From: Patescibacteria group bacterium
Lineage (GTDB): Bacteria; Patescibacteriota; Minisyncoccia; Phycocordibacterales; Zambryskibacteraceae
Length of the DNA stretch: 64,000 bases
Direction of reading: 5' to 3'
Assembly: GCA_004322205.1 (NCBI GenBank)
Contig: SCSN01000009.1
Coordinates: 29,836 to 93,835 of the forward strand
Part shown: in pieces, positions 1 to 64,000 of the stretch
Layout of the letters: each line of letters begins with the position of its first letter
How positions within the stretch are numbered: the stretch's first letter is position 1
The notes under the pieces: model-generated
Seen by the model: only the letters and a program-made list of their open reading frames with translations
Database searches by the model: none
Told to the model about the DNA's origin: nothing
Position numbers and translations under genes: made by a program

Positions 1-75
1 GAGCGAGAGGCGAGTGGACGAGTATTCTCGTACACAGCGGCCGAGCGAAGTTGAAACAAAGGTTCAGTATTCTTT

Positions 76-645
<570 letters not shown>

Positions 646-711
646 CTGGCTAGAGACGTACTTGTATAATATCGGCGCATCATTTTTATAATAATCTTTT
701 CTTAACTCGCT

Positions 712-2610
712 ATGGCAAAAATTGTTGGTATTGATCTTGGAACAACCAATTCGGCAATCGCGGTCATTGAACTGGGTAATCCGAAAATTGTAGAGAACGC
801 CGAAGGCGGGAGAATTACCCCGTCGGTAGTGGCCATTTCCAAGACAGGGGAGCGTTTGGTCGGACTCTTGGCGAAGCGGCAGGCGGTCACCAACCCGAGG
901 AATACCATTTTCGGCATCAAACGTTTTATCGGACATACCTTTGATGATCCGGGTGTCCAGAAAGACAAAGCCACTGTTCCTTTTGAGGTGCTCAAGGGTG
1001 GAGATGCCGGCGTTCAGGTCAAGATGGCCGACAAGCCCCATCGCCCGGAAGAAATTTCCGCCATGATTTTGCAGAAGTTGAAAAACGATGCCGAGACGAA
1101 GCTGGGCGAGAAGATTACCGAAGCTGTCATTACAGTTCCGGCATATTTCAACGATTCCCAACGTAAAGCCACCAAGGACGCGGGCGAGATTGCCGGTCTC
1201 AATGTCCGCCGCATTATTAACGAACCGACTGCCGCGGCTCTGGCCTACGGCTTTGATAAGAAAAAGAATGAGAAGATTGCAGTCTTCGACTTTGGCGGCG
1301 GAACTTTTGACATTTCAATTCTTGAGGTCGGTGATGACGTGGTGGAGGTCAAAGCAACCGACGGAGACAGCCATCTCGGCGGCCGCGATATTGATCAGAA
1401 GATTATTTACTGGCTTACCGATGAGTTTAAGAAGGAATCGGGAATTGATGTCCGCAAGGATCCGCTGGCTCTCCAACGCCTCGATGAAGGGGCAGAAAAG
1501 GCAAAAATCGAGCTTTCTACCGCTCTTGAAAGCGAGGTAAATATTCCCTTCATTACCTCCGACGCCAGTGGTCCTCGCCACCTTCTCATCAAGATGACTC
1601 GAGCCAAGCTCGAAGAGCTTGCCCGGGAATTTATCGATCGCGCCATTACCATCACCAAGCGCGCCTTCGAAGCTTCGCCCATAAAGACGGGTGAAATTGA
1701 CGAGATAATTTTGGTTGGCGGCCAGACCAGAATGCCGGCGCTCACTCAAGCAGTTAAGGAGCTTTTTAACAAAGAGCCGAACAAATCAATTAACCCCGAC
1801 GAGGTGGTGGCGCTGGGAGCGGCGGTGCAAGGCGGCATCATCGCCGGCGATGTCAAGGACATACTGCTCCTCGACGTCATTCCACTTTCACTTGGCATTG
1901 AAACTCTCGGCGGAGTGGCAACGAAAATTATTGATAGGAATACCACCATTCCGGCATCCAGAGCGCAAATCTTCTCGACGGCCACCGACAACCAAACCTT
2001 GGTTCAGGTCCATGTTGTTCAGGGAGAACGCTCAATGGTGGCGGATAACAAAAGCTTGGGTCAATTTATTCTCGACGGCATACCGCCGGCGCCGCGCGGC
2101 ATGCCGCAAATTGAAGTCAACTTTGACGTTGACGCCGACGGCATTCTCAATGTTACTGCCAAGGACAAGGCGACCGGCAAAGCCCAGTCTATTCGGATTG
2201 AGGCGAGCTCGGGCTTGACAGAGGCGGATATCGAGCGAATGAAGAAAGATGCAGAACTGCACGGCGAGGAAGACCGCAATAAAAAGGAGTTGGCGGAAGC
2301 CCGAAATCTTGCCGAGCAGCTTATCTATACTGCGGAAAAATCTCTCAAGGATGCTGCTGGCAAAATCCCGGCTGATCTCAAATCGGCGATTGAAACAAAG
2401 ATTGGCACTCTCAAAAAAGAAAAAGACTCCTTTGATCTGGGGGCGATCAAACGCGCCACTGAAGAGCTCTCGTCAGAGCTTCAAAAAATCGGTCCTTACA
2501 TCTCACCAGAGCAAACCGGCGGTCCAACTGCGGATTCAGAGAAAAAGAATAACATCAAGGATGCTGAATTTCGGGAGAAGAAAGACGACGAAGACCAAAC
2601 AAACAAATAA
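712..2610 (+). CDS. dnaK: Hsp70 chaperone DnaK
   Basis: N-terminus [14 protein letters not shown]; DLGGGTFD motif; 632 aa. Confidence 0.97.
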
Positions 2611-2680
2611 CAACTGACAACCAGTGACGGTCTTTGTTGTGGGTCGTAAGTTGTAAGTTGTGGGTCGCATAGTGTAAACT

Positions 2681-3763
2681 ATGCATATGGCGAAGGACTA
2701 CTACAAAGTTTTAGGAGTGTCAAAGGATGCTTCCAAGGAGGAAATCAAGAAAGCATTCCGCAAGCTTGCTCATGAATATCACCCCGACAAGCGAAGCGGC
2801 GACGCCGCTAAATTTAAAGAAGTTAGCGAAGCGTACAGTATACTCTCCGACGACCAGAAGCGCTCCCAGTACGACGCCTACGGCAGGGTTTTTGCCGGAG
2901 GTCAGACAGGAGGCGGTTTTGAGGGTTTTCAGGGCTTTGACTTCTCCCAGTTTGGCGGGGACAAAGGTTTTGAATTTGACCTCGGTGATATTTTCGGGGA
3001 TTTTTTCAGCTCTACTTTTGGCGGCAGAGGCGAGCGAACGCGGCGCGGCAGGGACATTTCCATTGACACCGAGCTTTCGTTTGAAGAGGCGGTGTTTGGA
3101 GTGGAACGCGTGATTGTACTCAATAAAGTTTCAACCTGCAGCGTCTGCGCCGGTAGCGGCGCGCGGCCCGGAAGCAGTATGGAGACCTGCCAAACCTGCA
3201 ACGGCAAGGGCACAGTTCGCGAGGTTCGCCGCTCTATTATCGGTTCGATTTCTACGGTTCACACCTGCGAGACCTGCGGCGGCAGAGGCAAGGTGCCGCG
3301 TGAACGCTGCGACAGCTGCCGCGGCAAAGGAGTAATCAGACGCGAACATGAGATCAAGGTGAAAGTTCCTGCCGGAGTAGAAGATGGAGAAATGATTCGC
3401 CTCGGGGGGATGGGGGAGTCGGTGGCAGGCGGCGTTGCCGGCGACCTTTACATTAAAATCCATGTCCGCAACCACTCTTATCTGCGGCGTGAGGGAAATA
3501 ATCTAATGATGGATCTTTCGGTGAAGCTAAGCGACGCCCTGCTTGGGGCGGAATACCCGGTTCAAGCGCTTGACGGTAAAATTACCGTCAAAATTCCCGA
3601 GGGTGTGGCGCCTGGGGAGATTTTGCGCGTGCGCGGCAAGGGCGTGCCGACGCAGAGCGGTAAACGCGGCGACCTGCTTATCAAGCTCATTATCAATCTT
3701 CCGAAAAAACTTTCAAAGGAGGCTAAAAAGCAAATTGAGCAGCTCAGAAAAGAAGGGGTATAG
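2681..3763 (+). CDS. dnaJ: DnaJ co-chaperone
   Basis: J domain (DYYKVLGV...HPDK), G/F-rich linker, four CxxCxGxG zinc-finger repeats. Confidence 0.95.
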
Positions 3764-3844
3764 ATATCCGTTACAAAGCAAAGGTGTTTGAAACGATGTC
3801 TTGTTTAGCTTCGTTTTGAACATATCTTTCTGATAAAACTTAAT

Positions 3845-4441
3845 ATGGCAGATTTACGCTCTATTTTGGGTGTGATAGCGGGAGTTATTACCTTTCTAGC
3901 CTTTGTTCCTTATATAATTTCGACCGTAAAAGGCGATACTAAACCCGAAAGAGCCACTTGGTTTATTTGGGCTGTTGTGGGTTTTCTCCTACTCACTAGT
4001 TATCACTATTCAGGCGCTGTCAGCACAATCTGGGCTGCAGTTACTTACTTTATCGGACCACTTATAGTGGCGTTGATTTCAGTTAAGTATGGGGTGGGAG
4101 GCTGGAGCGTTCTCGACAAGGTGTGTTTATCAGGAGCCGCTGTAAGTCTGATACTCTGGTATGTAACAAAGTCAGCCCCCGTTGCTCTTTACATAAATAT
4201 TCTTGTAGATTTTTTAGGTTTGATACCTACTATTGTCAAAACATACAACAACCCATCTAGTGAGAGCAGGCTATCGTGGAGTATGAGTACAATAGGGAAC
4301 TTCGTAAATTTGCTCGCTATAAATCGACTTACGTTATCCATAATTATTTTCCCGGCCTATTTTCTATTGAATACAGGCACAATATTATTGTTAATCTTAT
4401 TTAGAGGGTCAAGGAAATTCAAAAATGTCTACGCAAAATAA
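3845..4441 (+). CDS. hypothetical polytopic membrane protein
   Basis: 198 aa with several hydrophobic helices; no recognisable motif. Confidence 0.4.
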   Translation: MADLRSILGVIAGVITFLAFVPYIISTVKGDTKPERATWFIWAVVGFLLLTSYHYSGAVSTIWAAVTYFIGPLIVALISVKYGVGGWSVLDKVCLSGAAVSLILWYVTKSAPVALYINILVDFLGLIPTIVKTYNNPSSESRLSWSMSTIGNFVNLLAINRLTLSIIIFPAYFLLNTGTILLLILFRGSRKFKNVYAK

Positions 4442-4943
4442 ATTGTTACCCAAATACGCGTTTTTTATTGCTGGAACCGGCAAGCACAAAGATAGACTGC
4501 AAGCTTTTGACCGCGCTCTGCTTGCTGCCGGCCCTGTTGCTCATAATTTAGTTAGCGTTTCGAGCATTCTTCCTGCTGAATGCAAAATCATACCCGCGGG
4601 GAAAGGTTTTCGTTTGCTGACTCCTGGCCAAATAACTTTTTGTGTTATGGCAAGGCAAGATACAAACCAAAAGAGAAGAATAGTCTCGGCCGCTGTTGGA
4701 GTGGCCAAAACCAAGGCGTCGAAAGAATTTGGATATATATCCGAATACCATGGAAATGCGTCTAGTAAATATACTGCAGAGGGAGCCGCAAAAAGATTAG
4801 CCGTTGAGATGCTCGCTAAGAAACTTGCGATTCCGCCCAGTCAACTCAATCTGAAGTTTACAAAGGCGGTGGCTGCTTCTATCAAACAACCGGGTGACGA
4901 TAAATGGGTTTGTGCTCTTGCGCTTTGCGTGTTTGTTACCTGA
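4425..4943 (+). CDS. pdaD: pyruvoyl-dependent arginine decarboxylase
   Basis: 172 aa; AFDRALLAAG...NLVSVSSILP self-cleavage Ser-Ser motif, architecture typical of PdaD/AaxB. Confidence 0.7.
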   Translation: MSTQNKLLPKYAFFIAGTGKHKDRLQAFDRALLAAGPVAHNLVSVSSILPAECKIIPAGKGFRLLTPGQITFCVMARQDTNQKRRIVSAAVGVAKTKASKEFGYISEYHGNASSKYTAEGAAKRLAVEMLAKKLAIPPSQLNLKFTKAVAASIKQPGDDKWVCALALCVFVT

Positions 4944-6666
4944 AGTGTTTTTTGCTCACTAGATAATTACCAATTGCAAGATAGTCAATTTTTGTTCGCA
5001 AGAAAGTCTTTATCGCATCATCCGGTGAGCAAACAATTGGTTCGTTCTCGTTAAATGATGTATTCAATAAAATTGGTACTCCGGTGAGTTTATAAAAGTA
5101 GGTAATAAGTTTGTAGTAGAGAGGGTTTGTCTTCTTGTTCACTACCTGAATCCTGCTAGTACCGTCGACGTGCGTAACGGCAGGAATTTTTTCACGCCTT
5201 GACTTTTTGACAGTGAAGTTAATTTCCATAAACTCTGTTGACACGGATTTGCATTTTTTATGGCTAACGAACCATCTGGATACTTCATTAGCCAAAACAC
5301 TTGGCGCGAATGGTCTGAATGATTCACGTTTTTTGATGCGCTCATTTAGGACCTGTTTCATGTCTGCCCGACGGGGGTCAACAAGGAGTGAGCGATTACC
5401 CAAGGCGCGCGGACCCCATTCGGCTCTTCCTTGAAACCACCCAACAATGTTGTCCTCTGTTATTTTTTTCGCTGACTCCAGAGCAATGTTATCAACTTTT
5501 CGGTAAGATTTAATCTTCCAGCGAATCAGAGCATCTTTAATTTCTTTATCAGAGTAACCAGGTCCCCAATAGACGTGGTTGAGACAGAAAGTTCTCTTCT
5601 TATGAAGAATTTGATTCCAGATGTAGTATGCGGCTCCCAATGACGTGCCCGCATCGTTTGATGCGGGTTGGATATATAAATTCCTATATATACCTTTATT
5701 CATTAACAAACCGTTGGACACGCAGTTCAAGGCGACACCTCCGGCCAGACAGATGTTTTTGGAATTTGTATTTTTCTTCAGAAATTGAGCCAGGTGGATA
5801 ATGACGTCGTTGGTTATCTTTTGTAGAGCCGCAGCTATGTCTTCTTGATCTTTTCGAACCTCTGACGGCGAAAATATTCTCCTTACCCCGAATTTTTCTT
5901 CAAGTTGACTGAAGTCGTTGATGCGAAGACGTAATATGTTGTTATCTAACGCGAAATCTCCCGTGGGATAAAGTTTAACTATGTGCTGGAAAACCTTATA
6001 AAAGCGACTCGGGTTTCCGTAAGCCGCGAGACCCATTACTTTAGATGAATCATATTCGGTGAACCCCAAATATTTACTGATCTTCTCCCAGAGAAAGCCG
6101 ATAGAATTGGGATAGAGTATTTCTTTTACGACTTTTATTTCGTTGTCTTCTCCGTAACCAAGCCACGTAGTTGAGAACTCGCCTATGCCGTCGATTGACA
6201 AAATGGCGGATTCTCTAAAGGGGGAGACAAAAAAAGCACTACTTGCATGGCATTCGTGGTGAGGTATCCAACTTATTTTTGTTGCTAAATCAGTCTTGGC
6301 CAGCTTGCTTAGTAATGTAGGAACTGTTTTGATTTTTCTTACAAATAGCTTTTCTCCACTATCGCTTCCCCAATCTCCCTTAATGAAGTAAGGATCAGTA
6401 TTAATATTTTTAAGACGATCATCGGGTAGAAATGGAAGCCCAATGTAATCGACATCTTTCAGAGTAATTCCAGCGTAGTTAAGACAATATCGAATGGCTC
6501 TCTCGGGAAGGGTATCGGGGTTACTTACTAAAGCCCTCTTGCCTCGTTTAATGCGAGAAAACCTCTCCTCCTCAACCGCGGCCAGAAGCTTGCCGTTCTT
6601 AATTAGACAGGCTGACAGTTCATGGTAAGCGAAATTAAGCCCCAGAATATAGACCGGCTCCTTCAT
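4936..6666 (-). CDS. carbamoyltransferase (NodU/CmcH family)
   Basis: 576 aa; N-terminal Kae1/HypF-like fold (YILGLNFAYHELSACL...EEERFSRIK) and C-terminal carbamoyltransferase domain; 3' end overlaps pdaD convergently. Confidence 0.65.
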   Translation of the reverse strand: MKEPVYILGLNFAYHELSACLIKNGKLLAAVEEERFSRIKRGKRALVSNPDTLPERAIRYCLNYAGITLKDVDYIGLPFLPDDRLKNINTDPYFIKGDWGSDSGEKLFVRKIKTVPTLLSKLAKTDLATKISWIPHHECHASSAFFVSPFRESAILSIDGIGEFSTTWLGYGEDNEIKVVKEILYPNSIGFLWEKISKYLGFTEYDSSKVMGLAAYGNPSRFYKVFQHIVKLYPTGDFALDNNILRLRINDFSQLEEKFGVRRIFSPSEVRKDQEDIAAALQKITNDVIIHLAQFLKKNTNSKNICLAGGVALNCVSNGLLMNKGIYRNLYIQPASNDAGTSLGAAYYIWNQILHKKRTFCLNHVYWGPGYSDKEIKDALIRWKIKSYRKVDNIALESAKKITEDNIVGWFQGRAEWGPRALGNRSLLVDPRRADMKQVLNERIKKRESFRPFAPSVLANEVSRWFVSHKKCKSVSTEFMEINFTVKKSRREKIPAVTHVDGTSRIQVVNKKTNPLYYKLITYFYKLTGVPILLNTSFNENEPIVCSPDDAIKTFLRTKIDYLAIGNYLVSKKHFR

Positions 6667-6723
6667 TGAGTATAGCTCTTTTTACAAAAGCACTATATTA
6701 TATATAGTGAAATATACCAAAAA

Positions 6724-7563
6724 ATGCCTAGGTCTGACAATGACATGAAGATAAGTATGGTCGGTAAAATACTTATCGCTGATTTTGCTATCGCACTGGG
6801 AGTTGTTGTCTGGCTATATTTGTCAAATGTCACAAGTTCGATACTTATAGATCTCTACGGTGTGCTTTTCTTGGGATTTATCCCCGTTGTAGGTGGAGTT
6901 AACGGATTAATAATTGCCAAGCGGTGGGGATCGTTTAAGAGTGCCGTTGGTAGAGCTGTTATTTTTCTTTCACTGGGATTAATTTCTTGGGGACTCGGGA
7001 CCTATGTTTTTTCTGGGATCTATAACTTTTTGTTGCACGTTGAAGTTCCTTACCCGTCTATAGCGGATGTCGGATACATTTTGAGTTTACCATTGTGGGC
7101 TGTTGGAATGATACAGCTGTCCCGCGCCACTGGAGCGAAATACGGATTGCGTTCGAAGAAAGGCAAGGCGATACTTTTTGCTATCCCAATATTAGTTATA
7201 CTTGTTTCGTATTACCTTCTTGTGATAGTAGCTCGCGGCGGGTCAATTGATCTCTCTGGTGGTGGAATTCCAAAAATATTCTTCGACTTGGCTTATCCGA
7301 TTGGCGATGTGATAATTTTGACATTAGCCACTCTTGTCTATGGTCTATCTTATAACTACTTCGGGGGCATCTATAAAAAATCTATTTATGTGATACTTCT
7401 TGGTTTCGTAATTATGTATGCTGCCGATTTTCTTTTTTCCTATACTACAACCATTGAAATATGGCAGCCGGCAGACTGGGTAGATCTATTGTTCACAACG
7501 GCAGTATTTATATTGTCGATGGGTGTGACAATGCTTGACTCGCGAAAAGCTCTCGGAGCCTGA
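6724..7563 (+). CDS. hypothetical integral membrane protein
   Basis: 279 aa, about 8 hydrophobic segments. Confidence 0.4.
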   Translation: MPRSDNDMKISMVGKILIADFAIALGVVVWLYLSNVTSSILIDLYGVLFLGFIPVVGGVNGLIIAKRWGSFKSAVGRAVIFLSLGLISWGLGTYVFSGIYNFLLHVEVPYPSIADVGYILSLPLWAVGMIQLSRATGAKYGLRSKKGKAILFAIPILVILVSYYLLVIVARGGSIDLSGGGIPKIFFDLAYPIGDVIILTLATLVYGLSYNYFGGIYKKSIYVILLGFVIMYAADFLFSYTTTIEIWQPADWVDLLFTTAVFILSMGVTMLDSRKALGA

Positions 7564-7577
7564 TTTTTGTTCTGACC

Positions 7578-7865
7578 ATGGCAAACTTTGATCAAATTGT
7601 AGTAAGAATAATTAAAGAACAGGAACTCATTATAGGGCCTCTTGCCTGGTCTGAAGCTGAAAGAGTCCAAGGTATTACGGTACTTGACAGAAAAAAAGCC
7701 GAGATTATTCTCAACAGTGCAGATCCGAAACACGTAGTAGATCAATTGGTTGGTCAATACGAACGGCTCTTTGGCAGAGCTTCACATGAAGTGTGTAAAG
7801 AGGCCGTGGTGGGGATACTTGCTGATCTTTTGCCAAACGAAATACCCGCCAGTTTAAAAGGCTAG
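7578..7865 (+). CDS. hypothetical protein
   Basis: 95-aa ORF tightly linked upstream of the histidine kinase gene. Confidence 0.3.
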   Translation: MANFDQIVVRIIKEQELIIGPLAWSEAERVQGITVLDRKKAEIILNSADPKHVVDQLVGQYERLFGRASHEVCKEAVVGILADLLPNEIPASLKG

Positions 7866-7869
7866 GCAA

Positions 7870-9273
7870 ATGGCTGTTATAGGAAAAGAAGGGGAAAACT
7901 CGCTAAACCACGAACAGGAATTAAAGACTGTTACGGAAAGCCTTTATAAGCAAAACCTTGAGCTCGCCGTAAAAAACAAAACTCTTTCGCTTCTCCGCCA
8001 GCTCTATCAAATAAGCATTCTAACTCTTGAGCCGAAAATACTGGCAGAAAAACTTGGGGACACAATCCGAGAAACATTTGAATACGAATTAGTTGGTTTT
8101 TTCTCCTTTGACAAAGAAGAAGACACATTCATACCAATGTATTTTTCGCAGTCGGATCGCTGTGCCAAGGCTAGTTCCCGGGCTGAAGTATCTTTCATTT
8201 CTCTTCGGCTCAATCAGGTCTCTCGACACAACTTGTTTGCCCAAGTGCTCAAGGGCAGCATGGCTTATACCGAAAGCTTTCAGGATGTTTGGGGAGAAGC
8301 AATTTCAGGAAAAGATTGGACGGTAATTCAAAATGAATCTCGCGTCAAGGGCGTGCTTTTCTTTCCGCTTTTGATAGATGAAAAAGTCATTGGTGTATTA
8401 ACAATTGCTCTCAACAGAAGATATAAGGAGCTCATCCAATTTGAAAAAGATTCAATTCAGAGTTTTGTCAATGTTTTGGCCGTGGCACTTGATCGCGCTT
8501 ATTTGTATCAAAAATTAGGAGTTACAAACAAAGAATTGGCCGAAGCAAATGACCGCTTGAAAGAGTTGGACAGATTAAAATCTGAATTTCTTTCTTTTGC
8601 CAGTCATCAGATTCGGGCACCTCTCACCGCCATTGGTGGCTATGCTTCCATGCTCCTGCAGGGAGATTTCGGAGAGATGCCGGAGCAGATACGAAATTCG
8701 GTGAAAACAATAGATATATCTTCAAAGGAGCTTATTAAAGTTGTCAATGATTTTCTTGATATTTCCCGGATAGAACAGGGAAGAATGAAGTACGAGATGA
8801 CAGATTTTGATTTTAGGAAAGCGATTGAAGAAATTATTGATGAGTTTCGACCCAACATGGGGAAAAAAGGACTTTCCTTGGAATTTGAGGCTGCTGAAAA
8901 ATTATCATATATGATAAGTGGGGATGCGGGTAAAATAAAGCAAGTTGTGGGGAACATAATTGATAATGCCATTAAGTACACAGAACACGGGGGAATAAAA
9001 ATAAGTCTAGAGCGCACAGGCAGTAATATACGGCTTGCAGTCTCCGATACCGGCATTGGTATTGCTCTCGAAGATATCCCAAAACTTTTTTCTAAGTTCA
9101 GCAGGTCGAGAGATGCGCACAGAACTGACGTTACCGGCACAGGGCTCGGTCTCTACCTTGCCAAGCAACTCATCGAAGCTCATAAGGGCCGCATTTGGGT
9201 AGAGTCGGAAGGAAGAGGGCACGGCTCAACATTCTTTATCGAACTTCCAGCAAACGTATACCCCGTGAGATAA
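7870..9273 (+). CDS. cytoplasmic sensor histidine kinase (coiled-coil/GAF-like N-terminus, HisKA, HATPase_c)
   Basis: H-box SHQIRAPLTAI; G-box GTGLGLYLAKQL; no TM segment; no response regulator adjacent. Confidence 0.85.
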   Translation: MAVIGKEGENSLNHEQELKTVTESLYKQNLELAVKNKTLSLLRQLYQISILTLEPKILAEKLGDTIRETFEYELVGFFSFDKEEDTFIPMYFSQSDRCAKASSRAEVSFISLRLNQVSRHNLFAQVLKGSMAYTESFQDVWGEAISGKDWTVIQNESRVKGVLFFPLLIDEKVIGVLTIALNRRYKELIQFEKDSIQSFVNVLAVALDRAYLYQKLGVTNKELAEANDRLKELDRLKSEFLSFASHQIRAPLTAIGGYASMLLQGDFGEMPEQIRNSVKTIDISSKELIKVVNDFLDISRIEQGRMKYEMTDFDFRKAIEEIIDEFRPNMGKKGLSLEFEAAEKLSYMISGDAGKIKQVVGNIIDNAIKYTEHGGIKISLERTGSNIRLAVSDTGIGIALEDIPKLFSKFSRSRDAHRTDVTGTGLGLYLAKQLIEAHKGRIWVESEGRGHGSTFFIELPANVYPVR

Positions 9274-9407
9274 TAAAGTTTATGTACTACCCCTTGATGC
9301 GGGCAGTATCTAGGTCTAAAGAGATGATTAGCCAGTAGCCTATTGAGTATCTCATGGGGTATAGCTTGTCATAGGAGACTTGTGCGTCTTTCAAAAAAAG
9401 CTCTGTT

Positions 9408-10406
9408 TTGCTATCATTTTTCGATATGAGCGTCAAAAAAATTCTTCTTTCCGGGATACAACCGAGCGGACGGGTTCACATTGGGAACTATTTCGGCGCC
9501 ATGAAGCAGTTTGTTGACCTTCAAGATACCTATGAAAGTTACATTATAATTGTCGATCTCCACGCCCTGACTTCCACCCAAAATCCTGAAGAACTTCGAC
9601 AAAACATCATTGATCTTGCCATTGACTATCTGGCCGTCGGCTTGGATCCGAAGAAAATTACTCTCTATAAGCAATCTGATGTGCCGCAAGTGACCGAGCT
9701 GGCGTGGATTTTTGAATGTATTACCACTATGCCGTATCTCTCCCGCGCTCACGCCTTTAAAGACGCGCAGACGCAGGAAAAAGAAGTGAATGTCGGAACC
9801 TTCAACTACCCAATGCTCATGGCGGCTGACATTCTGATTCAGGACACGGACATCGTTCCGGTTGGTCAGGACCAGAAACAGCATGTTGAAATTTCCCGCG
9901 ACACCGCCGAGAAGTTCAATCGAACTTTCGGTGAAACGTTTAAAATTCCAGAGCCGTATATTCTCCCGTCTGTGCAAACCTTTCCGGGCACCGATGGACA
10001 GAAAATGAGCAAGAGCTACGGAAACACCATTGGTCTTTTCGCCTCGGATAAGGAAATCAAAGAAGCGGTAATGAAAATTCCCACCGATTCAAAAAGTGTT
10101 GACGAGCCGAAGAACCCGGAAACTGACAACGTCTTCGCTTTGCACAGATTTTTCACCGCAGGACCGGAGTTTGACGAATTGCGCGATCGCTACGAGGCCG
10201 GCGGCATCGGCTATCAGGAGTCGAAAGAGATTCTTGTCAGAAATATCAACCGGTTCATCGCTCCCTTGCGCGAGTCACGGGGAAAACTTGAGAAGAATAT
10301 GAAGATGGTTCTGGAGGTGCTCCGTGAGGGAGGGAAGCAGGCGAGCAAGCGGGCAGAGGAGAAAATGAGCGAGGTTCGAAAGCGCATTGGGATAACTTTA
10401 CCGTAA
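9408..10406 (+). CDS. trpS: tryptophanyl-tRNA synthetase
   Basis: GIQPSGRVHIGNYFG (HIGH-type) and KMSKS motifs; 332 aa. Confidence 0.9.
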   Translation: MLSFFDMSVKKILLSGIQPSGRVHIGNYFGAMKQFVDLQDTYESYIIIVDLHALTSTQNPEELRQNIIDLAIDYLAVGLDPKKITLYKQSDVPQVTELAWIFECITTMPYLSRAHAFKDAQTQEKEVNVGTFNYPMLMAADILIQDTDIVPVGQDQKQHVEISRDTAEKFNRTFGETFKIPEPYILPSVQTFPGTDGQKMSKSYGNTIGLFASDKEIKEAVMKIPTDSKSVDEPKNPETDNVFALHRFFTAGPEFDELRDRYEAGGIGYQESKEILVRNINRFIAPLRESRGKLEKNMKMVLEVLREGGKQASKRAEEKMSEVRKRIGITLP

Positions 10407-10407
10407 C

Positions 10408-11703
10408 GTGAAAAAGACTATCCACACGCGAGAAGTTTCGGCGCACGCCGGCAAGACGGTAACGCTCCAGGGCTTTGTTCATGCTCTTCGAGTCCAGAGC
10501 AAAATAATTTTTTTGATTCTGCGTGACGTCACCGGTACTATTCAGGTAGTGATTCCCGAATCGTCGCATCTTTTTGAGCATGCCAAAAACCTCTCTCTTG
10601 AATCTGTTGTTCGCGTCGCTGGTTTAGCGAAGGAAGAGAAGAACGCACCCGGTGGTGTTGAGATTCACCCCGATACTCTTGAAGTACTCTCGTCATCTGC
10701 TCCGGAGCTTCCCATTCCCGTGGTCACCCTGAAGGGCGGTGATGAAACGGAGTCTCCGACTCGCTTCGATTTTCGCTGGATTGACTTGCGCAAGCCGGAG
10801 AAGATAAAAATTTTCAAGATCTGGACGGAGTTTGAAAAAGGATTTCGCAAATTTTGGTATGAGAATGACTTCATCCAGATCTATACGCCTTCCTTTATGA
10901 GCACACCGAGCGAATCAGGCGCTGATGTTTTTGAAGTTGATTATTTTGACAGGAAGGCATATCTTGCGCAATCTCCACAATTCTACAAACAGATGGCGAT
11001 TGCTTCCGGTTTTGAAAGAGTTTTTATGGTCGGTCCCGTTTTTCGTGCCGAACCATCTTTCACTACACGGCATCTGACAGAGTTTACCGGTTGGGATTTT
11101 GAAGTGGCATATATTGACTCGCATCATGATCTTATGGATCTTGAGGAGAGAATGATTATTTCCGGCTTTCAGGCCGTGAGTCATACTTTTCCCGAGATCG
11201 CTCTTCCCATCCCGACACAGCCGTTTCCAAGAATTCCCATGGTTGAAGCAAAGAAAATTCTCCGGAGACTGCGGGTAATCTCGCCGGAAGAACACGATCT
11301 TTCGCCGGAGGAGGAACGCGCGCTTTCTGTTCACGTCACCAAGGAAATGAAGCACGAATTTGTTTTTGTCACCGACTATCACAAGTCAATGAGCGCTTTC
11401 TATCACATGCGTCATCCCGACGATCCTGATCGCGCCCGCCGAGCAGATCTCTTGTTCCGGGGCGTTGAAGTAACTACTCTTGCCCAGCGCGAACACCGAC
11501 CCGAAATTCTTGAGAAGCAGGCAAAGGAAAAAGGATTGAAGCTCGAGCCGCTTGCCGATTATCTTAACTTCTTCCGCTACGGCTGCCCGCCGCACGGTGG
11601 AGCCGGTATCGGACCGGGCCGCTTCATTATGAGTATGCTAAATCTCGGCAATATCCGCGAAGCTACTTTCCTGCCGCGGGACGTAAAACGTCTGAACCCT
11701 TGA
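10408..11703 (+). CDS. aspS: aspartyl-tRNA synthetase, archaeal/eukaryal type (class IIb)
   Basis: 431 aa; motif 2 FRAE; motif 3 GCPPHGGAGIGPGRFIMSMLNLGNIREATFLPRDVKRL typical of archaeal-type AspRS (AsnRS not fully excluded). Confidence 0.75.
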   Translation: MKKTIHTREVSAHAGKTVTLQGFVHALRVQSKIIFLILRDVTGTIQVVIPESSHLFEHAKNLSLESVVRVAGLAKEEKNAPGGVEIHPDTLEVLSSSAPELPIPVVTLKGGDETESPTRFDFRWIDLRKPEKIKIFKIWTEFEKGFRKFWYENDFIQIYTPSFMSTPSESGADVFEVDYFDRKAYLAQSPQFYKQMAIASGFERVFMVGPVFRAEPSFTTRHLTEFTGWDFEVAYIDSHHDLMDLEERMIISGFQAVSHTFPEIALPIPTQPFPRIPMVEAKKILRRLRVISPEEHDLSPEEERALSVHVTKEMKHEFVFVTDYHKSMSAFYHMRHPDDPDRARRADLLFRGVEVTTLAQREHRPEILEKQAKEKGLKLEPLADYLNFFRYGCPPHGGAGIGPGRFIMSMLNLGNIREATFLPRDVKRLNP

Positions 11704-11740
11704 GAAACTAGCAACCGACAACCAACAATTTACAACCGAA

Positions 11741-12520
11741 GTGGCTCATCAAAATTTTATAATTAAGACAGGGGTTTTTGAGGGACCGCTTGACCTCTTG
11801 CTTGCGCTTATCGAGAAGCGCAAGCTCTTTATCAGCGACATTTCTCTTGCCAAGGTGGCGGACGATTATATTGCTTATCTGGAGGGTATGAAGGAGTTTC
11901 CCATCGGGACGACTGCCCACTTTCTCTTGATTGCCTCAACCCTTCTTCTCATTAAATCAAAGTCGCTCTTGCCGTCCCTCGAACTCTCGGAAGAAGAGGA
12001 AAGCGGCATCAGTGATCTTGAAGCGCGTCTGCGTCTCTATAAGCGATTTCGCTCGCTGTCCGTTCACGTTGCCGCGCTTTTTGGCAGAGAGCGTATTTAT
12101 TCTAGGGATCGGGAGCGTTTTATCCAACCCATCTTTTCACCGCATCCACAAATTTCCCCCGCCAACATTGTCGCCGCCGCGCACTCCGTTCTTGCTGATC
12201 TTCCTCTGGTTGAGGAAATACCAAAAGCTCTTGTCAGTAAAATCGTCAGTCTTGAGGAAATGATTGTTAAACTCACCAAGCGGGTCAAAGCAAGTCTCAA
12301 ACTAAGTTTTGCCGAGTTTACTGCTTCAGGAGGAAGGGCGCCGGCTCGGCGCGCCGGCAAGCGTCTGGCCCGTGATGAAAAGCTCAATATCATTGTCAGC
12401 TTCCTTGCTTTACTTGAGCTAGTGAAGCGAGGTGTGGTCGAGGCACAGCAGAGAGAGCCGCGAGAAGATATTCACATTGAGTCGCAGGATGTTGGGGTTC
12501 CGAACTACGGGCAAATTTGA
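11741..12520 (+). CDS. scpA: segregation and condensation protein A
   Basis: LDLLLALIEKRKL...ISLAKVADDYIAYL signature; followed directly by scpB. Confidence 0.8.
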   Translation: MAHQNFIIKTGVFEGPLDLLLALIEKRKLFISDISLAKVADDYIAYLEGMKEFPIGTTAHFLLIASTLLLIKSKSLLPSLELSEEEESGISDLEARLRLYKRFRSLSVHVAALFGRERIYSRDRERFIQPIFSPHPQISPANIVAAAHSVLADLPLVEEIPKALVSKIVSLEEMIVKLTKRVKASLKLSFAEFTASGGRAPARRAGKRLARDEKLNIIVSFLALLELVKRGVVEAQQREPREDIHIESQDVGVPNYGQI

Positions 12521-12534
12521 TAATCTAAGACGCC

Positions 12535-13092
12535 ATGATTCTTCCTCTTGATGTCCAAATAGAAGCCGTTCTTTTTTCTCGGAGCGAGCCAGTGAGCGTT
12601 CGAAAGCTTGCCGAGCTCTGCCTGGTCAGTGAAAGCGAGGTGGAAGAAGCACTTGCGACGCTCCGCAATCGGCTGACGGGTTCCGGTTTGGGACTGGTGA
12701 TGCACAAGGGAGAGGTGCTCTTGGGCACGGCGCCGGAAGCAAGCGCTCTTATAGAGAAAATCACCAAAGAGGAACTCTCTCGCGAGCTTGGACGCGCCGC
12801 CCTTGAGACTCTTGCCATTGTGCTTTACCACTCGCCTGTTACCAAACGTGAAATTGATTACATTCGCGGCGTCAACTCGAGTTTTATCCTGCGCCATCTT
12901 CTCATTCGCGGGCTTATCGAGCGGCAAGAGGAGAGGGGAGTGCGCGGCTATCTCTACAATCCCTCCCTTGATCTCCTTTCCTATCTTGGGGTCGGGGGGG
13001 TTAACGAGCTTCCCGAATATGAGACCGTCGAAAAAGAACTAGAGAAAGCTTCAGCTTCAAGTGAAGTAAATCGGCAGGACGCTCCGGAATAA
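12535..13092 (+). CDS. scpB: segregation and condensation protein B
   Basis: 185-aa winged-helix protein downstream of scpA, ScpB-like N-terminus. Confidence 0.7.
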   Translation: MILPLDVQIEAVLFSRSEPVSVRKLAELCLVSESEVEEALATLRNRLTGSGLGLVMHKGEVLLGTAPEASALIEKITKEELSRELGRAALETLAIVLYHSPVTKREIDYIRGVNSSFILRHLLIRGLIERQEERGVRGYLYNPSLDLLSYLGVGGVNELPEYETVEKELEKASASSEVNRQDAPE

Positions 13093-13094
13093 AT

Positions 13095-14075
13095 ATGACG
13101 GAAATGACAGACGATACAAACACCACAGAAATTAGGCGGCAGACTCCGACGAGTAGCAAGCTCATCTACTTAGGGCTGTCTCTTCTGCTTTCACTTTCAT
13201 TAATTGTCCTAGTCTCTAGAGAGAGCTCGCGCAGCCTCTCCTCTTCCCGAGACCGCGCTAGCACTGCCCAGAGAAATCCTTTCGAGACTCTCACACTTCA
13301 GGCGCGCGCGGCGCTCGTCTGGGACATAAAAAATCAGAAAGCGCTTTTTGAAAAAGATCCTGGCGCTGTCTTGCCGTTCGCTTCGCTTACGAAAGTCCTT
13401 GTCGCGCTAACTGCTCTTGACTTGATTCCTGACACTACCGTTATTACTCTCGATAAGTCATTTTTGGCGGAAGAAGGGGATGTCGGACTTTTTGTAGATG
13501 AACGTTGGACTCTTCGTGATCTCGTCGATGTGAGCCTGGTTTCCTCGTCGAATGACGCCGCCACCGCCATCGCGGCAGTGGCTGGGGCTATTGAGGCAAA
13601 CGCCACAAGCTACGATGTCGGGCGCGGGCGGTTCATTGAGCTCATGAACAAGAAAGCACTGGAGATTGGCATGATGGAAACTCGCATCTTCAAGGAAAGC
13701 GGTCTTGATGCCGGTAGCGGTCAGGACGGGGCTTACGGCAGCGCTCGCGACATCGCCAGGCTTTTTGAGTTTGTCCTGCAGCACCGCCCTGATATTCTCT
13801 CAGCAACAAAATATGCCGCGGTGAAGAATGTCTCCATCAACCGTCTGCCGCATACCCTCAAAAATACAAATCCGGCAGTTGACGCTCTGCCGGCCGTTCT
13901 TGCGTCAAAAACGGGCTTTACTGACGGCTCGGGTGGAAATCTGGCGGTGGTCATTGATCCTGCTATCGGCAGACCTCTGGTTGTGGTGGTGCTGGGCTCG
14001 GGCTACGACGAACGGTTTAGCGACGTGGCGGCGATCGCCGAGGCGGCAGAGAGATGGGTTGCTTCGGGCCGCTAG
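13095..14075 (+). CDS. serine-type D-Ala-D-Ala carboxypeptidase (PBP5/DacA-like)
   Basis: N-terminal TM segment; SxxK (ASLTK), SxN (SSSND) and KTG (KTGFT) motifs. Confidence 0.75.
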   Translation: MTEMTDDTNTTEIRRQTPTSSKLIYLGLSLLLSLSLIVLVSRESSRSLSSSRDRASTAQRNPFETLTLQARAALVWDIKNQKALFEKDPGAVLPFASLTKVLVALTALDLIPDTTVITLDKSFLAEEGDVGLFVDERWTLRDLVDVSLVSSSNDAATAIAAVAGAIEANATSYDVGRGRFIELMNKKALEIGMMETRIFKESGLDAGSGQDGAYGSARDIARLFEFVLQHRPDILSATKYAAVKNVSINRLPHTLKNTNPAVDALPAVLASKTGFTDGSGGNLAVVIDPAIGRPLVVVVLGSGYDERFSDVAAIAEAAERWVASGR

Positions 14076-14204
14076 AATTCTTCTTTTGCACTCATTATTC
14101 CAAGCCGTATAATGGGGGCAACTGCTCTGTCTGCCTTTATGATTCGAGGGTGGCGATGAATGCAGTTTTGTCAGATTAGTCATTTCAAATTTTATTTTAT
14201 TGGC

Positions 14205-15275
14205 ATGATTACTGATGTTGTCAAAATCTTTCTGCCGGCCGTTATCTCATTCTGTCTTGGCATTGCCATCGCCCCCCCTCTCGCCGACTATCTTTACGGG
14301 CGCCGAATGTGGAAAAAGAAATCGGGGAAAGTTGATCTCTCCGGCGCCGCCACACCCATTTTCAACGAACTTCACAAGGACAAAGAAGTGGGAACTCCGC
14401 GCATGGGCGGAGTCATTATTTGGCTCTCATCATTCATTACCATCATCACCATTTGGGTAATTTCATACTTCTTACCGTCAGAGTTCTCTGTCAAGCTGGA
14501 TTTTTTGAGCCGAAAGCAAACTTGGTTGCCACTCGCCACTCTAATTTTCGGTTCACTTATTGGTTTGCTCGATGACTGGCTTGAGATTCGCGGCAGCGGC
14601 AGTCACCTTGCCGGCGGACTTTCACTCAGGAAGAGACTCTTGATTGTCAGTCTGGTCGGCCTTTTCGTCGGCTCGTGGTTTTTCTTTAAGCTTGATGTCT
14701 CCGGCATCGGCTTACCCGGTGGCGGGATCTTCCCGATGGGTCCTTTCTTTATACTTTTTTTTACCGTTGTGACGGTGATGCTCTATTCGGGAGGAGTTAT
14801 TGACGGGCTGGACGGTTTGGCGGGAGGCGTCTTTGCCACTATCTTTTCTGCCTACGCCGGTATCGCTTTTTTTCAACAGCAGATTGATCTTGCCGCCTTC
14901 GCTCTGGTGGTGGTTGGCGGGATACTCGCGTTTTTGTGGTTTAATATTCCTCCAGCGCGCTTTTACATGTCGGAGACCGGCACTATGGGACTCACTATGA
15001 CGCTTGCAGTAGTGGCGTTTATGACCGACAAGCTTGGTGGCGGCTACGGCGTCTTGGTTCTTCCAGTCATTGCCTTGCCGCTTGCCGCGACCACGCTCTC
15101 GGTCGTAATTCAGGTTCTTTCAAAAAGATTTCGAGGCAGGAAAATTTTTTTGGTGGCGCCGCTCCACCATCACTTTGAGGCTCTTGGCTGGCCAGCTTAC
15201 AAGGTGACCATGCGCTATTGGGTTATCGGAGTGGTTTTTGCCATCCTCGGCGTTATTCTTGCCGTCATTGCTTGA
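14205..15275 (+). CDS. mraY: phospho-N-acetylmuramoyl-pentapeptide transferase
   Basis: Multi-TM protein with MraY motifs (GTPRMGG, DDxxD-like LLDDWLEI); start taken at the internal ATG at 14205, the ORF is open from 14160. Confidence 0.9.
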   Translation: MITDVVKIFLPAVISFCLGIAIAPPLADYLYGRRMWKKKSGKVDLSGAATPIFNELHKDKEVGTPRMGGVIIWLSSFITIITIWVISYFLPSEFSVKLDFLSRKQTWLPLATLIFGSLIGLLDDWLEIRGSGSHLAGGLSLRKRLLIVSLVGLFVGSWFFFKLDVSGIGLPGGGIFPMGPFFILFFTVVTVMLYSGGVIDGLDGLAGGVFATIFSAYAGIAFFQQQIDLAAFALVVVGGILAFLWFNIPPARFYMSETGTMGLTMTLAVVAFMTDKLGGGYGVLVLPVIALPLAATTLSVVIQVLSKRFRGRKIFLVAPLHHHFEALGWPAYKVTMRYWVIGVVFAILGVILAVIA

Positions 15276-15277
15276 TA

Positions 15278-16390
15278 ATGAAAAGACTTACCGTTGACAA
15301 ACCGTTTGTTGCATCGGTCCTCATCCTCGTCGTCGCCGGCTTTTTTATTTTTAATTCAGCCTCACTCGGGCTTTTGGCGCAAGGAGGGGAGAAATACAGC
15401 AGTGTTGCTTTCTCACAAACCTTTTTCGGGCTTCTCCTTGGCACTCTAGCTCTGCTTATCACTTCACGCTTCCCGTACAAGAAGTGGAAGAAAGTGGCGT
15501 TTTTCCTTTTCCTAATTTCTATTGTTCTTACTCTCCTTGTCTTTGTGCCCGGACTCGGGTTCGAGCACGGCGGGGCGCGCCGCTGGATTCTTGTCTTCGG
15601 CGTTTCCTTTCAAACCTCCGAGCTTCTCAAATTTGGTTTCATTATCTACTTCGCTGCCTGGGCGTCGTCGGTCAAGGAGCGAATTACAACCTTCAAGTTT
15701 GGCTTAGTGCCGTTTTTACTCATGCTTGGAATAACCGGAGCGATTCTCCTTCTCCAGCCTGATACTGACACTCTTGCCGTCATTTTTGCCGCCGGCTGTG
15801 CCATGTTTCTCGCCGCCGGCGGTCGTTGGCGGCACGTTGTTCTCCTCCTTATAATTGCTGTTCTCGGCTTTGTTGCCATTGCCCAGTATCGTCCCTATCT
15901 CCAAGAGCGTTTGCAGACATTCCTGCATCCGGAGGAGGAGAGTCTCGGAGCAGGATACCAGATTCAGCAGTCACTTATTGCTATTGGCTCCGGCGGATTC
16001 GGGGGGAGGGGATTCGGCCAGAGCATTCAGAAATTTAGCTTCCTACCCGAGCCGATCGGTGATTCGATTTTTGCGGTGGCGGCGGAAGAATTCGGTTTTC
16101 TCGGCAGTCTTGTTCTGATTTTTCTATTTCTCTTTTTCGCTTTCCGCGGTCTTAAGATTGCAAAAAGAACGGAAGATTCATTCGGTAGACTGCTTGTTGT
16201 TGGAATTGTTATACTGATTGTATCCCAAGCTTTTGTCAATATGGGCGCTATGCTTGGGATTTTGCCGCTCACCGGTATCCCGCTTCCTTTTGTCAGTCAC
16301 GGCGGCACTGCTCTTCTCTTTACTCTGGCAGAAGTTGGCGTGGCGTTCAATGTCTCGCGATTTGCCCATAAGTTTTCAATTAAGCGCTAA
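15278..16390 (+). CDS. ftsW: SEDS-family peptidoglycan glycosyltransferase FtsW/RodA
   Basis: Polytopic protein with PEPIGDSIFAV and SHGGT motifs; located between mraY and murG. Confidence 0.85.
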   Translation: MKRLTVDKPFVASVLILVVAGFFIFNSASLGLLAQGGEKYSSVAFSQTFFGLLLGTLALLITSRFPYKKWKKVAFFLFLISIVLTLLVFVPGLGFEHGGARRWILVFGVSFQTSELLKFGFIIYFAAWASSVKERITTFKFGLVPFLLMLGITGAILLLQPDTDTLAVIFAAGCAMFLAAGGRWRHVVLLLIIAVLGFVAIAQYRPYLQERLQTFLHPEEESLGAGYQIQQSLIAIGSGGFGGRGFGQSIQKFSFLPEPIGDSIFAVAAEEFGFLGSLVLIFLFLFFAFRGLKIAKRTEDSFGRLLVVGIVILIVSQAFVNMGAMLGILPLTGIPLPFVSHGGTALLFTLAEVGVAFNVSRFAHKFSIKR

Positions 16391-16416
16391 GTGGCAAGTA
16401 ATTAATTTCTAACGGG

Positions 16417-17547
16417 ATGAAAATTCTCTTTACGGGCGGGGGGACCGGTGGTCATTTCTATCCGATAATTGCCATCGCAGAAGAGGTGAGCGACATTGTC
16501 AAAGAGCACAAGGTCGCTAACCTTGAGCTCTACTATATGTCTCCGATGCCGTATAACGCCGGCATTCTCTTCGATCATCACATCAGTTATAAAAGAAACT
16601 ATGCCGGCAAACTGCGTCGCTATTTCTCCATTCTCAATTTCCTAGATCTCTTCAAGACTTTCTGGGGAGTGATTAAATCGGTCTGGGACGTTTATCTCAT
16701 CTACCCTGACGTTGTCTTTGGCAAGGGCGGATACGCAAGTTTCCCGGCGCTTTTTGCCGCCAGGATTCTACGGATTCCCGTGGTCATTCACGAGTCCGAT
16801 GCCGTGCCGGGGCGCACCAATCTCTGGGCGGGAAAGTTTGCAGAGCGCATCGCCCTCTCTTTCTCTGAAGCGGCGCAGTATTTTAAAGTAGAAAGTAAAA
16901 TTGCTTACACCGGACAGCCAATTCGCAAGGAACTCTCTATGCCGCGCTCAAGCACTGGTCATGCCTTTTTGGGTCTAGAGGCAGATCTGCCGGTAATTCT
17001 TGTTCTAGGAGGGTCGCTCGGTGCCAGAAAAGTTAATGATGTTATTCTCGAAGCCCTGCCGCTTCTGGTCGAGAAATATCAGGTTATCCATCAAACCGGC
17101 AAAGACAATTTTGATGAGATCCGAGAAACTGCCAAGGTAATTCTTGAAGCAAGTCCGAATCGCAACCGCTACCGCCCCTATGCCTATCTTGATTCCCTGA
17201 CACTGCGCGCAGCGGCCGGTGTTGCTTCACTTGTCATCTCTCGCGCCGGTTCGACACTTTTCGAGATTGCTCTCTGGGGTCTACCAAGCATTGTTGTTCC
17301 CATTTCTGAAGCGGTCAGTCATGATCAAGTTAAAAATGCTTTTGCTTACGCTCGAAGCGGGGCGGCGGTAGTTGTTGAGGAGACAAATCTCACAGGTAAT
17401 ATCCTCGCCGCCGAAATTAGCCGAATTCTGGGGAGCCCGGAAATTGCGGGGAAAATGAAAGCTTCGGCCCGTGAGTTTGTCAGACCCGACGCCGCCCGCA
17501 AAATTGCCGAAGAGCTTCTCAAAATTGCATTGAGTCATGAAGTCTAA
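16417..17547 (+). CDS. murG: UDP-GlcNAc:lipid I N-acetylglucosaminyltransferase
   Basis: MKILFTGGGTGGHFYP N-terminus; GT28 family. Confidence 0.9.
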   Translation: MKILFTGGGTGGHFYPIIAIAEEVSDIVKEHKVANLELYYMSPMPYNAGILFDHHISYKRNYAGKLRRYFSILNFLDLFKTFWGVIKSVWDVYLIYPDVVFGKGGYASFPALFAARILRIPVVIHESDAVPGRTNLWAGKFAERIALSFSEAAQYFKVESKIAYTGQPIRKELSMPRSSTGHAFLGLEADLPVILVLGGSLGARKVNDVILEALPLLVEKYQVIHQTGKDNFDEIRETAKVILEASPNRNRYRPYAYLDSLTLRAAAGVASLVISRAGSTLFEIALWGLPSIVVPISEAVSHDQVKNAFAYARSGAAVVVEETNLTGNILAAEISRILGSPEIAGKMKASAREFVRPDAARKIAEELLKIALSHEV

Positions 17548-18919
17548 GATGAAGGAAAGTCGAATGGAGAGAGTCATTACCCGTTTTCCACCGTCTCCGA
17601 CGGGACTCCTTCATATCGGCAATGTCCGGACTGCACTTTTTAACTTTCTATTTGCGCGCCGACACGGCGGACAATTTCTCGTTCGCATTGAGGATACTGA
17701 CAGAGCGCGGTCGAAAAAAGACTACGAAGACGATATTTTAAGCGGTTTGGAGTGGCTTGGTTTATCGTATGACTCTAAACTCTGGCGTCAGAGCGAACGC
17801 ACGGAGATATATCGATCTCACCTGCGCAGATTAATTGATGGTGGGCATGCCTACCTCTCGGCGGAGGAGGAAGGGGAGCGCCGTGAAGTGGTGCGCTTTA
17901 AGAACCCCAATCGAGTTGTGAGTTTCACTGATCTCATTCGCGGCACCGTGACTTTTGATACCACGGAACTCAAGGACTTTATCATCGCCAGAAGCGCTGA
18001 CGAGCCGCTCTATCACTTGGCGGTCGTGGTTGATGATACTCTATCAGAAGTGACGCATGTCATTCGCGGCGAAGATCATATCTCAAACACACCTCGTCAG
18101 ATTTTGATTACGGAAGCTCTCGGCGCGCCGCTCCCGACCTATGCCCACCTGCCTCTCATTTTGGCTCCTGACCGTTCAAAACTTTCAAAACGCGAGCACG
18201 GGGAGATCATTGCTCTTCGCCACTACAAAGCAAAAGGCTACCTGCCCGAAGCGATGGTAAATTTCTTGGCGCTCCTCGGCTGGAACCCGGGCACCGAACG
18301 GGAGATCTTCAGCATGGATGAGTTAATTGAAGCATTTGATCTTTCAAAAGTTCAAAAAAGCGGCGCCGTCTTTAATGAAGAGAAGTTGCGCTGGATCAAC
18401 CGCGAATACCTCAAGCAACTTCCTCAAGAAAAAATCAAGAGCGAAATTGAAACAGCTCTCAAGGGTACTCGACGCTTTGCTCTCCGCGGCTGGTCGCTCT
18501 CTGACGAGCTAATTGAAAAACTTCTCCCCGTTCTTTTTGAGCGAATCCATGTCTGGAGCGATATAGCTAAACTGGCGAAATCGGGTGAACTTGATTACTG
18601 GTTTGAGGCGCCTCAATATGAGACTGACAAACTGTATTGGAAAGAGAAGAAAGAAAACGTGGCTCTGTCACGTCTTCTCCAAGAAGCAGTGTCTCTTCTT
18701 GAAGGACTTTCGGAAGGGGAGTTCCGCGCGCATCGGATAAAAGAGACATTGATGCAATTCGCCGAGTCTCACGGCAGGGGAGAGGTGCTCTGGGCACTGC
18801 GCTTTGCCCTCACCGGCAAAGACAAATCTCCCGACCCCTTTACCGTCGCTTGGGTGCTTGGGAGAAGTGAAAGTTTATCGCGTTTGTCAGAAGCAGTTAG
18901 GAAGCTGTCAAATAAATAA
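17537..18919 (+). CDS. gltX: glutamyl-tRNA synthetase
   Basis: RFPPSPTGLLHIGNVRTALFN (HIGH) and KLSKR motifs. Confidence 0.9.
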   Translation: MKSKMKESRMERVITRFPPSPTGLLHIGNVRTALFNFLFARRHGGQFLVRIEDTDRARSKKDYEDDILSGLEWLGLSYDSKLWRQSERTEIYRSHLRRLIDGGHAYLSAEEEGERREVVRFKNPNRVVSFTDLIRGTVTFDTTELKDFIIARSADEPLYHLAVVVDDTLSEVTHVIRGEDHISNTPRQILITEALGAPLPTYAHLPLILAPDRSKLSKREHGEIIALRHYKAKGYLPEAMVNFLALLGWNPGTEREIFSMDELIEAFDLSKVQKSGAVFNEEKLRWINREYLKQLPQEKIKSEIETALKGTRRFALRGWSLSDELIEKLLPVLFERIHVWSDIAKLAKSGELDYWFEAPQYETDKLYWKEKKENVALSRLLQEAVSLLEGLSEGEFRAHRIKETLMQFAESHGRGEVLWALRFALTGKDKSPDPFTVAWVLGRSESLSRLSEAVRKLSNK

Positions 18920-20206
18920 ATGAAGTGGGGAAGAATACTCTTGATGGTGGCGCTGATATTTCTCTCTGCGACAGAGAGCACGCAGGCGTTTTCCATTAGT
19001 GAGTTACGCGACCAGATTGAGAAGAAACGACAGGAAAAGGAGAAACTCGAGGAAGAAAACAAGAAGCTTGAAGCGCAGATTGACGAAGCGAACAAGAAGT
19101 CCCAGTCGCTTCAGGGTACGGTCAAAGCTCTTGATACCACTCAAAAGAAACTCCAAAATGACATTAAAGTGACCGAGAATAAAATTGGCACTACCGAACT
19201 GTCAATCAAAAAAGTGGCGCTTGAGATTCAGACAAAAGTGTCCACTATCACCGCTGATAAAGAAGCTCTGGCCAAGACAATTCGTAATCTCCAGTCTGCT
19301 GAAAGCCATTCAACAATTGAAGTTTTTCTTCAGTATGACACTCTCAATGAATTTTGGAGTACGCTTGAAGCGATGAGTCAGTTCCAGGGAAGTGTTCGGG
19401 ATCACATCGCGGGTCTCAAAAAGGTCAAACTTGAGCTCGAAGGTAAACAGGTGGAATTTCAAGGAAAAAAACAGGAGCTCGTCGAGTTCAAAGGCGAGCT
19501 CTCTGACCGCAAAGTCATTGTTGATCAGAACAAAAAAACCAAGAGCACACTGCTTGCTCAAACTAGAAACCAGGAAACCGAATATCGCCGCCTGCTAGAG
19601 CGCAACATTGAGCTTGGAAGAAAATTCGAAGCTGAACTTTTTGAATTCGAGTCCCAGCTCGAGCGTGCCATTGACCGCAGCAAACTTCCGGCAGAGCGTC
19701 TCGGGCTTCTTTCCTGGCCGCTCGAGAAGATTATCATTACCCAAAGGTTTGGAAAAACTGTGGAATCGCGTCGGCTCTACGTCTCCGGCACCCACAACGG
19801 CACTGATTTTCGAGCATCGGTTGGAACGCCGGTGATGGCTGTTTCCGGAGGAGTTGTAGAGGGGATAGGGAATACTGACGAACAAGCCGGCTGCTACTCC
19901 TACGGCAAGTGGATTTTAGTCAAGCACGGCAACGGGCTCTCTAGCCTCTACGCTCATCTTTCTGCCATTAAGATGAGCTCTGGGCAAACTGTCGGTCAAG
20001 GTGAGATAATTGCCTACAGCGGAGGTCAGCCGGGAACATTCGGCTCGGGGTTTTCGACCGGCCCTCACCTTCACTTGACGCTTTATGCATCTGATGGTGT
20101 AAAGATACAGCGCTACGAAGCAAGCAAGTTCTGTAAACAAGTGAGCATTCCTACAGCAAGCGCCAGCGCTTACCTTGACCCTCTGGCGTATCTGCCGTCT
20201 CTCTAA
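18920..20206 (+). CDS. M23 peptidase with N-terminal coiled coil (EnvC-like)
   Basis: Signal/TM segment, long coiled-coil, C-terminal M23 motifs (HNGTD, GPHLHLTL). Confidence 0.75.
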   Translation: MKWGRILLMVALIFLSATESTQAFSISELRDQIEKKRQEKEKLEEENKKLEAQIDEANKKSQSLQGTVKALDTTQKKLQNDIKVTENKIGTTELSIKKVALEIQTKVSTITADKEALAKTIRNLQSAESHSTIEVFLQYDTLNEFWSTLEAMSQFQGSVRDHIAGLKKVKLELEGKQVEFQGKKQELVEFKGELSDRKVIVDQNKKTKSTLLAQTRNQETEYRRLLERNIELGRKFEAELFEFESQLERAIDRSKLPAERLGLLSWPLEKIIITQRFGKTVESRRLYVSGTHNGTDFRASVGTPVMAVSGGVVEGIGNTDEQAGCYSYGKWILVKHGNGLSSLYAHLSAIKMSSGQTVGQGEIIAYSGGQPGTFGSGFSTGPHLHLTLYASDGVKIQRYEASKFCKQVSIPTASASAYLDPLAYLPSL

Positions 20207-20212
20207 TTTAGT

Positions 20213-20497
20213 ATGAACGCCAGAGATTACAAACGCGGTTTTATAAGCACTCTGCTTGTTCTCGTTCTGGCTCTTATTCTGCTTAAATTCGTTTTTGACA
20301 TCAGCCCATTGGATATTCTGAGGCATCCGACAGTGGCAACGGTTTTGTCTTATGTCAAAAAATTCTTTATCATTGTCTGGGACAAATTTATTGAGACTCC
20401 GGCGCGCTTTGTCTGGGACAAAATTATTGTGGAGATTATCTGGAAATACGGCAAAGAAGTATTAGAGCTTATAAAGCGCTGGATTGACAGTCAGTAA
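20213..20497 (+). CDS. hypothetical small membrane protein
   Basis: 94 aa with an N-terminal hydrophobic helix. Confidence 0.3.
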   Translation: MNARDYKRGFISTLLVLVLALILLKFVFDISPLDILRHPTVATVLSYVKKFFIIVWDKFIETPARFVWDKIIVEIIWKYGKEVLELIKRWIDSQ

Positions 20498-20878
20498 AGC
20501 ATAAACATTAACTTCCAATGGGACGACGAAGATGAAACCAAAAGTTATCCTTTTCTTTCTGCTTGCTCCGATTTACGTGCCACTATACCTATTTCTACAC
20601 TTAACTTTTAAGTGGTGGGAGAGTTTGTTGGAATAGTTTTAGTAAATAGTAAGTAGTAAACAGCTAGTCTAGAAATTAAAAAATACGGTGGGGAAGTGGT
20701 TCTAATAGAAAAGACCTTAGACTTCCATGTCTAACGGCGTAAAAGGTATATTGTGCGACGTATGCCACAATAATAAATAAAATAAAAAGGCCTCTCCCCT
20801 ATTGAATATATGATATTAAACAACTTCTTCATCCCAATGGTATTTTGTGTTATTCGATCAAATTCGTAATATTCGTAT

Positions 20879-21448
20879 TTAATATTTTCTAATCACTGCC
20901 TTCACCACCGCGGCTACGCGGAAACTTTCTCTCGGGTATATCGGCTTGTATCTTTTATTGGCCGGCTCAAGCCAAACTTTATTTCCTTGCTTGCGGAAAT
21001 ATTTCATTGTCCAGCCGCCGTCGATTTCCGCGATTACAATGTCTCTATCCCGCGCCTCCCCTCGCCTCTCGGCCAGAACATAGTCGCCCTCATCAATATG
21101 GGCGTCAATCATCGAGTCTCCCTTGACTTCAAGAATATAAGTTCTTGCCCTGTCTTCAACGAGAAAATCTTCAAGACTGACGGTATCAAGGTCAATCTCA
21201 TCGGCATCAGCTGGAAGCCCCGCCTCAACCAATCCCACCAGAGGAATTTCACTCTCAATGCGCTTCGGCACAATTTTCCCACGCGAATCTTTTGAAACTA
21301 TTCCCTGCTCCACTAACCAACCAATCAGCTTGTGAACGGAGTTTTTCGACTTGAAGCCCAGAATCTGCATTATCTCCTTATAACCCGGCATCCGCTTGTG
21401 CTTTTTGTAGAAATCTATAATTTTTGTTTTTTGTTCCTCTTTTCTCAT
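20879..21448 (-). CDS. lexA: LexA repressor (S24 peptidase)
   Basis: N-terminal winged HTH; VKGDSMIDAHI catalytic Ser; K of the Ser-Lys dyad; own promoter carries a GAAC-N4-GTTC box. Confidence 0.9.
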   Translation of the reverse strand: MRKEEQKTKIIDFYKKHKRMPGYKEIMQILGFKSKNSVHKLIGWLVEQGIVSKDSRGKIVPKRIESEIPLVGLVEAGLPADADEIDLDTVSLEDFLVEDRARTYILEVKGDSMIDAHIDEGDYVLAERRGEARDRDIVIAEIDGGWTMKYFRKQGNKVWLEPANKRYKPIYPRESFRVAAVVKAVIRKY

Positions 21449-21488
21449 GCCTTTATGTCATAAGTTGGTCGTTTGTTATTCATCTTTC

Positions 21489-21518
21489 ATTATAGTGAAC
21501 CACAGTTCACCCAACAAG
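21489..21518 (-). promoter_or_regulatory. lexA promoter with Cheo-type SOS box in the spacer
   Basis: Minus strand reads TTGTTG (-35) then 17 nt containing GTGAACTGTGGTTCAC then TATAAT (-10), about 35 nt upstream of the lexA ATG. Confidence 0.55.
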
Positions 21519-21536
21519 AGTTAGCTGTGGATAAAT

Positions 21537-21572
21537 AAAATACCTCGCCAGCAAGCTGGCGAGGTATTTTAT
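21537..21572 (-). terminator. intrinsic terminator-like hairpin
   Basis: AAAATACCTCGCCAGC-aagc-TGGCGAGGTATTTT, followed on the minus strand by TTTTATTTAT. Confidence 0.45.
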
Positions 21573-21693
21573 CTTTGAGAACCGACGGTTCTCAACGCTC
21601 GCCTCGCTCGCTGCTCTCCTCCGCGGGGAACCGGACGCGGTTCCCCGACCCCCCCACTCTTTACACATTCCTCCCCAGAGGAGGGCTCCGGGG

Positions 21694-21743
21694 TATCCTG
21701 TGCAAAAAATGAAAAAGAAAAGGACTCGACGCCAGTCGAGTCC
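21694..21743 (-). terminator. intrinsic terminator of the upstream 98-aa gene
   Basis: GGACTCGAC-tggc-GTCGAGTCC followed on the minus strand by TTTTCTTTTTCATTTTTT. Confidence 0.5.
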
Positions 21744-21788
21744 CGTCACCTCACTACTTCAGGTGTTTTTCACCAACTCCGTTGGCCC

Positions 21789-22085
21789 CTAGCCAATCAT
21801 TCTGTCAAGCTCTGAATTACCGAGCGGGCTTTTCACAGGCTCCATCAGACGCCGCGCCAGTTCAATGCTTTGTCCAGCCACGTCTAGCGAGAACTGCGCG
21901 CGAGAGTCAACTTTCACTATCCTACCCTTCTTGAGAAGAGGACTAAGTCTCATGACTTTACTCGCCTGTTCAATCACCGCGAAGCCGCCACTCTTCAGAA
22001 AAATGACAGCGCGATCTTCTGGAGGGAAGAAGAAAGCGCGATGAGTGAGATGGAGATGGACCTGCCCCTCAATCACCCTAAGCAT
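21789..22085 (-). CDS. hypothetical protein
   Basis: 98-aa ORF with its own terminator; no recognisable motif. Confidence 0.35.
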   Translation of the reverse strand: MLRVIEGQVHLHLTHRAFFFPPEDRAVIFLKSGGFAVIEQASKVMRLSPLLKKGRIVKVDSRAQFSLDVAGQSIELARRLMEPVKSPLGNSELDRMIG

Positions 22086-22289
22086 ATAACCTCCATGGCT
22101 TTATTGTGCAAGTTTGCAGGGGTGCTCCACAATTAGATTACAACAAATTTTTAAAAAATCAAATGCAACTTTCTTTTAGTCCATTTTCTTATGTCCCTTA
22201 TTCGAGCGAATAAGGGACATAAGGAAGAATTAAAAAATTGTACGCTAGTCCAATCAGTTTTCTTTTCAGAGCCATAATTTTGTATTAAG

Positions 22290-22958
22290 ATGACCTATAT
22301 GAAGAAAAACGTTTGGCTGATTGGTTTTGCAGTAATTTTGATAGGTGCCTTTGGAGCGATGCTGGCGGCGCGCAAAAACGTCAATATCCCCTCCCCCACG
22401 AGCACGGCGGCGCCGGAAGCCCAGTTTGCGATTACTGCCGAAGACCACATTAAGGGCGCGCAGTTTGCAAAAGTCACCATCATCGAGTTCAGCGATTTTC
22501 AATGTCCTGCCTGCCGTGCCTATTATCCCCTCTTAAACGAAGTTCTCAAAAACTATCCCAATAATGATGTAAGAGTGATCTATAAACACTTTCCTCTGGT
22601 AAACACCCATATTGGTGCAGAGCCGGCGGCTCGCGCCTCGGAGGCCGCGGCCCTGCAGGGTAAGTTTTGGGAGATGCATGATCTAATTTTTGACAAGCAA
22701 GAGAGCTGGGCAACAAGGCCGACAAGGGGCGCCTTTGAAGATCTTGCTCGAGAGCTTAATTTAGATATCAACGCTTTCAGACGCGACTATGATTTACCTG
22801 CGCTGAAAAACCACGTTCAGAGAGATCTCAAGGAAGGTATTGATTTAGGGGTAAATTCCACCCCAACCTTTTACCTCAACGGCAGAAAAATAGAAAACCC
22901 GCGGAGCTTGGAGGATTTCAAGGCGCTTATTGACACTGCTCTTGCGAACCCTTTATGA
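22290..22958 (+). CDS. DsbA-family thiol:disulfide oxidoreductase
   Basis: N-terminal TM anchor; thioredoxin fold with FSDFQCPACRAY CxxC active site. Confidence 0.8.
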   Translation: MTYMKKNVWLIGFAVILIGAFGAMLAARKNVNIPSPTSTAAPEAQFAITAEDHIKGAQFAKVTIIEFSDFQCPACRAYYPLLNEVLKNYPNNDVRVIYKHFPLVNTHIGAEPAARASEAAALQGKFWEMHDLIFDKQESWATRPTRGAFEDLARELNLDINAFRRDYDLPALKNHVQRDLKEGIDLGVNSTPTFYLNGRKIENPRSLEDFKALIDTALANPL

Positions 22959-23383
22959 CGCCCAGAGCGCTTGTCATCACTTTTATCGTTGTTGCTTTTT
23001 TAGGATTCCTTGATGCCGCGTATCTTACGGCAAATTACTTTTTAGGCACTGCCCCGGCCTGCTTTATCGCACAAGGCTGTGATGTGGTTACTACAAGCGT
23101 TTATTCGCGCGTTTTAGACGTGCCGGTGGCCCTCCTCGGCTCTCTCTACTATCTGGCAATGTTTTTTGCCGGCCTTTACCTCCTGGAGTCCAAAAACGCT
23201 CGTTTTGCCCGTTTCCTCCCCTACTTCACTGCAACCGGCTTATTGGTCTCAATTTGGCTGATATACGCTCAAATTGCCCTTATAAAAGCCCTCTGTGTCT
23301 ATTGCCTTCTCTCTGCTCTAACCTCTACAGCACTTTTCATTCTATCTTTCCCGATTTCTAAGAAGCTTGAGTTGCAGGTGTGA
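22955..23383 (+). CDS. vitamin K epoxide reductase (VKOR) family protein
   Basis: Four to five TM helices, loop Cys pair (CFIAQGC) and CVYC active site; 4-nt overlap with the dsbA-like gene. Confidence 0.7.
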   Translation: MTPRALVITFIVVAFLGFLDAAYLTANYFLGTAPACFIAQGCDVVTTSVYSRVLDVPVALLGSLYYLAMFFAGLYLLESKNARFARFLPYFTATGLLVSIWLIYAQIALIKALCVYCLLSALTSTALFILSFPISKKLELQV

Positions 23384-23385
23384 AG

Positions 23386-23856
23386 TTACCTTGCATTTCC
23401 CCATACATTCCCATTGTTATCGTAGGTGTAGGGAGCATTGTAGATTTTGGTGACGGCATGAGGATTGGTGTAGCCGGCATCAGTATAGGTGTAATTCCCT
23501 TTGTCGCTCTTCCTTGTGATGTTCCCTATGGCATTGTATGTAATGTCATGTCTGAAGTTAGAGCCGTAGATTGCAACAGTTGAGGAAGCGATGATGAGCC
23601 TATTCAGATCATCGTAATACAAGTCCAGCGTCTTTTTGGAGTTTGTCCCCGATTGATCCACGATCTTTGTTATATTCCCCACCGCATCATATGTATAGGT
23701 GATGTCTTGCAACACATCAGAGGAAGAGGCGTTGACGTAGTTTATTTCCAAATACGGGTCAGACGATGTACCCGCTTGTTCGGAGCTGTACATGTGTATA
23801 CCGTGGAAAACAGTTGGAGTGGAGCTGGCGATGTCATGGTCGGCTTCTTCTGTCAC
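23386..23856 (-). pseudogene. orphan internal RHS/YD-repeat fragment
   Basis: 156-aa ORF about 90% identical to an internal segment (ADHDIASSTP...YTYDNNGN) of the giant RHS gene about 5 kb away; lacks both core ends. Confidence 0.75.
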
Positions 23857-24356
23857 AGCTTGATTTTATCAGGATTTTCGTATTTTTTTATCAAGATTAG
23901 AGTTTGCTCATCCAGTTCGATATTTGGATTGAGTTCTTTGAGGTGTTTAACAATTTTAGCACCAGTCTCTTCCGTAAATGATTCATTTGGTAGTTCGAGA
24001 TATTTCATTTTTCCATCTGAATCACTTATGATGTATAGTGATTTGTAAACGTCCCCAAAGCTTTTATCTAGGTTAAAAGTAGGCTGTCTTGAGATCCGTT
24101 TAATATGCTCTATATTAATACATTTCTTAATTACGAAGCAGTCAACCTTGCAGGCCGATTTATTGCCAACTGATAAATATATACCAGAAAAAGCGTTCAA
24201 AATTAATAAGAGACAAGCTAGAGCAAGACCAATTACGGTTGAGTTATAAAAGTTTCTCCCTGAAAGGAAAAAGGCTAATAGAAAACCACTCCCTAAGAGC
24301 ACTGCGATTGAGCCAGCCCATTTTTTACTTGTTCTGTATTTTATCTCCTTCATCAA
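23853..24356 (-). CDS. candidate RHS immunity protein (paralog of 25327..25800)
   Basis: 167 aa; N-terminal TM helix and C-terminal VKHLKELNPNIELDE motif shared with the second immunity ORF; 4-nt overlap with the upstream orphan CT module. Confidence 0.5.
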   Translation of the reverse strand: MMKEIKYRTSKKWAGSIAVLLGSGFLLAFFLSGRNFYNSTVIGLALACLLLILNAFSGIYLSVGNKSACKVDCFVIKKCINIEHIKRISRQPTFNLDKSFGDVYKSLYIISDSDGKMKYLELPNESFTEETGAKIVKHLKELNPNIELDEQTLILIKKYENPDKIKL

Positions 24357-25219
24357 TTTCCACCAAACGCATTCCTAAATCTAATCAATTTCTGCTGTTG
24401 TCGATAGGCTGCCTGTTGTATTGCGGTAATATATTGTTGGAGCGACATACCTGAACCTCCCGAACCACCTCTTAGAGATTGCAGTGCACCCCGTGCTATA
24501 AAACCAGTACCGGCTCTGAAGACACCCTGTACTGTGGTGTATTGAATCTGCCTCGTCCATAAATCTGAACTTATTCCTTCTGGTTTTTTTAACAGGACAC
24601 CCTTAACAGGAGCTTGACCTACTCCAAACTTGAAAAGACCTCGCGCAACCATTGAGTTTGCAGCAGACACAGACGCTTTTTCAAAGTCTAGCGGTTCCTT
24701 GCCGGCAAGATCTTGAACGAGTGATCCTACACCAGAGGATAAGCCAGATGAAACAATCGATGTTCCAAAAAATCTCCCTCCTCCAGCCGCGAAGAGTTGA
24801 GCCACTATATACTCGCCCGGAGAGGAGCTAGGTAAATACTGATCAATACCACTAACATTATTCGTTCTATTCTCCATAATATCCACCGCCCACTTTGCAA
24901 GGGAAGCGACACCTGCACCGATTATCGGTACAGCATACGGCATCAAGGGACACAACACGACAAAACACAACCCTTGTGGATCCTTGTACACATAAGGGCT
25001 ATTGTTGGCATAGCTGTAGCTGTTTAAGACTTGTGGATCAGAAAGTAATTTCTTTAGGTCTTGGTTTGAGAGTTTTGTGGCTTCAGGTGAGCCCAACCAT
25101 ACGAATATAGGATCTTGTGAGGCAAACCTCCCAATACGGCCGTCATAGTAGCGTGCATTGAGACATGAGAGAGCTGTATCATCATCGTATTCCTGTCCAA
25201 TGTATTTTATGAGTAGCTT
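24353..25219 (-). pseudogene. orphan RHS C-terminal toxin cassette (5'-truncated, no start codon)
   Basis: Reading frame open from 25219 (stop at 25220..25222); begins inside the last RHS repeat (YIGQEYDDDTALS...YYDGRIGRFASQDP), has the DPQGL boundary, then a Cys-rich hydrophobic CT domain. Confidence 0.65.
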
Positions 25220-25326
25220 TCAGCTTTTAGCTGTTAGGAAATACGAATAACGAATCAGGAATTATGAGTTAGGAAGGACAAGGCGCGGAGGCTTTTTTAA
25301 AGAACAAGCTCGACCTTTGGTCCTAG

Positions 25327-25800
25327 CTAGATTTTAGCAGAACTTTCGTACTTCTGTATTAGATTCTCTGCATTTTCGTCTAATTCTATTTTCGGATTGA
25401 GTTCTTTGAGGTGCTTTACTACTTTGACAATAGTCTTTTGTGTGAACCCAATATTCGGCATCTCAATATATTTACTTTTATGATCAATCTCACTAGCAAC
25501 ATAAAGTGATCTTGCACTTCTTCCAATGATAAAGGTTGGTGTGTATGATATTTTCTGAATTGAATTGATTTCCAAACATCTTTTTAGAATAAAACTATCA
25601 GTACGGCAAATGGTTCTATCGCTGATATGCACATAGGTACCAAGGAAATTATCAAGTGCGATAAATATTAATAAAACAAAAACAAGTAGTATAATTGGCT
25701 CAATTCCTTCTGAAATTTGTCTTAATATAGCCGGAAAAATGCCGATTAGTAGTAGGACAGCTATCATCCCAGCCCAGGCTTTATCAGTTCTGTATCTCAT
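25327..25800 (-). CDS. candidate RHS immunity protein
   Basis: 157 aa; TM N-terminus and VKHLKELNPKIELDE motif; start overlaps the stop of orphan CT-1. Confidence 0.5.
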   Translation of the reverse strand: MRYRTDKAWAGMIAVLLLIGIFPAILRQISEGIEPIILLVFVLLIFIALDNFLGTYVHISDRTICRTDSFILKRCLEINSIQKISYTPTFIIGRSARSLYVASEIDHKSKYIEMPNIGFTQKTIVKVVKHLKELNPKIELDENAENLIQKYESSAKI

Positions 25801-26906
25801 GGCTTCTTTGAGTTAAAACTAGCAATGAGACTCCTCAGGGCTGATATGAATTGATTCATATTAAACGGCCTCCCATTTACCTGTCCTGAACCTTGAGCTG
25901 CCGGCCTACTTGAACCGCCAGAGGAGCGTCGTAATTCCTGGGCCCCCATACCCGGAAGTGTTTGCAGGGCCTCTTGCCCAACCGCATATCTAGCACCTTT
26001 ATCCAGAAGTGATGATGATGTTTTCTTGAATAAATTTGGCAATCCTTCTTCTGCCAATTCATCAAATGGTGATTGTCCAGCTGCAGATTTGAAGAGTTTT
26101 CCACCTATCCCCGCAGAAACTCCGGTTAGTACAGCTTTAATTGGATCAATAGGTCTTCCCCCAGCATAATCTTGAATTACCGAGCCTGCGGCCGCTATTA
26201 CTCCCGAGGTCACAGCTTTTGTTCCAATTTGCACTGCGGATGCAGCACCGAAACTTACACTGGTTACGTATTCAGAAAACGAAGACCTTGGCGCAAACTG
26301 TTGCCAACCCACAACACTCGCAGCTTGATTTTCCCTAATATCAGAATACCAAGTACTGTAAAACGCTACTGTCCCCCCTATTAAAGCCAGGATACAAGCA
26401 GGGCACAAGCCATTCGGATCTTTGTTAACAATAGGGTTATTATCCGCATATGCATAGCTATTCAATGTCTGTGGATTTGAGAGAAAGAATGATTGATCCT
26501 GTCCGGTTAATTTCTTTAATCCCTGAGAATATCCAATCGCCAAGAAACTCGGATCCTGACTCACAAACCTCCCAATACGTCCATCATAGTATCTGGCATT
26601 GAGGTATGAGAGTGCGGTTTCAGTGTCATACTCCTGCCCTATGTATTTCCTTGATTCATTGTATGTTGTTTGTTTCTGATCTGTTCGGAGTTCACCGAAG
26701 GGGAAGTAGTCAATGAGTTCACTCACTGTGCTACTTGCGTCTGTAATTACCGTTGAACCTTGAAGGTGGTCAGTGTGCACGTAGTATGTACTCGTTCCTG
26801 TATTTGTTCCTCGTACTGAAGCTAGGAGGGTATTGTTAGCGTAAACGTGGTGGTCTCTCGTACTAGAATAATTAGTCATAAATAGTGCCTGACCCCATAA
26901 TCCCAT
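25797..26906 (-). CDS. orphan RHS C-terminal module (last YD repeats + DPNGL + CT domain)
   Basis: N-terminal about 150 aa are roughly 85-90% identical to the 3' core of the giant RHS gene (YYVHTDHLQGSTVITDASST...YYDGRIGRF); then DPNGL followed by the divergent CT CPACILALIGG... Confidence 0.7.
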   Translation of the reverse strand: MGLWGQALFMTNYSSTRDHHVYANNTLLASVRGTNTGTSTYYVHTDHLQGSTVITDASSTVSELIDYFPFGELRTDQKQTTYNESRKYIGQEYDTETALSYLNARYYDGRIGRFVSQDPSFLAIGYSQGLKKLTGQDQSFFLSNPQTLNSYAYADNNPIVNKDPNGLCPACILALIGGTVAFYSTWYSDIRENQAASVVGWQQFAPRSSFSEYVTSVSFGAASAVQIGTKAVTSGVIAAAGSVIQDYAGGRPIDPIKAVLTGVSAGIGGKLFKSAAGQSPFDELAEEGLPNLFKKTSSSLLDKGARYAVGQEALQTLPGMGAQELRRSSGGSSRPAAQGSGQVNGRPFNMNQFISALRSLIASFNSKKP

Positions 26907-26966
26907 GAATCCCCAGGACTGAAAAACCCAGCAAGAAATGTGGAGTTTGCGAAGTTTTCTGGTTTA

Positions 26967-27410
26967 TCAAACACTTTGAATATCGGGGTTAGCATCTATG
27001 AGAGATTTGGGTGCACGATAATAATACCAGTTTTTTTCTCGCGTTAAATTATGTTTTTGTTCGTGCGCCAACCCACAAATATTTTCTTTTATTTTTATGG
27101 TTTTTTCTTCGAAGAGTGAATCTGGTAAAACAAGTTTTTTTTCAACTTCTTTTTGTTCTTCTGAACTTAATTCGGTAAGAACAATGTCAATCGCACTTCT
27201 AACATCAAGATTGTTAGTATACTCATATATATCATCTTCCATTTCTACATCTTCCGTTATTTTTTCCCATCTGGGAATTAAATAGTTTAAGCCGTCCTTA
27301 ACTATAAAGTCGGCGTAACCTTCTAATCTTTTTTTTATTTTTTCTGTATGCGGGTAGGGCATAATTTGTATCTGACTTATAACTGGTTTTGAATTAATTG
27401 CTTCTCCCAA
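26967..27410 (-). CDS. candidate cognate immunity protein of the main RHS toxin
   Basis: 147-aa acidic ORF whose start overlaps the RHS stop by 17 nt (27394..27410). Confidence 0.45.
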   Translation of the reverse strand: MGEAINSKPVISQIQIMPYPHTEKIKKRLEGYADFIVKDGLNYLIPRWEKITEDVEMEDDIYEYTNNLDVRSAIDIVLTELSSEEQKEVEKKLVLPDSLFEEKTIKIKENICGLAHEQKHNLTREKNWYYYRAPKSLIDANPDIQSV

Positions 27411-30400
27411 ATCGCCGAGAAAACCTTGCGGCTGCTTGTTGCAACCTAATAACTTGCGCCTGTAACGAAGACACGTCAGAAGCAGAGAGACTTAATCCGT
27501 TGCTCCAACCAGAATATGAAGCTCCACTTGAAGGTTTGAAGTATGTATGCATTGTGACACCCCCAGTATTTTGATTCATGCTGAAAGACGCGAAGGAATT
27601 TGTTCTCGTGTCATAAGTGTTAATTCTTCCTCTGGTTTTATCAAACCTAAGTGGATACTTACCACTAATAGCATCTGTAACAAACTCACGAGCTGATTCT
27701 ACATACTCTTTTGTATTTGTTGTTCCAAAGTCAGCAGCATGATCTGCCGCGTGTTTTGTAGCATTTGCAGCGCGATTCGCCATAGATCCTTTGCTCCAAA
27801 CGCCTTCAAAATTAATATTTGGCTTCGGCGAATTTGGCACTGGTCTAGCACCGACGGTTGCGAGTGGCGCAGCATCAAAGTAAATCTGTGGTTGACTAGC
27901 CGCTGCATATGCTTCTGGTTCGTACACAGGATCTGGAGATAGGGGACGAGGCATAAACAGTAACATTCCAATAATCCCCCATGGTGTAGGTGGAACTTCT
28001 AATCCCTGTGGATCCTTGTTTACAATTGGGTTATTATTTGCATAAGCATAACTATTCATTTGCTGGGGATTGGAGAGAAATATTTCTAAGTTTTGAGTGC
28101 TTAATCGTTCAAGGAGCGAAGAACCAATTTCTAAAAACACCGGATCCTGACTGGCAAACCTCCCAATACGACCGTCATAGTATCTGACATTGAGGTAAGA
28201 CAATGCGGTCTCTGTATCATACTCCTGCCCTATGTATTTCCTTGATTCATTGTACGTTGTTTGCTTCTGGTCTGTTCGGAGTTCTCCAAAGGGAAAGTAG
28301 TCAATGAGCTCATTTAGAGTTGATGAGGCGTCGGTAATAACTGTAGAGCCTTGGAGGTGGTCGGTGTGAACGTAATAAGTGGAGGTGCTTGTCGTACTGG
28401 ATCGAATGGAAGCCAGTAACATTCCGTTGCTGTAAATATGCTTGTCTCGTGTAGTGGTGGCTGATACGTCATAGTACATGTTGGGGTAGTAGGTGGCGGT
28501 AGTTCCCACCTGATACTTGACTCTAGCTCCAGCATGATCGTAGGCCATCTGCATCGTACTCGTCGCCTTCGTTATCTTTGTAATCCAATTGTTGTAATTC
28601 CAAGTACTTGTCGCTATCCCCCCTATCCCCAGCATATTCCCATTGTTGTCGTAGGTATAGGGAGCGTTCCAGACTTTGGTAACAGCCTGGGGGTTAATGT
28701 AGCCAGAATCAGTGTAGGTGTAATTCCCTTTGTCGCTCTTCCTCGTAATGTTCCCTATGGCATTGTACATCACATCATGTCTGAAATTGCTCCCGTAGAT
28801 GGCAACAGAGCTTGAAGCAATCACCAATCTATTCAAGTCATCATAGTAGAGATCCAGTGTCTTTTTCGAATTTGTGCCTGATTGATCCACAATTTTGGTT
28901 ATATTCCCCACCGCATCGTAGGTGTAAGTGATGTCTTGCAACACATCAGAGGAAGAGGCGTTGACGTAGTTTATTTCCAAATACGGGTCAGACGATGTAC
29001 CCGCTTGTTCAGAGCTGTACATGTGGATGCCGTGGAAGCCGGGTGGAGTGGAGCTGGCGATGTCATGGTCGGCTTCACGGATGGCGATGAGGGTGGTGGA
29101 GGTGGGAGAAATCCAGCTTGTTCCGGTGGCATTGAGGTACCATTTGTTGTAGCCAATGAGAAAGTCAGCGCTGTTTTTTCTTGTTGCTCCCTCATCGGGG
29201 TTATTGATAGTCATTCTGGAATAATCGGAATTTTGTAGGAGTGTGGTAGAGGCTTGGTTGCTTTTAACAATTGCCATATTACCTCCATCTTGCTTGGCGT
29301 AGACATAGATATTAAGAGATGCAGATGTAACAGTAGCGTTTGAGCCAAGAGAGGAAGTGTCAAAAACGTAGAACTGACGAGAATTACCAAGATAATAGCC
29401 AAAATCAGTATATGCTCTGGCCGTCCCTTGATATGAATCCCCTCCATAGTAATTGGCAGATGTTGTAGCTCGAATATATGACCAAGGGCGACATGCACAA
29501 GCATCGCCGCCATATGCGGAATCGTCGATAAATGCCAAGCCGCCGTCTCCAGAGCCTGAATATGGGCTAAGGGTGAGATCGGTGCGGACCGGAAAGACTG
29601 TCGTTTTGAAGTAAGAGGCCGGGAGAATCTTGGTAACTTGAATGTTTGTACCTATTTTCTCGTAACGAATTGAGATGGGCCGTAAATGCGCTCGATTGGC
29701 GTCAGAATCATCTATGTACGGGGCGCGAATATACGAAACTCCTCCGCGGTCATCAATGATTTTTGCAGGATTGGCGGAAACAATTGTTCCGGCTTGGCTT
29801 AATCTTTTACCTTCTACCTCAATGTCCAAATCGCCTGAACTGGTGATTTCAAATAGTATTTCGTAGTCAGTGCCCGTGGCGAAGGTTTGGAGCGTCTGAC
29901 TATTTGCAATCACAAACTCTTTGGTAAGTGATACATCACCAAGCGACACTACCATGTCGGCGCCGGACCCCAGATAATTTTTATATGTAACTCTCTTCCC
30001 TGCCCACATGGGATCGGTCAATTCCTTTTGGACCGTAGCCGATGAAGTTGCCGCCTGCGGGAATGTAAGTGAGAGTATTTGACCACCGTTTTCAAAAGTG
30101 ATGGGAGAGTTTGTCGGCGATTTATCAAGTGTCGCTTTATACGGAGCCTTGTACATAAGCCAATTGTTTTGGCCGTCAATGAGGATAGTGTCTATCTCCG
30201 AAAGATTTCCTGCGCTGTCCCGATAGAAGATGTCGCCGGAGTAAAACTGCCCTTGGCGGATTTCATTGCCTTGGGGGTCAAAACCTATGAGGTAAGTCTT
30301 GCTTCTGGAAGTTCGCAGGTCATCTTTTTCAAACGGTTGATTGAGTATATAGTTCCCGTTTTCATCCACGACAGACTGCTCCGCCCGCAGATAGTCCTCC

Positions 30401-33400
30401 ATACTTGCATAACCCATAAATCCCTCTCCGCCAGTTCCGCCCACTTTAGTTGTGATTTTTTTCTGAAGGCGATAGAGTTCATCGGGGTTGTAGACGAAGT
30501 AGCTCTCCGTATTGTTGGCGTAGTAAATATATGAAGGTTGGCCAGTCGGAGCATAGTCAATGTCTGAAACCACATCCGTAAAGCCGCCGCCGGCAGTTTC
30601 TTTCTTCTCAACTTTCTCAACCTGTCCGCCGTTGTTGTACGTGTAGCGAGACTCAAAGAGGTCGGGATAGACGATGTTTACGATATTTCCCTGCCTGTCG
30701 TAGGCGTAGGTAGTTGTTAGATTATTGGAATTTATCTTTTTCAGTTCTGTTACCACACGGCCGAGGGGATCATAGGTATAGACTGTATTTGCTCCAGTGC
30801 TTGTGGCCGCACAGAGTTGCCCCTTGCCGTTGGTACAGCCGTCGTAGCTGTACGTTACCTCTACTCCGGTCAGTCCTGTGAAGTCTTCCGTCAGAACTCT
30901 GTTAATTCCGTCGTACGTAAAATTAACTTTCTGGTTTTTCTGATCATAGCGCTGGACAAGATTACCTGCGTTGTCGTAGACATAAGTTGTTGAAGCAAAC
31001 GTGGAGTCAGCGGATGCGTGGAGATCCTCTGCTTTTGTACGCCTGCCGAGGCCGTCGTAGGTGAAGTTGCGGACGTTTCCGAGCGCGTCGGTGATTTTCG
31101 TCAGATTTCCGAGCCCATTATAGAGATAGTTGGTCGTGTAGGTGGACGTCGCGTTAATCTCATCTACCTTTGTGAGGTTGTCATACGCGTCTTTGTATAG
31201 CTTCTTTTGCTTGCTGCGGGCATCGGTAACAGTCAGCACCCAATCGTCATAGGCGTTAGTAGTACTCCCCACTGCATTTGTAATCTTTGTCACTCTTTCC
31301 AGCGGGTCATAGGTATAACTGATCTCGAGCTTCGAGGCGGTTGAGGTGGAAGAGCGGCTCGAGCCTTGGGCAAAGTACGGCAGAGTTTCTTTATCAAGAA
31401 GGCCGATGTTGTTGTAAGTATATTCCTTTACAACAAATTCGCTCGTATTCTCCGCCTCTTTTCTCTCTTGGAGAATGCGGTTGAAGCCATCAAGGTATGA
31501 GTAGGTATCTACGATGTTGGAACTATCCAGGTAGTCACTTCTTTTTACAACTGTCGGAACCGTATTGTCCGTATAAGTGAAGGTTGTTTTTGTCTCAAGG
31601 GTGGAAGAGGTTGAAGTGCTTGGCTGTTTTTCTTCTGTCACACGATCGAGGCCGTCATAGGTTGTTTGGAAAACGAAATTATTGGGATCAGTAAATTGTT
31701 TTACCTTGCCAGAGGAGTAGTCATATTGGTATCCAAAGTTTTGGCTTACTGCGTTTGTTGTTGTTGCCGGGTAAAGATTGTTCGCATCATATACGTAGGT
31801 AGTGTTGTTCCCCCTTGGGTCAGTATCGGTAGTGACTAAGCCGTAGCTATTGTATGCCTTTGTGGATGAGGCGTAAGCCGAGCCAGTTTTCCAGAGTTCC
31901 TGCTTGGTAAGATTTCCTTTATCGACATTGCCGTAAGAGAGGGTGTCGTAATAGAGCTTTGTTTCTTTGACTTTATTTGAGCTCTGGTCAAACATTCCCT
32001 CTTGGGACAGGAGATTCACTGAAACGGAGCTGGTGGCGGAGCTTGTGGCGTAGGTGTAGTTAAAGGTGAACTTGTCTGTGCCCGCATCTGTAAATGTCCC
32101 GTCATCGCTTGCAGTTACTTCACCCCAGAGAGTCTTTTGAGAGAGATTGCCGGCGCTGTCGTCATAGACATAGCTTTCGGCCTTGTGTTTGGAATCAGCA
32201 TCACCGTCCTGCGCCCAGTCAATAGTCTGCGTAAGCTTTACATAGTGGCGATCGTTCGCTAACCCGACATTCTCCCACTTGTTAATCTTTTTAGAGTAGA
32301 TGTTGTTCGACGCGTCAGTGATTTCAGTCCTATAGGTTTTACCGATTTTCGAGACGTGATCACTAAATTCGCCGAGAGATGAATCTGTGGTGTTTCCTTG
32401 GTGGTAATATGTTTTAACTTTGGTTCCAGCATCGTTACTCCTCGTGGTACTGGCAAATCCAGCTAGACGTCTGTCACGGCCAGTGTTGAAATAGAATCGC
32501 CCATCGGAATAGGTGTAGCTAACTGCTTCAGTATTGTTGACTCCGTTGCTCTTGGTGATTTGGGAAACTGTGTCAAGAATAATCGGAAGCTTGGGATTAA
32601 GAAGGTTTCCTCCGGATGCTGTATACAGCGGAGTTTGTTTGTAGGTAATATCGTGAGTGGCTCCTTTATCTGTAACAATTTTTATTAGTTGATCCGTTCG
32701 CGAAGGATTGGCGAGACGAATAGTATTTTGCGTTGAGTTGGCACTCCAGTATATCGACTGCAAGATATCGGGTATGGCATCCCCGTCAACATCGGCCATG
32801 CGCACCCCCTCGTCTTGATCAAAACCATTTGCAAAGTCTACGGGCGGGTCCCAAGAAGGATCGGTTATCTCTACCCACTGTTTCCCGGTATTTTTAGAAG
32901 TGCCGCGGAGGGTAAGCGGCGGATTACCGTTATAGACGTAGGAGGAAATCATATCCGTCAAGTTGTCGCCGTTGACATCGGCATAACGCACTCTCATGGA
33001 AACCGATGCGGTGTAGCCAGTCTGGCTTTTCCAGCCATTGCCTGTATTCATGTGAGTTGTAGTGGAAGTGAGAAAATCATAAAGCCCGTCTGCATTGACA
33101 TCCAAAAGCTGAATATCATCGGTTATCCCATCCGTGGCAAAGGACATGGGGTTTTTCCAGCTGGCTGATTCCGTCCAACCGGCGCCGTTATTCATATATA
33201 TTTTGTTGAATTGCTGGGTGCTGGTCGCATGAGAATAGAGAATATCTACGAGGCCATCGCCGTTTACATCACCTAAACGAACCCCATTGTCTTTCTCGGC
33301 GGCAATAAAGTATTCCGGCGGCTGCCACGTTGAACTTTCAGACCAACCAGAGCCAGTGTTTAAATATGTTTTCTTTGTAGTCGAACCACTGCCTGCATCA

Positions 33401-34995
33401 ATTGCCCAGAGAACATCGATGAGAAGATCCCCGTTTACGTCTGCAAGTCTCACGCCATCGTCTTTCCCATCTTTCACAAAGTGCACTGGGAATTGCCAGC
33501 TTGAATCGTAACTCCAAGTGAGGTTGCCTCTATTATTGAGATAAATTTTTTGAGTAGAGGATGCAGAACCTTCGAGCTCTGACCAAATGAAATCGGCGAG
33601 CGCGTCCCCATTTACGTCTGCCATACGCAAACCTTTGTCGGTGCGCGAGGTTCCGTCCTTGATAAACCACATCGGAATGGTGCCGGAGGCGGCAGGATTC
33701 GGATCCCACCCATTAGCAGTCAAGGTATTTCCATAAGTAAAGGAGGTCTGCGGAAGAGTGATTTCCGTCCCCAAATCATCCTTGCCAGTTTCCACAATGC
33801 CTCCCAGCAGTTTTCTTTCTCCGTTTTCAGCCAAGGCAGAATTGAAGGTGTATTTTCTAACCCAAGAACCGTTAACTTTGGCTTGCACTTCGTTTATGAA
33901 ATACTTGGTAACAACTTCAAAGGCGGGCCGGCTTGAGGTGGCGTAGCCGGCAGCGCCGCGATTCTGGCGGAAGAATTCAAGCTCGAAGATACCGTCTGTT
34001 ACTCCGTTGCCGGTGTATTTGATTTTTGAGGGGTAAATGTATCCTGCTCCTTTGTAATACTCGTATTTTATGTAGTTATCATTTCTGTCTCGCACTTCCT
34101 CAAGCATCCAGCGATAGATCTTCGTTCCATCAGATGGATCATCCATTCTTGTGCTAGTGGAGTAGCCGAATTTGTATTGTGTCCCGCTTTTGTCTGTTAC
34201 AAGCCACGTATTACTAGAAAAGGTATATGCCCTGAACGCCCCATTTTCGTACTTCGCTCCGTAAGCCGTAGTTGTAGTAGAGGTTGTGGCAAGTTCCCCG
34301 TCAAAGGAAGAGGTAAAATAAGTTGAAGAATATAGATTGTCGGAGCCGGTGCGATTGAGACGCTCAATGTACGGAATATCCAAGTTCCAGCCGTAGCCGA
34401 ACCAGTTTACGTCGTCTGCCGTTTGATTGTTGTAGTAGAGGGTGGCGCTTGGAGTCAGACCGTTTCTGCCGGGCGACACAGTCAGTTTGTATTGATAATT
34501 GAACGAACCTGCATAGGAATCCAGTGTGAAAGCGATTCGCAGTTCTTCGTCTTTGCTCCGATCCCTAATCGGCAAATCAGAAGACTCGCCGAGAAGCGAC
34601 AAGATACCAGCTTCCCCTTCTCCAGCGGGCTCTTCATCTGTTTTCTGCTGGGGCGCTCCGTTCTGGTTTGTCTGCTCGCCCGCGACCTCGCCGGGCGGAG
34701 TACTGGGGTTGCCTGCGGCTTGCCCCGCCGATTCATTTTGATTTGCTTCTGTCGGCTTGTTCCCCGATATCCCGGGAGTAACAGAAAATTCAACATCAGC
34801 CGGACTCTCAACAGGGATATTTTGAAGAGCACCGCCGACATTCGGAGTATTCGGCTCTTGGTTCAGAGTCGCCGTCTCTTCCTGCGCGGAAACAAAGAGC
34901 GGCTGGAGGAAAAAAGAAAATACTAACGTCAAAGACGTTAGTATTTTCAAGCACTGCCGCACCTTGAGAAAATCAAAAGTACGCCTCGCCCTCAT
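27394..34995 (-). CDS. giant secreted RHS/Tc-toxin BC-like polymorphic toxin
   Basis: 2533 aa; signal peptide; Pro/Gln/Gly-rich linker; SpvB-like GYGWNLDIPYIERL segment; six or more DVNGD(G)xxD FG-GAP/VCBS-like repeats; tens of YD repeats; PIVNKDPQGLE core boundary; then an about 200-aa unique C-terminal domain. Confidence 0.9.
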   Translation of the reverse strand: MRARRTFDFLKVRQCLKILTSLTLVFSFFLQPLFVSAQEETATLNQEPNTPNVGGALQNIPVESPADVEFSVTPGISGNKPTEANQNESAGQAAGNPSTPPGEVAGEQTNQNGAPQQKTDEEPAGEGEAGILSLLGESSDLPIRDRSKDEELRIAFTLDSYAGSFNYQYKLTVSPGRNGLTPSATLYYNNQTADDVNWFGYGWNLDIPYIERLNRTGSDNLYSSTYFTSSFDGELATTSTTTTAYGAKYENGAFRAYTFSSNTWLVTDKSGTQYKFGYSTSTRMDDPSDGTKIYRWMLEEVRDRNDNYIKYEYYKGAGYIYPSKIKYTGNGVTDGIFELEFFRQNRGAAGYATSSRPAFEVVTKYFINEVQAKVNGSWVRKYTFNSALAENGERKLLGGIVETGKDDLGTEITLPQTSFTYGNTLTANGWDPNPAASGTIPMWFIKDGTSRTDKGLRMADVNGDALADFIWSELEGSASSTQKIYLNNRGNLTWSYDSSWQFPVHFVKDGKDDGVRLADVNGDLLIDVLWAIDAGSGSTTKKTYLNTGSGWSESSTWQPPEYFIAAEKDNGVRLGDVNGDGLVDILYSHATSTQQFNKIYMNNGAGWTESASWKNPMSFATDGITDDIQLLDVNADGLYDFLTSTTTHMNTGNGWKSQTGYTASVSMRVRYADVNGDNLTDMISSYVYNGNPPLTLRGTSKNTGKQWVEITDPSWDPPVDFANGFDQDEGVRMADVDGDAIPDILQSIYWSANSTQNTIRLANPSRTDQLIKIVTDKGATHDITYKQTPLYTASGGNLLNPKLPIILDTVSQITKSNGVNNTEAVSYTYSDGRFYFNTGRDRRLAGFASTTRSNDAGTKVKTYYHQGNTTDSSLGEFSDHVSKIGKTYRTEITDASNNIYSKKINKWENVGLANDRHYVKLTQTIDWAQDGDADSKHKAESYVYDDSAGNLSQKTLWGEVTASDDGTFTDAGTDKFTFNYTYATSSATSSVSVNLLSQEGMFDQSSNKVKETKLYYDTLSYGNVDKGNLTKQELWKTGSAYASSTKAYNSYGLVTTDTDPRGNNTTYVYDANNLYPATTTNAVSQNFGYQYDYSSGKVKQFTDPNNFVFQTTYDGLDRVTEEKQPSTSTSSTLETKTTFTYTDNTVPTVVKRSDYLDSSNIVDTYSYLDGFNRILQERKEAENTSEFVVKEYTYNNIGLLDKETLPYFAQGSSRSSTSTASKLEISYTYDPLERVTKITNAVGSTTNAYDDWVLTVTDARSKQKKLYKDAYDNLTKVDEINATSTYTTNYLYNGLGNLTKITDALGNVRNFTYDGLGRRTKAEDLHASADSTFASTTYVYDNAGNLVQRYDQKNQKVNFTYDGINRVLTEDFTGLTGVEVTYSYDGCTNGKGQLCAATSTGANTVYTYDPLGRVVTELKKINSNNLTTTYAYDRQGNIVNIVYPDLFESRYTYNNGGQVEKVEKKETAGGGFTDVVSDIDYAPTGQPSYIYYANNTESYFVYNPDELYRLQKKITTKVGGTGGEGFMGYASMEDYLRAEQSVVDENGNYILNQPFEKDDLRTSRSKTYLIGFDPQGNEIRQGQFYSGDIFYRDSAGNLSEIDTILIDGQNNWLMYKAPYKATLDKSPTNSPITFENGGQILSLTFPQAATSSATVQKELTDPMWAGKRVTYKNYLGSGADMVVSLGDVSLTKEFVIANSQTLQTFATGTDYEILFEITSSGDLDIEVEGKRLSQAGTIVSANPAKIIDDRGGVSYIRAPYIDDSDANRAHLRPISIRYEKIGTNIQVTKILPASYFKTTVFPVRTDLTLSPYSGSGDGGLAFIDDSAYGGDACACRPWSYIRATTSANYYGGDSYQGTARAYTDFGYYLGNSRQFYVFDTSSLGSNATVTSASLNIYVYAKQDGGNMAIVKSNQASTTLLQNSDYSRMTINNPDEGATRKNSADFLIGYNKWYLNATGTSWISPTSTTLIAIREADHDIASSTPPGFHGIHMYSSEQAGTSSDPYLEINYVNASSSDVLQDITYTYDAVGNITKIVDQSGTNSKKTLDLYYDDLNRLVIASSSVAIYGSNFRHDVMYNAIGNITRKSDKGNYTYTDSGYINPQAVTKVWNAPYTYDNNGNMLGIGGIATSTWNYNNWITKITKATSTMQMAYDHAGARVKYQVGTTATYYPNMYYDVSATTTRDKHIYSNGMLLASIRSSTTSTSTYYVHTDHLQGSTVITDASSTLNELIDYFPFGELRTDQKQTTYNESRKYIGQEYDTETALSYLNVRYYDGRIGRFASQDPVFLEIGSSLLERLSTQNLEIFLSNPQQMNSYAYANNNPIVNKDPQGLEVPPTPWGIIGMLLFMPRPLSPDPVYEPEAYAAASQPQIYFDAAPLATVGARPVPNSPKPNINFEGVWSKGSMANRAANATKHAADHAADFGTTNTKEYVESAREFVTDAISGKYPLRFDKTRGRINTYDTRTNSFASFSMNQNTGGVTMHTYFKPSSGASYSGWSNGLSLSASDVSSLQAQVIRLQQAAARFSRRFGRSN

Positions 34996-35060
34996 AAATT
35001 TATCTTATGCGCTTTTGCGATATAAAACAGTGCCGCATCTGTGGAATACATGTGGAAAAC

Positions 35061-35097
35061 AAAACCACGCCCCGCGGTTGCGGGGCGTGGTTTTGTG
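35061..35097 (-). terminator. Rho-independent terminator
   Basis: AAAACCACGCCCCGC-ggtt-GCGGGGCGTGGTTTTGT, perfect stem flanked by an A-run and a T-run, immediately downstream of the gene ending at 35102. Confidence 0.6.
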
Positions 35098-35101
35098 TGG
35101 A

Positions 35102-35530
35102 TTACTTACGGGCTATTTCGTTAAACTTCGCCCAGCAGGGAGATGACGAGAGCCACGGTCTGGTACCTTCCCTCTCGTAGAGATACCGCGCGTAAGCGAG
35201 ATTCCCCCCCAGAGAGTGGATGTCAAAGCCGAGACGCTCCGCCCTCTCGAGATGATAGAGTTCGTTAATCTGCATCACCCCGACGTCAAAGCGGTTGACT
35301 TTACCGCGATGAATTTCCCCGTTGACACCAGTCTGGCGAAAATGCGACTCGCAGCGAGCGATTTCAACCATAATCGGCAGATCGGAGAAGTACTCGACTA
35401 CTTTTTCTTTGGTGGTCGGCGGCTTCACCTCGGAGACCGCAGTCTCCTCGATGGGCGGGGCCGCCGCGGGATTTTCTAACATCGCAGCCGGGGCGCCCAG
35501 ATAGCTGAAGCCGGAAATGACAGCAAGCAA
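35102..35530 (-). CDS. Rpf/lytic-transglycosylase-like domain protein with N-terminal signal/anchor
   Basis: CESHF...DVGVMQIN...PW..SSPCW motifs resemble the transglycosylase-like (Rpf) fold. Confidence 0.45.
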   Translation of the reverse strand: MLAVISGFSYLGAPAAMLENPAAAPPIEETAVSEVKPPTTKEKVVEYFSDLPIMVEIARCESHFRQTGVNGEIHRGKVNRFDVGVMQINELYHLERAERLGFDIHSLGGNLAYARYLYEREGTRPWLSSSPCWAKFNEIARK

Positions 35531-35737
35531 CCCAATACTGGCAAGATTTAAAATAAGCTAATGGTTATTTTTAATTCTGTCGTTGCGGTAAAAAACAAAA
35601 TTCAGCTTTCGCTGAATATTGTAATAATAGCATATCTGATTTAAATAGTCAATAACTTTATACTCAAAATTCTCAAAATATCGTTGTTATTAGCCACATT
35701 TAGACAACATAACTTAATTTGTGTAAAGGAAATATCT

Positions 35738-36325
35738 CTAAAGCCACGGAATGAGTAACTTGCAAAACTCCGGGAAGAGCGCCCGGTCATAGATAAGTCT
35801 CTGGAACGCCTCCGCCTCCCAGATGGCGCCGTTTAGCCCATTGTGCGGCTTGGATTCTGTTGGAATGCCGACATACTCCATCACTTTGTCTGAATCGAGA
35901 TTGGATTTCCGGTTTTCCAAGGGTGGCGCAACGCCTCTTCGCAGCATGTGATAAAAAGTTACCGAATGCAAGTCAACAATCCGCTTGGAGAGCGGGGTGG
36001 ATATGCCAGAGCGCTGCGCCGCCGCCTTGACGAAACTCACATCAAAATCAACATTATGACCCAGAATCACCATATCATCTCTTTCTCCCAACCACTTGAG
36101 AAAATTGGCAGCCATTTCCCCTTCACTTTGCTTCCGCGCGTCTTTGATTTGCTCCTCGCTGAAACCGTTTCGCTCGAGCGCCACCGGATCAATATGCGCG
36201 CCGTCCCATATTCGGCATTCCTCGTAAAACTGAGCTTCCGGATGCGAAAATTCAACCGCCCCAATACTCACTAATGAGTTTTTCGCGAGGTCTGTTCCTG
36301 TTGTTTCTACGTCGAGGACAATCAT
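35738..36325 (-). CDS. DEDD-family 3'-5' exonuclease (DnaQ-like)
   Basis: MIVLDVETTGTD Exo I motif; HNVDFD (Exo II) and YH...D (Exo III) motifs. Confidence 0.75.
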   Translation of the reverse strand: MIVLDVETTGTDLAKNSLVSIGAVEFSHPEAQFYEECRIWDGAHIDPVALERNGFSEEQIKDARKQSEGEMAANFLKWLGERDDMVILGHNVDFDVSFVKAAAQRSGISTPLSKRIVDLHSVTFYHMLRRGVAPPLENRKSNLDSDKVMEYVGIPTESKPHNGLNGAIWEAEAFQRLIYDRALFPEFCKLLIPWL

Positions 36326-36380
36326 GGTAATTAGTAATCAGTAATCAGTTACTGTCTACTTATTTACTGTCCACTGTTCA

Positions 36381-36722
36381 TTATTTTAATCCTTTGCAAT
36401 TCGCCGCCGGACTAAAGCCGGCTTTGCGGGCTTCTTCGGCTGAAGAAAAGACAATTCGGTTTTCCGCAGATATTCTTTTTGCGCCTGAACACCACGGAAA
36501 GTGATACTTATCGCTGTTTTTTGACGCTACTACGGAGCCGGAAGTTTCTACGGCGGCGCCTTTTACTTCGGCTTCTATTTCTGCTTGTGCTTCAGACGGC
36601 GCGGAGTTGGAAACTTCCTCAAGTGTCTGTGAATCTAAACGAAGAGTAACGGGAACTTGCTTCTCCGAATAGAAAGACAGCCTTCCCAGCCCAAAGGCGG
36701 CCGTCGCGACAGCCACGAGCAC
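36381..36722 (-). CDS. hypothetical membrane-anchored protein with C-terminal Cys motif domain
   Basis: TM N-terminus, acidic linker, C-terminal YHFPWCSGAKRI...FSSAEEARKAGFSPAANC motif (possible metal-binding domain). Confidence 0.35.
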   Translation of the reverse strand: MLVAVATAAFGLGRLSFYSEKQVPVTLRLDSQTLEEVSNSAPSEAQAEIEAEVKGAAVETSGSVVASKNSDKYHFPWCSGAKRISAENRIVFSSAEEARKAGFSPAANCKGLK

Positions 36723-36906
36723 GGCCGCTCGGAAGAGATGTTCTTTGAGGTTCCGTCCGCCCGATTTACCGACGGCAACAATGTCAAATTCTTCTTCAAA
36801 AATCTTCGTTTCCTGGCTCTCCTTCCCTTTTTCTTTATTCTGCAGTATGATAGTTATATTCTAAGCTAATTAGTTAATAAAGCTAATTAGCTAACAAGCT
36901 AAGAGA

Positions 36907-37179
36907 ATGGCAACAAAAAAAGCCACAGGTTCAACAAAAAACAGCAGAGATTCCAATCCGAAATATTTGGGAATCAAGATTACTCCTGGAGCCGTCGCCC
37001 GAGAGGGAGCTGTCTTGGTGCGCCAAAGAGGAACAAAAATTCTCCCCGGCAAAGGGGTCGGCATGGGGAAGGACTACACCCTTTTCGCCTTGCGCAAAGG
37101 CACTGTTTTTCTTACAACTCGCCGCAAGCCTCATTTCGACGGCAAGACAGTGAAAAAACACGTCTTCCACATAGTTTAG
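36907..37179 (+). CDS. rpmA: 50S ribosomal protein L27
   Basis: [24 protein letters not shown]...[11 protein letters not shown] signature. Confidence 0.9.
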
Positions 37180-37380
37180 AGTTAGTCACGTTTTTTAAAG
37201 TGTCCACAAATTCTGTGCTATAGCACAGAATTTGTGTATGTCAGAAATATGAGAAATGCAGGCAAACCAACACCTTTCAGCTCTGGATAGCGATGGGAGA
37301 GCAAATGGCAATTAAAAATATGATAAATTTCCCTGCCCCCGGTTACTTGGCGGTTCGGTCGCCGAGTTGGTTATACGATT

Positions 37381-37824
37381 TCACTTAGCCCTTACTGAAA
37401 GTTCAAACGGCACGATAGTTTCGTTTATCTTCACAGAGAGTGCATAGTCCCCGACTGTTTTAATTGGTTTTTCTAGCTCGATGTACTCCGAAGGTATATC
37501 TAGTCGGGTTTGTTCTTTGATCCTTGCCGCTAGTTCTTCTTTGTGAATGCCGGCAAACAAATGGCCTTTGTCGTTTGCCGCCTCTGTAATCTCAATTGTT
37601 GTCCCATTGAGATTCTTTATATTTTCCAGTAAAAGCGTTTCGTTGAGTTTACGTTTTGCTTCCTCTTGCGCTCGTATAACCTCAAGTCGCTTCAAGGCAC
37701 CCGCAGTCGCGGTCTCGGCGAGCTTTCTGGGAATAAGAAAGTTGAGGGCGTGGCCGGCAGCCACCTCCTTGACTTCATATTTCCTGCCGAGAGCGACAAC
37801 GTCTTTAAGCAGTATCACCTTCAT
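37381..37824 (-). CDS. rplI: 50S ribosomal protein L9
   Basis: MKVILLKDVVALGRKYEVKEVAAGHALNFLIPRKLA signature. Confidence 0.9.
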   Translation of the reverse strand: MKVILLKDVVALGRKYEVKEVAAGHALNFLIPRKLAETATAGALKRLEVIRAQEEAKRKLNETLLLENIKNLNGTTIEITEAANDKGHLFAGIHKEELAARIKEQTRLDIPSEYIELEKPIKTVGDYALSVKINETIVPFELSVRAK

Positions 37825-37979
37825 CCCGTGCGAAATTTAATAATTAAATTTTGGATGGTCATTCTATGTTTTCGCTTTGATTCTGTCCATTCCCAAATAA
37901 ATAAGTCTAGATTAAATTTCTAACGGGACAGACCCCGTAAGAAGTAGTCCCGCAAGGCTGGACGTTAGTTCGTTCAGAG

Positions 37980-39206
37980 TCAATTCAGCAAGATTTCAAT
38001 CGCTTTTTCTTTTTGCGGATCGCGATTTTTCTCCGCATCTTCTTTTGTAATTTTCACCGCAAAATCCGGTGTTACACCGCTCTCCGAAATTGAGATTCCG
38101 TTTGGCGTCAACCATCTTGCAATAGTGAGTTTGAGCGACGTTTCAGAGGTGATTTTGATTAACTCCTGAACCGAACCTTTGCCGAAAGTTCGCTCTCCCA
38201 CCAGCTTGGCAATACCGTGGTCACGCAGAGCGCTGGCCAAAATCTCCGAAGCGGAAGCAGACCCGCCGTCAACCAGAATGACGAGCTTAAGATTTTCGTT
38301 GAAAACGTCATAGCCGCGGCTGCGGTAAATCACATCATCCTGTTTGCCGCCGAAATCTTCCCGCACCACCACTTTACCGGCGGGCAGAAACCAGCTCGCC
38401 ATATCAATTGATGCCTCCAAGTAGCCTCCCGGGTTGCCGCGCAGATCAATGAGCAGTTTATCGGTATTGGCTCCAATAAATTCCCGAAGCGCTTTGCGGA
38501 AAAGGTCTGGAGCATTAGCGGAGAAACTGTAAAGTTCGATAAGGAAAATCCTGTTGGGCAAGAGTTCGGTGCGGATAGTCGGGATATTAATCGTTTCGCG
38601 CACCAGAGTGAATTGAAGCGGTTCCTTGAGACCGTTGCGCGCGACGGTTAAAGTAACTGTTGTCCCGCCCTGCCCGCGAATGAGAGAGACCGCTTGTTCG
38701 GTAGTCATGTTAACAGTCGGCTTGTCGCCAATTTTGATAATTTTATCGCCCGCTTTGATGCCAGCGCGATAAGCCGGGGTGTCTTTGAGCGGCGCCACGA
38801 CCGTCACGACTCCATCGCGAATACCAATTTCCATCCCCACACCCTCAAAATTGCCGCGAACGTCGCTTTCGAAGAGCTCCGTTTCAGTGGGCGGCAGAAA
38901 GACGGTGTGAGGATCTTTGAGAGATTGAGCCAATCCTTCAATGGCGCCCCAGACTTTCTCCTGATCACTTATCACTCCGGTCGAAGTGGCTGGAGAAACG
39001 AATTTCTCGTTGATGACGCTCCAAGCTTTCCAAAACGGCGAAAAATCAACAGTTTGAGGCTTATTTTCCTCTTTGTTAGTAACTTCAGTGACCTGCTCAA
39101 TGGCGGGCACCGATCCCCTGCCGATCGAGACGCCGGCGTAGAAAATCAAAGCTGCAATGACAAGCCAGCCAACAACTTTGCCGAGTCTCTGATCAGTTCC
39201 CTTCAT
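37980..39206 (-). CDS. ctpA: C-terminal processing peptidase (S41) with PDZ domain
   Basis: TM anchor, PDZ segment, S41 motifs (DLRGNPGGYL, catalytic Ser/Lys region). Confidence 0.85.
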   Translation of the reverse strand: MKGTDQRLGKVVGWLVIAALIFYAGVSIGRGSVPAIEQVTEVTNKEENKPQTVDFSPFWKAWSVINEKFVSPATSTGVISDQEKVWGAIEGLAQSLKDPHTVFLPPTETELFESDVRGNFEGVGMEIGIRDGVVTVVAPLKDTPAYRAGIKAGDKIIKIGDKPTVNMTTEQAVSLIRGQGGTTVTLTVARNGLKEPLQFTLVRETINIPTIRTELLPNRIFLIELYSFSANAPDLFRKALREFIGANTDKLLIDLRGNPGGYLEASIDMASWFLPAGKVVVREDFGGKQDDVIYRSRGYDVFNENLKLVILVDGGSASASEILASALRDHGIAKLVGERTFGKGSVQELIKITSETSLKLTIARWLTPNGISISESGVTPDFAVKITKEDAEKNRDPQKEKAIEILLN

Positions 39207-39290
39207 AGAAAGTACCCGTTAGTATAGCAAATTTATCATCGCCGTAAAACACCAACCTTAGAAACCTTAGAGCTGTGATATACTGATTTC

Positions 39291-40202
39291 ATGATTTATC
39301 GTCGGCGATACAGAGAAGCTCTCTGGGTTGACGCCGTCAATCCGACCCACCAGGAGTTGAACGGCTTGGCAGACGAACTGCGTTTCCATCCGGCGGTCGT
39401 AGAAGAGCTCGCCTCTCCATCGCTTAAGTCCCGAGTTGAACTCTACGACCAGTATCTCTTTCTTATCCTTCACTTCCCTGCCGTGAAGCTAAGCCACCGC
39501 GACAGCATTCAGGAAATAGACTTTGTTATCGGGCGGGATTTTGTCGTTACGGTACGCTATGACACAGTGGACGCCATTGACGCCTTCGGGAAGATTCTCG
39601 AGGTCAAAAGCATTCTCGACCGCGGCCCGCGCGAGCATCCGGCGGGCTATATTTTCTTTGGCATCACCCAGGAGATTTACCACTCGCTTTTAAGCGAACT
39701 TGAGTATGTCGGCAACTGGATTGCAAAAATTGAGGAAGGAATTTTTGCCGGACGCGAGCGGGAAATGGTCATGGCGCTATCGGAAGTCAGCCGGACTCTT
39801 CTCAATTTCAAAAAAGCCACGGACTTTCACAATGAAATCCTCACCTCTCTCCACGACCTCGGCAAAAAAGTTTTTGACGAGCATTTCTCGTACCACGTCG
39901 AACGCCTCCTTGACGAATATCATAAGGTTAGACACGTTCTGAACGGAGATATTGATTCGGTGGCAGAACTGCGTGAGACAAACGATTCTCTCCTCTCCAC
40001 CAAGCAAAATGAGGTTATGAAAGTTCTCACTATCGTGGCTTTCATTGCTCTTCCTCTTTCGCTTATAACTTCTCTGCTCCAGATTGACGCCGTTTCCAGG
40101 CCAATTATCGGGCGTCCGAATGACTTCTGGATTATTCTTGCCGCCCTGCTAGCTCTTGGGGTGCTTCTTTTCGCCTACTTTAAGCACAAAAAATGGCTTT
40201 AA
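39291..40202 (+). CDS. CorA-family divalent cation transporter (divergent pore motif)
   Basis: Cytoplasmic domain plus two C-terminal TM helices; ends ...YFKHKKWL like CorA; the canonical GMN is replaced (SLLQID). Confidence 0.55.
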   Translation: MIYRRRYREALWVDAVNPTHQELNGLADELRFHPAVVEELASPSLKSRVELYDQYLFLILHFPAVKLSHRDSIQEIDFVIGRDFVVTVRYDTVDAIDAFGKILEVKSILDRGPREHPAGYIFFGITQEIYHSLLSELEYVGNWIAKIEEGIFAGREREMVMALSEVSRTLLNFKKATDFHNEILTSLHDLGKKVFDEHFSYHVERLLDEYHKVRHVLNGDIDSVAELRETNDSLLSTKQNEVMKVLTIVAFIALPLSLITSLLQIDAVSRPIIGRPNDFWIILAALLALGVLLFAYFKHKKWL

Positions 40203-40237
40203 TCAGCTAACAAGCTAATTAGCTGGTTAGCTTTTTA

Positions 40238-41650
40238 ATGAAAATGCTAAGACTTACCAATACTCTCACTGGCAAAAAGGAGGAGTTCATACCGATAAAA
40301 GAAGGGACGGTTAGCATGTACCACTGCGGTCCGACAGTGCACAACTACGCTCACATTGGCAATCTGCGCGCCTACATTTTTGCCGACGTTTTGAGACGCA
40401 CCCTTGAGTTCCTGGGCCTAGACGTCCATCAGGTGATAAATGTCACTGACATCGGGCATCTGGTCAGTGAAACGGATGAAGGTGAAGACAAAATGACGCG
40501 GGCGCTTTCGCGTGAAGGTAAGCCCCTGACGCTTGCGGCAATGCGAGAGCTTGCTGATTTCTATTTTGAAGCCTTTAAGAATGATCTCATCGCTCTTAAC
40601 ATCAAGCTTCCGGAGCATTTCCCCTTTGCCAGCGATCATATTGCCGAAGAAGTCGCTCTGGTCCAGAAACTCATCGAGAAAAACCGCACCTACCAGACGA
40701 ACGACGGCATCTACTTTGATACTGCAAAAATGAAAGAATACGGCAAACTCGGCGGCCCTACTGCAGACAACAGTGAACACTCCCGAATACCTCCGAACCC
40801 TCAAAAAAAACATCCTCGCGACTTCGCTCTCTGGAAATTCTCCGCTCAAGGTGGGGAGCTTGGCTACGACGCGCCTTTTGGCAAAGGTTTTCCCGGCTGG
40901 CACATTGAGTGCTCCGCTATGTCAATGAAATATCTCGGCGAGACGTTTGACATTCACACCGGTGGCATTGACCACATTCCAGTTCACCACAACAACGAAA
41001 TCGCCCAGTCAGAAGCCGCAACCGGAAAACCTCTGGCGCGCTACTGGCTTCACAGTGCCTTTCTCACTGTTGAGAGCGGAAAAATGGCAAAGTCGGAAGA
41101 GAACTTCGTTCGACTTCAATCACTTATTGATCGCGGCATCCATCCACTCGCCTACCGATTCTTCATTCTTCAAGCTCATTACCACTCCCCGCTCATCTGG
41201 AGCTGGGAAGCTGTTGAAGCCGCCCAGAGTGGATTTGAATCTCTCGTTCTTCGGGTGGCAGATTTGCAGACGGAGGTGAAGAATGTTTCTCATCAGGCGC
41301 TTCCCACTGACCCAGACTTTTTTTTAGAAGCTATCACTGATGATTTGAATACTCCGCGGGCAATTGCACTACTGTCTTCTTTCCTAGAGGAAAAACTGCC
41401 GCCCAACGCCAAGCTCGCTACTCTCTACCACCTTGACGAAATTCTCGGCTTGCGGCTCAAAGAACTGGCAGAGAAAGTAAGAACTATCCCCTCTGAAATT
41501 CTTGCCGTCAAAAGAGAGAGAGATACACTCCGGCAAGGGAAAAAATTCCAAGAGGCTGACGCCCTCCGGGAAGAAATCAGCTCCCAATATCTTGTCCGCG
41601 ATCTCGAGAGTGGAACTGCAATCACCCGAAGACTTGACCCTTCTCTCTAG
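40238..41650 (+). CDS. cysS: cysteinyl-tRNA synthetase
   Basis: MYHCGPTVHNYAHIGN (HIGH) and KMAKS motifs; zinc-binding Cys. Confidence 0.92.
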   Translation: MKMLRLTNTLTGKKEEFIPIKEGTVSMYHCGPTVHNYAHIGNLRAYIFADVLRRTLEFLGLDVHQVINVTDIGHLVSETDEGEDKMTRALSREGKPLTLAAMRELADFYFEAFKNDLIALNIKLPEHFPFASDHIAEEVALVQKLIEKNRTYQTNDGIYFDTAKMKEYGKLGGPTADNSEHSRIPPNPQKKHPRDFALWKFSAQGGELGYDAPFGKGFPGWHIECSAMSMKYLGETFDIHTGGIDHIPVHHNNEIAQSEAATGKPLARYWLHSAFLTVESGKMAKSEENFVRLQSLIDRGIHPLAYRFFILQAHYHSPLIWSWEAVEAAQSGFESLVLRVADLQTEVKNVSHQALPTDPDFFLEAITDDLNTPRAIALLSSFLEEKLPPNAKLATLYHLDEILGLRLKELAEKVRTIPSEILAVKRERDTLRQGKKFQEADALREEISSQYLVRDLESGTAITRRLDPSL

Positions 41651-41734
41651 TACTTTCTCTCCCCAGATTAGACACATCTTACCCAGAAGTAAGTCTTTTT
41701 GCCTTCTTCGTTGGTGTGGTAGGATAGTGCCTGT

Positions 41735-43123
41735 ATGACAGATGGCATCCGAGAGAAAATCCGCGTTCCCCCGCAGAGCCTCGAGGCGGAGCGGGCGCTC
41801 CTCGGCTCCATAATGCTGCGTCCGGAAGGCATTTACGAAGTCATTGATCTCATTACTCCCCAGTCCTTCTACTCGCATAAGCACACCCTCATCTTCGAGA
41901 CAATGCTTGAACTTTTCCTGAAGCGTCAGCCAATTGACCTTCTCTCGCTCTCTTCGCGCCTCAAGGAAAAGAACCTCCTTGAGGAGATCGGCGGGGCAAG
42001 CTATTTAACGGAGTTGGTGAATGTCGTCCCCTCTTCGACCAATCTCAAGCACTACGCGGAGATTGTCCATAAGAAATACATGATGCGGCGGCTAATTGAG
42101 GCGTCCGAATTTATCGCCGGGCTCGGTTACGAGGAAGCACATGACATCGAAGAGATTATCGACAGCGCCGAAAAAAAAGTTTACGAAATAACTTCGGCGG
42201 GCGGCATCCAATCATTCACCGAACTGCGCGAAGAACTTGCCGAGGCCTGGGAACGCCTCGATCGGCTCCACAACACGAAAGGCGGACTGCGAGGCATCCC
42301 GACGGGATTCCCGGAAATTGACAACAAACTTTCAGGCTTGCAAAAAGCAGATCTCATTATTCTTGCCGCCCGCCCCGCCATGGGGAAAACCGCTCTAGCG
42401 CTCGATATTGCCCGTCAAACGGCAGTCAACCACAAAGTGCCGGTCGGTATCTTTTCTCTCGAAATGAGCGCCCAGCAGCTGGTGGATAGAATGCTCGCCG
42501 CCCAGTCCAATGTTGACGCTTGGCGGTTGCGCACCGGTAAGCTCTCGCGAGAGGAGGAATTTGCCGCCATCCGTCAATCACTTGACGTCCTCTCCCAAGC
42601 TCCCATTTACGTTGACGACCAGCCGGCAAATAACATCATGAAAATGCGCTCGGTGGCGCGACGCCTCAAGAGCGAAAAAGGTCTCGGACTGCTGATCGTT
42701 GATTATCTCCAGCTTATGGTCCCCACTCAGTCGCGCACAAACGATAACCTTGTTCAGCAAGTCACTGAAATTTCCCGCTCCCTCAAAAACCTGGCGCGGG
42801 AACTTAATATTCCCGTTCTTGCTCTCTCCCAGCTTTCACGTGCCGCCGTGCAAAGCGGCGACAGACCCAAACTCCATCACCTCCGCGACAGCGGAAGCCT
42901 TGAGCAGGATGCCGACGTGGTGATGTTCATTCACCGCGAAGACAAGTACAAGGACGACAGCGAAAAGAAAAACATCGCTGAAATTCTCATTGAAAAACAC
43001 CGCAACGGAGAAACCGGAAAGATTGAATTGTACTTCAACGAGAAGCGAGTCACATTTCAGAGCATTGAGAAAAGCCGTTTTAGCGGCACCGAAGAGGAGG
43101 AGCTTGAGACAGTAAGCTATTAA
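41735..43123 (+). CDS. dnaB: replicative DNA helicase
   Basis: PPQSLEAERALLGSIML N-terminus; Walker A GKT; RecA-like C-domain. Confidence 0.92.
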   Translation: MTDGIREKIRVPPQSLEAERALLGSIMLRPEGIYEVIDLITPQSFYSHKHTLIFETMLELFLKRQPIDLLSLSSRLKEKNLLEEIGGASYLTELVNVVPSSTNLKHYAEIVHKKYMMRRLIEASEFIAGLGYEEAHDIEEIIDSAEKKVYEITSAGGIQSFTELREELAEAWERLDRLHNTKGGLRGIPTGFPEIDNKLSGLQKADLIILAARPAMGKTALALDIARQTAVNHKVPVGIFSLEMSAQQLVDRMLAAQSNVDAWRLRTGKLSREEEFAAIRQSLDVLSQAPIYVDDQPANNIMKMRSVARRLKSEKGLGLLIVDYLQLMVPTQSRTNDNLVQQVTEISRSLKNLARELNIPVLALSQLSRAAVQSGDRPKLHHLRDSGSLEQDADVVMFIHREDKYKDDSEKKNIAEILIEKHRNGETGKIELYFNEKRVTFQSIEKSRFSGTEEEELETVSY

Positions 43124-43127
43124 TCGG

Positions 43128-43748
43128 ATGAGTGCGCTTGAAGAGCTTGAGAGGTTGTTTCGGGAATTCCCCGGCATCGGGCCGCGGCAGGCAAAGCGGT
43201 TCGTTTATTTTTTGCTCACCCGCAATGGCGACTTTCTGTCTAGTCTCTCGGAAAATATCAAAAAACTCCGTCGAGAAGTAATTCTGTGTAATTTGTGTTT
43301 CCGCTACTTCCCTACAGGTTTGAAAAAAACTCATCTCTGCTCCATTTGCTCCGCCGAGAACCGCGATCATGGCACACTGCTGGTCGTAGCGCGCGACAGT
43401 GATTTGGAGACCGTTGAGAAAAGCGGCGTCTATCGGGGTCTCTATTTTGTTTTAGGCGGCACGCTTCCAATCCTTGAAAAAGAACCGGGGGGGGAAATTC
43501 GCATCCATGAGCTTATGTCTCGCCTTGAAAAAGATGGTGAAGGAAAAAAACTGAAAGAGATTATTTTTGCTCTTAATGTAAATCCTGAAGGAGAAAACAC
43601 GGCCGACTATATACGAGAAAAAATTGAACCGCTCTCAAAAAAATATGGCATTAAAATATCTCTCCTTGGCAGAGGACTCTCCACCGGCCTGGAACTCGAA
43701 TATTCTGACCCCGAAACTCTCAAGTATGCTCTTAAAAACAGAGAGTAG
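43128..43748 (+). CDS. recR: recombination protein RecR
   Basis: HhH (EFPGIGPRQAKR), C4 zinc finger, Toprim domain. Confidence 0.9.
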   Translation: MSALEELERLFREFPGIGPRQAKRFVYFLLTRNGDFLSSLSENIKKLRREVILCNLCFRYFPTGLKKTHLCSICSAENRDHGTLLVVARDSDLETVEKSGVYRGLYFVLGGTLPILEKEPGGEIRIHELMSRLEKDGEGKKLKEIIFALNVNPEGENTADYIREKIEPLSKKYGIKISLLGRGLSTGLELEYSDPETLKYALKNRE

Positions 43749-43799
43749 AGAATATAACGGATTTGGGAGCTGGGCTCCCAAGTTGTCCCGTTACAGAGA

Positions 43800-44234
43800 C
43801 TAGAATATCTCTGTAATCTCCACCTCAAAAAATGGCTGGCGGTGTCCGTATTTTTTGTAGTAGCGGCTTTTGGCTTTGTAGTGAACAACGTTTATTTTTT
43901 TTGCCCTGCCGATTTTAAGAAGTTTTGCGTCAACCCTGGCGTCTGAAATGTAAGGGTCTCCAACTACTGTCTCTTTTCCGTTATCACGAAGGAGAACCTT
44001 GTCAAATGTGAGGCTGTCCCCTTCCTTGAGGCCACCTTTTATTTTCTCAATTCTTATTTTATTCCCTGCCGATACGAGATATTGTTTCCCCCCCGTCGCA
44101 ATCACAGCAAAGCCAGAATCTTTATTTATTCCGCGGGCCTTGCTCTCTTTTATTTTTTTTGTTGCTAGCCGTTTGTCGCCTGCCTGCCGGCGAGGCAGGT
44201 TGGTCGTTAGTTCTCTTGGCATAATGCGCTCCAT
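43800..44234 (-). CDS. rplU: 50S ribosomal protein L21 with about 40-aa basic N-terminal extension
   Basis: FAVIATGGKQYLVSAGNKIRIEK...GHRQPFFEVEI core. Confidence 0.85.
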   Translation of the reverse strand: MERIMPRELTTNLPRRQAGDKRLATKKIKESKARGINKDSGFAVIATGGKQYLVSAGNKIRIEKIKGGLKEGDSLTFDKVLLRDNGKETVVGDPYISDARVDAKLLKIGRAKKINVVHYKAKSRYYKKYGHRQPFFEVEITEIF

Positions 44235-44294
44235 TCTACACAGCCAACAGCGATTGACAAGCGCGCCATGCCGAGAGCTTTGGATTCCCGCAGT

Positions 44295-45377
44295 CTACTC
44301 CGTGGTTGGCTTATCAATGGCGAGTGGTTCGATTCCGGGTGCCGCGCCGCTAATTTTCATAACATCTTTATCGACTTTTCCGAGTTCCTTGTAAGCGGCA
44401 TTGTAGTGCGAAACGCTTGTCGAGAGAGCGTTGCCAAGCCGCCCCATATAATCCTCATAAGATTTTAAGTGCCGCCCCAAATCCCCTACCCGCTTCATAA
44501 TTTCCTTGGCAGTTTCCTCAATTTTAAAAGCCTTGAAGCCGTACAGTACCGATTGGAGATAGGCAGAAAAGGTCGTTGGCGAGACGATAATAACTTTCTT
44601 CTCATTGTAAGCGTAGTCTATGAGGTTGCGCGTATTTACCTTAAGCGTCCCGATCTCATTGACCAGAAGATCGTAGTAAATCGCTTCCGCCGGGATGAAC
44701 ATAAAAGCAAACGGCAGGGTTCCCTCGTTTGGTCTTACGTATTTTGCCGTCTCGTCTATGCGTTTCTTTAAGTCGTTGCGAAATTCTTTTTCAAGCTCTT
44801 CTTTCTCCCTGTCGCCAACAGCGTGAACGATTCTAGTGTAGTTATCGAGAGAAAACTTTGCATCAATGGGAATTTTACCGTCTTTCGTAATAATAACCGC
44901 GTCTACGGTGTCACCGTTCTCGAAACTGTACTGCATTCGAAAAGCGTCAGGCGGGAGAATGTTGGAAAGGATGAGTTCAAGCGAGGCTTCGCCGAGATTT
45001 CCTCTCTGTTTCTGGTGTTTGAGAACTTTTTCAAGATTTGCAAGCTGCTCGGCAATAGACATAAACTGCCGTGTGGCTTCATTGGTTTTAGTTTGCTCTT
45101 TTGCCACCTCAAGAAGATTTTTGCTCACCTCTTGGTTAATTTCGCGAATTAGGCGCTGAGACTCCGAAAACTGTATCCGGACCGCATCCTGCATCTCCCG
45201 ACGGGAGTCAGAAAGCTTGGAGTCGAGTGTCCGCATCAGTTCATTGAGCTGATTTTGCAGCAAGACAAATTCACCCTCCCCTGATACACCCTTTCGTCGG
45301 TGGACGCGCCACAGAAAAAAAGCGTTAAACAGGAGAATAACAAACATAACAACAAGAACCGCAGTCAAAGTAGTCAC
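44295..45377 (-). CDS. rmuC: DNA recombination protein RmuC
   Basis: N-terminal TM segment, long coiled coil, RmuC C-terminal domain. Confidence 0.7.
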   Translation of the reverse strand: MTTLTAVLVVMFVILLFNAFFLWRVHRRKGVSGEGEFVLLQNQLNELMRTLDSKLSDSRREMQDAVRIQFSESQRLIREINQEVSKNLLEVAKEQTKTNEATRQFMSIAEQLANLEKVLKHQKQRGNLGEASLELILSNILPPDAFRMQYSFENGDTVDAVIITKDGKIPIDAKFSLDNYTRIVHAVGDREKEELEKEFRNDLKKRIDETAKYVRPNEGTLPFAFMFIPAEAIYYDLLVNEIGTLKVNTRNLIDYAYNEKKVIIVSPTTFSAYLQSVLYGFKAFKIEETAKEIMKRVGDLGRHLKSYEDYMGRLGNALSTSVSHYNAAYKELGKVDKDVMKISGAAPGIEPLAIDKPTTE

Positions 45378-45443
45378 GATGAGTCAATTATAACAGGAAT
45401 TACTGTTTGCTTATAGCTTTGCCTCTCCAGAAAAAACCTTATA

Positions 45444-45914
45444 ATGATTATTATGCCTTTGACTGAAACTATACGAGAAGAAATGAAAAAAGCGATGTTT
45501 GCCAAGAATGAGTTGCGGCTCAATACCCTGCGAGGGCTTATTGCCGCCTTCACCAACGAGCTCGTCGCCACCCGCCGCAAGCCCACGGAAGAGTTTCCTG
45601 ACGATGATGCTCTTGAGGTGATTCGGCGTGGAGTGAAACAGCGCAAAGACTCAATTGAGCAGTTTGGCGCCGGTGGGCGTCAGGATCTGGTGAAACAGGA
45701 AGAGGCGGAGATGAAGATTCTTTTGGAGTTTCTCCCCGCCGCTATGCCGGAAGAAGAAATTCGCAAACTTGCGGAAACGAAAAAGGCAGAGCTTGGTATA
45801 ACAGACAAATCAAAAATGGGTATGCTCATTGGCACAGTGATGAAAGAATTGAAAGGAAGAGCGGACGGAGCGGAAGTCAAAAAAGTTGTGGAAAATCTAT
45901 TCCGCGACGCTTGA
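45444..45914 (+). CDS. GatB/YqeY domain protein
   Basis: LKEAMKAKD-like N-terminus (EEMKKAMFAKNELRLNTLRGL), about 150 aa. Confidence 0.7.
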   Translation: MIIMPLTETIREEMKKAMFAKNELRLNTLRGLIAAFTNELVATRRKPTEEFPDDDALEVIRRGVKQRKDSIEQFGAGGRQDLVKQEEAEMKILLEFLPAAMPEEEIRKLAETKKAELGITDKSKMGMLIGTVMKELKGRADGAEVKKVVENLFRDA

Positions 45915-45947
45915 AAATATTCATTTTTTTGACTTTTACAATCAATT

Positions 45948-46301
45948 ATGACAAAATTTAATCCAGAAAAAGTCCCAAAGAAGGAACCGATGCTTCCTGA
46001 CATTGCAGTAATGCGCAGTATTACGGAAGAAGCACGCAGGATCTGGAAAGAGGAGGACCGAATGGCAACCAATATGATCAACTCCTCAATCCAAAGAGCT
46101 ATGGAGAAGTTTGGGTATCACCCTGACCGTGACCAAGAGCTGAGGCGTGTCATCGGCGAATCGTTCGCCGAAGAGAGCGCCAAAATGGTTGCCGCCACCC
46201 TCTCTGAGCGCAAGCGTCACTTCCCGGGAGAGCGCATTGGTAGAGACGGGCGCACCTACCGCGCCCAAAACGCCTACCAGCCAGAGCGAGACGACTACTG
46301 A
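45948..46301 (+). CDS. hypothetical protein
   Basis: 117-aa ORF, no recognisable motif. Confidence 0.3.
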   Translation: MTKFNPEKVPKKEPMLPDIAVMRSITEEARRIWKEEDRMATNMINSSIQRAMEKFGYHPDRDQELRRVIGESFAEESAKMVAATLSERKRHFPGERIGRDGRTYRAQNAYQPERDDY

Positions 46302-46343
46302 TGTCTCGCTCTGTTTTGTTTCTTTCTTTACTCTATTGACTTT

Positions 46344-46679
46344 ATGTTTAAGATGTACTATCCTAAAATTAGGATATGTATGCTCTTAAACATTCCGGGA
46401 GGGACCCTAATGTACTACGGGATGACGAAACACCAGAAGCGCTTCGTTAATCTCGCCTCCAAGATTCTTAGAAAAGACGAAGCGGGGAACGGCAAGGAGG
46501 CGGCCATTCGAGCCCTTCAGTTGGAAGGAATAGACCCTTTCGACAATTCCTCGCTTGTATCCCGCATCTGCAGCGAACTGGGGCGACGAGGGGCCGCGGC
46601 GCGCAAGCGCGCCGCCAAACGAGCCAATGGACGTTGGCAAGAAGAGATCGCCGATGCCCGAGCAGGATTCGAACGTTGA
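46344..46679 (+). CDS. hypothetical basic protein (start uncertain)
   Basis: 111-aa ORF with an Arg/Lys/Ala-rich C-terminus. Confidence 0.25.
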   Translation: MFKMYYPKIRICMLLNIPGGTLMYYGMTKHQKRFVNLASKILRKDEAGNGKEAAIRALQLEGIDPFDNSSLVSRICSELGRRGAAARKRAAKRANGRWQEEIADARAGFER

Positions 46680-47008
46680 ATCCTGCTTTTTTGTTACAAT
46701 GAAAACATTAATAGTAACTCAAACGCCATGCTCAAAAACAGCATTTATAACCTTCTGCTCCAGCCCACCGAAGAGAACAAAAGTCTGTGGCGCATTAAGA
46801 ATATGTATCTTAAGGACTCCGAAGGCAACGAGGGGGTGCTAACATTCTGGAAGAAAATGGAAACTGGCAAGGAAAATCACACTAAGGAATTAATTGAACT
46901 GGTAAATGGGATCTTAAAGGCCAGCTAATTATCAGCAACTATAATTCAGTATATGCAACAATTCCATGGAATTGTTGAGTGAGAACAAATTGAAATTAAA
47001 AATTATAA

Positions 47009-49792
47009 CTAAATCTGCGGGGCTATTTCCTCATTAGGAATAGATGATTTTTGATATTTTTTCATAACTTCTGCTTCAACTTCTTCAGCTGGACGGCCAA
47101 AACGCTCAAACGACGCCTGTTTGATTGTCTGCGGATCACTTATACCCTCTTCTGCTACAGATATTGTTTCAATGCTAAAGGGCCGCTCCGGCCTGCCGTT
47201 TACAAGAAGTTTCAGGTGGGCGCGGCGATTTTCGATATTGACGAGCCCTTGGGCGGTAAAGACCGGCTCAAACTGCTTTGCCAGATATTCAGCATCATCG
47301 CTTCCCACCCGGAAGGCAGCAATGGTGCCAACATTTCCAAAGACGGCGTTTTTAATGTTTTCCTCAAGCTGACCGATGAATTGGTGGGCAATAGTGAGAG
47401 AGAGCTTGTACTTGCGAGCTTCGGAAAGAATGGTGGCTATGGAATTGGTTGTGATGTTTTGGAATTCGTCGATATAGAGATTAAATGTCGGCAATCCGTC
47501 TGCTGGCGGACTAGCGAGTGAGTCCACGCGCGAGAGCGCCGCCATCAGAATTTTGCCGACGAGAACCAAACCAATTAGATTAGCGTTGATGTCACCGAGG
47601 CGGCCTTTTGAAAGATTGACCAGAAGGATTTTGCGATTATCCATAATCTCCCTAAAGTTAAAGGCAGAGTGTTCTTGAGCAACAATGGGACGCATGATGT
47701 CGTTTGCCAGAAAGACGTCAAACTTGCTTGTGATATACGGCACGATATTGGCAAGGGCCGCCTCGCCGCCAGCTTTTTCGGCAACTTCCTTCCAGAACTG
47801 CACCACTACCGGGTTACCGCAGCGCGAGAGTTTGAGCTGGCGGAATTCCCTATTGGACAGCACCCGAGAGACATCAAGAAGTGTCGAGCCGCTTTCCGGG
47901 TCTTCAATGACAAGCATTGCCGAATTGCGGAAATATTGCTCAAACATCGGCCCCATTGACTCCGGCACCGCCCCATAGAGTTTCTGGAAGATATTGAAGA
48001 GCTCGTTTACCACAAATGTTTTTTGCTCGGGGAAACGCGGATCGTACTCGAGCATATTGAGCCCCATCGGTTTCTGTGTATAGGCTGGATCGAAATAAAT
48101 CAGGTCTTGAACGCGCTCCGGCGGAATGTGCCGCAGAACATCTTCAATATCAACTCCGTGCGGGTCAATCATGGCCACACCTTGACCTCGGGCGATATCC
48201 TGAATAATCATGTTCTTGAGAAGAGTGGACTTCCCTGTTCCCGTTTGACCAATGGTGTAGAAATGACGCAAGCGGTCGTCATCGGTAATATATACTTTCC
48301 GCTCAACTCCTTGGAAACGATTGACGCCAAGAAGAGTACCCTCGGCGGGAAGATTAACCGGCACCGGGGCATCGTGTGCTCGAAGAGTGCGAAGTTGGGC
48401 CACGCCGGAAAGTGCTTCAGTATGAAAATGCACAAGCGAAGTCAGCTCTTTGAGATTGAGTGGAATTGCTTCCTTTGGCAAGAACAGCCGGAAAGCGAAA
48501 TGCCGCAGAAACCGCTTTAACCGACTGCCAGAGGCTCTCTTAAAGCGCAGTGACAGCCCTTGGGGATTGTCAAACTGCTTAAAAGCTGATTCCAAGTCGC
48601 CAAGGATTGCTTCGGCCCGTTCCCGGCTTGCCGCCGAAGCCGCCAAACGAAGGGAGGCCGAGACAATGGGGGCGGATAATTTTTTCTCCACTCGCTCTAC
48701 CGCCGCCTGATCAACGGTCTTTGGTTTACCGTCATCTTTCTTCTTTTTCTCCGAAGAGAAGAGTTCTTTGAAAAGACCGAAGGCCTCTTCGGTAAAGGTG
48801 GTAGAAATTTTTGTGGCTTCTTTTACCGGAGCACCTTCCTTTATTTTCTTTAGCGCATAACCAAATCTTTTGGCGTAGATCTCACCGGCAGGTTGGATAA
48901 GGAGTTGTAAACTCGCCCCTTCCCCTTCCCGATTAATTTTGGAAAAGACCTGAAGAACAATGTTGAGCGGATCGTGGTCGAATTCGTCATAAGTTTTAAG
49001 TGGAAAAACCGGACTGCCTTGGGCAACGGCATATGAGCCGGCAGAAGCACCTTGCTCGTTAAAAATGTTGTAGTCATTGACCCGTTCGCGCAGTTGAGCT
49101 CCGGGGAAAATGGAAAGAATTTGTTTTTCAAAGAGAGCTTTTTTTGATTCGGGAACTGCGGCGTAGAAAACAAACTCCTCACTGCCGTTTTCGTTGGCGA
49201 TTTCCAGAACCAAATAATTTTCCGCCGGCTTTTTATCCGGAGAGACAGCAAGCATCCCCGCGTAAAACTGCTCCATTCCCGAGAGAATTTCTTTAAGCGT
49301 ACGCTCACGCTCGTTGCTTGCCTGCGGGATTACAATCTCAAAAAGTGCCAGCGACAGGGCTTTGTAGAGTGGTTTTCGTTTAGAAATACCCTTCACTTCA
49401 AAGCCGCTCTTAATATACTGTACCAGGTAGCGATGGAGATCATCCTCGACGTGAATGTCGCCGAGTTTTTCCAGCACCGAAAGAGCATTCTTGATTCCCT
49501 TTTCATTGACAAGTTTGATGAGTTCCTGAACGCGGCTGTCGTGGCGCTCCGGCGCCAAATTGAGAGCGGCAGCTTCAACCTGCGCGCCCGGTAAACGAAA
49601 CGATTCATCGAGGATTTGTTCGCTCGGTATTTTCTTGTACTCCTGTATCTTTTCAGTAATAACAGTCTCACGATCGGAGGCAACGCCCTGCTCGGTCAGC
49701 TCCCGCTCTCGCCGAATAACTTCTCGAGTGACATGCGATAGCTCTTCTTGCGGACTGCGTAAATACTCCCCGGAAGATGAAGGTTTCTCCAT
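47009..49792 (-). CDS. VirD4/TraG/TrwB-like (type IV coupling protein family) P-loop ATPase
   Basis: 927 aa; Walker A GQTGTGKST; Walker B LYIDEF; KLSLTIAHQFIGQL...GNVGTIAAFRVG motif typical of coupling-protein/FtsK-HerA-type ATPases. Confidence 0.5.
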   Translation of the reverse strand: MEKPSSSGEYLRSPQEELSHVTREVIRRERELTEQGVASDRETVITEKIQEYKKIPSEQILDESFRLPGAQVEAAALNLAPERHDSRVQELIKLVNEKGIKNALSVLEKLGDIHVEDDLHRYLVQYIKSGFEVKGISKRKPLYKALSLALFEIVIPQASNERERTLKEILSGMEQFYAGMLAVSPDKKPAENYLVLEIANENGSEEFVFYAAVPESKKALFEKQILSIFPGAQLRERVNDYNIFNEQGASAGSYAVAQGSPVFPLKTYDEFDHDPLNIVLQVFSKINREGEGASLQLLIQPAGEIYAKRFGYALKKIKEGAPVKEATKISTTFTEEAFGLFKELFSSEKKKKDDGKPKTVDQAAVERVEKKLSAPIVSASLRLAASAASRERAEAILGDLESAFKQFDNPQGLSLRFKRASGSRLKRFLRHFAFRLFLPKEAIPLNLKELTSLVHFHTEALSGVAQLRTLRAHDAPVPVNLPAEGTLLGVNRFQGVERKVYITDDDRLRHFYTIGQTGTGKSTLLKNMIIQDIARGQGVAMIDPHGVDIEDVLRHIPPERVQDLIYFDPAYTQKPMGLNMLEYDPRFPEQKTFVVNELFNIFQKLYGAVPESMGPMFEQYFRNSAMLVIEDPESGSTLLDVSRVLSNREFRQLKLSRCGNPVVVQFWKEVAEKAGGEAALANIVPYITSKFDVFLANDIMRPIVAQEHSAFNFREIMDNRKILLVNLSKGRLGDINANLIGLVLVGKILMAALSRVDSLASPPADGLPTFNLYIDEFQNITTNSIATILSEARKYKLSLTIAHQFIGQLEENIKNAVFGNVGTIAAFRVGSDDAEYLAKQFEPVFTAQGLVNIENRRAHLKLLVNGRPERPFSIETISVAEEGISDPQTIKQASFERFGRPAEEVEAEVMKKYQKSSIPNEEIAPQI

Positions 49793-49873
49793 AATTACTT
49801 AAATTTATTTCGACGATCGAGGGTAGCGGGCAAGTCCTTGGCTTGCCCCGAGGAACCTTCATTATAGCATTTG

Positions 49874-49931
49874 AATTTCCAATAAAACAAAGCTCCGCGA
49901 GATGTGGCAATTATACGCTGTCTCGCGGAGC
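49874..49931. terminator. bidirectional terminator-like hairpin in a divergent intergenic region
   Basis: AAAACAAAGCTCCGCGAGA-N18-TCTCGCGGAGCATTTTGTTTT; TGcTATAAT extended -10 for the minus-strand ATPase gene lies at about 49862..49870. Confidence 0.4.
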
Positions 49932-50212
49932 ATTTTGTTTTATTGTCTGGCTTCTCTGCTATTCACTTCCTCCGCGTATTCCATGAGTTCATGCGCACTA
50001 TGGATTTCGGTGATTGTTCCGTCCGGCCCGTTTATCCTCATTGGAAATAATTCTGATCTTTCATACGACTCTTTGTCACCACCCAAAGCGCTATCTTCAA
50101 TTGAATCTGGCATATTGAATATTTAAGACTAATCTTGCACAAGAGTATTGACTAAATACCCACACTATATTAATATATACACTAGAAACCAGCAACAATC
50201 AAGGAGGAAGTC

Positions 50213-50791
50213 GTGATAAACCGAGAGCCGCTCGCAAACCTCGACATAAGTGAGATCCCGCCGGAGCGAATCATTCTCCTCAAGGGAACAATCGATTGGC
50301 CGCGAGTTGACGCTATCGTCGAGAAACTGCATGAACTTAGCGCCAAGCCAACACCTGTTCTCATCGAGTTCAACTCAAGAGGCGGTGAGTTCTGGGACGG
50401 ACTGCACCTCTACGATCGCTTTCGTCTCTCGGCGGTGCCTGTGGTCGGAAGAGTCATGGGGGTTGCCCATTCGGCTGCTCTCACGGCACTTCAGGGATGC
50501 CACCTCCGCATTGCTTCGGCAAACGCCAGATTTGTCTTGCACGAGCCATACATGGAATTGCGGACACGGTTGAAACGCCGAACCGGCACCTCCGTTCTTG
50601 AGTTCGTGGCTACGCAGATCGACGCCGTAAGCGAAAACTCGCTGCGAGTGCTCAACATTCTGCTCGAACGTGTCGGCGCCACTGCCGACGAGGTTATGCG
50701 GAGGAAAGTTGAGAATTTGTTCTTTGGCGAGGAGCGAATCCTCACCCCGGAAGAGATTCTCGAGTTCCGGTTTCTGGACCGAATTGTCTGA
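50213..50791 (+). CDS. ClpP/S14-family serine peptidase-like protein
   Basis: NSRGG, GVAHSAA (catalytic Ser) and LHEP (His) motifs of the ClpP fold; 192 aa. Confidence 0.6.
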   Translation: MINREPLANLDISEIPPERIILLKGTIDWPRVDAIVEKLHELSAKPTPVLIEFNSRGGEFWDGLHLYDRFRLSAVPVVGRVMGVAHSAALTALQGCHLRIASANARFVLHEPYMELRTRLKRRTGTSVLEFVATQIDAVSENSLRVLNILLERVGATADEVMRRKVENLFFGEERILTPEEILEFRFLDRIV

Positions 50792-50793
50792 AT

Positions 50794-50836
50794 CCGCCCC
50801 GTGGGATGCGTGCAAGCGCTATCCTGCGGGGTTTTT
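50794..50836 (+). terminator. Rho-independent terminator
   Basis: CCGCCCCG...CGGGG stem followed by TTTTT, directly after the ClpP-like stop. Confidence 0.5.
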
Positions 50837-50882
50837 CCTACTCTCCGCCTATATATATTCCACTTTTTACTTCCTCTTTTCT

Positions 50883-51134
50883 TTATTTTATATACCCCTC
50901 CTCAACTAGACGTCGCCGCTTTGCGAGATTGCCCTCACGGTAGCCACCGAGTGAGCCGTCGGAGTGAATGACGCGGTGGCATGGGATTTTGGGACTAGTG
51001 TTTTTATTCAAAATATTCCCCACCGCGCGGTAGGCTTTTGGCCGCCCCGCCCGCCGCGCTACTTCCTTATACGTTAAAACCTTCCCTCTCGGAATCTTTT
51101 TTACAACCGAGAAAACTTTTTTCTGAAAGGTCAT
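50883..51134 (-). CDS. MGMT-family DNA-binding domain protein (stand-alone O6-alkylguanine transferase C-domain)
   Basis: 83 aa with PCHRV active-site motif and HTH (YKEVARRAGRP). Confidence 0.65.
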   Translation of the reverse strand: MTFQKKVFSVVKKIPRGKVLTYKEVARRAGRPKAYRAVGNILNKNTSPKIPCHRVIHSDGSLGGYREGNLAKRRRLVEEGYIK

Positions 51135-51145
51135 TGCCAGATTAT

Positions 51146-51180
51146 AACAAACAAAATCCGCCCCATGCGAGATGGGGCGG
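51146..51180 (-). terminator. terminator-like hairpin
   Basis: CCGCCCCAT-gcgag-ATGGGGCGG with a T-run on the minus strand. Confidence 0.4.
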
Positions 51181-51200
51181 ACAGCGGATGGATCGGTGAG

Positions 51201-51734
51201 CTAGCCGAGCTGGGCTACTGTCTTGACAACCCGGAAGAGAAGCTCATCAGAGCAACGCCGCGGCTGATTGCCGTGCTCGCTCACGAAGACCGTGAACTTG
51301 AGATCGAGCTGTTCCCGGCTCAAGACGGCATGGGTGAGCAGACGTTCGTCGCACTCGTATAGGTTACGAGTTGTGCCATCCGCACAGAACATACCGCTGT
51401 AGTAAGACGTGGGCTCCCAGATTCTCCCCGCAAAGTACTGTTCAGTGTTGTTGTCGTGCGCTTCCACGAAAAAACGCCGCGCCGGCACCGACCTTCGACC
51501 GCGATGTGGCATTTTGCCCTCCGAGGAACTGTTTAGTTTCCAAGGAAAAGAATACAACTTTCCGCAGATTAGATCACAAATTGAAACTTGGTCGGAAGTG
51601 AGCGCAAAATCTGGGCGCGCCGAAGGCGCGCTGTATGGCGAGAGAATGAAATCCGTCTTGCGGGCGCGGGCGAATTCGGAGGGCGGGCGGAAAGCAAGAA
51701 ATGAGATCTTAATAGTTTCTTTTTTTGAATCCAA
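51201..51734 (-). CDS. hypothetical ORF whose 5' end is an inverted copy of the recombinase 3' end (possible rearrangement remnant)
   Basis: N-terminal about 45 aa (ISF...PPSEFARARKTDFILSPYSAPSARPDFALTSDQVSICD) are identical to the recombinase C-terminus; the remainder is unique. Confidence 0.3.
   Translation of the reverse strand: MDSKKETIKISFLAFRPPSEFARARKTDFILSPYSAPSARPDFALTSDQVSICDLICGKLYSFPWKLNSSSEGKMPHRGRRSVPARRFFVEAHDNNTEQYFAGRIWEPTSYYSGMFCADGTTRNLYECDERLLTHAVLSREQLDLKFTVFVSEHGNQPRRCSDELLFRVVKTVAQLG
51574..51708. repeat. inverted repeat copy 1 (about 130 bp)
   Basis: Reverse complement matches 53147..53272 except for a 9-bp indel. Confidence 0.8.
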
Positions 51735-51743
51735 AACCTATTT

Positions 51744-53288
51744 ATGAATAAACCAAAATATTTTCTCTATGCTCGCAAGAGCACCGAAGATGATGATAAA
51801 CAAGTGATGAGTATTCCGGCTCAACTTGTGGAGCTTCGTGAATTTGCGAGCAGAGAAAATATTGAAATTCTTGAGGAATTTCAAGAGTCGAAAAGCGCAA
51901 AGAGCCCGGGACGAGAAGTGTTCGGCGAAATGATGATGCGTATTGAAAAAATGAATGGTGTAGGCATTCTCGCGTGGCATCCTGACCGACTAGCGAGAAA
52001 TAGTATTGACGGAGGACGCATCATTTACGCCGTAGACACTTCTAAAATTGTCTCTTTGCGTTTTCCGACATTTTGGTTTGAACCCACACCGCAGGGGCTC
52101 TTTATGTTGCAAGTGGCGTTCGGACAGAGCAAATATTACTCCGACAATTTGAAGCAAAATGTCGAGCGAGGTATGCGCCAAAAATTGCGACGAGGAGAAT
52201 GGCTGACCCGCGCTCCATTCGGGTATGTGAACAATCCAACCACGCGCAATATCGAACCTGATCCGGTGAAATCTAAAATTATCGTGCGAGCGTTTGGTGA
52301 ATATGTTAAAGGAACACATACCCTCATTTCGCTGTCGCAATTTTTGGCTGACCACGGTGTTGCTCAAAAGTCCGGAACGCCACTTGGCAAAGCTTCCGTG
52401 AAAAGGATATTAACCAATCGTGCGTACTTGGGATTTACCAAACATCGTGAGGAGTATTTTCCCGGAAGCTTTGCGCCAATTCTTTCTCCGACACTATTTG
52501 AAGCTGTGCAAAAACAACTTTCCGTGCGAGCGCATCCGAGGCATAGCAAAATATCTCACAATTTTCCTTTCACCGGACTTTTTCGTTGTGGGGAATGTGG
52601 CTCGATGATAACCGCTCAATGGTGTACTGGAAAAATGGGCGGTCGCTATCGCTATTATCGTTGTACGAAAAAGAAAGGAAAATGTTGTCAAGGATATTTG
52701 CAGGAAGATGCGCTCGCATTCCAAGTTAAGGAACAGCTTCAATCAGTGTCGCTTCCCGAAGCGTGGGCAGATTATATGCTCAAAAAAGTGGAAGTTTTTG
52801 AGCATGACGAAATCCACGCTTCGGGAAATCGTCTCGGACAGATGAAGGAAGATTTGAAAACGCTTGAAGCTAAGCTCGACGCACTCGTGGATTTATACTT
52901 AAACCACGATATTGAGCGCGACATATATCTGACAAAAAAGGACGCGCTCATGCGTCAAAAAAGCTCGCTTCAAGCAAAATCTTCATCTGCCCGAGCCGAG
53001 AGAAAGAATTGGGTCGAACCCCTGCGGAAGTGGATTTTGGATTCAAAACGCGCGGGGTTTCTCGCTACGAGTGAAAATCTCCACGAGATGCGAGATTTTC
53101 TTCGTTCCTTCGGAACGAACCCCGCGCTGAAAGATAAAACTATTTCGATCTCATTTTGCCCGCCCTCCGAATTCGCCCGCGCCCGCAAGACGGATTTCAT
53201 TCTCTCGCCATACAGCGCGCCTTCGGCGCGCCCAGATTTTGCGCTCACTTCCGACCAAGTTTCAATTTGTGACCCTATCGGGATTTGA
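51744..53288 (+). CDS. large serine recombinase (resolvase N-domain + recombinase domain + zinc ribbon)
   Basis: YARKSTEDD catalytic-Ser N-terminus, DRLARN motif, CGECGSM...YYRC zinc ribbon, C-terminal coiled coil; 514 aa. Confidence 0.85.
   Translation: MNKPKYFLYARKSTEDDDKQVMSIPAQLVELREFASRENIEILEEFQESKSAKSPGREVFGEMMMRIEKMNGVGILAWHPDRLARNSIDGGRIIYAVDTSKIVSLRFPTFWFEPTPQGLFMLQVAFGQSKYYSDNLKQNVERGMRQKLRRGEWLTRAPFGYVNNPTTRNIEPDPVKSKIIVRAFGEYVKGTHTLISLSQFLADHGVAQKSGTPLGKASVKRILTNRAYLGFTKHREEYFPGSFAPILSPTLFEAVQKQLSVRAHPRHSKISHNFPFTGLFRCGECGSMITAQWCTGKMGGRYRYYRCTKKKGKCCQGYLQEDALAFQVKEQLQSVSLPEAWADYMLKKVEVFEHDEIHASGNRLGQMKEDLKTLEAKLDALVDLYLNHDIERDIYLTKKDALMRQKSSLQAKSSSARAERKNWVEPLRKWILDSKRAGFLATSENLHEMRDFLRSFGTNPALKDKTISISFCPPSEFARARKTDFILSPYSAPSARPDFALTSDQVSICDPIGI
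53147..53272. repeat. inverted repeat copy 2 (encodes the recombinase C-terminus, ends at the tRNA-Glu 3' end)
   Basis: See copy 1. Confidence 0.8.
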
Positions 53289-53344
53289 ACCCGAGTTTCC
53301 AGGATGAGAACCTGGCGTCCTAGACCGGGCTAGACGATAGGGCC
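53271..53344 (-). tRNA. tRNA-Glu (anticodon CUC)
   Basis: Minus-strand sequence GGCCCTATCGTCTAGCCCGGTCTAGGACGCCAGG-TTCTCAT-CCTGG...CGGGTTCAAATCCCGATAGGGTC folds as a cloverleaf; anticodon loop TTCTCAT; T-loop TTCAAAT; no encoded CCA. Confidence 0.8.
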
Positions 53345-53410
53345 GCGCAGAACAAGAATACAGAATCAAGAACGAAGAATCAAGAAAACCTCTTCTTCAA
53401 AATCACTATT

Positions 53411-53432
53411 TTCTAATTCGTACGAATTAGAA
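53411..53432. repeat. perfect 22-bp palindrome TTCTAATTCGTACGAATTAGAA
   Basis: In the AT-rich gap between tRNA-Glu and the murF stop. Confidence 0.6.
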
Positions 53433-53508
53433 AATAAGGAATGACGTTAGTAAGGTTAGACTTTATTGGTTTATTCATTACGTCTGGTCTGCGCTTGTTC
53501 TGTGCAGT

Positions 53509-54813
53509 TCAGCGTTTAGCCCATTCTCTCTCCTGCCTCACTAAAAGTTTTTCTTTTCGGCTCGGGTCGGCGAGGACTTCTTCAACTGCTCTCTCCATGC
53601 GCATTCCCTGGGAGCCCTTGATGAGAACAACGTCTCCTTCAGCTACCGTTGTCTCCACAAATTTTCCAGCCGAGCGCGAGTCTTCAAACTGAAAAATATT
53701 TTTCTCGTCCATTCCGGCATTGAGCGCTCCCTCGGCAATTCCGCGCGCTCGAATGCCAACCGTCACAAGAGTTACCGCGGCAGATGCAGCATGAACGCCA
53801 GCTTTTTTGTGCTCTTCCGCCGAGTACATTCCGAGCTCAAGCATATCGCCAAGAACAGCAATTTTTCTGCCGCTGGTCTCAAGAGCCCCAAGAGTTCGAA
53901 GAGCTTCCTCAAGCGCTACCGGCGAGGAGTTGTAAGAGTCGTCAATAATAATTGAACCCTTGACCCCGGCGAGCACCCGCATCCGCCCGCGCGCCGCCTC
54001 ATATTTTGAAAGCGCCCCGGCGGCTCTCTCAAAAGAAAGCGAGAGACCAGCCCCGACAGCAAGCGCTGCCAGCGCCGTATACATTTGCTGGACACCAAGC
54101 ACTCCCTTTAAGTTTATTTGCTTCTCTTTTTTCCCAATACGGGCAGAAAAGACGATTCCGCTCGGTTCTTTCTTCCCTCCTCTCTCCTCGTAAGTAATCT
54201 TGTATCCGCTTCCCACCACATCGGCTTTGACCCCGGTGCCGTAAAAGATTTTCTTTACGTCCATAAGCCCCGCGAAAGCAACCACGTCCTCATCGTCGCC
54301 ATTGAAAACCAGCAGTCCGTCGCGCCTCACATTTTGCACCAAAAAGCTTTTCTCGCGGACCAGCTCCTCAACCGAGTGAAAATACTCAACATGCACAGGC
54401 ACCTTCGAGAGCCGCGTTATCACCGCGATATCCGGTTTTATCCAACTGGCAAGAGTCCTGATATCCCCCGGACGATCAGCTCCGATCTCGAGCACCAGCC
54501 ATTCCGGGTAATGGTTCGGAAGAAAAATCAGAGCAAAACCTTCAATGATGTTTTGAATCCAGCCGATAATACTCCCCCAAGCGTTTGGCCGTCCCAAAAT
54601 CGTGAGCGGCGCGCCAATCTCGCTGTTGAAACTTTTTTCACTCTTGCGGACAAAGTAGAATTCCGACAGCGCCGTATAAATAGCGTCTTTGCTGGAGGTC
54701 TTGCCGACACTCCCCGTAATTGCAACTATCTTGGGTTTGTACTTCTCAAGCACGCTTTGCGCCTGCCACGTCAAAATCGCAACGAGAGCAGTCTTGAGTA
54801 TTTTTTTTACCAT
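53509..54813 (-). CDS. murF: UDP-MurNAc-tripeptide--D-Ala-D-Ala ligase
   Basis: Mur ligase P-loop GSVGKTSSKD and MurF-specific GDMLELG motif; C-terminus KGSQGMRMERAV. Confidence 0.8.
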   Translation of the reverse strand: MVKKILKTALVAILTWQAQSVLEKYKPKIVAITGSVGKTSSKDAIYTALSEFYFVRKSEKSFNSEIGAPLTILGRPNAWGSIIGWIQNIIEGFALIFLPNHYPEWLVLEIGADRPGDIRTLASWIKPDIAVITRLSKVPVHVEYFHSVEELVREKSFLVQNVRRDGLLVFNGDDEDVVAFAGLMDVKKIFYGTGVKADVVGSGYKITYEERGGKKEPSGIVFSARIGKKEKQINLKGVLGVQQMYTALAALAVGAGLSLSFERAAGALSKYEAARGRMRVLAGVKGSIIIDDSYNSSPVALEEALRTLGALETSGRKIAVLGDMLELGMYSAEEHKKAGVHAASAAVTLVTVGIRARGIAEGALNAGMDEKNIFQFEDSRSAGKFVETTVAEGDVVLIKGSQGMRMERAVEEVLADPSRKEKLLVRQEREWAKR

Positions 54814-54899
54814 TAAGTCGGGGGCTGTAGAACCCCAATCCTAGGTCGTGACCGTTTTTATAATACACGTAGAGTGGTTTGCGTTCCACGCCCGTGCGT

Positions 54900-56609
54900 C
54901 TATCTGTCTGGCGGGATCTCGTAATAGTTGATAAGGAATTTCGTAATATCCATAAACGATTCAGAGAGAGTCTCGGAGGCAAAGCGCACGCCTTTCGGAT
55001 ACATGGTGTATAGAAAGACAATAAAGCGCGGCTCATAGGCTGGAAAATACCCGAAGAATGAGTGCAGAAAGCGGTCATCGTAATAGCCGCGGCTGCCCTC
55101 GCGCACCACCTGCGCCGTCCCGGTTTTGGCGGCAATGCTGTAATTGGGCACCTTGAGGGTCCCGCCGCGCAGAGCTTTATCAACCACCACAACAAGCATG
55201 CGGGTAATTTCTTCTGATGTCTCTGGTTTGAGAACTTGCTTGGGCGGATTAGGACTTATCTTTTTTGAGCCGCCGATTTTATAGTTGACGCGCGTTGCAA
55301 TGTGAGGGTTGACGAGATATCCGCCGTTACCAAGGGCGGCAAGAGCGCGAATCGTGCCAATTGGTGTGAGCGCAATTCCCTGACCAAAGGCGGCGGTGGC
55401 GTATTCGATGTCGCGCGGACTTTTAAGATTTTCAACAAGTCCGTGCGTTTCATTAGGAAGGTCAATACCCGTTTCCTCGCCGAGGCCGTAGCCAAGCATG
55501 TAGCGGGCAAAATTTTCTTTGCCCATCGTTCGCACCACAAAAGCCGCGCCGGTATTGAGTGACTGATTAAGCACCTCCTGCATATTGACCGTGCCGCGGC
55601 CCTTGGCGTCAAAGTTTGAAATGGTCTTGTTGTTGAGGGTCAGCGTGCCGGCGTCAAAATATGTTGTGCTGGTTGTCACCGCTTTGCTATCGAGTCCGGC
55701 CGCCATGGTCAGCGGTTTTATAATCGAGCCCATTTCATAGACACTTTCAACGAGATAATTTGAAAACAGCCGCGGATTTGTAACTTCCTGAAAGTTATTG
55801 GGGTCAAACGAAGGAGAGAGCGCCATTGCATAAATTTCGCCATTCATTGGGTTCATAATGATGCCACCCGAATATTCGGAGTTCCAAGTTTCATTGACCT
55901 CCTGTAATTTTTGCTCCAGGTACGCCTCGACTGACGGCTCAATACTTGTCACAATGTCACCTTCCAGAGATTTTTCTTTGGAGAGTCCTCTCTGAATATT
56001 CGAGAAAATTTCCGCGAAGAAGTTTACAAAAGCGCTTTCGCTGTCCCTTCCGAGGACATCCTCGTAGTAACGCTCCAAACCATAACGTCCCGCCAAATCG
56101 TTCTCCCGATAGGCAAGAAAACCAAGCGCCTGGGCCGCCATGGAGTCGCCGGGATAAAACCTCCAGCGTTCTTTATGCGCCTCCACGCCGGGAAGCTTCG
56201 CGGCTGAAATTGACTCTGCGGTTTCGCGCGGCAGACGGCGGGCAATTTCACGATAAGTCAGATCTTTCCTTGCCGCCTTTTCAAAAAAAGCTTTTTCATC
56301 AAGCGGAATAATCTGTTCCAGTTTCTCATAAACTGATTGCGGGTCAGTGATAAGCTTCGGGTTGATTGCAGCCAAATAGCCGGTCTTGAGAGTTGCGGCA
56401 GAAACTAGATTGCCGTCCTTACTCTGAAAAAATATTGTCCCGCGATCGAAGAAATCGTAATTTGCCTGCGTGTACTGACGGTCACCGCGGTTGCGGAACT
56501 CTTCACCCGAAACAATTTGAACAAAATAAAGTTTACCGATAAGAAAAAGAGCAAACAGAAAAATGAAAACCGAAAGTTGTCGGATGCGCTGTGAGGGAGT
56601 CGTCCCCAT
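54900..56609 (-). CDS. ftsI: peptidoglycan D,D-transpeptidase FtsI (class B PBP)
   Basis: TM anchor, dimerisation domain, SxxK (GSIIKP), SxN and KTGT motifs. Confidence 0.85.
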   Translation of the reverse strand: MGTTPSQRIRQLSVFIFLFALFLIGKLYFVQIVSGEEFRNRGDRQYTQANYDFFDRGTIFFQSKDGNLVSAATLKTGYLAAINPKLITDPQSVYEKLEQIIPLDEKAFFEKAARKDLTYREIARRLPRETAESISAAKLPGVEAHKERWRFYPGDSMAAQALGFLAYRENDLAGRYGLERYYEDVLGRDSESAFVNFFAEIFSNIQRGLSKEKSLEGDIVTSIEPSVEAYLEQKLQEVNETWNSEYSGGIIMNPMNGEIYAMALSPSFDPNNFQEVTNPRLFSNYLVESVYEMGSIIKPLTMAAGLDSKAVTTSTTYFDAGTLTLNNKTISNFDAKGRGTVNMQEVLNQSLNTGAAFVVRTMGKENFARYMLGYGLGEETGIDLPNETHGLVENLKSPRDIEYATAAFGQGIALTPIGTIRALAALGNGGYLVNPHIATRVNYKIGGSKKISPNPPKQVLKPETSEEITRMLVVVVDKALRGGTLKVPNYSIAAKTGTAQVVREGSRGYYDDRFLHSFFGYFPAYEPRFIVFLYTMYPKGVRFASETLSESFMDITKFLINYYEIPPDR

Positions 56610-56622
56610 TGTCTAAAGTCTG

Positions 56623-56949
56623 TTATTGAGCTCTACTCGAAGCCGTCTCTGCCAGCGCCACGCCGGACTTTCTCGAAACAAACTGCGGCTCGGATACAGT
56701 GCGAAAACCCATCGAGCGAGCAAGAGAAAGAGTAATAGTATTTTTAAGCGAAATGTATTTAAATTCAAGCTCTCCAACTTGGCTGGAAAGAGTGGCGAGC
56801 TCAGCAGAAACTTTTTGACGGTGCGCAACGTTGCGCACCGTGGCATTGACAGCAATAACATAAAAAACAAGCGAAAGCGCAATAACGCTGGCAGATGACC
56901 AGAAAATAAGTTTTGCGTGATGGTGAATGAGAACTTTTGCCTTTGTCAT
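56623..56949 (-). CDS. ftsL: FtsL-like cell division protein
   Basis: 108 aa, single TM helix plus coiled coil, positioned between rsmH and ftsI. Confidence 0.5.
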   Translation of the reverse strand: MTKAKVLIHHHAKLIFWSSASVIALSLVFYVIAVNATVRNVAHRQKVSAELATLSSQVGELEFKYISLKNTITLSLARSMGFRTVSEPQFVSRKSGVALAETASSRAQ

Positions 56950-56950
56950 A

Positions 56951-57841
56951 TCATCGTTTCTCGATAATCCTCAATTTTGCGCTCCGGGCGCGGGGATTTG
57001 CTGCCATCTCCTCCTCCGATGCCGCTATGGGCTTTTTCGTCACAAGCTGCCCTTCATAAGCCGCGACTTTCCCCCGAAAGAAGCGCTTCACGATCCTGTC
57101 CTCCAAACTGTGGAAAGAAATGACCGCCATTCTCCCCTGCTTTGAGAGCCGCTCAAAGCCGGCGGCAATCCCCTCGGAAAGAGCTGTCAATTCATCGTTT
57201 ACGGCTATACGGAGGGCTTGAAAGGTTCTGGTGGCGGGGTGGATTCTTCCGTGGCGATAGCTCGCGGGAACGGCTCCTGCAATAATTTCCGCGAGCTCAT
57301 CCGCCTTCTGAATCCGCTCTTCCTTTCGAACCGAGGCGATTTTTGCTGCGATTCTCCCCGCATAGCGCTCCTCACCATAACGCCGGATGATGTCGCGAAG
57401 CTCCTCTTTACTTGTGAAGTTCACAAGCTCATAGGCAGTGAGGAAGCTTTGGCGCGGAGGAGCGAAGGTCATGATGAGCGGCTCGGAGCGGCGAAATGAG
57501 AATCCTCTTCCCGACTCTTCAATCTGGAAACTGGACATTCCCAGATCAAAAAGAATTTTATCGACATTGTGCACTCCAAGTCCTGCGAGAATGGCGTCGA
57601 GATTTCGGAAATTGTCTTCGACAAAAGTGACGTCGCATTCAACTTCCGCGAGACGCGCCCGTGAGCGCTTGATTGCCTCGGCATCAGCATCAATGCCTAC
57701 GATTTTGACGCCGCGCCCGAACATCTCCGCCACTCGCGCACTGTGCCCGCCGTCGCCCAGCGTCGCGTCAACAAAGATGTCGCCGCTGTCGATATCAAGC
57801 CCCGCTATCGCTTCCTGTAAAAGAACACTGACATGCGTCAT
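56951..57841 (-). CDS. rsmH: 16S rRNA (cytosine1402-N4)-methyltransferase
   Basis: MTHVSVLLQEAIAGLDI...FVDATLGDGGHS SAM-binding signature. Confidence 0.92.
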   Translation of the reverse strand: MTHVSVLLQEAIAGLDIDSGDIFVDATLGDGGHSARVAEMFGRGVKIVGIDADAEAIKRSRARLAEVECDVTFVEDNFRNLDAILAGLGVHNVDKILFDLGMSSFQIEESGRGFSFRRSEPLIMTFAPPRQSFLTAYELVNFTSKEELRDIIRRYGEERYAGRIAAKIASVRKEERIQKADELAEIIAGAVPASYRHGRIHPATRTFQALRIAVNDELTALSEGIAAGFERLSKQGRMAVISFHSLEDRIVKRFFRGKVAAYEGQLVTKKPIAASEEEMAANPRARSAKLRIIEKR

Positions 57842-57934
57842 ACGAATCAGCGAATAAATGCAAATCTACGAATAGTTACGAATATTCGTATTGATTTGTA
57901 TAATTCGTAACATTCGCATATTCGTATGTTCCGA

Positions 57935-58372
57935 CTAAAATACTCCGATTTCGCCGAGTTTCTCCGCCATGGCGTCGGCGCTTTTCTCGATCCGCTTTTT
58001 ATACTCGGACCAAGCCCTGTCGTTCCAGATCTCAATGCGATCGTAGACGCCGGCAAAGATTACCTTGCTCTTGAGATTGGCGTAGTCGCGCAAGAATTCC
58101 GGGATGAGAATCCGACCGATGGAATCCACTTCGACTTCGACCGCTCCGGCGAGCATGAAACGGCCAAAAGCACGGGTATCGCTTTTGGCAAGCGAGAGAG
58201 CGCCCAATTTGCGGGCAATCACCTCCCAGGCCTTGAGTGGGTAGAGAAGGAGGGAATTATCGAGGCCGTGAGTCACCACAACTTTTTTGCCGAGAGCTTG
58301 ACGAAATTTCGACGGCAGCGAGACCCGTTTCTTTTCGTCAACAGTGTGCGTGTATTCTCCGATAAATGCCAC
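57935..58372 (-). CDS. mraZ: transcriptional regulator MraZ (GTG start)
   Basis: (M)AFIGEYTHTVDEKKRVSLPSKFR with duplicated SpoVT/AbrB-like halves. Confidence 0.9.
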   Translation of the reverse strand: MAFIGEYTHTVDEKKRVSLPSKFRQALGKKVVVTHGLDNSLLLYPLKAWEVIARKLGALSLAKSDTRAFGRFMLAGAVEVEVDSIGRILIPEFLRDYANLKSKVIFAGVYDRIEIWNDRAWSEYKKRIEKSADAMAEKLGEIGVF

Positions 58373-58384
58373 GATAGATTTTCT

Positions 58385-58599
58385 TGAACCTTGAGCGAAG
58401 CAGTTAGAAAATCATCACCCAGCACTTATTTACGAAGACTGACAATAAGATGTAAAATAAAGGGTATTGACCCTTTATTTCAACTTCGCTCGGACATCGT
58501 GAGAGATTATTCTCAACATGTCTCTCGCTCGTTGAAATAAAACGGCAGCAGGTTTTACTTTCCTAAACTTCAGTCTCCGCGATAAGTGCTGGGTGGTGA
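58385..58599. repeat. ORF-less copy of the IR-bracketed element (MITE-like) in the mraZ leader
   Basis: 18-bp inverted repeat TCATCACCCAGCACTTAT (58412..58429) / ATAAGTGCTGGGTGGTGA (58582..58599) enclosing about 150 bp of hairpin-rich non-coding DNA; the same arms bracket the GIY-YIG gene at 60.7 kb. Confidence 0.55.
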
Positions 58600-58792
58600 A
58601 AAACATGTTTTCCGCCAACTAACGGATCATTGTTTTTCTACCACTTTTTCCCACTCACTTTAAATCGTATAACACTTATTCCCACTGCGTGAAACCTTTT
58701 ATCCACACTTTTGGTGAACTATGGTACACCTTCTCACAAAAAACCCGACTCGAAGTCAGAGCTTCTCGTCGGGGCCGCATCGGCGTACAACC

Positions 58793-59197
58793 TTACCGTT
58801 TGTTGACAAGATACAGAGCCAGAGCGGCGAGAGCGACGCCAAGCCATTGATGCGGTGTAAGCCGCACACCGAAGAACACCGTACCCAGAACCATCGCCGC
58901 CACCGGAAAGAAACCGGTGATGAGAATGATCGCGGCTGTGATATTCTCGTTTGGCGCGTGATTCAGCGCAACATTGAAGAACAGCAAGCCGGTAACACCA
59001 AGCACGGCTCCCAGAACCTCGTTTCTTGCAGACAGTCCGGTAATCTCTGCTGTCGTCAGGACAAACTGCCCTCTGCCAAAGAAAAGCAGAGAGACAGTCA
59101 AAATGATGTAGCACATGGTATTTAGAAAAATATTCACTCCAACGCCATGTACCACCACAACCCTGCGGCTGTAGAAGCCAAACAGGGACCACGTCAT
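58793..59197 (-). CDS. small EamA/DMT-family membrane protein
   Basis: 134 aa with four TM helices, EamA-like half-transporter pattern. Confidence 0.45.
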   Translation of the reverse strand: MTWSLFGFYSRRVVVVHGVGVNIFLNTMCYIILTVSLLFFGRGQFVLTTAEITGLSARNEVLGAVLGVTGLLFFNVALNHAPNENITAAIILITGFFPVAAMVLGTVFFGVRLTPHQWLGVALAALALYLVNKR

Positions 59198-59205
59198 ATT
59201 CTACT

Positions 59206-60684
59206 TTACTCGCCTTTGCGAGGCCGTAAGGTCGGAAAGAGAATCACTTCCTTGATATTTTTTACATCAGTCAGAAGCATTGCCAGGCGGTCAATGCCGA
59301 TGCCGATGCCGCCGTTTGGCGGCATGCCGTACTCCATCGCCTCGAGATATTCTTTATCGCTTGGAGAAATTTCCGCCTCTCCTGCTTGTCCCTTTTTATC
59401 CTCTTCAAGATAGCGTTCGCGCTGATCGAGCGGATTGTTTGTCTCGGAAAAAGCATTGACTAGCTCCAAACCGCCGATTACAAGCTGAAATCGGTCAATA
59501 AGCGATGGATCGTCTTCTTTTCTTTTGGCGAACGGGTTGGTGGCAACCGAAAAGTCAACGACAAAAGTCGGTTGAATAAGTTTCGGCCGCACCACTTTTT
59601 TGTAAATATTGTCTAGAATTTTTTCGAGCGCTTCCTCGTCCACCACTTCTATTCCCAGCTGGCGAGCGCGAACTGCCACTTCGCTTCGCGTGATTGATTC
59701 AGGGTGTATGATAAGTGCCCAGCGCCGCAGCAAATCATAAAATGTAACGACGCTGAATTTTTTGCCGAAATCTATTTCCTTGCCGCCGTAGATAATTTTT
59801 GTCTTGCCAAAAAGTTTTTTCACCACCTGTCTGAAAAGTTTCTCAATGAAATCCCGCTGGCTTTTGGCATCGGCATAGGCTTCGTTGGACTCAAGCATGG
59901 TAAATTCCGGGTTGTGCAAATGGTCAATGCCTTCGTTTCTAAAACGCCGCCCCAGCTCATAAACTTTTGCAAAGCCGCCGGCCAGAAGCTCTTTGAGATA
60001 AAGCTCTTGAGCCGTGGGCAAATAAAAATCCGCTTCAAGAGCGTTGTGGCGTGTGACAAAGGGCCTGGCCGTCGCTCCGCCGGCAAGCGGCTGGAGCTCC
60101 GGCAGTTCAACCTCCAAGTATCCAGCGGCATTGTAAAACCCCCGAATTTCCTCAATCATCCGAATCCGCAGGAGAAAGCGTTCTTTAACCCCGGGATTCA
60201 TAAGAATATCTAGATAACGCCGACGGAAGCGCTCCTCTACGTCCTGAAGCCCGTGCCATTTCTCCGGCAGAGGCCGCAGAGACTTGGCAAGCATCCGCCA
60301 AGAGTGAACAAGGATTGTTTTTTCCTTGCGCTTAGTGAGAAAGAGGTTACCTCTGACTTCTATGAAATCACCGACGTCAACCGTTTCACCGAACAGCAGA
60401 AAATCTTCGTTGGTTACCTTTTCACCTCGTTTGAGAGCTCCTTGAAACTTCTCCGTATCGTCAAAAAAATGGAAAAAAATGAGTCCGCCCTGCGCTCGCA
60501 ATGACATAACGCGCCCGACAAGAGAAATTGCCTTTTTCGATTGGGAGAGCCTGCCGAAATTTTTCACAACCTCGGCGAGCGTATAGTCTTGTCTTGCAGA
60601 AACAGGGTAAGGGTTAATACCCTTTTCTTGCAGGAGTTTGAGTTTTTGGAGCCGCGTATTTCTTATTTCATCTAGTGAAGCCAT
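59206..60684 (-). CDS. lysS: lysyl-tRNA synthetase (class II)
   Basis: OB-fold N-domain; motif 2 FRNEG; GGATARPF; motif 3 GIGIDRLAMLL. Confidence 0.92.
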   Translation of the reverse strand: MASLDEIRNTRLQKLKLLQEKGINPYPVSARQDYTLAEVVKNFGRLSQSKKAISLVGRVMSLRAQGGLIFFHFFDDTEKFQGALKRGEKVTNEDFLLFGETVDVGDFIEVRGNLFLTKRKEKTILVHSWRMLAKSLRPLPEKWHGLQDVEERFRRRYLDILMNPGVKERFLLRIRMIEEIRGFYNAAGYLEVELPELQPLAGGATARPFVTRHNALEADFYLPTAQELYLKELLAGGFAKVYELGRRFRNEGIDHLHNPEFTMLESNEAYADAKSQRDFIEKLFRQVVKKLFGKTKIIYGGKEIDFGKKFSVVTFYDLLRRWALIIHPESITRSEVAVRARQLGIEVVDEEALEKILDNIYKKVVRPKLIQPTFVVDFSVATNPFAKRKEDDPSLIDRFQLVIGGLELVNAFSETNNPLDQRERYLEEDKKGQAGEAEISPSDKEYLEAMEYGMPPNGGIGIGIDRLAMLLTDVKNIKEVILFPTLRPRKGE

Positions 60685-60692
60685 GATAGATT

Positions 60693-61017
60693 TTCTTGAG
60701 CAAAGTGATTAGAAAATCATCACCCAGCACTTACAACAGAATCTTTTATCCTTTGCTTTAATCTGGATCTCGCTTGGTCGTAATCTTTCAACTTTCTCTC
60801 TCGCCATCTAGCATCGCTTTCAGATAAATATTCTTCGTAGTATATCAACTCCCAATTCCTTCCGTGCTCCTTAGCTCGGCGGCGGAGATTATCAGTATAG
60901 CCATAATATAGCTCACGCCTGCCATACTTATACTTCAGGCAGTAAACATAATACATGTAAGTGCTGGGTTGTAGAGATTAAATAAAAACTGCGTTTTTAT
61001 TTAATCTCTACAACCTT
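60693..61017 (-). mobile_element. candidate IR-flanked GIY-YIG mini-element
   Basis: CCCAGCACTTAC immediately 5' of the ATG and GTAAGTGCTGGG forming the last four codons; the same arms plus a shared about 60-nt leader recur upstream of mraZ. Confidence 0.4.
60720..60956 (-). CDS. small GIY-YIG nuclease-family protein
   Basis: 78 aa; YYVYCLKY...GYTDNLRRRAKEH pattern (GIY ... YIG, R, E). Confidence 0.7.
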   Translation of the reverse strand: MYYVYCLKYKYGRRELYYGYTDNLRRRAKEHGRNWELIYYEEYLSESDARWRERKLKDYDQARSRLKQRIKDSVVSAG

Positions 61018-61461
61018 ATACGTCATTGTACCAGAGGGTGTGGAGAATGAGAATGTTTCCCCTTTTTTCTTGCCGAGAACCGCATGACCGAAGGGAGACC
61101 GGACCGAGACTTTTCCGTTTGCCATGTCGGCTTCCTCGGTGCCAACAATGGTGAGTTTCTTTTTTTCTTTGTCGCTGTCTTTGACAACAGTGACAACAGA
61201 GCCGATCGTTACCGAGTCGGTAGCATGAGATGAGACAATGGTTGCCGACTTCAAAATGTTCTCGAGCTTGGTAATACGCTCTTCGGTGCTCGCCTGCAGG
61301 TCGCGCGCTTCGTGATACTCAGCATTTTCAGCAAGGTCGCCCAATCCTTTGGCGTACTCCAAACTCTCCGCCACTTCCTTACGTTTGACGGTTTTGAGAA
61401 ACTGGAGTTCTTTTTGGAACTCCTCGTATTTTTCTGGGGTCAAGTACTCGTGTTCCTGCAT
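60997..61461 (-). CDS. greA: transcription elongation factor GreA
   Basis: MQEHEYLTPEKYEEFQKELQFL N-terminal coiled coil plus FKBP-like C-domain; the ORF is open to 61521, start chosen by homology; promoter TTGACA-N16-TACAAT at about 61471..61500. Confidence 0.85.
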   Translation of the reverse strand: MQEHEYLTPEKYEEFQKELQFLKTVKRKEVAESLEYAKGLGDLAENAEYHEARDLQASTEERITKLENILKSATIVSSHATDSVTIGSVVTVVKDSDKEKKKLTIVGTEEADMANGKVSVRSPFGHAVLGKKKGETFSFSTPSGTMTYKVVEIK

Positions 61462-61589
61462 AAGAATGAAAGACAATTGTACACCCCGCGCCGGAGCTGT
61501 CAATGAAAATAAGACCCGCAAGCCAACTCTGGAAAAGCTGTGGGTATTTTGGGGAAAAAGTTGCTTGACAACCGCGGTAGCTTTGAGAG

Positions 61590-62010
61590 ATTAGGTAGCG
61601 GAACCATGGTTCGCCTAGCGTTGTGGCTTTGAGCCTCGGGGATTATCAAGGTCCGGATAGGACTAAGACAACCACGAGGGTTCCTGACTCGAGCACCGCC
61701 TCAGAATACCGCTGTTGATGAGGTGGCAGTACGCAAGGCAAGGGGTGGTAGTGGACCATGGTGCTTCCCGTCAGGGAGGCAACCCGGGGGATCACCCGCA
61801 GACAACGGACACTAGCACGGCAGAAATGCCGAGCAACGTGGGAGCTGTCGGCGCCCTCACTGTAACGCAGGCTTTCAGGAATCAGCTGGTGCGGTACTCC
61901 GAGGAAACAAGGGGAGCCAGCAAAAACCTGGGTTGCAGTTCGCACATTCCCGGCGCTTCGCGCCGTTCACAGGCACTCCCTTGAGTTCTTCGGGGAGTGC
62001 TCTTCTTTTA
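61590..62010 (+). ncRNA. candidate structured RNA gene, possibly RNase P RNA
   Basis: About 420-nt GC-rich ORF-free block ending in the terminator GGCACTCCC-N12-GGGAGTGC-TCTTCTTTT (61972..62010). Contains AAGGUCCGGAUAGG, GGUGCGGUA and ACAUUCCCGGCGCUU segments reminiscent of RNase P CR-I/II/IV. Not verified. Confidence 0.3.
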
Positions 62011-62099
62011 TGTTAATTTCATGCAAGAATTAAGATGGCGTGTTCAAACCCAGAAGTCCAAATACCCTATCAACCCTTGACGGGTAGCCCGGAACGGGC

Positions 62100-62140
62100 G
62101 GTCTCTGGTCGACGGAAGTTCGCCAGAGACTTTTTGTTTT
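62100..62140 (+). terminator. Rho-independent terminator
   Basis: GGTCTCTGG-N14-CCAGAGAC followed by TTTTTGTTTT. Confidence 0.5.
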
Positions 62141-62335
62141 CCTGAAATCTGATAAAGAACCTCGCCCCAAGGGACGAGGTATTAGGAGCCCCTTGAGGCG
62201 AACCAGGGGGGTTCTTTGTTGCAGAAGTGCGAGCTCCGCTCGCGACAGATTATTGCGCGGCCATTTATCCCCGCCGCAAGCGGACGGGATGTTCTGGCCG
62301 CTTGCAATAAGCTAACAAGCTAATCAACTAATAAG

Positions 62336-64000
62336 CTATCTAACATATTCCGGCGTATTGACATACATCCACTCCAAAAGTTCTCTTATGACTAATGTTG
62401 CACCGACCTGATTGTAACGGGAACCCCGTTCCATAAGGACAGCAAAGGCGTATTTGGGATTATCGTATGGAAAATAGCCGATGCTCCAAGAATTCACGAG
62501 TTCCTTTGAGACACCGAGTTCAGCGGTGCCGGTCTTTGCCGCCACCGCAATGCCGGGCATGGAGAGTCCGGCGGCGGTGCCGTCAGTCACGGCCAGACGC
62601 AATCCTTCACGAATAATTTTGAAATACTCATCGCTAAACGGCAGTTTCGGCGCATCGGGTAACGTTTTTTCCTCTCGCTTGAGAATTGTTAGCGAGAGTA
62701 AGTATCCGCCATTGGCAATCGCCGCCATCGCTCGGGCCTGCTGAAGCGGCGTAACCTGAAAACCGTATTGACCAATTGAAGTGTTGTAGGTGTCGCCTAG
62801 GCGCCACGGGTCGCCGTTGAAGGTTTTTTCTTTCCATTCCTTGCTTGGCACAAGACCACCTTCTTCTCCTTCCAAATCAACATCTGTCGGTGAACCAAAA
62901 CCAAACGATGAAAGGTATGAGTGGATTTTTTCTATGCCAAGCCCGCGTTGATCGCCGAAGCCGCCGCCCACCGTAAAAAAGTAAACGTTTGAGGAAACAG
63001 CAAGCGCCTGACGCAGATCAACCCAGCCGTGAGCCTTCCAGTCTTTGAAGACGCTTTTTTTTGTCGGGTCATAAGGATTAGGCAACGAGATCGAGCCGGT
63101 GCTTAAAATTTTCTCCTCCGGTGAAATAATTCCCTCTTCAAGCACTCCCATGGCGATGTAGGGTTTGACTGTTGATCCAGGGATATAGAGACCGGAGACA
63201 GCACGATTGAGAAACGGATTGTTTTTCTGGTTTAGTAATTTCTGAATGTGCTCCTTATCCTTCCCTTGGGTCATGACATCGGACTCAAATTCTGGAAAAC
63301 TCACCAGCGCGAGCAATTCCCCCGTTTCAACATCCGCAATAACCGCGCCACCGCCGCTGAAGCCGTACTGCCGCGCCGTTTCACCCATAAGCGAGTAAAG
63401 TTTCTCGGAAACTCTGGCGTCAATGGCAAGCGTCAGATTCTCACCGTCGCGCGGCGGTCGCAGAAGATTTTCCGACTGCACCTCTCCGACCGCGTCCGTC
63501 TCGGTAATCTTTATGCCGTTCCGTCCCGAGAGCTCTTCGTCATAGCGGGATTCAACACCGCCGCGGCCAAGATATTTCTCCTCATAGTACACGCCAGAAG
63601 CGTCTTTTGAAGGGTATTTGAGAAAGCCAAGAACGTGAGCAACTCCGGAAACGGCGGCGTAGCGGCGCAGCGAGAACTCGTCATCGGGATTTATTGCATT
63701 GCCGGCAAGAAGCGTGCCTCGGCGGTCAAAAATAAGCCCGCGATTGGCAAAGATAGTAGTATGCTTGAGATTGTTCCCTTCGGAGCGGATAGCGAAAGAA
63801 CGTCCTTCAAGAACTTGAAGCTCCGTGAGCTTGCCAAGAATTACAAACCCGATAAGAATGAAAACGAGAATTAAAAACAGAAAAATTTTTCGTTCGACTG
63901 GTTTCTCGATTCTGCCCTCAAACTGATGAGTGTCAAAACGCGGCAGATTCGAAGAATCAAGAAAAATTTCATCGGGATCAATCTCCCGACGGGCGGCAGG
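62336..64000 (-). CDS. mrdA: class B penicillin-binding protein PBP2 (MrdA-like), 5' end beyond the window
   Basis: Reading frame is open from 62336 to the window edge (TM helix RKIFLFLILVFILIGFVIL near 63900); SxxK (GSTVKP), SxN and KTGTA motifs. Confidence 0.8.
   Translation of the reverse strand, partial: PAARREIDPDEIFLDSSNLPRFDTHQFEGRIEKPVERKIFLFLILVFILIGFVILGKLTELQVLEGRSFAIRSEGNNLKHTTIFANRGLIFDRRGTLLAGNAINPDDEFSLRRYAAVSGVAHVLGFLKYPSKDASGVYYEEKYLGRGGVESRYDEELSGRNGIKITETDAVGEVQSENLLRPPRDGENLTLAIDARVSEKLYSLMGETARQYGFSGGGAVIADVETGELLALVSFPEFESDVMTQGKDKEHIQKLLNQKNNPFLNRAVSGLYIPGSTVKPYIAMGVLEEGIISPEEKILSTGSISLPNPYDPTKKSVFKDWKAHGWVDLRQALAVSSNVYFFTVGGGFGDQRGLGIEKIHSYLSSFGFGSPTDVDLEGEEGGLVPSKEWKEKTFNGDPWRLGDTYNTSIGQYGFQVTPLQQARAMAAIANGGYLLSLTILKREEKTLPDAPKLPFSDEYFKIIREGLRLAVTDGTAAGLSMPGIAVAAKTGTAELGVSKELVNSWSIGYFPYDNPKYAFAVLMERGSRYNQVGATLVIRELLEWMYVNTPEYVR

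Follow-up and report, generated by a model that had tools for sequence, protein, structure and literature searches.

The recombinase cassette beside tRNA-Glu(CUC)

The window, by which we mean the whole 64,000-nt stretch of Patescibacteria DNA analyzed here, carries a large serine recombinase (LSR) gene that lies between long inverted repeats and runs into a tRNA-Glu(CUC) gene on the opposite strand (Table 1). The catalytic domain of the LSR matches PF00239 (E 6.7e-21, model positions 2-145), and residues 9-14, YARKST, place the nucleophilic serine in the Y-x-R-x-S context typical of the family. PF07508 (residues 174-260) and PF13408 (275-332) follow C-terminal to the catalytic domain, so that the protein combines the Recombinase and zinc-ribbon domains with a length inside the ~450-700 aa of LSRs. 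The domain order (Resolvase, Recombinase, zinc ribbon, then a helical region) is that of phiC31, Bxb1, A118/LI, TP901-1, and SPbeta SprA. SprA is the closest solved structure (E 1e-8). The gene is intact, and comparison with the loci L001-L003 gave a dN/dS of ~0.09, which indicates that it is still under purifying selection.

Table 1. Features of the recombinase cassette and its surroundings, in window coordinates.
Feature	Position	Strand	Description
177-aa ORF	51201..51734	-	First ~53 codons repeat the recombinase tail
103-aa ORF	51201..51512	-	Distal 103 codons of the 177-aa ORF; own ATG at 51512, GGAGG ribosome-binding site
M-arm remnant GATTAGA	51567..51573	+	7 nt; all that is left of the M arm, from flank alignment
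Left arm (X)	51574..51688	+	Perfect 115-nt copy; proposed X half of an internal inverted attP copy
Inner left repeat	51689..51725	+	9 nt that the right copy lacks, followed by 27 nt at 81%
LSR gene	51744..53288	+	514 aa; Pfam Resolvase + Recombinase + Zn_ribbon_recom
Inner right repeat	53130..53156	+	Diverged, 81% complementary to 51699-51725; encodes ...KDKTISISF
Right arm (X')	53158..53272	+	Perfect 115-nt copy; encodes recombinase residues ~472-509
Common core TCA	53270..53272	.	tRNA nt 71-73; common to all three site types in complete relatives
tRNA-Glu(CUC)	53270..53344	-	Rfam RF00005, 58.8 bits; ARAGORN gives 53269-53344

The two arms are 100% complementary over their 115 nt. The window holds exactly two copies of a 32-nt arm segment, against none in 100 shuffles; the 64 kb contain no other long inverted repeat and a single copy of the recombinase cassette. 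The inner left repeat ends 19 nt upstream of the recombinase ATG. Since the repeat continues inward past a 9-nt insertion, with 27 nt at 81%, the ancestral duplication appears to have spanned ~150 nt. An earlier note on this DNA, made from the sequence, had described inverted repeats of about 130 bp with a 9-bp indel bracketing the gene next to the tRNA. The repeats and the indel are real, and the size was set too short. The same note had the second copy end 1-2 nt inside the tRNA and the two genes overlap by 18 nt on opposite strands; both features exist, but the perfect right arm reaches 3 nt into the tRNA (nt 71-73) and the overlap, counted with the stop codon, is 19 nt. The last five recombinase codons and the stop are an antisense read through the tRNA, which itself appears intact. 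Each arm also holds a weak inward-facing promoter-like match, that of the left arm at 51581-51610. Rfam found no known RNAs other than tRNAs in the window or in 11 related loci.

Left of the cassette, the minus strand is open over 177 codons, and the beginning of this frame does repeat the recombinase C-terminus, as had been pointed out, over ~53 codons and not ~45. The ORF has no Pfam match. Its start codon is TTG, no start codon is conserved in the equivalent frame of relatives, and its distal part has an ATG of its own; it is therefore probably not a gene but an accidental in-frame fusion of the tail frame in the left arm with a separate downstream ORF. That downstream ORF, of 103 aa and either chromosomal or derived from former cargo, is followed by a terminator-like hairpin at 51156-51182 and contains an internal terminator-like site at 51473-51489 (terminator scan); no similarity to it was found in 84 related or syntenic loci. 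We also asked whether a small protein that duplicates the recombinase tail, perhaps acting as a directionality factor, is encoded in the left arm. This was rejected because the frame has neither a conserved start codon nor a conserved ribosome-binding site and many loci lack any start.

Recurrence, target sites, and complete elements

Patescibacteria account for much of bacterial diversity; their genomes are tiny, and few mobile elements have been described in them. Relatives of the recombinase were confirmed at no fewer than 577 loci in species-representative genomes, all labeled Patescibacteria/CPR. Eighty related loci were fetched. Complete inverted repeat pairs (53-152 nt, median 117) surround the gene at 64 of them and the repeat is cut by a contig end at six more; among the ten loci without a repeat, eight are truncated by contig ends. 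The right arm adjoins a tRNA gene on the opposite strand, from nt 71 onward, and more than 12 tRNA species are used, including those for Glu, Pro, Ser, Ile, Leu, Ala, Gly, Arg, and Val. The right arm, which together with the tRNA forms the attL-type junction, has the same position in 64/80 loci. From locus to locus, the outermost 2-3 nt of both arms change together with the tRNA and read TC, CC, GC, or GG. The 3' end of a tRNA gene is an unusual target for large serine integrases. Arm identity within a locus is ≥98% in 43 of the 64 loci, and the between-locus median is 58%, a pattern that points to concerted evolution of the arms.

Near-identical elements turn up beside many tRNAs of different kinds and in unrelated surroundings; two genomes hold two copies each, which lie beside different tRNAs and are only 65-85% related to one another. 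We found no relatives of the recombinase in IMG/VR, and on plasmids only relatives below 27% identity; on these grounds we rejected a phage or plasmid origin. A full-text literature search of limited scope returned no description of this element family. The elements are small, very widespread in Patescibacteria, and apparently hitherto undescribed.

Occupied and empty versions of one target could be compared directly. An element occupies the neighborhood murF-tRNA-Glu(CUC) in the window as well as in L001, L006, L014, L039, and L050, and there is none in L083 and L084, as expected of an islet that integrates at a tRNA gene. The search for an empty tRNA-Glu site that had been proposed earlier was thus successful. 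The empty site of L083 reads ...GTGAGG/TCA/TGGTAAC (core between slashes), and MGMT lies downstream there, as in the window.

Complete relatives share one architecture which, along the tRNA strand, reads tRNA/core/X, recombinase, X'/core/M', cargo, M/core/old trailer. A second repeat pair, the M arms, which are 164-286 nt long and 98-100% identical, encloses 1.8-4.4 kb of cargo and is present in L011, L017, L020, L066, L075, L078, and L085; both junctions, attL and attR, are present in the last six of these. The distal junction consists of the M arm followed by TCA or CCG and then divergence in five of six compared elements, and L085 is the same. L011 has a distal junction without the TCA core, and the right junction of L085 has no recognizable tRNA. 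The core is shared by the three site types compared in L017, L020, L066, L075, and L078. In five of six complete elements, this junction core is at most 3 nt long (TCA or CCG) and matches the empty site; from it we infer the position of the cut, most plausibly a 2-nt crossover within the TCA core at tRNA nt 71-73. The cargo varies between elements. A deaminase, secreted beta-helix proteins, and an AAA_15 ATPase together with a methyltransferase were seen, and no conserved directionality-factor gene travels with the element.

Among the ~34 loci whose left flank extends for 3 kb or more, only 7-8 have a distal M arm within reach, and many elements may lack attR or carry longer cargo. Many contigs begin ~50, ~123-125, or ~137-138 nt left of the left arm, a distance of about one assembler k-mer, which suggests that the M arm is repeated in most genomes. 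The two adjacent repeat pairs explain the recurrent contig breaks beside tRNA genes in these genomes, which is of practical interest for metagenome assembly.

The window copy is less than this. At the position of the M arm, its closest relatives read ...AAGTTCGCGCAAAGGATATGATTAGA/TCAC with ~200 nt more, and the window retains seven nucleotides. Neither the M motif nor the M hairpin motif occurs anywhere in the 64 kb, and of the two junctions that an integrated islet should show, only attL is present; the rest of the M arm is gone, as are cargo and attR, which makes the cassette a stranded and probably immobile remnant. A remnant of palindrome-mediated deletion was considered and rejected, as reading the sequence left of 51567 revealed no second GATTAGA and no TCA followed by a trailer.

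Proposed integration route and competing explanations

On comparative evidence, we think it likely that the window holds the recombinase module of a family of integrative elements that target tRNA genes and are widespread in Patescibacteria. The free element, presumably a circular intermediate, would carry attP in the form M/core/X, and the LSR would recombine it with attB at the tRNA gene's 3' end, cutting within nt 71-73. In the window, tRNA-Glu(CUC) would be the target, with nt 1-70 as the T half-site. Integration would yield tRNA/core/X beside the recombinase gene (attL) and M/core/old trailer at the far end (attR), and the final nucleotides of the tRNA would be resupplied by the element. 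A second, inverted copy of attP sits between the recombinase gene and the cargo, so that the gene lies between two X arms, the inverted repeat of the window, and the cargo between two M arms. The suspicion that the repeats are not a simple attL/attR pair is thus supported, the left arm being in all likelihood half of the second attP copy. The recombinase ORF natively exits through X and the core into M; integration would replace its last ~15 codons with antisense-tRNA codons, and recombination between the two X arms would flip the gene and restore the M-encoded tail. Recombination of attL with attP is not known of canonical large serine integrases, so a flip catalyzed by the enzyme would depart from the canonical pattern; RecA-type recombination of the two identical 115-nt arms would account for the flip as well.

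The M-encoded tail bears the marks of coding sequence. Its variability by codon position is 0.93 bits at the third position vs 0.60 and 0.50 bits at the others, and the synonymous share of codon differences is 33% in the recombinase frame vs 8% and 6% in the other two, so that the first ~45 nt of M are constrained as coding sequence in the frame of the recombinase. This constraint and an ORF that natively reads across attP indicate that integration would swap the last ~15 codons. Among 120 homologue C-termini, 12-13 have the M tail and at least 81 an antisense-tRNA tail. In L015, the tRNA is followed by X and then by the start of the recombinase, the opposite orientation to that of the window. 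The cassette is thus found in both orientations across the family in public assemblies, which agrees with the invertible cassette of the earlier note. Searches with the exact protein sequences of the window's recombinase, MGMT, and MurF matched no recorded contig. For the hairpin-ended cassette also proposed there, we found no evidence of hairpin ends.

Both orientations would also be expected of a Hin-like inversion switch, in which the recombinase flips its own cassette and perhaps the cargo, phase-varying neighboring genes, and the adjacency to a tRNA is incidental. The gene of Hin lies inside the segment that the enzyme inverts, between inverted sites, and the layout is the same here, with a gene inside its own invertible segment as in Salmonella, a cargo that is likewise placed between inverted repeats, and a weak inward promoter-like match in each arm. 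The likeness is one of layout only. Hin, Gin, Cin, and Pin share the serine chemistry, but they are enzymes of ~190 aa that act on 26-bp sites with an enhancer and Fis and have no integration function; the Hin/Gin type (~180-200 aa) consists of a catalytic domain and a C-terminal helix-turn-helix, whereas the LSR has 514 aa with Recombinase and zinc-ribbon domains, its arms measure 115-150 nt, and its outermost junctions are in direct orientation, follow attL/attR logic, and share a 3-nt core. Empty tRNA sites exist, near-identical elements sit in unrelated contexts at many tRNAs, and the cargo differs from element to element, which leaves no conserved gene to be regulated. We therefore regard such a switch as improbable.

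An autonomous IS-like transposon, a 1.7-kb unit (51574-53272) that ends in the 115-nt arms and inserts beside tRNA genes, would fit the ORF that runs into a terminal repeat, as in many insertion sequences, the many database contigs of 1.7-2.2 kb that carry this gene alone, and the window copy, which consists of this unit only. However, what lies outside the left arm in relatives is the conserved M arm and not host DNA, with its first ~45 nt constrained in the recombinase frame, and the window itself keeps a 7-nt remnant of it. The element is present once in 64 kb, and copies in the same genome are 65-85% related at different tRNAs. Assembly breaks at the repeats account for the short contigs. 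Such a transposon would have host DNA directly outside both repeats and several near-identical copies per genome, neither of which is the case, and we rejected it as very unlikely. Least credible of all is that a single past inversion or duplication in this genome left an inert scar, or that the arrangement is an artefact of assembly: the copy in the window does look immobilized, without M arm or attR, and a segment flanked by repeats can be assembled in the wrong orientation, but the same architecture recurs in 64/80 independently assembled loci from many studies, which contradicts the single past inversion once suggested for this genome, the arms are 100% identical here vs ~58% between loci, and the gene is under purifying selection.

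Within the integrative-element reading, the position of attP in the integrase's own 3' end and the spare inverted attP beside it raise the possibility, which we put forward tentatively and hold to be rather doubtful, that the cassette is a built-in toggle whose flipping switches the enzyme between M-tail and antisense-tRNA-tail forms. If so, the M tail would mark the free-element form and an arbitrary antisense-tRNA tail the form of most integrated copies, giving control of enzyme stability or directionality without a separate directionality factor, and the free element would be a circle like the yeast 2-micron plasmid, with its two attP sites in inverted orientation.

Relation to known recombination systems

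The junctions share only a 2-3-nt core, as would be expected of the 2-nt staggered cut of large serine integrases. The family differs from other such integrases in having attP within the 3' end of the integrase ORF, an additional, inverted attP within the element, and no conserved directionality-factor gene; identity to characterized members is low (SprA, E 1e-8). In the mycobacteriophage BPs, attP lies in the 3' part of a gene, and integration removes a degradation tag and switches the state of the protein (PMC4557955). This integration-dependent immunity of BPs and its relatives changes a C-terminus, as integration does here with the last ~15 recombinase residues, and the swap of tails may have a functional, possibly regulatory, effect. 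BPs differs in that it is the repressor gene that holds attP, its integrase belongs to the tyrosine recombinases, and it carries no inverted spare attP.

Integrases of SSV1-type fuselloviruses of archaea are tyrosine recombinases with attP inside the integrase gene and integrate into a tRNA gene. Both traits are shared with the present family, but in the SSV1 type, integration splits the gene in two without a short tail exchange, and inverted repeats are absent. The yeast 2-micron plasmid is an autonomous replicon that amplifies its copy number with the tyrosine recombinase Flp acting at FRT. The proposed free form of the present elements would resemble it as a small circle with two unique segments split by long inverted repeats, each holding a recombination site, where recombination flips one segment relative to the other; the likeness is to a predicted circle, and no conserved replication gene is found here. 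Such a circle would offer no junction distinct from the internal attP.

With members in hundreds of species, the family appears to be a main route by which Patescibacteria gain small accessory cargos. For recombinase biology, it offers a large natural set of serine integrases that target a short, universally conserved tRNA feature, with a core dinucleotide that apparently sets which tRNA is used and an attP that would be embedded in the enzyme's own coding sequence as well as duplicated and inverted. We looked for dyad symmetry between M and X, as in a classical attP, and found none that was convincing. The sole element shared by the half-sites is an AAGTTY/GGTTCG-like motif, ~20-26 nt from the core in M, 14-19 nt in the tRNA, and 9-14 nt in X. 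An offset of the zinc-ribbon motif between attP and attB is known for the LI integrase, and the 6-nt offset of the motif between M and the tRNA resembles it, which we take as a lead only.

The recombinase cassette and its tRNA site

The earlier note had accurately described inverted repeats around a recombinase gene beside tRNA-Glu(CUC): the two repeat arms, here called X and X', are perfectly complementary (Table). A 32-nt segment taken from the arm has exactly two matches in the window and none in 100 shuffles. The left copy carries a 9-nt insertion inward of its perfect part, and a further 27 nt are 81% complementary, which puts the original duplication at about 150 nt. The sole ORF between the arms has Resolvase, Recombinase, and Zn_ribbon_recom domains, a content that assigns it to the large serine recombinases; among solved structures, the SPbeta integrase SprA comes closest (E 1e-8). 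Past the right arm, this ORF runs 16 more nt antisense into the tRNA before its stop codon. The gene is intact, with a dN/dS of about 0.09 versus L001-L003 (L001-L085 denote the related or syntenic loci that we compared with the window).

Coordinates of features in the window and in the compared loci
Feature	Position	Strand	Remarks
Left arm (X)	51574-51688		115 nt, perfectly complementary to right arm
Right arm (X')	53158-53272		115 nt, ends 3 nt inside tRNA-Glu(CUC), nt 71-73
Further complementary stretch	51699-51725 / 53130-53156		27 nt, inward of the perfect arms
Recombinase ORF	51744-53288	+	514 aa
tRNA-Glu(CUC)	53270-53344	-
M remnant	51567-51573		GATTAGA
103-aa ORF	ATG at 51512		own GGAGG site; next left of arm and M remnant
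Terminator-like hairpin	51156-51182		between 103-aa ORF and MGMT-like gene
Palindrome	53407-53436		30 nt, perfect; between tRNA-Glu 5' side and murF end
Palindrome	60967-61015		50 nt, near-perfect (96%)
Direct repeats	23398-23847 / 28626-29076; 26416-26783 / 28010-28374		79-85% identity, several kb apart
927-aa protein gene	47009-49792	-	TraG/VirD4-type coupling-protein signatures
M arm in L001	4602-4830		conserved, non-coding
murF and element region in L003	1400-2689		97% recombinase identity
Second repeat pair in L016	6844-7049 / 9224-9429		212 nt, 90% identical
Region with complete element in L085	11500-21100		640-kb JGI contig; X arms 115 nt, M arms 286 nt

Two loci with the same mraZ-rsmH-ftsL-ftsI-murF-tRNA-Glu(CUC) order, L083 and L084, lack the element and have a terminator directly after the tRNA. 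The empty site of L083 reads ...CCCCGTGAGG, then TCA, then TGGTAAC. As in the window, the MGMT-like gene of this locus is located downstream and on the same strand. The window element is therefore an insertion, and the genes to its left are the ancestral downstream neighbors of the tRNA. L003 differs from the window in having murF on the opposite flank of the element, oriented toward it, an arrangement suggestive of a more extensive rearrangement of the surrounding DNA in that genome.

The window recombinase has thousands of close homologs (66-96% identity) that vary in C-terminal length, many of them on contigs only 1.7-2.5 kb long. With one genome scanned per species, at least 577 loci were confirmed, without exception in Patescibacteria/CPR assemblies; we found no relatives in IMG/VR and none above 27% identity on plasmids. 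The repeats and flanks of 80 loci were compared. A complete inverted-repeat pair surrounded the recombinase gene in 64, the pair was cut by a contig end in six, and 10 had none, eight of these being truncated by contig ends. Arms measured 53-152 nt (median 117). In 26 of the 64 loci the two arms matched perfectly, and in 43 they were at least 98% identical, versus only about 58% identity between loci, so the arms evolve fast but in concert. Two genomes each held two diverged copies at different tRNAs.

Where the right flank was readable, the right arm nearly always adjoined an opposite-strand tRNA, or a tRNA-like T arm, from nt 71. The targets include tRNAs for Glu (CUC/UUC), Pro, Ser (three anticodons), Ile, Leu, Ala, Gly, Arg, and Val, and the outermost 2-3 nt of both arms covary with the tRNA (TC, CC, GC, or GG, with discriminator A or G).

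Complete elements in relatives

Outside the left arm, relatives have not host DNA but the conserved motif AAGTTCGCGCAAAGG, 13 nt, and then the arm. This motif sits in a conserved, hairpin-rich region of about 170-250 nt, the M arm, which in L011, L017, L020, L066, L075, L078, and L085 is one arm of a second inverted-repeat pair (164-286 nt, 98-100% identical) around 1.8-4.4 kb of variable genes. On the tRNA strand, the order is tRNA(1-70)-core-X, recombinase (antisense), X'-core'-M', cargo, and M-core-flank. In five of six loci compared, M is followed at the distal junction by TCA or CCG, as in tRNA nt 71-73, and then by divergence; L085 likewise reads M and then TCA. At the two ends of the element, the junctions are in direct orientation and have at most 3 nt in common, the trace expected of conservative integration by a serine recombinase. 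Judged from these junctions, attP would be M-core-X and attB the tRNA end plus trailer, and the internal site is an intact inverted copy of attP. At the sequence level, comparison of the loci shows three site types, a core of at most 3 nt that covaries with the tRNA, and empty sites.

In many assemblies, the contig starts about 50, 123-125, or 137-138 nt outside the left arm, that is, one assembler k-mer (k55, k127, or k141) into M. De Bruijn graph assembly breaks in this way where a sequence is repeated in the genome, so the form with both X and M pairs is probably common. Contig starts at these distances in L006-L080 make the elements a systematic cause of contig breaks beside Patescibacteria tRNA genes.

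The cargo is heterogeneous: an AAA_15 ATPase with a methyltransferase, a zinc-finger protein, a secreted beta-helix/PKD protein, a cytidine deaminase, and proteins without a family match. In L085, the right junction is not a recognizable tRNA, and the neighboring DNA encodes a ResIII helicase, SLFN_AlbA_2, an N6/N4 methyltransferase, and a second resolvase-domain protein (577 aa), which suggests stacked mobile elements. The second pair in L016, with M-like arms and X-like 11-nt termini, encloses 2.2 kb without a recombinase gene beside the neighboring tRNA-Ser(GCU) and may be a non-autonomous derivative.

Folded as DNA, the M arm scores z = -3.97, and it matches nothing in Rfam; it may contain accessory binding sites, a promoter, or an RNA. 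In L001 and its equivalents in L002, L004, L007, L016, L017, L066, and L075, it is 170-290 nt long, with a long terminal hairpin whose stem sequence varies by subfamily while pairing is preserved, and with two CACCACGC..GGAGCGTRCG hairpins.

The integrase reading frame across attP

In the recombinase frame, the first ~15 codons of M' read C-[DEG]-x-[IL]-[IL]-[ST]-F-A-R-[TN]-[FY]-F-[EQ], with a stop soon after. Among 56 distinct sequences, variability is highest at third codon positions (0.93 versus 0.60 and 0.50 bits), and the synonymous share of codon differences is 33% in this frame versus 8% and 6% in the other two. A small left-arm ORF as the cause was ruled out, since that frame has no conserved start codon; the constraint must therefore stem from the recombinase reading across X'-core'-M', which is attP. 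This places attP in the 3' end of the integrase gene, so that integration through that copy would swap the native tail for antisense-tRNA codons. The antisense-tRNA tail (…CDPTGNRTP…) was present in at least 81 of the 120 best homologs and the M tail in 12-13.

Both orientations occur among homologs, and in L015 the layout is flipped: the tRNA is followed by X and then the recombinase start on the same strand. The earlier interpretation was half right: the invertible cassette that it proposed is borne out by comparison, but nothing points to hairpin ends. The accompanying view that the repeats are not an attL/attR pair holds for the pair, but the right arm alone is an attL junction.

We propose that the element passes through a circular form bearing two attP copies in inverted orientation, that crossover falls on TC or CA within nt 71-73, and that target recognition relies mainly on the tRNA T arm and acceptor end, as trailers differ between sites. 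Canonical large serine integrases are not known to pair attL with attP, so RecA-type recombination may be what flips the cassette; this would also explain why the arms are homogenized. The tail swap may itself play a role, integration altering the integrase C terminus and flipping restoring it. A precedent is mycobacteriophage BPs, whose attP lies inside the repressor gene and whose integration strips a degradation tag from the protein (PMC4557955).

The element behaves like a small tRNA-integrating islet. Unlike described serine-integrase elements, it targets a tRNA 3' end, has its attP inside the integrase ORF, carries attP duplicated and inverted so that two adjacent repeat pairs result, and lacks a conserved accessory gene. 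A full-text literature search returned no account of this family.

The truncated window copy and its surroundings

Present in the window are the tRNA-TCA-X junction, the recombinase gene, and a second copy of X. Beyond that copy, to the left, the match to M is confined to GATTAGA, where the closest relatives L001-L004 (96-97% protein identity) read …GGATATGATTAGA and then TCAC; across the whole 64-kb window, neither the motif nor the hairpin motif of M is present, nor is any other long inverted repeat. The window holds a truncated remnant, and M has been shortened on more than one occasion, since L003 retains 58 nt of it. As M and attR are missing, excision is not expected and, given the usual half-site requirement, the cassette should not be flippable by its own enzyme; the identical arms could still undergo homologous recombination.

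Leftward from the arm lie the 103-aa ORF, the terminator-like hairpin, and the MGMT-like gene. The 177-aa minus-strand ORF noted earlier exists, but we do not think it is a gene; it probably arises because the frame that encodes the tail within the arm happens to continue into the 103-aa ORF.

Elsewhere, the window contains two palindromes, the first (…TTTTCTAATTCGTACGAATTAGAAAA…) close to the tRNA, and direct repeats that probably represent a tandem family of paralogous genes. The 927-aa protein has a 61%-identical homolog in L081, in a similar place downstream of the dcw cluster, and its gene therefore appears to be conserved chromosomal rather than cargo.

Follow-up and report, generated by a model that had tools for sequence, protein, structure and literature searches.

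The intergenic sequence directly upstream of mraZ, from 58373 to ~58613 in the window (the whole 64,000-nucleotide stretch of DNA that was analysed), is probably a non-autonomous, gene-less copy of a system in which a hairpin repeat is partnered with a nuclease, and it also carries the translation start of the downstream gene. We propose that the repeat is a conserved three-hairpin intergenic cassette, referred to as A-M-B, whose partner would be a miniature single-domain GIY-YIG nuclease. The only nuclease-bearing locus in the window, upstream of lysS, is located 2.3 kb from the mraZ copy. A previous sequence-only reading had placed the element at 58385-58620, which gave the location correctly but was slightly short at the start-codon end. 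The minus strand is the coding strand for mraZ, the EamA-type gene, lysS, the GIY-YIG gene and greA, and the features are listed below, with L and R denoting the 5' and 3' arms of hairpin M.

57935-58372, minus strand: mraZ, with a GTG start at 58370-58372
58373-58417, minus strand: predicted hairpin B of the mraZ copy, UGAUGAUUUUCU / AGAAAAUC(U)AUC, with a base pair adjoining the mraZ GTG; supported by covariation
58412-58429, minus strand: 3' arm (R) of hairpin M, mraZ copy; gene strand ATAAGTGCTGGGTGATGA
58430-58581, minus strand: 152-nt loop ("cargo") of hairpin M, mraZ copy
58453-58537, minus strand: nested module in the cargo, a long hairpin with internal loops GAGCGAGAG / CCGAGCGAAG
58453-58482, minus strand: terminator-like hairpin within the nested module
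58582-58599, minus strand: 5' arm (L) of hairpin M, mraZ copy; gene strand TCACCACCCAGCACTTAT
58598-58613, minus strand: remnant of hairpin A, GGAAAACAUGUUUUUC, mraZ copy
58625-58720, minus strand: MraZ-box-like repeats AAAGTGTGGATAA, AGTGGGAATAAGTG and AGTGGGAAAAAGTGG
58793-59197, minus strand: EamA-type gene
59206-60684, minus strand: lysS, with an ATG at 60682-60684
60685-60722, minus strand: predicted hairpin B of the lysS copy, adjoining the lysS ATG
60717-60734, minus strand: 3' arm (R) of hairpin M, lysS locus
60720-60956, minus strand: GIY-YIG gene (78 aa, Pfam PF01541) in the loop of hairpin M
60957-60969, minus strand: 5' arm (L) of hairpin M, lysS locus, immediately before the GIY-YIG ATG
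60967-61015, minus strand: hairpin A of the lysS copy, a perfect 23-bp stem
60997-61521, minus strand: greA
1-75, plus strand: second copy of the nested cargo module, adjoining the grpE ATG (76) and cut by the start of the window

The sequence-only reading had reported repeated arms and a shared tail at the mraZ and lysS/GIY-YIG loci, and both were borne out when the two leaders were aligned and the 64 kb were searched for the arms. The arms TCATCACCCAGCACTTAT (58412-58429) and ATAAGTGCTGGGTGGTGA (58582-58599) have 152 nt in between, and a repeat of these arms (60717-60734 and 60957-60969) brackets the 78-aa GIY-YIG ORF exactly. With the same arms at both loci, the mraZ copy is indeed an ORF-less relative of the repeat at the GIY-YIG locus, as had been claimed. 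The 12-mer AAGTGCTGGGTG was found three times exactly and once with one mismatch in the 64 kb, only at the four arm sites, where the chance expectation for the exact 12-mer is ~0.008 in 128 kb by our own arithmetic. Ahead of the mraZ and lysS starts, the sequence is near-identical over ~50-57 nt (the tail to the mraZ GTG being 45 nt) and includes identical blocks of 25 nt (TAAGTGCTGGGTGATGATTTTCTAA) and 15 nt (TCAAGAAAATCTATC) that abut the start codons, with one 7-nt indel between the two leaders. In gene direction, the strand of the mraZ copy folds with -90.9 kcal/mol (z = -10).

The two inverted repeats pair as the stem of a single hairpin, M (ACCCAGCACTTA...TAAGTGCTGGGTG), which is conserved in sequence and whose loop is free to vary, as shown by an arm spacing that differs widely among copies, with or without an ORF. 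In other genomes, the loops or arm distances of ORF-less M hairpins are 15, 16, 26, 26, 69-73, 98 and 128 nt, and the smallest versions are plain hairpins with a loop of 4-7 nt, such as CCCAGCACTTATTTTAG-acac-CTAAAATAAGTGCTGGG at locus L028. ORF-bearing versions have an arm distance of ~228-247 nt and hold a 75-100-aa single-domain GIY-YIG gene in the loop. The mraZ copy is accordingly an M hairpin with a 152-nt structured loop, and the lysS copy is an M hairpin with the nuclease gene in its loop. The 152-nt cargo extends the M stem by 11 bp and forms three further hairpins inside; it contains no ORF and is partly common to the orthologous element of a relative (L045). The nested 85-nt module is missing from that ortholog, and a second copy of it is found upstream of grpE (window 1-75), with a match of 22 nt between the two copies (95%, E = 5.5e-5). 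Relative to the L045 ortholog, the loop of the mraZ copy has gained the module. No further copies of the module were detected in the fetched loci or in viral contigs. For the DNA ahead of the window start, where the grpE-upstream module is cut, look-ups with GrpE, DnaK and DnaJ gave only a 4.6-kb contig beginning within grpE.

The sequence-only reading had suggested a count of further copies in the genome, and 13 distinct loci were found in other genomes, comprising loci from pattern scans and loci reached via protein homologs. A scan of species-representative genomes for TAAGTGCTGGGTGRTGAWWWW yielded nine matches, with ~9 expected by chance; four of the nine clearly belong to this element, and their genomes carry the labels Zambryskibacteria, Saccharibacteria and "bacterium". 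When metagenomes were scanned for TAAGTGCTGGGTGRTGATT, 14 loci were obtained, 13 of them with a matching left arm. The pattern scans required 17-21 exact bases and conservation within that stretch is by construction, so that the weight rests on the sequence outside it and on the protein-derived loci. For metagenome bins, the deposited taxon labels are used. Two scans of viral contigs returned chance-like single arms or nothing, and a tblastn search of plasmids gave no match. The copy number is low, with two copies in 64 kb (the part of the source genome covered) and 0-1 per 16-20 kb in the other loci.

At the loci reached via protein homologs, which carry no DNA-pattern bias, an inverted repeat brackets the ORF exactly in all seven. 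Where the homologs are ~67% identical to the window protein, the arms remain ACCCAGCACTTA. Where they are ~45-57% identical, the arms differ (ACCCCACACCCAGTA or ACCCCACACCCAGCA; ACCCCGTCACTAAC..; ACCCAGAAATGGGTT), with ACCCCACACCCAGTA or ACCCCACACCCAGCA at L019 and L047, ACCCCGTCACTAACATTCAAGT at L021 and ACCCAGAAATGGGTT at L051. ORF-less and ORF-bearing hairpins with the same lineage-specific arms were found together in three genomes, namely that of the window, L021 (ORF-less at 6357-6490, ORF-bearing at 9967-10270) and L047 (ORF-less at 6920-6983, ORF-bearing at 10013-10280). The host of L047 carries Wza/Wzi genes and uses Shine-Dalgarno sequences, and the frame shared by its two copies comprises A, M, B and a Shine-Dalgarno leader to the ATG. 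Arm sequences change together with the nuclease lineage, suggesting that nuclease and hairpin belong together.

The 78-aa product matches Pfam PF01541 (GIY-YIG) over residues 1-62, and both Pfam and the AF2 model describe the whole protein as one domain, without a separate DNA-binding domain. No NCBIfam match was obtained for it. Its close homologs number 135, are 75-100 aa long and come from Parcubacteria, Omnitrophota and metagenomic bins, and a profile search recovered 1,962 clusters (50% identity) at E <= 1e-10. In the family alignment, Y5, Y17, G19, R27 and E41 are invariant and H31 is nearly so. The nearest solved proteins are UPF0213 BH0048 and EF2693, followed by Slx1; the UPF0213 structures 1zg2 and 1ywl were matched with E = 1.4e-8 and 6.4e-8. 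The AF2 model (pLDDT 86.5) shows a bare GIY-YIG fold that superposes on Slx1 catalytic domains at 1.4-1.9 A. Slx1 is a structure-selective nuclease of branched DNA.

Ssn proteins provide the closest precedent. They are single-domain GIY-YIG nucleases of 94 aa that cleave single-stranded DNA adjacent to their cognate hairpins (SRM; NTS in Neisseria), repeats that flank the nuclease's own gene and also occur near other genes (Chenal et al. 2025, PMC11893778). Ssn still cuts a hairpin assembled from two separate strands (PMC11893778), and a hairpin with a whole gene as its loop would thus be possible. The system described here shares with Ssn/SRM a single-domain GIY-YIG protein of less than 100 aa (78 aa, within the limit of <150 aa of Ssn systems), a gene bracketed by putatively cognate inverted-repeat DNA, a repeat that also occurs next to other genes, and a repeat sequence that apparently co-evolves with the nuclease. 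In both, a conserved flank gives the repeat a fixed orientation, TGATGA / TCATCA here and GTCAT in NTS. However, the SRM consensus HGTCWYN(0-2)YYVSBRHN(0-5)WNVSBRGN(0-2)RNCYNB does not describe the present repeat, and no match to it was found in the window or beside the GIY-YIG genes of L003, L008, L012, L016, L019 and L021. The geometry differs as well: an Ssn gene lies between complete small hairpins, whereas here the gene lies inside one hairpin, of which its flanks are the two halves. Further differences are the additional conserved hairpins A and B, a span from stop to start codon that carries the downstream start region, a low copy number compared with hundreds for SRM or REP, and hosts among CPR/Patescibacteria and other uncultivated lineages. 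Among solved structures, the predicted nuclease is nearest to UPF0213 and Slx1.

In REPIN/RAYT systems, REP doublets are mobilised by a single-copy IS200/IS605-like HUH transposase (PMC3116915, PMC3337134). A-M-B is similar in that two inverted units form a hairpin with a variable spacer, ORF-less copies occur in the same genome, and non-autonomous extragenic copies accompany one protein gene flanked by the same repeats. It differs in having a GIY-YIG nuclease instead of an HUH (Y1) tyrosine transposase, far fewer copies, extra conserved hairpins, and abutment to the start codon. In both, inheritance over the long term is mostly vertical, with occasional gain and loss. The third comparison is with free-standing GIY-YIG homing endonucleases of phages (such as T4 seg/mob and I-TevI), which couple the catalytic domain to a separate DNA-binding domain and target duplex sites that are long and asymmetric. 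A small nuclease ORF that is present or absent at a conserved intergenic site (pilT-pilC), with its start buried in a stem that would limit translation, is reminiscent of these enzymes, but the protein here is a 78-aa catalytic domain only, and its putative site, a hairpin, is also found in many copies without an ORF. We found no description of the A-M-B element in the searchable literature on CPR bacteria. It resembles Ssn with its hairpin repeats, yet it appears to be a distinct and undescribed variant.

For the favoured explanation, we hypothesize that the M stem, ACCCAGCACTTA / TAAGTGCTGGGTG, is the nuclease's cognate site, likeliest as single-stranded or extruded branched DNA. The M loop accepts anything from a few nucleotides to small structured modules or, at the lysS locus, the nuclease gene. 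Nuclease cleavage, with another copy then serving as template for copying or repair, would both create copies and keep them uniform, much as in homing or in REPINs, and the single nuclease gene would act in trans on copies that lack one. These compact genomes have no spare spacer, so that the cassette occupies all of the DNA between the stop codon of one gene and the start codon of the next. Hairpin B may therefore double as the translation-start region of the downstream gene, and the cassette may persist inside operons because the gap is filled and the next gene's start region supplied. The anatomy and its conservation, the compensatory changes, the arms that vary with the nuclease lineage, the presence or absence among relatives and one flank resembling a target duplication are observed, and recognition of DNA or RNA, cleavage and the copying mechanism are steps that we infer. 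In favour of a nuclease partner count the free loop of M, the exact bracketing of the ORF, the arms that follow the nuclease lineage also in ORF-less copies, the presence or absence of the element among relatives and of the ORF at pilT-pilC, the 11-nt direct repeat around the L051 unit, the retained catalytic residues, the fold closest to UPF0213/Slx1, the Ssn precedent and the three-hairpin optimum of a minimal copy with DNA energy parameters. On the other side are the low copy number, the absence of the SRM consensus and the absence of a target duplication in the window, together with co-orientation, the position of B at the start codon, a sense-strand bias of G-T pairs and the conservation at pilT-pilC; the latter four suggest a host function, possibly at the RNA level. 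More tentatively, A-M-B may represent an undescribed class of portable "stop-to-start" cassettes, three-hairpin DNA/RNA modules that replace the spacer between two genes, bring along the translation start of the second, and are propagated and homogenised by a GIY-YIG nuclease of 75-100 aa, nested in the loop and specific for ssDNA or for a structure. With ~2,000 clusters of the protein at 50% identity, the class would be widespread in CPR and other uncultivated phyla, with a hairpin specificity of its own in each nuclease lineage.

Those same four observations favour the strongest alternative, which we regard as unlikely. According to it, A-M-B is a host RNA element that acts between genes in mRNA processing, stability or translation control, in the polycistronic mRNA of organisms with almost no Shine-Dalgarno motifs, and the GIY-YIG ORF is a homing-type lodger that has settled in a dispensable apical M loop as endonuclease ORFs do in intron loops. 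Such motifs are almost absent from the genome of the window, and every copy points in the same direction as both of its flanking genes. The shared leader is a second conserved hairpin, B, UGAUGAUUUUCU ... AGAAAAUC(U)AUCA, with a base that reaches the downstream start codon. The last B pair uses the first base of the start codon and is a U-G pair where the codon is GTG. Among 12 distinct copies, 96.4% of the cells in the B alignment are paired and three pairs are changed on both sides (A-U to G-C, U-A to C-G and A-U to U-A). None of 500 shuffles reached the observed pairing score, and pairing dropped to 34-58% when the partner was slid by 1-3 columns. Where B departs from Watson-Crick pairing, the cells are mostly G-T wobbles on the sense strand (6 vs 1). 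Hairpin B directly adjoins the start codon (0 nt) in 10 of the 14 distinct loci and lies 3 nt from it in one more, in agreement with the earlier suggestion that the element supplies a translation-initiation region. The genes downstream of B are mraZ (twice), lysS, yebC, pilC (twice), rseP, mreB, rpsS, recR and rplK, and the only B hairpins in the window are the two linked to element copies.

The third hairpin, A, usually precedes M and has an A-rich 5' strand, a T-rich 3' strand and a loop with GAGC..GC. The stop codon of the upstream gene falls in its 5' strand, and in the lysS copy the 5' half of the 23-bp stem is formed by the last greA codons and the stop. All that remains of A in the mraZ copy is GGAAAACAUGUUUUUC; in the L045 ortholog, this stem closes a loop of 17 nt. 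The alignment of eight A sequences was too gappy for formal pair counting. By eye only, compensation was seen between AGAATCATA/TATGATTCT in L010 and AGAAAAATA/TATTTTTC in L028.

In minimal copies, the A, M and B helices are consecutive without spacers. As RNA, a minimal copy could switch between a long rod (-48.3 kcal/mol), in which the start region would be free, and a three-hairpin form (-42.7 kcal/mol), in which it would be hidden; the rod is preferred because the loops of A and B are complementary. When folded with DNA energy parameters, a minimal copy has its optimum in the three-hairpin form. Rfam provided no support for an RNA element: the only match in the window at the gathering threshold was a tRNA elsewhere, nothing was found for 58300-58800 at E <= 10, and the minimal copies gave only sub-threshold resemblances to miR-430 and mir-302, which arise because they have AAGUGCU in common. 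A hammerhead or C/D-box reading of GUGAUGA was also rejected, since it fits no model and these bases simply form the foot of hairpin B.

Gain and loss among relatives bear on the host RNA element in both directions. At the pilT-pilC junction, the ORF is present in the loop in L008, and the loop is an empty one of 26 nt in L026, a presence/absence pattern that fits homing. Between these two loci, the element is ~85% identical and thus better conserved than the flanking coding DNA (~63%), with PilC and PilT at 57% and 63%. Close relatives, on the other hand, lack the element at the same genes. The nearest MraZ proteins (81%) belong to Zambryskibacteria. In L042-L044 (MraZ 81%), greA and lysS are separated by 53 nt without M or a nuclease gene, although a diverged B-like sequence remains in the gap, and the leader of mraZ, which follows the same MraZ-box-like repeats, has no relation to the element. 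L045 and L046 (MraZ 79%) have an orthologous A-M-B at mraZ with a loop of 69-71 nt, and an unrelated 39-nt spacer between greA and lysS. The element is thus not required for the expression of those genes, because close relatives lack it there. Two features of M also argue against an RNA element with a passenger nuclease: the stem is conserved in sequence and not in pairing alone, and the arms track the nuclease lineage even in ORF-less copies, which is unexpected for a passenger. In addition, the 78-aa protein without a separate DNA-binding domain is unlike known free-standing homing enzymes. A nuclease partner and a host RNA function can both be partly true.

A punctuation cassette that combines a terminator (A/M) with a promoter or leader (B), spreads by ordinary recombination without a dedicated enzyme and contains the GIY-YIG gene only incidentally would be consistent with the U-rich tracts on the flanks of M, with the 5' half of B, which is often the -10-box-like TTTTTATAGT, with a promoter-like TTGACA-N-TATAGT after the arm in L021, and with the many window genes that have -10-like boxes near their start codons. 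We consider it improbable. A consensus scan for sigma-70 promoters found none in either B copy of the window, where TCTAAC and TCTAAT make poor -10 boxes, and no T run directly follows A or M. It also leaves unexplained that the ORF is bracketed exactly in seven of seven loci and that the arms co-vary with the protein.

The sequence-only reading described the mraZ copy as MITE-like. In the usual sense, this would mean that it arose by deletion from a transposon that has terminal inverted repeats and encodes a GIY-YIG transposase, and that it moves by cut-and-paste with target-site duplication; we find this slightly less credible still. Inverted repeats at the ends and the coexistence of ORF-less and ORF-bearing versions agree with it, as does the distant copy L051, in which the arm-ORF-arm unit stops 1 nt before tRNA-Val(GAC) and 11 nt of the tRNA 5' end are directly repeated on either side of the unit. 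However, no target-site duplication was found at the window copies or when filled (L045) and empty (L042) mraZ sites were compared. No GIY-YIG remnant was detected in 58373-58625 by tblastn, blastn or the family HMM on the six-frame translation. The mraZ copy is therefore not a deletion derivative, because nothing in the 152 nt resembles the ORF at the DNA or protein level, and the MITE reading is largely refuted. Moreover, with loops down to 4-7 nt the "terminal repeats" amount to one hairpin, and the conserved A and B lie outside the arms. To our knowledge, no GIY-YIG-type transposase is known from prokaryotes.

The earlier suggestion of a conserved regulatory leader, read here as a riboswitch or attenuator shared by mraZ and lysS, which the ~50-57 nt of near-identity directly before two start codons had made attractive, is refuted by the unrelated mraZ leader of the relative with 81% MraZ identity, the unrelated spacer before lysS in another relative, the same hairpin before rpsS, mreB, pilC, recR, yebC, rseP and rplK, and the lack of an Rfam match. 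The MraZ-box-like repeats at 58625-58720, which may be an MraZ operator judging by published MraZ sites, are kept in relatives with or without the element, and the element lies between them and the mraZ start. A CIRCE/HrcA operator was also considered (AGCACT...AGTGCT core, grpE as neighbour) and discarded, with an arm spacing of 4 to ~230 nt and unrelated downstream genes.

If the partnership of nuclease and hairpin holds, the principle of a tiny GIY-YIG nuclease with a cognate hairpin would extend to the Candidate Phyla Radiation in a new geometry, with the gene inside the hairpin and a cassette that runs from stop codon to start codon. It would also offer natural enzyme/site pairs with new specificities, such as AAGTGCTGGGTG, and possibly site-specific ssDNA tools. 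Very compact genomes would then tolerate a repeat element within intact operons because it brings along the start of whichever gene follows, and the genes that follow include essential ones (mraZ with the division and cell-wall cluster, lysS, rpsS and mreB). At the lysS locus, the R arm encodes the last residues of the GIY-YIG protein (SAG) and its stop codon. Similarly, the N-terminal (..ELTPHPAM) and C-terminal (..SAG, ..GCGV, ..PISG) extensions of the called homologs are translated hairpin arms, which would explain the recurrent "GIY-YIG nuclease family protein" mini-ORFs with odd terminal extensions in annotation.

Apart from the A-M-B cassette, the three intergenic hairpins found upstream of mraZ and of lysS, the window holds the following repeats, structured sequences and genes:

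1-75 (plus strand) and 58453-58537 (minus strand): structured module of ~85 nt
23407-23706 and 28636-28935: pair of 300-nt direct repeats sharing 80% identity
25103-28312: direct repeats of 195 nt and 105 nt
27394-34995 (minus strand): ORF of 2,533 aa
36884-36902, 40199-40238 and 62305-62351: another family of short, partly palindromic intergenic repeats, TAATYAGCTAACAAGCTAA
51567-51688 and 53158-53279: 122-nt inverted repeats flanking a recombinase gene, 98% complementary
51744-53288 (plus strand): large serine recombinase ORF, 514 aa, with Resolvase, Recombinase and Zn-ribbon domains
53270-53344 (minus strand): tRNA gene, overlapped by one of the 122-nt repeats
57839-57928: mraZ-rsmH spacer, 93 nt, a dense palindrome of CGAATA/TATTCG-like units

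The ~85-nt module consists of a hairpin with internal loops (GAGCGAGAG / CCGAGCGAAG) and a terminator-like hairpin. One copy, truncated by the start of the window, lies immediately 5' of the grpE ATG, and the other is nested inside the loop of the gene-less mraZ element. Within the module, the motif GAGCGAAG shows complementarity to the loop of each of the two B hairpins, the ones abutting the mraZ and lysS start codons (CUUCGCUC and CUUUGCUC), and it recurs in the hairpin-A loops of element copies from other genomes. The module might represent a small RNA or, alternatively, a further mobile hairpin.

Repeats of the TAATYAGCTAACAAGCTAA family lie shortly 5' of gene starts, e.g. the ATG at 40238, and the greA-lysS spacer of the relative L045 is made up of similar AAGCTT units. 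Across the whole window, almost no gene starts carried a Shine-Dalgarno motif, and many genes had a TATAAT-like box 8-30 nt 5' of the start codon, which suggests that the mRNAs of this organism are short-leader or leaderless. The 300-, 195- and 105-nt direct repeats, located within and around the 2,533-aa ORF and neighbouring genes, are repeated protein-coding segments. The recombinase gene, its 122-nt repeats and the tRNA gene adjoin the murE-like gene of the division/cell-wall cluster, and this arrangement possibly represents an integrated element or one capable of inversion.

Three features were recorded at loci from other genomes:

L051 5960-6345: GIY-YIG unit, 1 base upstream of tRNA-Val(GAC), on a Kaiserbacteria-labelled contig
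L012 1266-1520: second GIY-YIG gene, 84 aa, on a contig that also holds an element-borne GIY-YIG gene
L021 13189-13429: perfect 21-bp inverted repeat, GCCCAGCACCACTTTTTGGTTT / AAACCAAAAAGTGGTGCTGGGC, arms separated by 199 nt

On both sides of the L051 unit lie direct copies of 11 nt from the tRNA 5' end (GGGCGATTAGC), and in L052 the upstream copy is decaying. No ACCCAG-type arms were found in the flanks of the 84-aa gene of L012, indicating that some mini GIY-YIG genes fall outside the hairpin-nuclease system. The inverted repeat of L021, which sits in a 6-kb stretch without called genes, may be kin to the M-hairpin family or part of an rRNA region.

Follow-up and report, generated by a model that had tools for sequence, protein, structure and literature searches.

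A miniature GIY-YIG gene bracketed by inverted repeats between greA and lysS of a patescibacterial genome, and its possible kinship with rRNA intervening sequences

INTRODUCTION

The intervening sequences (IVS) of rRNA include the elements in helices 9, 25, and 45 of the 23S rRNA of Salmonella, Leptospira, and Coxiella, some of which carry an S23p (PF05635) open reading frame (ORF). RNase III is established as the enzyme that excises repeat-bracketed, ORF-carrying IVS from 23S rRNA. Although these IVS are proposed to be of mobile origin, that origin has never been tied to an enzyme, and how IVS arose and spread has been an open question since 1990 (PMC4990558). Here we describe two units in one patescibacterial window, which is the whole stretch of 64,000 nucleotides of contig SCSN01000009.1 that was analyzed. 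Unit B is a repeat pair around a GIY-YIG ORF, and unit A is a second repeat pair in the same window. As in IVS, a stem enclosing the element is predicted to form from the terminal inverted repeats of each unit; in unit B this stem encloses a small ORF, and the distribution of such elements is, as with IVS, sporadic. Unlike IVS, which lie in rRNA, unit B occupies an mRNA spacer and unit A a 5' leader, although they have relatives inside rRNA genes, as at L100. Other differences are that the cargo of the ORF-bearing units (cassettes) is a putative GIY-YIG nuclease and not S23p, that the core of the cassette arm is conserved across phyla, and that there are ORF-less palindromes and two accessory modules, H1 and H3.

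Non-intron insertions in the rRNA genes of candidate-phyla-radiation (CPR) bacteria are already reported to carry GIY-YIG ORFs, which were described as not fitting homing (Brown et al. 2015, as cited in Tsurumaki et al. 2024, PMC11270868). The kind of protein and the kind of organism are the same as in our case. As presented in the main text of PMC11270868, that report is confined to rRNA genes, whereas only about 8 of 84 cassette loci here are in rRNA; the same main text has 0 occurrences of "inverted repeat" and mentions no ORF-less partners and no tRNA or operon-spacer sites.

The cassette protein shares its GIY-YIG catalytic fold with intron homing endonucleases and with the I-TevI and Seg proteins of T-even phages. 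As with homing endonucleases, the nuclease gene is situated in the middle of its presumed target, in a carrier that is removed (for the cassette, that may be removed) at the RNA level, and the cassette is far more conserved than its flanks. In contrast to homing endonuclease genes, the cassette has no ribozyme and matches no group I or group II intron model in Rfam, its protein has no DNA-binding domain, its insertion sites are diverse, and its presumed target, a palindrome, is dispersed and is not one unique conserved site within a gene.

REP/RAYT systems, with their Y1 transposases, and MITEs offer another parallel, in that one gene lies between inverted palindromic repeats that are also dispersed without the gene in the same genome; terminal inverted repeats are likewise common to cassettes, insertion sequences, and MITEs. 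The cassette differs from REP/RAYT and MITEs in that its enzyme is a GIY-YIG protein and not a Y1 HUH transposase, its repeat is within 0 to 10 nt of the ORF, its copy number is low, its orientation is tied to host transcription, and the interiors of the ORF-less units are unrelated. By sequence and fold, the UPF0213 (YhbQ/YazA-type) proteins and the Slx1 domain are closest to the cassette protein, although the window protein is shorter and lacks a partner domain. The substrates of Slx1, a structure-specific nuclease, are branched and hairpin DNA. In the literature we found no description of GIY-YIG proteins together with inverted repeats or MITEs, of repeat-associated UPF0213 proteins, of a repeat bracket that marks a whole family, of partners without the ORF, of sites at tRNA genes and in operon spacers, or of the wide phyletic spread that we report here.

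RESULTS

A perfect inverted repeat encloses the GIY-YIG ORF of unit B

The features of unit B and its two neighboring genes are as follows.

60997-61521, minus strand: greA
60967-60989 / 60993-61015, minus strand: H1, a perfect hairpin of 23 bp with a 3-nt loop
60956..60969, minus strand: left repeat arm of unit B, ACCCAGCACTTACA, which abuts and overlaps the ATG
60720..60956, minus strand: ORF for a putative GIY-YIG nuclease of the UPF0213/Slx1-like branch, 78 aa, with all family-invariant residues present
60722..60735, minus strand: right repeat arm of unit B, TGTAAGTGCTGGGT, which contains the last four codons, ahead of TGA TGA
60685..60721, minus strand: H3 of unit B, GATGATTTTCT..AGAAAATCTATC, which ends immediately before the lysS ATG
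59206-60684, minus strand: lysS, with its ATG at 60682-60684

The initial annotation had described a 78-aa GIY-YIG ORF on the minus strand, bracketed by 12-nt inverted repeats of which one arm directly precedes the ATG and the other encodes the final V-S-A-G before a TGA. All of this is present: the ORF is at 60720-60956, the right arm translates as V-S-A-G, and a repeat search lengthened the pair of arms, CCCAGCACTTAC / GTAAGTGCTGGG, to a perfect inverted repeat of 14 nt. Within a greA-cassette-lysS transcript, the stem of the two arms would be ACCCAGCAC/GTGCTGGGT. When searched at ≤1 mismatch, the 12-mer has only four occurrences in the 64 kb, which make up two inverted pairs (60723/60957 and 58418/58582), and the left arm of unit B is also found around homologous ORFs in L003, L013, L022, and L024. 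The window contains no empty palindrome within 2 mismatches and, by tblastn, no further GIY-YIG copy, so that the ORF is present only once. No target-site duplication is found at unit A or unit B, and the flanks of unit B contain no simple extension of the repeat.

The repeat arms are short, only 12 to 14 nt, which is what might be expected if the pair had arisen by chance or through misassembly. However, the unit B repeat scores 14, versus a mean of 6.4 and a maximum of 11 for shuffled flanks (420 shuffles, 84 homologous loci), so that shuffled controls never reach a score of 13. In addition, ORF and repeat are arranged in the same way on L001 and L002, which are independent contigs, the window has a second pair, and the feature is conserved across the family. 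We therefore regard a chance repeat or an assembly artifact as having a negligible probability.

The hairpin next to the left arm, H1, was described in the initial annotation as a 21-bp stem starting at 60969. It is indeed perfect and A/T-rich and covers the greA stop codon, but it has 23 bp and starts at 60967. The further proposal that the distal repeat arm doubles as the greA terminator stem is not borne out, and we rejected H1 as a Rho-independent greA terminator: its A/T-rich stem is followed by CAGCACTTACATG with no T tract, it shares only 3 nt (ACC) with the left repeat arm, and it is absent from the output of the terminator scan. The arms of H1 are 100% complementary, and the hairpin appears in the minimum-free-energy fold of unit B. 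Its 5' arm consists of the last five greA codons plus the stop codon, and its 3' arm is an inverted copy of the native greA 3' end. Because the GreA C terminus, VVEIK*, is native, as in L111, it is the 3' half of H1 that is inverted host sequence. An analogue of H1 built from the 3' end of ruvB is present at L003. The loops of H1 and H3 are complementary to each other, yet their stems are A/T-flipped.

In a promoter scan, the only strong promoter was upstream of greA, and there was no convincing outward promoter in the module adjoining lysS. Neither a scan of the window at the Rfam gathering thresholds nor an E-value scan of 58300-61100 detected any relevant Rfam family.

Both units are insertions relative to syntenic genomes

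We compared the window with relatives in which GreA is 73 to 79% identical and the gene order mreB-mreC-PBP2-greA-lysS-mraZ-rsmH is kept. The greA-lysS spacer is 8, 58, and 53 nt in these relatives, compared with 312 nt here, and no GIY-YIG gene is found between greA and lysS in any of them. Unit A is missing from the mraZ leaders of L110 to L114. We conclude that units A and B are both insertions. The initial annotation had suggested that the unit is a self-contained insertion between greA and lysS and had pointed to its presence or absence in relatives as a check. The relatives, with their spacers of 8 to 58 nt, do lack it; the inserted block, however, is larger than the repeat-to-repeat interval, as it also includes the 37-nt H3 (60685-60721).

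The cassette protein is a bare GIY-YIG domain

The 78-aa protein matches Pfam GIY-YIG (PF01541) with an E value of 2.9e-5 and a score of 24.7 bits, above the cutoff of 22.6 bits. A profile of 35 homologues matches the UPF0213 structures 1zg2 (E = 1.4e-6) and 1ywl (E = 9.6e-6) and also matches Slx1. An AlphaFold2 model (pLDDT, 89.5) has the topology E-E-H-E-H, with a three-stranded sheet flanked by helices. The best Foldseek matches of this model are to UPF0213 protein BH0048, Slx1, and the I-TevI catalytic domain, with probabilities of 0.96 to 0.99 and, because the domain is short, E values of only ≥0.05. Among solved structures, the protein is closest to those of UPF0213 proteins BH0048 and EF2693, the nuclease domain of Slx1, and the catalytic domain of I-TevI. 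No match to any family was found for the protein in NCBIfam or PHROGs. A profile search for the family recovers 1,124 cluster representatives at an E value of ≤1e-10.

Among the 35 homologues, Y5, Y17, G19, R27, and E53 are invariant and H31 is nearly so, and all of these residues are present in the window protein. By analogy, the five invariant residues appear to be those of the GIY-YIG active site, with catalytic roles that we take to be those of I-TevI Y6, Y17, R27, and E75. The 78 aa comprise the catalytic domain only, with no DNA-binding domain or other extra domain, and the 76- to 78-aa forms lack the loop between H31 and the third strand. As judged from these sequence and fold comparisons, the protein is a member of the GIY-YIG superfamily that belongs to the UPF0213/Slx1 branch and is a putative nuclease.

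The repeat bracket is conserved and covaries across the family

In a scan for relatives that used one genome per species, 239 were found and 80 loci from many phyla were kept. A bracketing repeat with a score of ≥13 is present at 72 of 84 homologous loci (median score, 17; length, 13 to 35 nt), while the other 12 have no clear repeat. The arms vary by lineage (ACCGAGCACATAA, ACCCCACACCCAGCA, GCCCCTCAC.., and CCCCCACACCAAA..), with both arms changing together around a core, NCCNNNCAC...GTGNNNGGN, that is conserved across cassettes. In 40 distinct arm pairs, 93.9% of cells are paired, double changes are found in 14 of 18 pairs, and C2, C3, C7, and C9 of the arm are invariant. The covariation score of the arms is 0.688, versus 0.162 for shuffles and 0.08 to 0.19 for slid registers.

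The position of the ORF relative to the arms is also constrained. The AUG lies between -6 and +10 nt from the inner edge of the arm at 59 of the 72 loci, and the stop codon lies between -25 and +10 nt from it at 69 of the 72. In an Omnitrophota subfamily, the repeats are extended to 30 to 35 nt and are accompanied by flanking hairpins that are inverted copies of each other. We conclude that conserved, covarying arms surround most members of the family.

Unit A and other units carry the arms without the ORF

The second repeat pair of the window, unit A, consists of the following features.

58582..58594, minus strand: left repeat arm of unit A, ACCCAGCACTTAT, in which a C of unit B is replaced by T, with a compensating change in the other arm
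58430..58581, minus strand: interior of unit A, 152 nt, without a GIY-YIG ORF
58417..58429, minus strand: right repeat arm of unit A, ATAAGTGCTGGGT
58373..58416, minus strand: H3 of unit A, GATGATTTTCTAAC..AGAAAATCTATC, which ends at the mraZ GTG start codon (58370-58372)

Unit A is located in the mraZ leader, between the conserved MraZ-box promoter region and the mraZ start. Its interior folds as a long rod, contains a terminator-like hairpin (58482-58453), and shows no relationship to the unit B ORF (z = 0.6 when compared with the interior of that unit). What the two units do share, in addition to the arms, is a stretch of 37 to 44 nt beyond the right arm, GATGATTTTCTAA..loop..AGAAAATCTATC, which we call H3 and which runs exactly to the next start codon, the lysS ATG or the mraZ GTG. 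H3 pairs the UGAUGA stop region with a downstream AUCAU(G). The module is also present in L003, L024, L103, L104, L105, L107, and L011, and its consensus has 12 pairs, of which 3 have compensatory changes. The predicted folds of both units contain H1, the long-range arm stem, and H3, with z scores of -5.0 for unit B and -9.3 for unit A.

ORF-less units are not confined to this window. Arm pairs identical to those of a resident ORF-bearing unit nearby are found in L017, L058, L075, L076, L082, L091, and L100. An exact-pattern scan of metagenomes detected four independent ORF-less sites that have the right end of the window unit, at pilT/pilC, at murA/mreB, upstream of rpsS, and upstream of recR. 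ORF-less units with such arms are found in L103 to L109. The initial annotation had held that its proposal would fail if relatives had the gene without the repeats and the repeats never occurred elsewhere; we found the opposite, namely, repeats elsewhere without the gene. The minimal ORF-less units are near-perfect palindromes of 29 to 46 nt, equivalent to a joining of the two arms. At the pilT-pilC junction, which is orthologous in L024 and L103 (flanking proteins, 67% and 54% identical), L024 has the ORF while L103 has only a 46-nt palindrome. We also considered whether the ORF-less units with longer interiors, including unit A, might be decayed genes or deletion derivatives and rejected this possibility. 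Their interiors are unrelated to the ORFs (z = 0 to 2), and because they have nothing in common with the ORF, these units are not simple deletion derivatives.

Cassettes are found in operon spacers, tRNA leaders, and rRNA helices

The closest homologues of the window protein (61 to 67% identity) are surrounded by ACCCAGCACTTA arms but occupy different sites, namely, ruvB/yebC (L003), ftsE/ftsX (L011), response regulator/pilin (L013), and pilT/pilC (L024). This bears on the possibility that the ORF is a free-standing homing endonuclease gene of the phage Seg/Mob type that targets the greA-lysS junction, with the repeats being incidental terminators or attenuators. A small, intergenic, co-oriented GIY-YIG gene that is absent from relatives and has a fold like that of the I-TevI catalytic domain would fit such a gene. 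However, an enzyme of that type would not be expected to lack a DNA-binding domain, to have close homologues inserted at different sites, or to match no PHROG, and the repeats are not terminator-like, covary across the family, and are present even where the gene is not. Because the repeats are conserved, this explanation is largely refuted, and we consider it very improbable.

At the non-rRNA loci, the neighboring genes are predominantly codirectional with the cassette (45 versus 3 upstream and 43 versus 7 downstream), and the median gaps to these neighbors are 55 and 60 nt, with a tendency of the gaps to form hairpins. About 8 of the 84 loci are hosted by rRNA genes. At L100, three ORF-less units and an ORF-bearing unit, all with one common arm sequence, are in rRNA genes, inside the SSU (4689-6274) and LSU (6549-9984) genes. 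L091, like L100, has relatives of the unit in the same 23S/16S helices as known rRNA IVS. In the GCCCCTCAC subfamily, the right arm ends inside nt 1 to 4 of a tRNA gene; such tRNA-flush units include three in L082 and those in L051, L056, L072, L086, and L099. We conclude that cassettes occupy transcribed places in the sense orientation, namely, operon spacers, tRNA 5' leaders, and rRNA helices.

Most of the tRNA-adjacent units have direct repeats of 4 to 5 nt (GGTTA, CAGTA, and CCGTA) that overlap the tRNA 5' end, and L086 has two identical tandem copies. Both observations would be compatible with a transposon, in which the GIY-YIG protein would be a transposase that cuts at the terminal repeats and mobilizes the entire unit in a cut-and-paste or copy-out manner, the ORF-less units would be nonautonomous partners, and the RNA stem would be irrelevant. 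The invariant core of the terminal repeats, the occurrence of ORF-less units with the same arms within one genome, and the diversity of insertion sites are also consistent with transposition. On the other hand, target-site duplications are lacking both at the window units and at the rRNA sites, and neither the sense bias nor the flush placement at start codons and at tRNA +1 is expected for an element that acts only as DNA. Moreover, the near-identical cassettes at the same site in diverged genomes (see below) resemble allele-to-allele homing, and the only ORF is a GIY-YIG domain, which belongs to no known transposase class (DDE, HUH, serine, or tyrosine). GIY-YIG enzymes hydrolyze DNA, and strand transfer is not known for them. 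We consider a transposon of this kind unlikely.

Identity of cassettes and flanks suggests same-site spread

Cassettes at L013 and L015 are 99.6% identical, although the genomes have flanks that are only 68 to 84% identical. In a comparison of L013/L014 with L015/L016, 1 of the 237 nt of the ORF is changed, in contrast to flank identities of 84.4% and 67.9%. The near-identical block of L013 and L015 is about 345 nt long and spans the 3' half of H1 through the final base of H3. The pattern at L013 to L016 is as would be expected after recent allele-to-allele spread. In summary, empty alleles exist and same-site spread is indicated at L013 to L016, yet close homologues are found at differing sites. 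Within single genomes, paralogues are only 78 to 87% identical, except for one tandem pair, and because they are so diverged, moves to new sites must be rare or ancient. The ORF itself is conserved as a protein: synonymous and nonsynonymous codon differences are 20:3, 17:8, 10:6, and 24:12 in the comparisons made, and this synonymous excess therefore means that the ORF is under purifying selection.

Not every cassette has outpaced its surroundings, as the L022 and L023 cassettes diverge at roughly the rate of their flanks. This is what would be seen if the cassette were a host device, i.e., a resident, nonmobile, vertically inherited module in which the stem serves processing or translational control. 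Fold-back might hide the AUG of a housekeeping UPF0213 nuclease that is potentially toxic, or greA might be uncoupled from lysS by an RNase III site. The location of the AUG and of the stop codon at the inner stem edge, the pairing by H3 of the nuclease stop-codon region with a downstream start codon, and the fact that UPF0213 proteins are ordinary bacterial genes would all suit a device of this kind. Nevertheless, the cassette is missing in syntenic relatives, nearly identical arms are found in unrelated operons, tRNA leaders, and rRNA helices, ORF-less copies exist, and the cassette is 99.6% identical between genomes whose flanks are 68 to 84% identical. A resident host module is, in our judgment, quite improbable.

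The arms have features of both an RNA stem and a DNA recognition site

The strict sense orientation of cassettes, their flush placement at tRNA +1 or at the start codon, the sites in rRNA helices, and the conserved H3 hairpin argue for a role at the RNA level. G-U pairs are rare, making up about 12 of 720 cells in the arms; this and the invariant positions of the arm core argue for recognition of DNA or by a protein. In addition, the minimal units are palindromic through their center, which is not explicable by RNA folding. G-U mismatches outnumber A-C mismatches in the arms (37 versus 19; P = 0.02), but this contrast is inflated by one ancestral Omnitrophota G-T that is counted repeatedly. 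With G-U pairs rare and the mismatch contrast inflated by shared ancestry, pairing of the arms in RNA is a prediction.

DISCUSSION

Based on the conserved bracket, the ORF-less partners, and the settings in which these units are found, the explanation that we favor, and consider reasonably probable, is that the cassette is the ORF-bearing member of a widespread group of IVS-like hairpin elements, with the nuclease gene situated at the dyad, and that these elements act at both the DNA and the RNA level. At the DNA level, the palindrome or an extruded hairpin would be recognized by the nuclease, which is of the Slx1/UPF0213 type and probably dimeric; it would cut ORF-less or empty copies, and repair from the ORF-bearing copy would then spread the gene, as in homing. 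The arms would be half-sites, which in the ORF-bearing form are separated and would thus be protected. Colonization of new sites would be rare. At the RNA level, the arms would pair as a stem of 12 to 25 bp, with the AUG and stop codon at its inner edge, and an RNase III-type double-strand-specific RNase would cut the cassette out of the host transcript. After excision, H1 and H3 would cap the greA and lysS messages. Excision would make the insertion nearly harmless and would free a near-leaderless nuclease mRNA. What the data show is how the units are built, that they are insertions, how they are distributed, and how they are conserved; DNA cleavage by the nuclease and cutting of the RNA stem by RNase III are inferred from this.

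Several observations count against this explanation: the 78-aa protein is devoid of a DNA-binding domain, the window units are not flanked by target-site duplications, the window has a single copy of the ORF and no empty palindrome within 2 mismatches, and 12 of 84 homologues have no clear repeat. The divergence of paralogues within genomes, the unrelated interiors of the longer ORF-less units, and the rarity of G-U pairs in the arms also count against it. Two further features are not accounted for by it, namely, that H3 always ends at the next start codon and that the greA 3' end has an inverted copy.

A broader proposition, which we put forward tentatively and about which we have considerable doubt, is that the cassettes constitute a hitherto unrecognized, minimal class of mobile elements, present in at least 10 phyla, in which a palindromic hairpin carries at its dyad a GIY-YIG nuclease of 76 to 85 aa that consists of the catalytic domain only. 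By recognizing the NCCNNNCAC half-sites or the extruded hairpin, the nuclease would promote homing to empty palindromes and, occasionally, colonization of new structured, transcribed sites. The new sites of such a class would be the tips of rRNA helices, tRNA leaders, and stop-start junctions. If this proposition is true, the class would supply the long-missing mobility engine for bacterial rRNA IVS. With a stem-plus-ORF design that includes a putative nuclease, a single arm core, and a homing-like signature, the origin of IVS becomes directly testable.

The family is also of interest as a source of candidate compact nucleases of 76 to 78 aa, which may be sequence specific or structure specific. 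In the reduced genomes of CPR bacteria, cassettes can fill the whole stop-to-start spacer of essential operons (greA-lysS, ftsE-ftsX, and ruvB-yebC), and such full-spacer insertions bear on how CPR gene expression tolerates them. Finally, N-terminal extensions of the "TPHPAM" type in many database proteins are false and represent translation of the left arm of the repeat.

Stem-enclosed genes and gene-end hairpins

In two loci with homologues of the 78-aa GIY-YIG ORF of the window, L013 and L014, the GIY-YIG unit is followed 1.6 kb downstream by a gene from the classical ORF family of intervening sequences. This gene lies in a protein-gene spacer that leads from pilin genes to a secretion ATPase.

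L013 5690-6149: PF05635 '23S rRNA intervening sequence protein' gene
L014 5738-6192: PF05635 '23S rRNA intervening sequence protein' gene

Each gene lies between the arms of a long inverted repeat (45 nt at 89% in L013 and 42 nt at 88% in L014), and the two loci do not share the same arm sequence. Based on this location between protein genes and on the bracketing repeats, we conclude that the stem-enclosed design of the GIY-YIG units is also found outside rRNA for the PF05635 family.

Two further features concern loci with GIY-YIG homologues.

L003 4926-4985: 13-bp hairpin formed by the ruvB 3' end, AATTTACAAAAG..CTTTTGTAAATT
L086 9976-10574: two identical 297-nt ORF-bearing units in tandem

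The left repeat arm in L003 is directly adjoined by a third, direct copy of AATTTACAAAA, which, together with the ruvB 3'-end hairpin, is analogous to the hairpin that the greA 3' end forms at the left arm of the ORF-bearing unit in the window. The L086 copies are separated by GGTTA, and a tRNA-Val gene lies immediately 3' of the pair.

Putative transcription signals

Window 61476-61503, minus: near-consensus sigma-70-type promoter upstream of greA
Window 58453-58482, minus: terminator-like hairpin (13 bp plus T-rich tail) inside unit A, the ORF-less arm pair, within the mraZ 5' leader
Window about 58600-58720, L110 5000-5134, L112 5200-5330: mraZ upstream region with recurring GTGGG(A/T) boxes and a promoter-like stretch

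The first (TTGACA, 16 nt, TACAAT; 11/12 matches) is likely the source of a predicted greA-cassette-lysS transcript. The terminator-like hairpin could act as a transcriptional attenuator for the mraZ-rsmH cell-division cluster. The boxes and promoter-like region are conserved between the window and the syntenic relatives compared (L110 and L112), and the boxes look like MraZ operator repeats.

Introns and other ORFs

L100 10446-10759: group II intron domains
L014 366-2224: two LAGLIDADG_2 ORFs upstream of the GIY-YIG locus
Window 27394-35004, minus: very long ORF (about 2,536 aa)

The rRNA operon with the four L100 hairpin units includes a 5S rRNA gene, which the intron domains directly follow. 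The LAGLIDADG_2 ORFs, on the same contig as the L014 GIY-YIG locus, are probably within rRNA introns.
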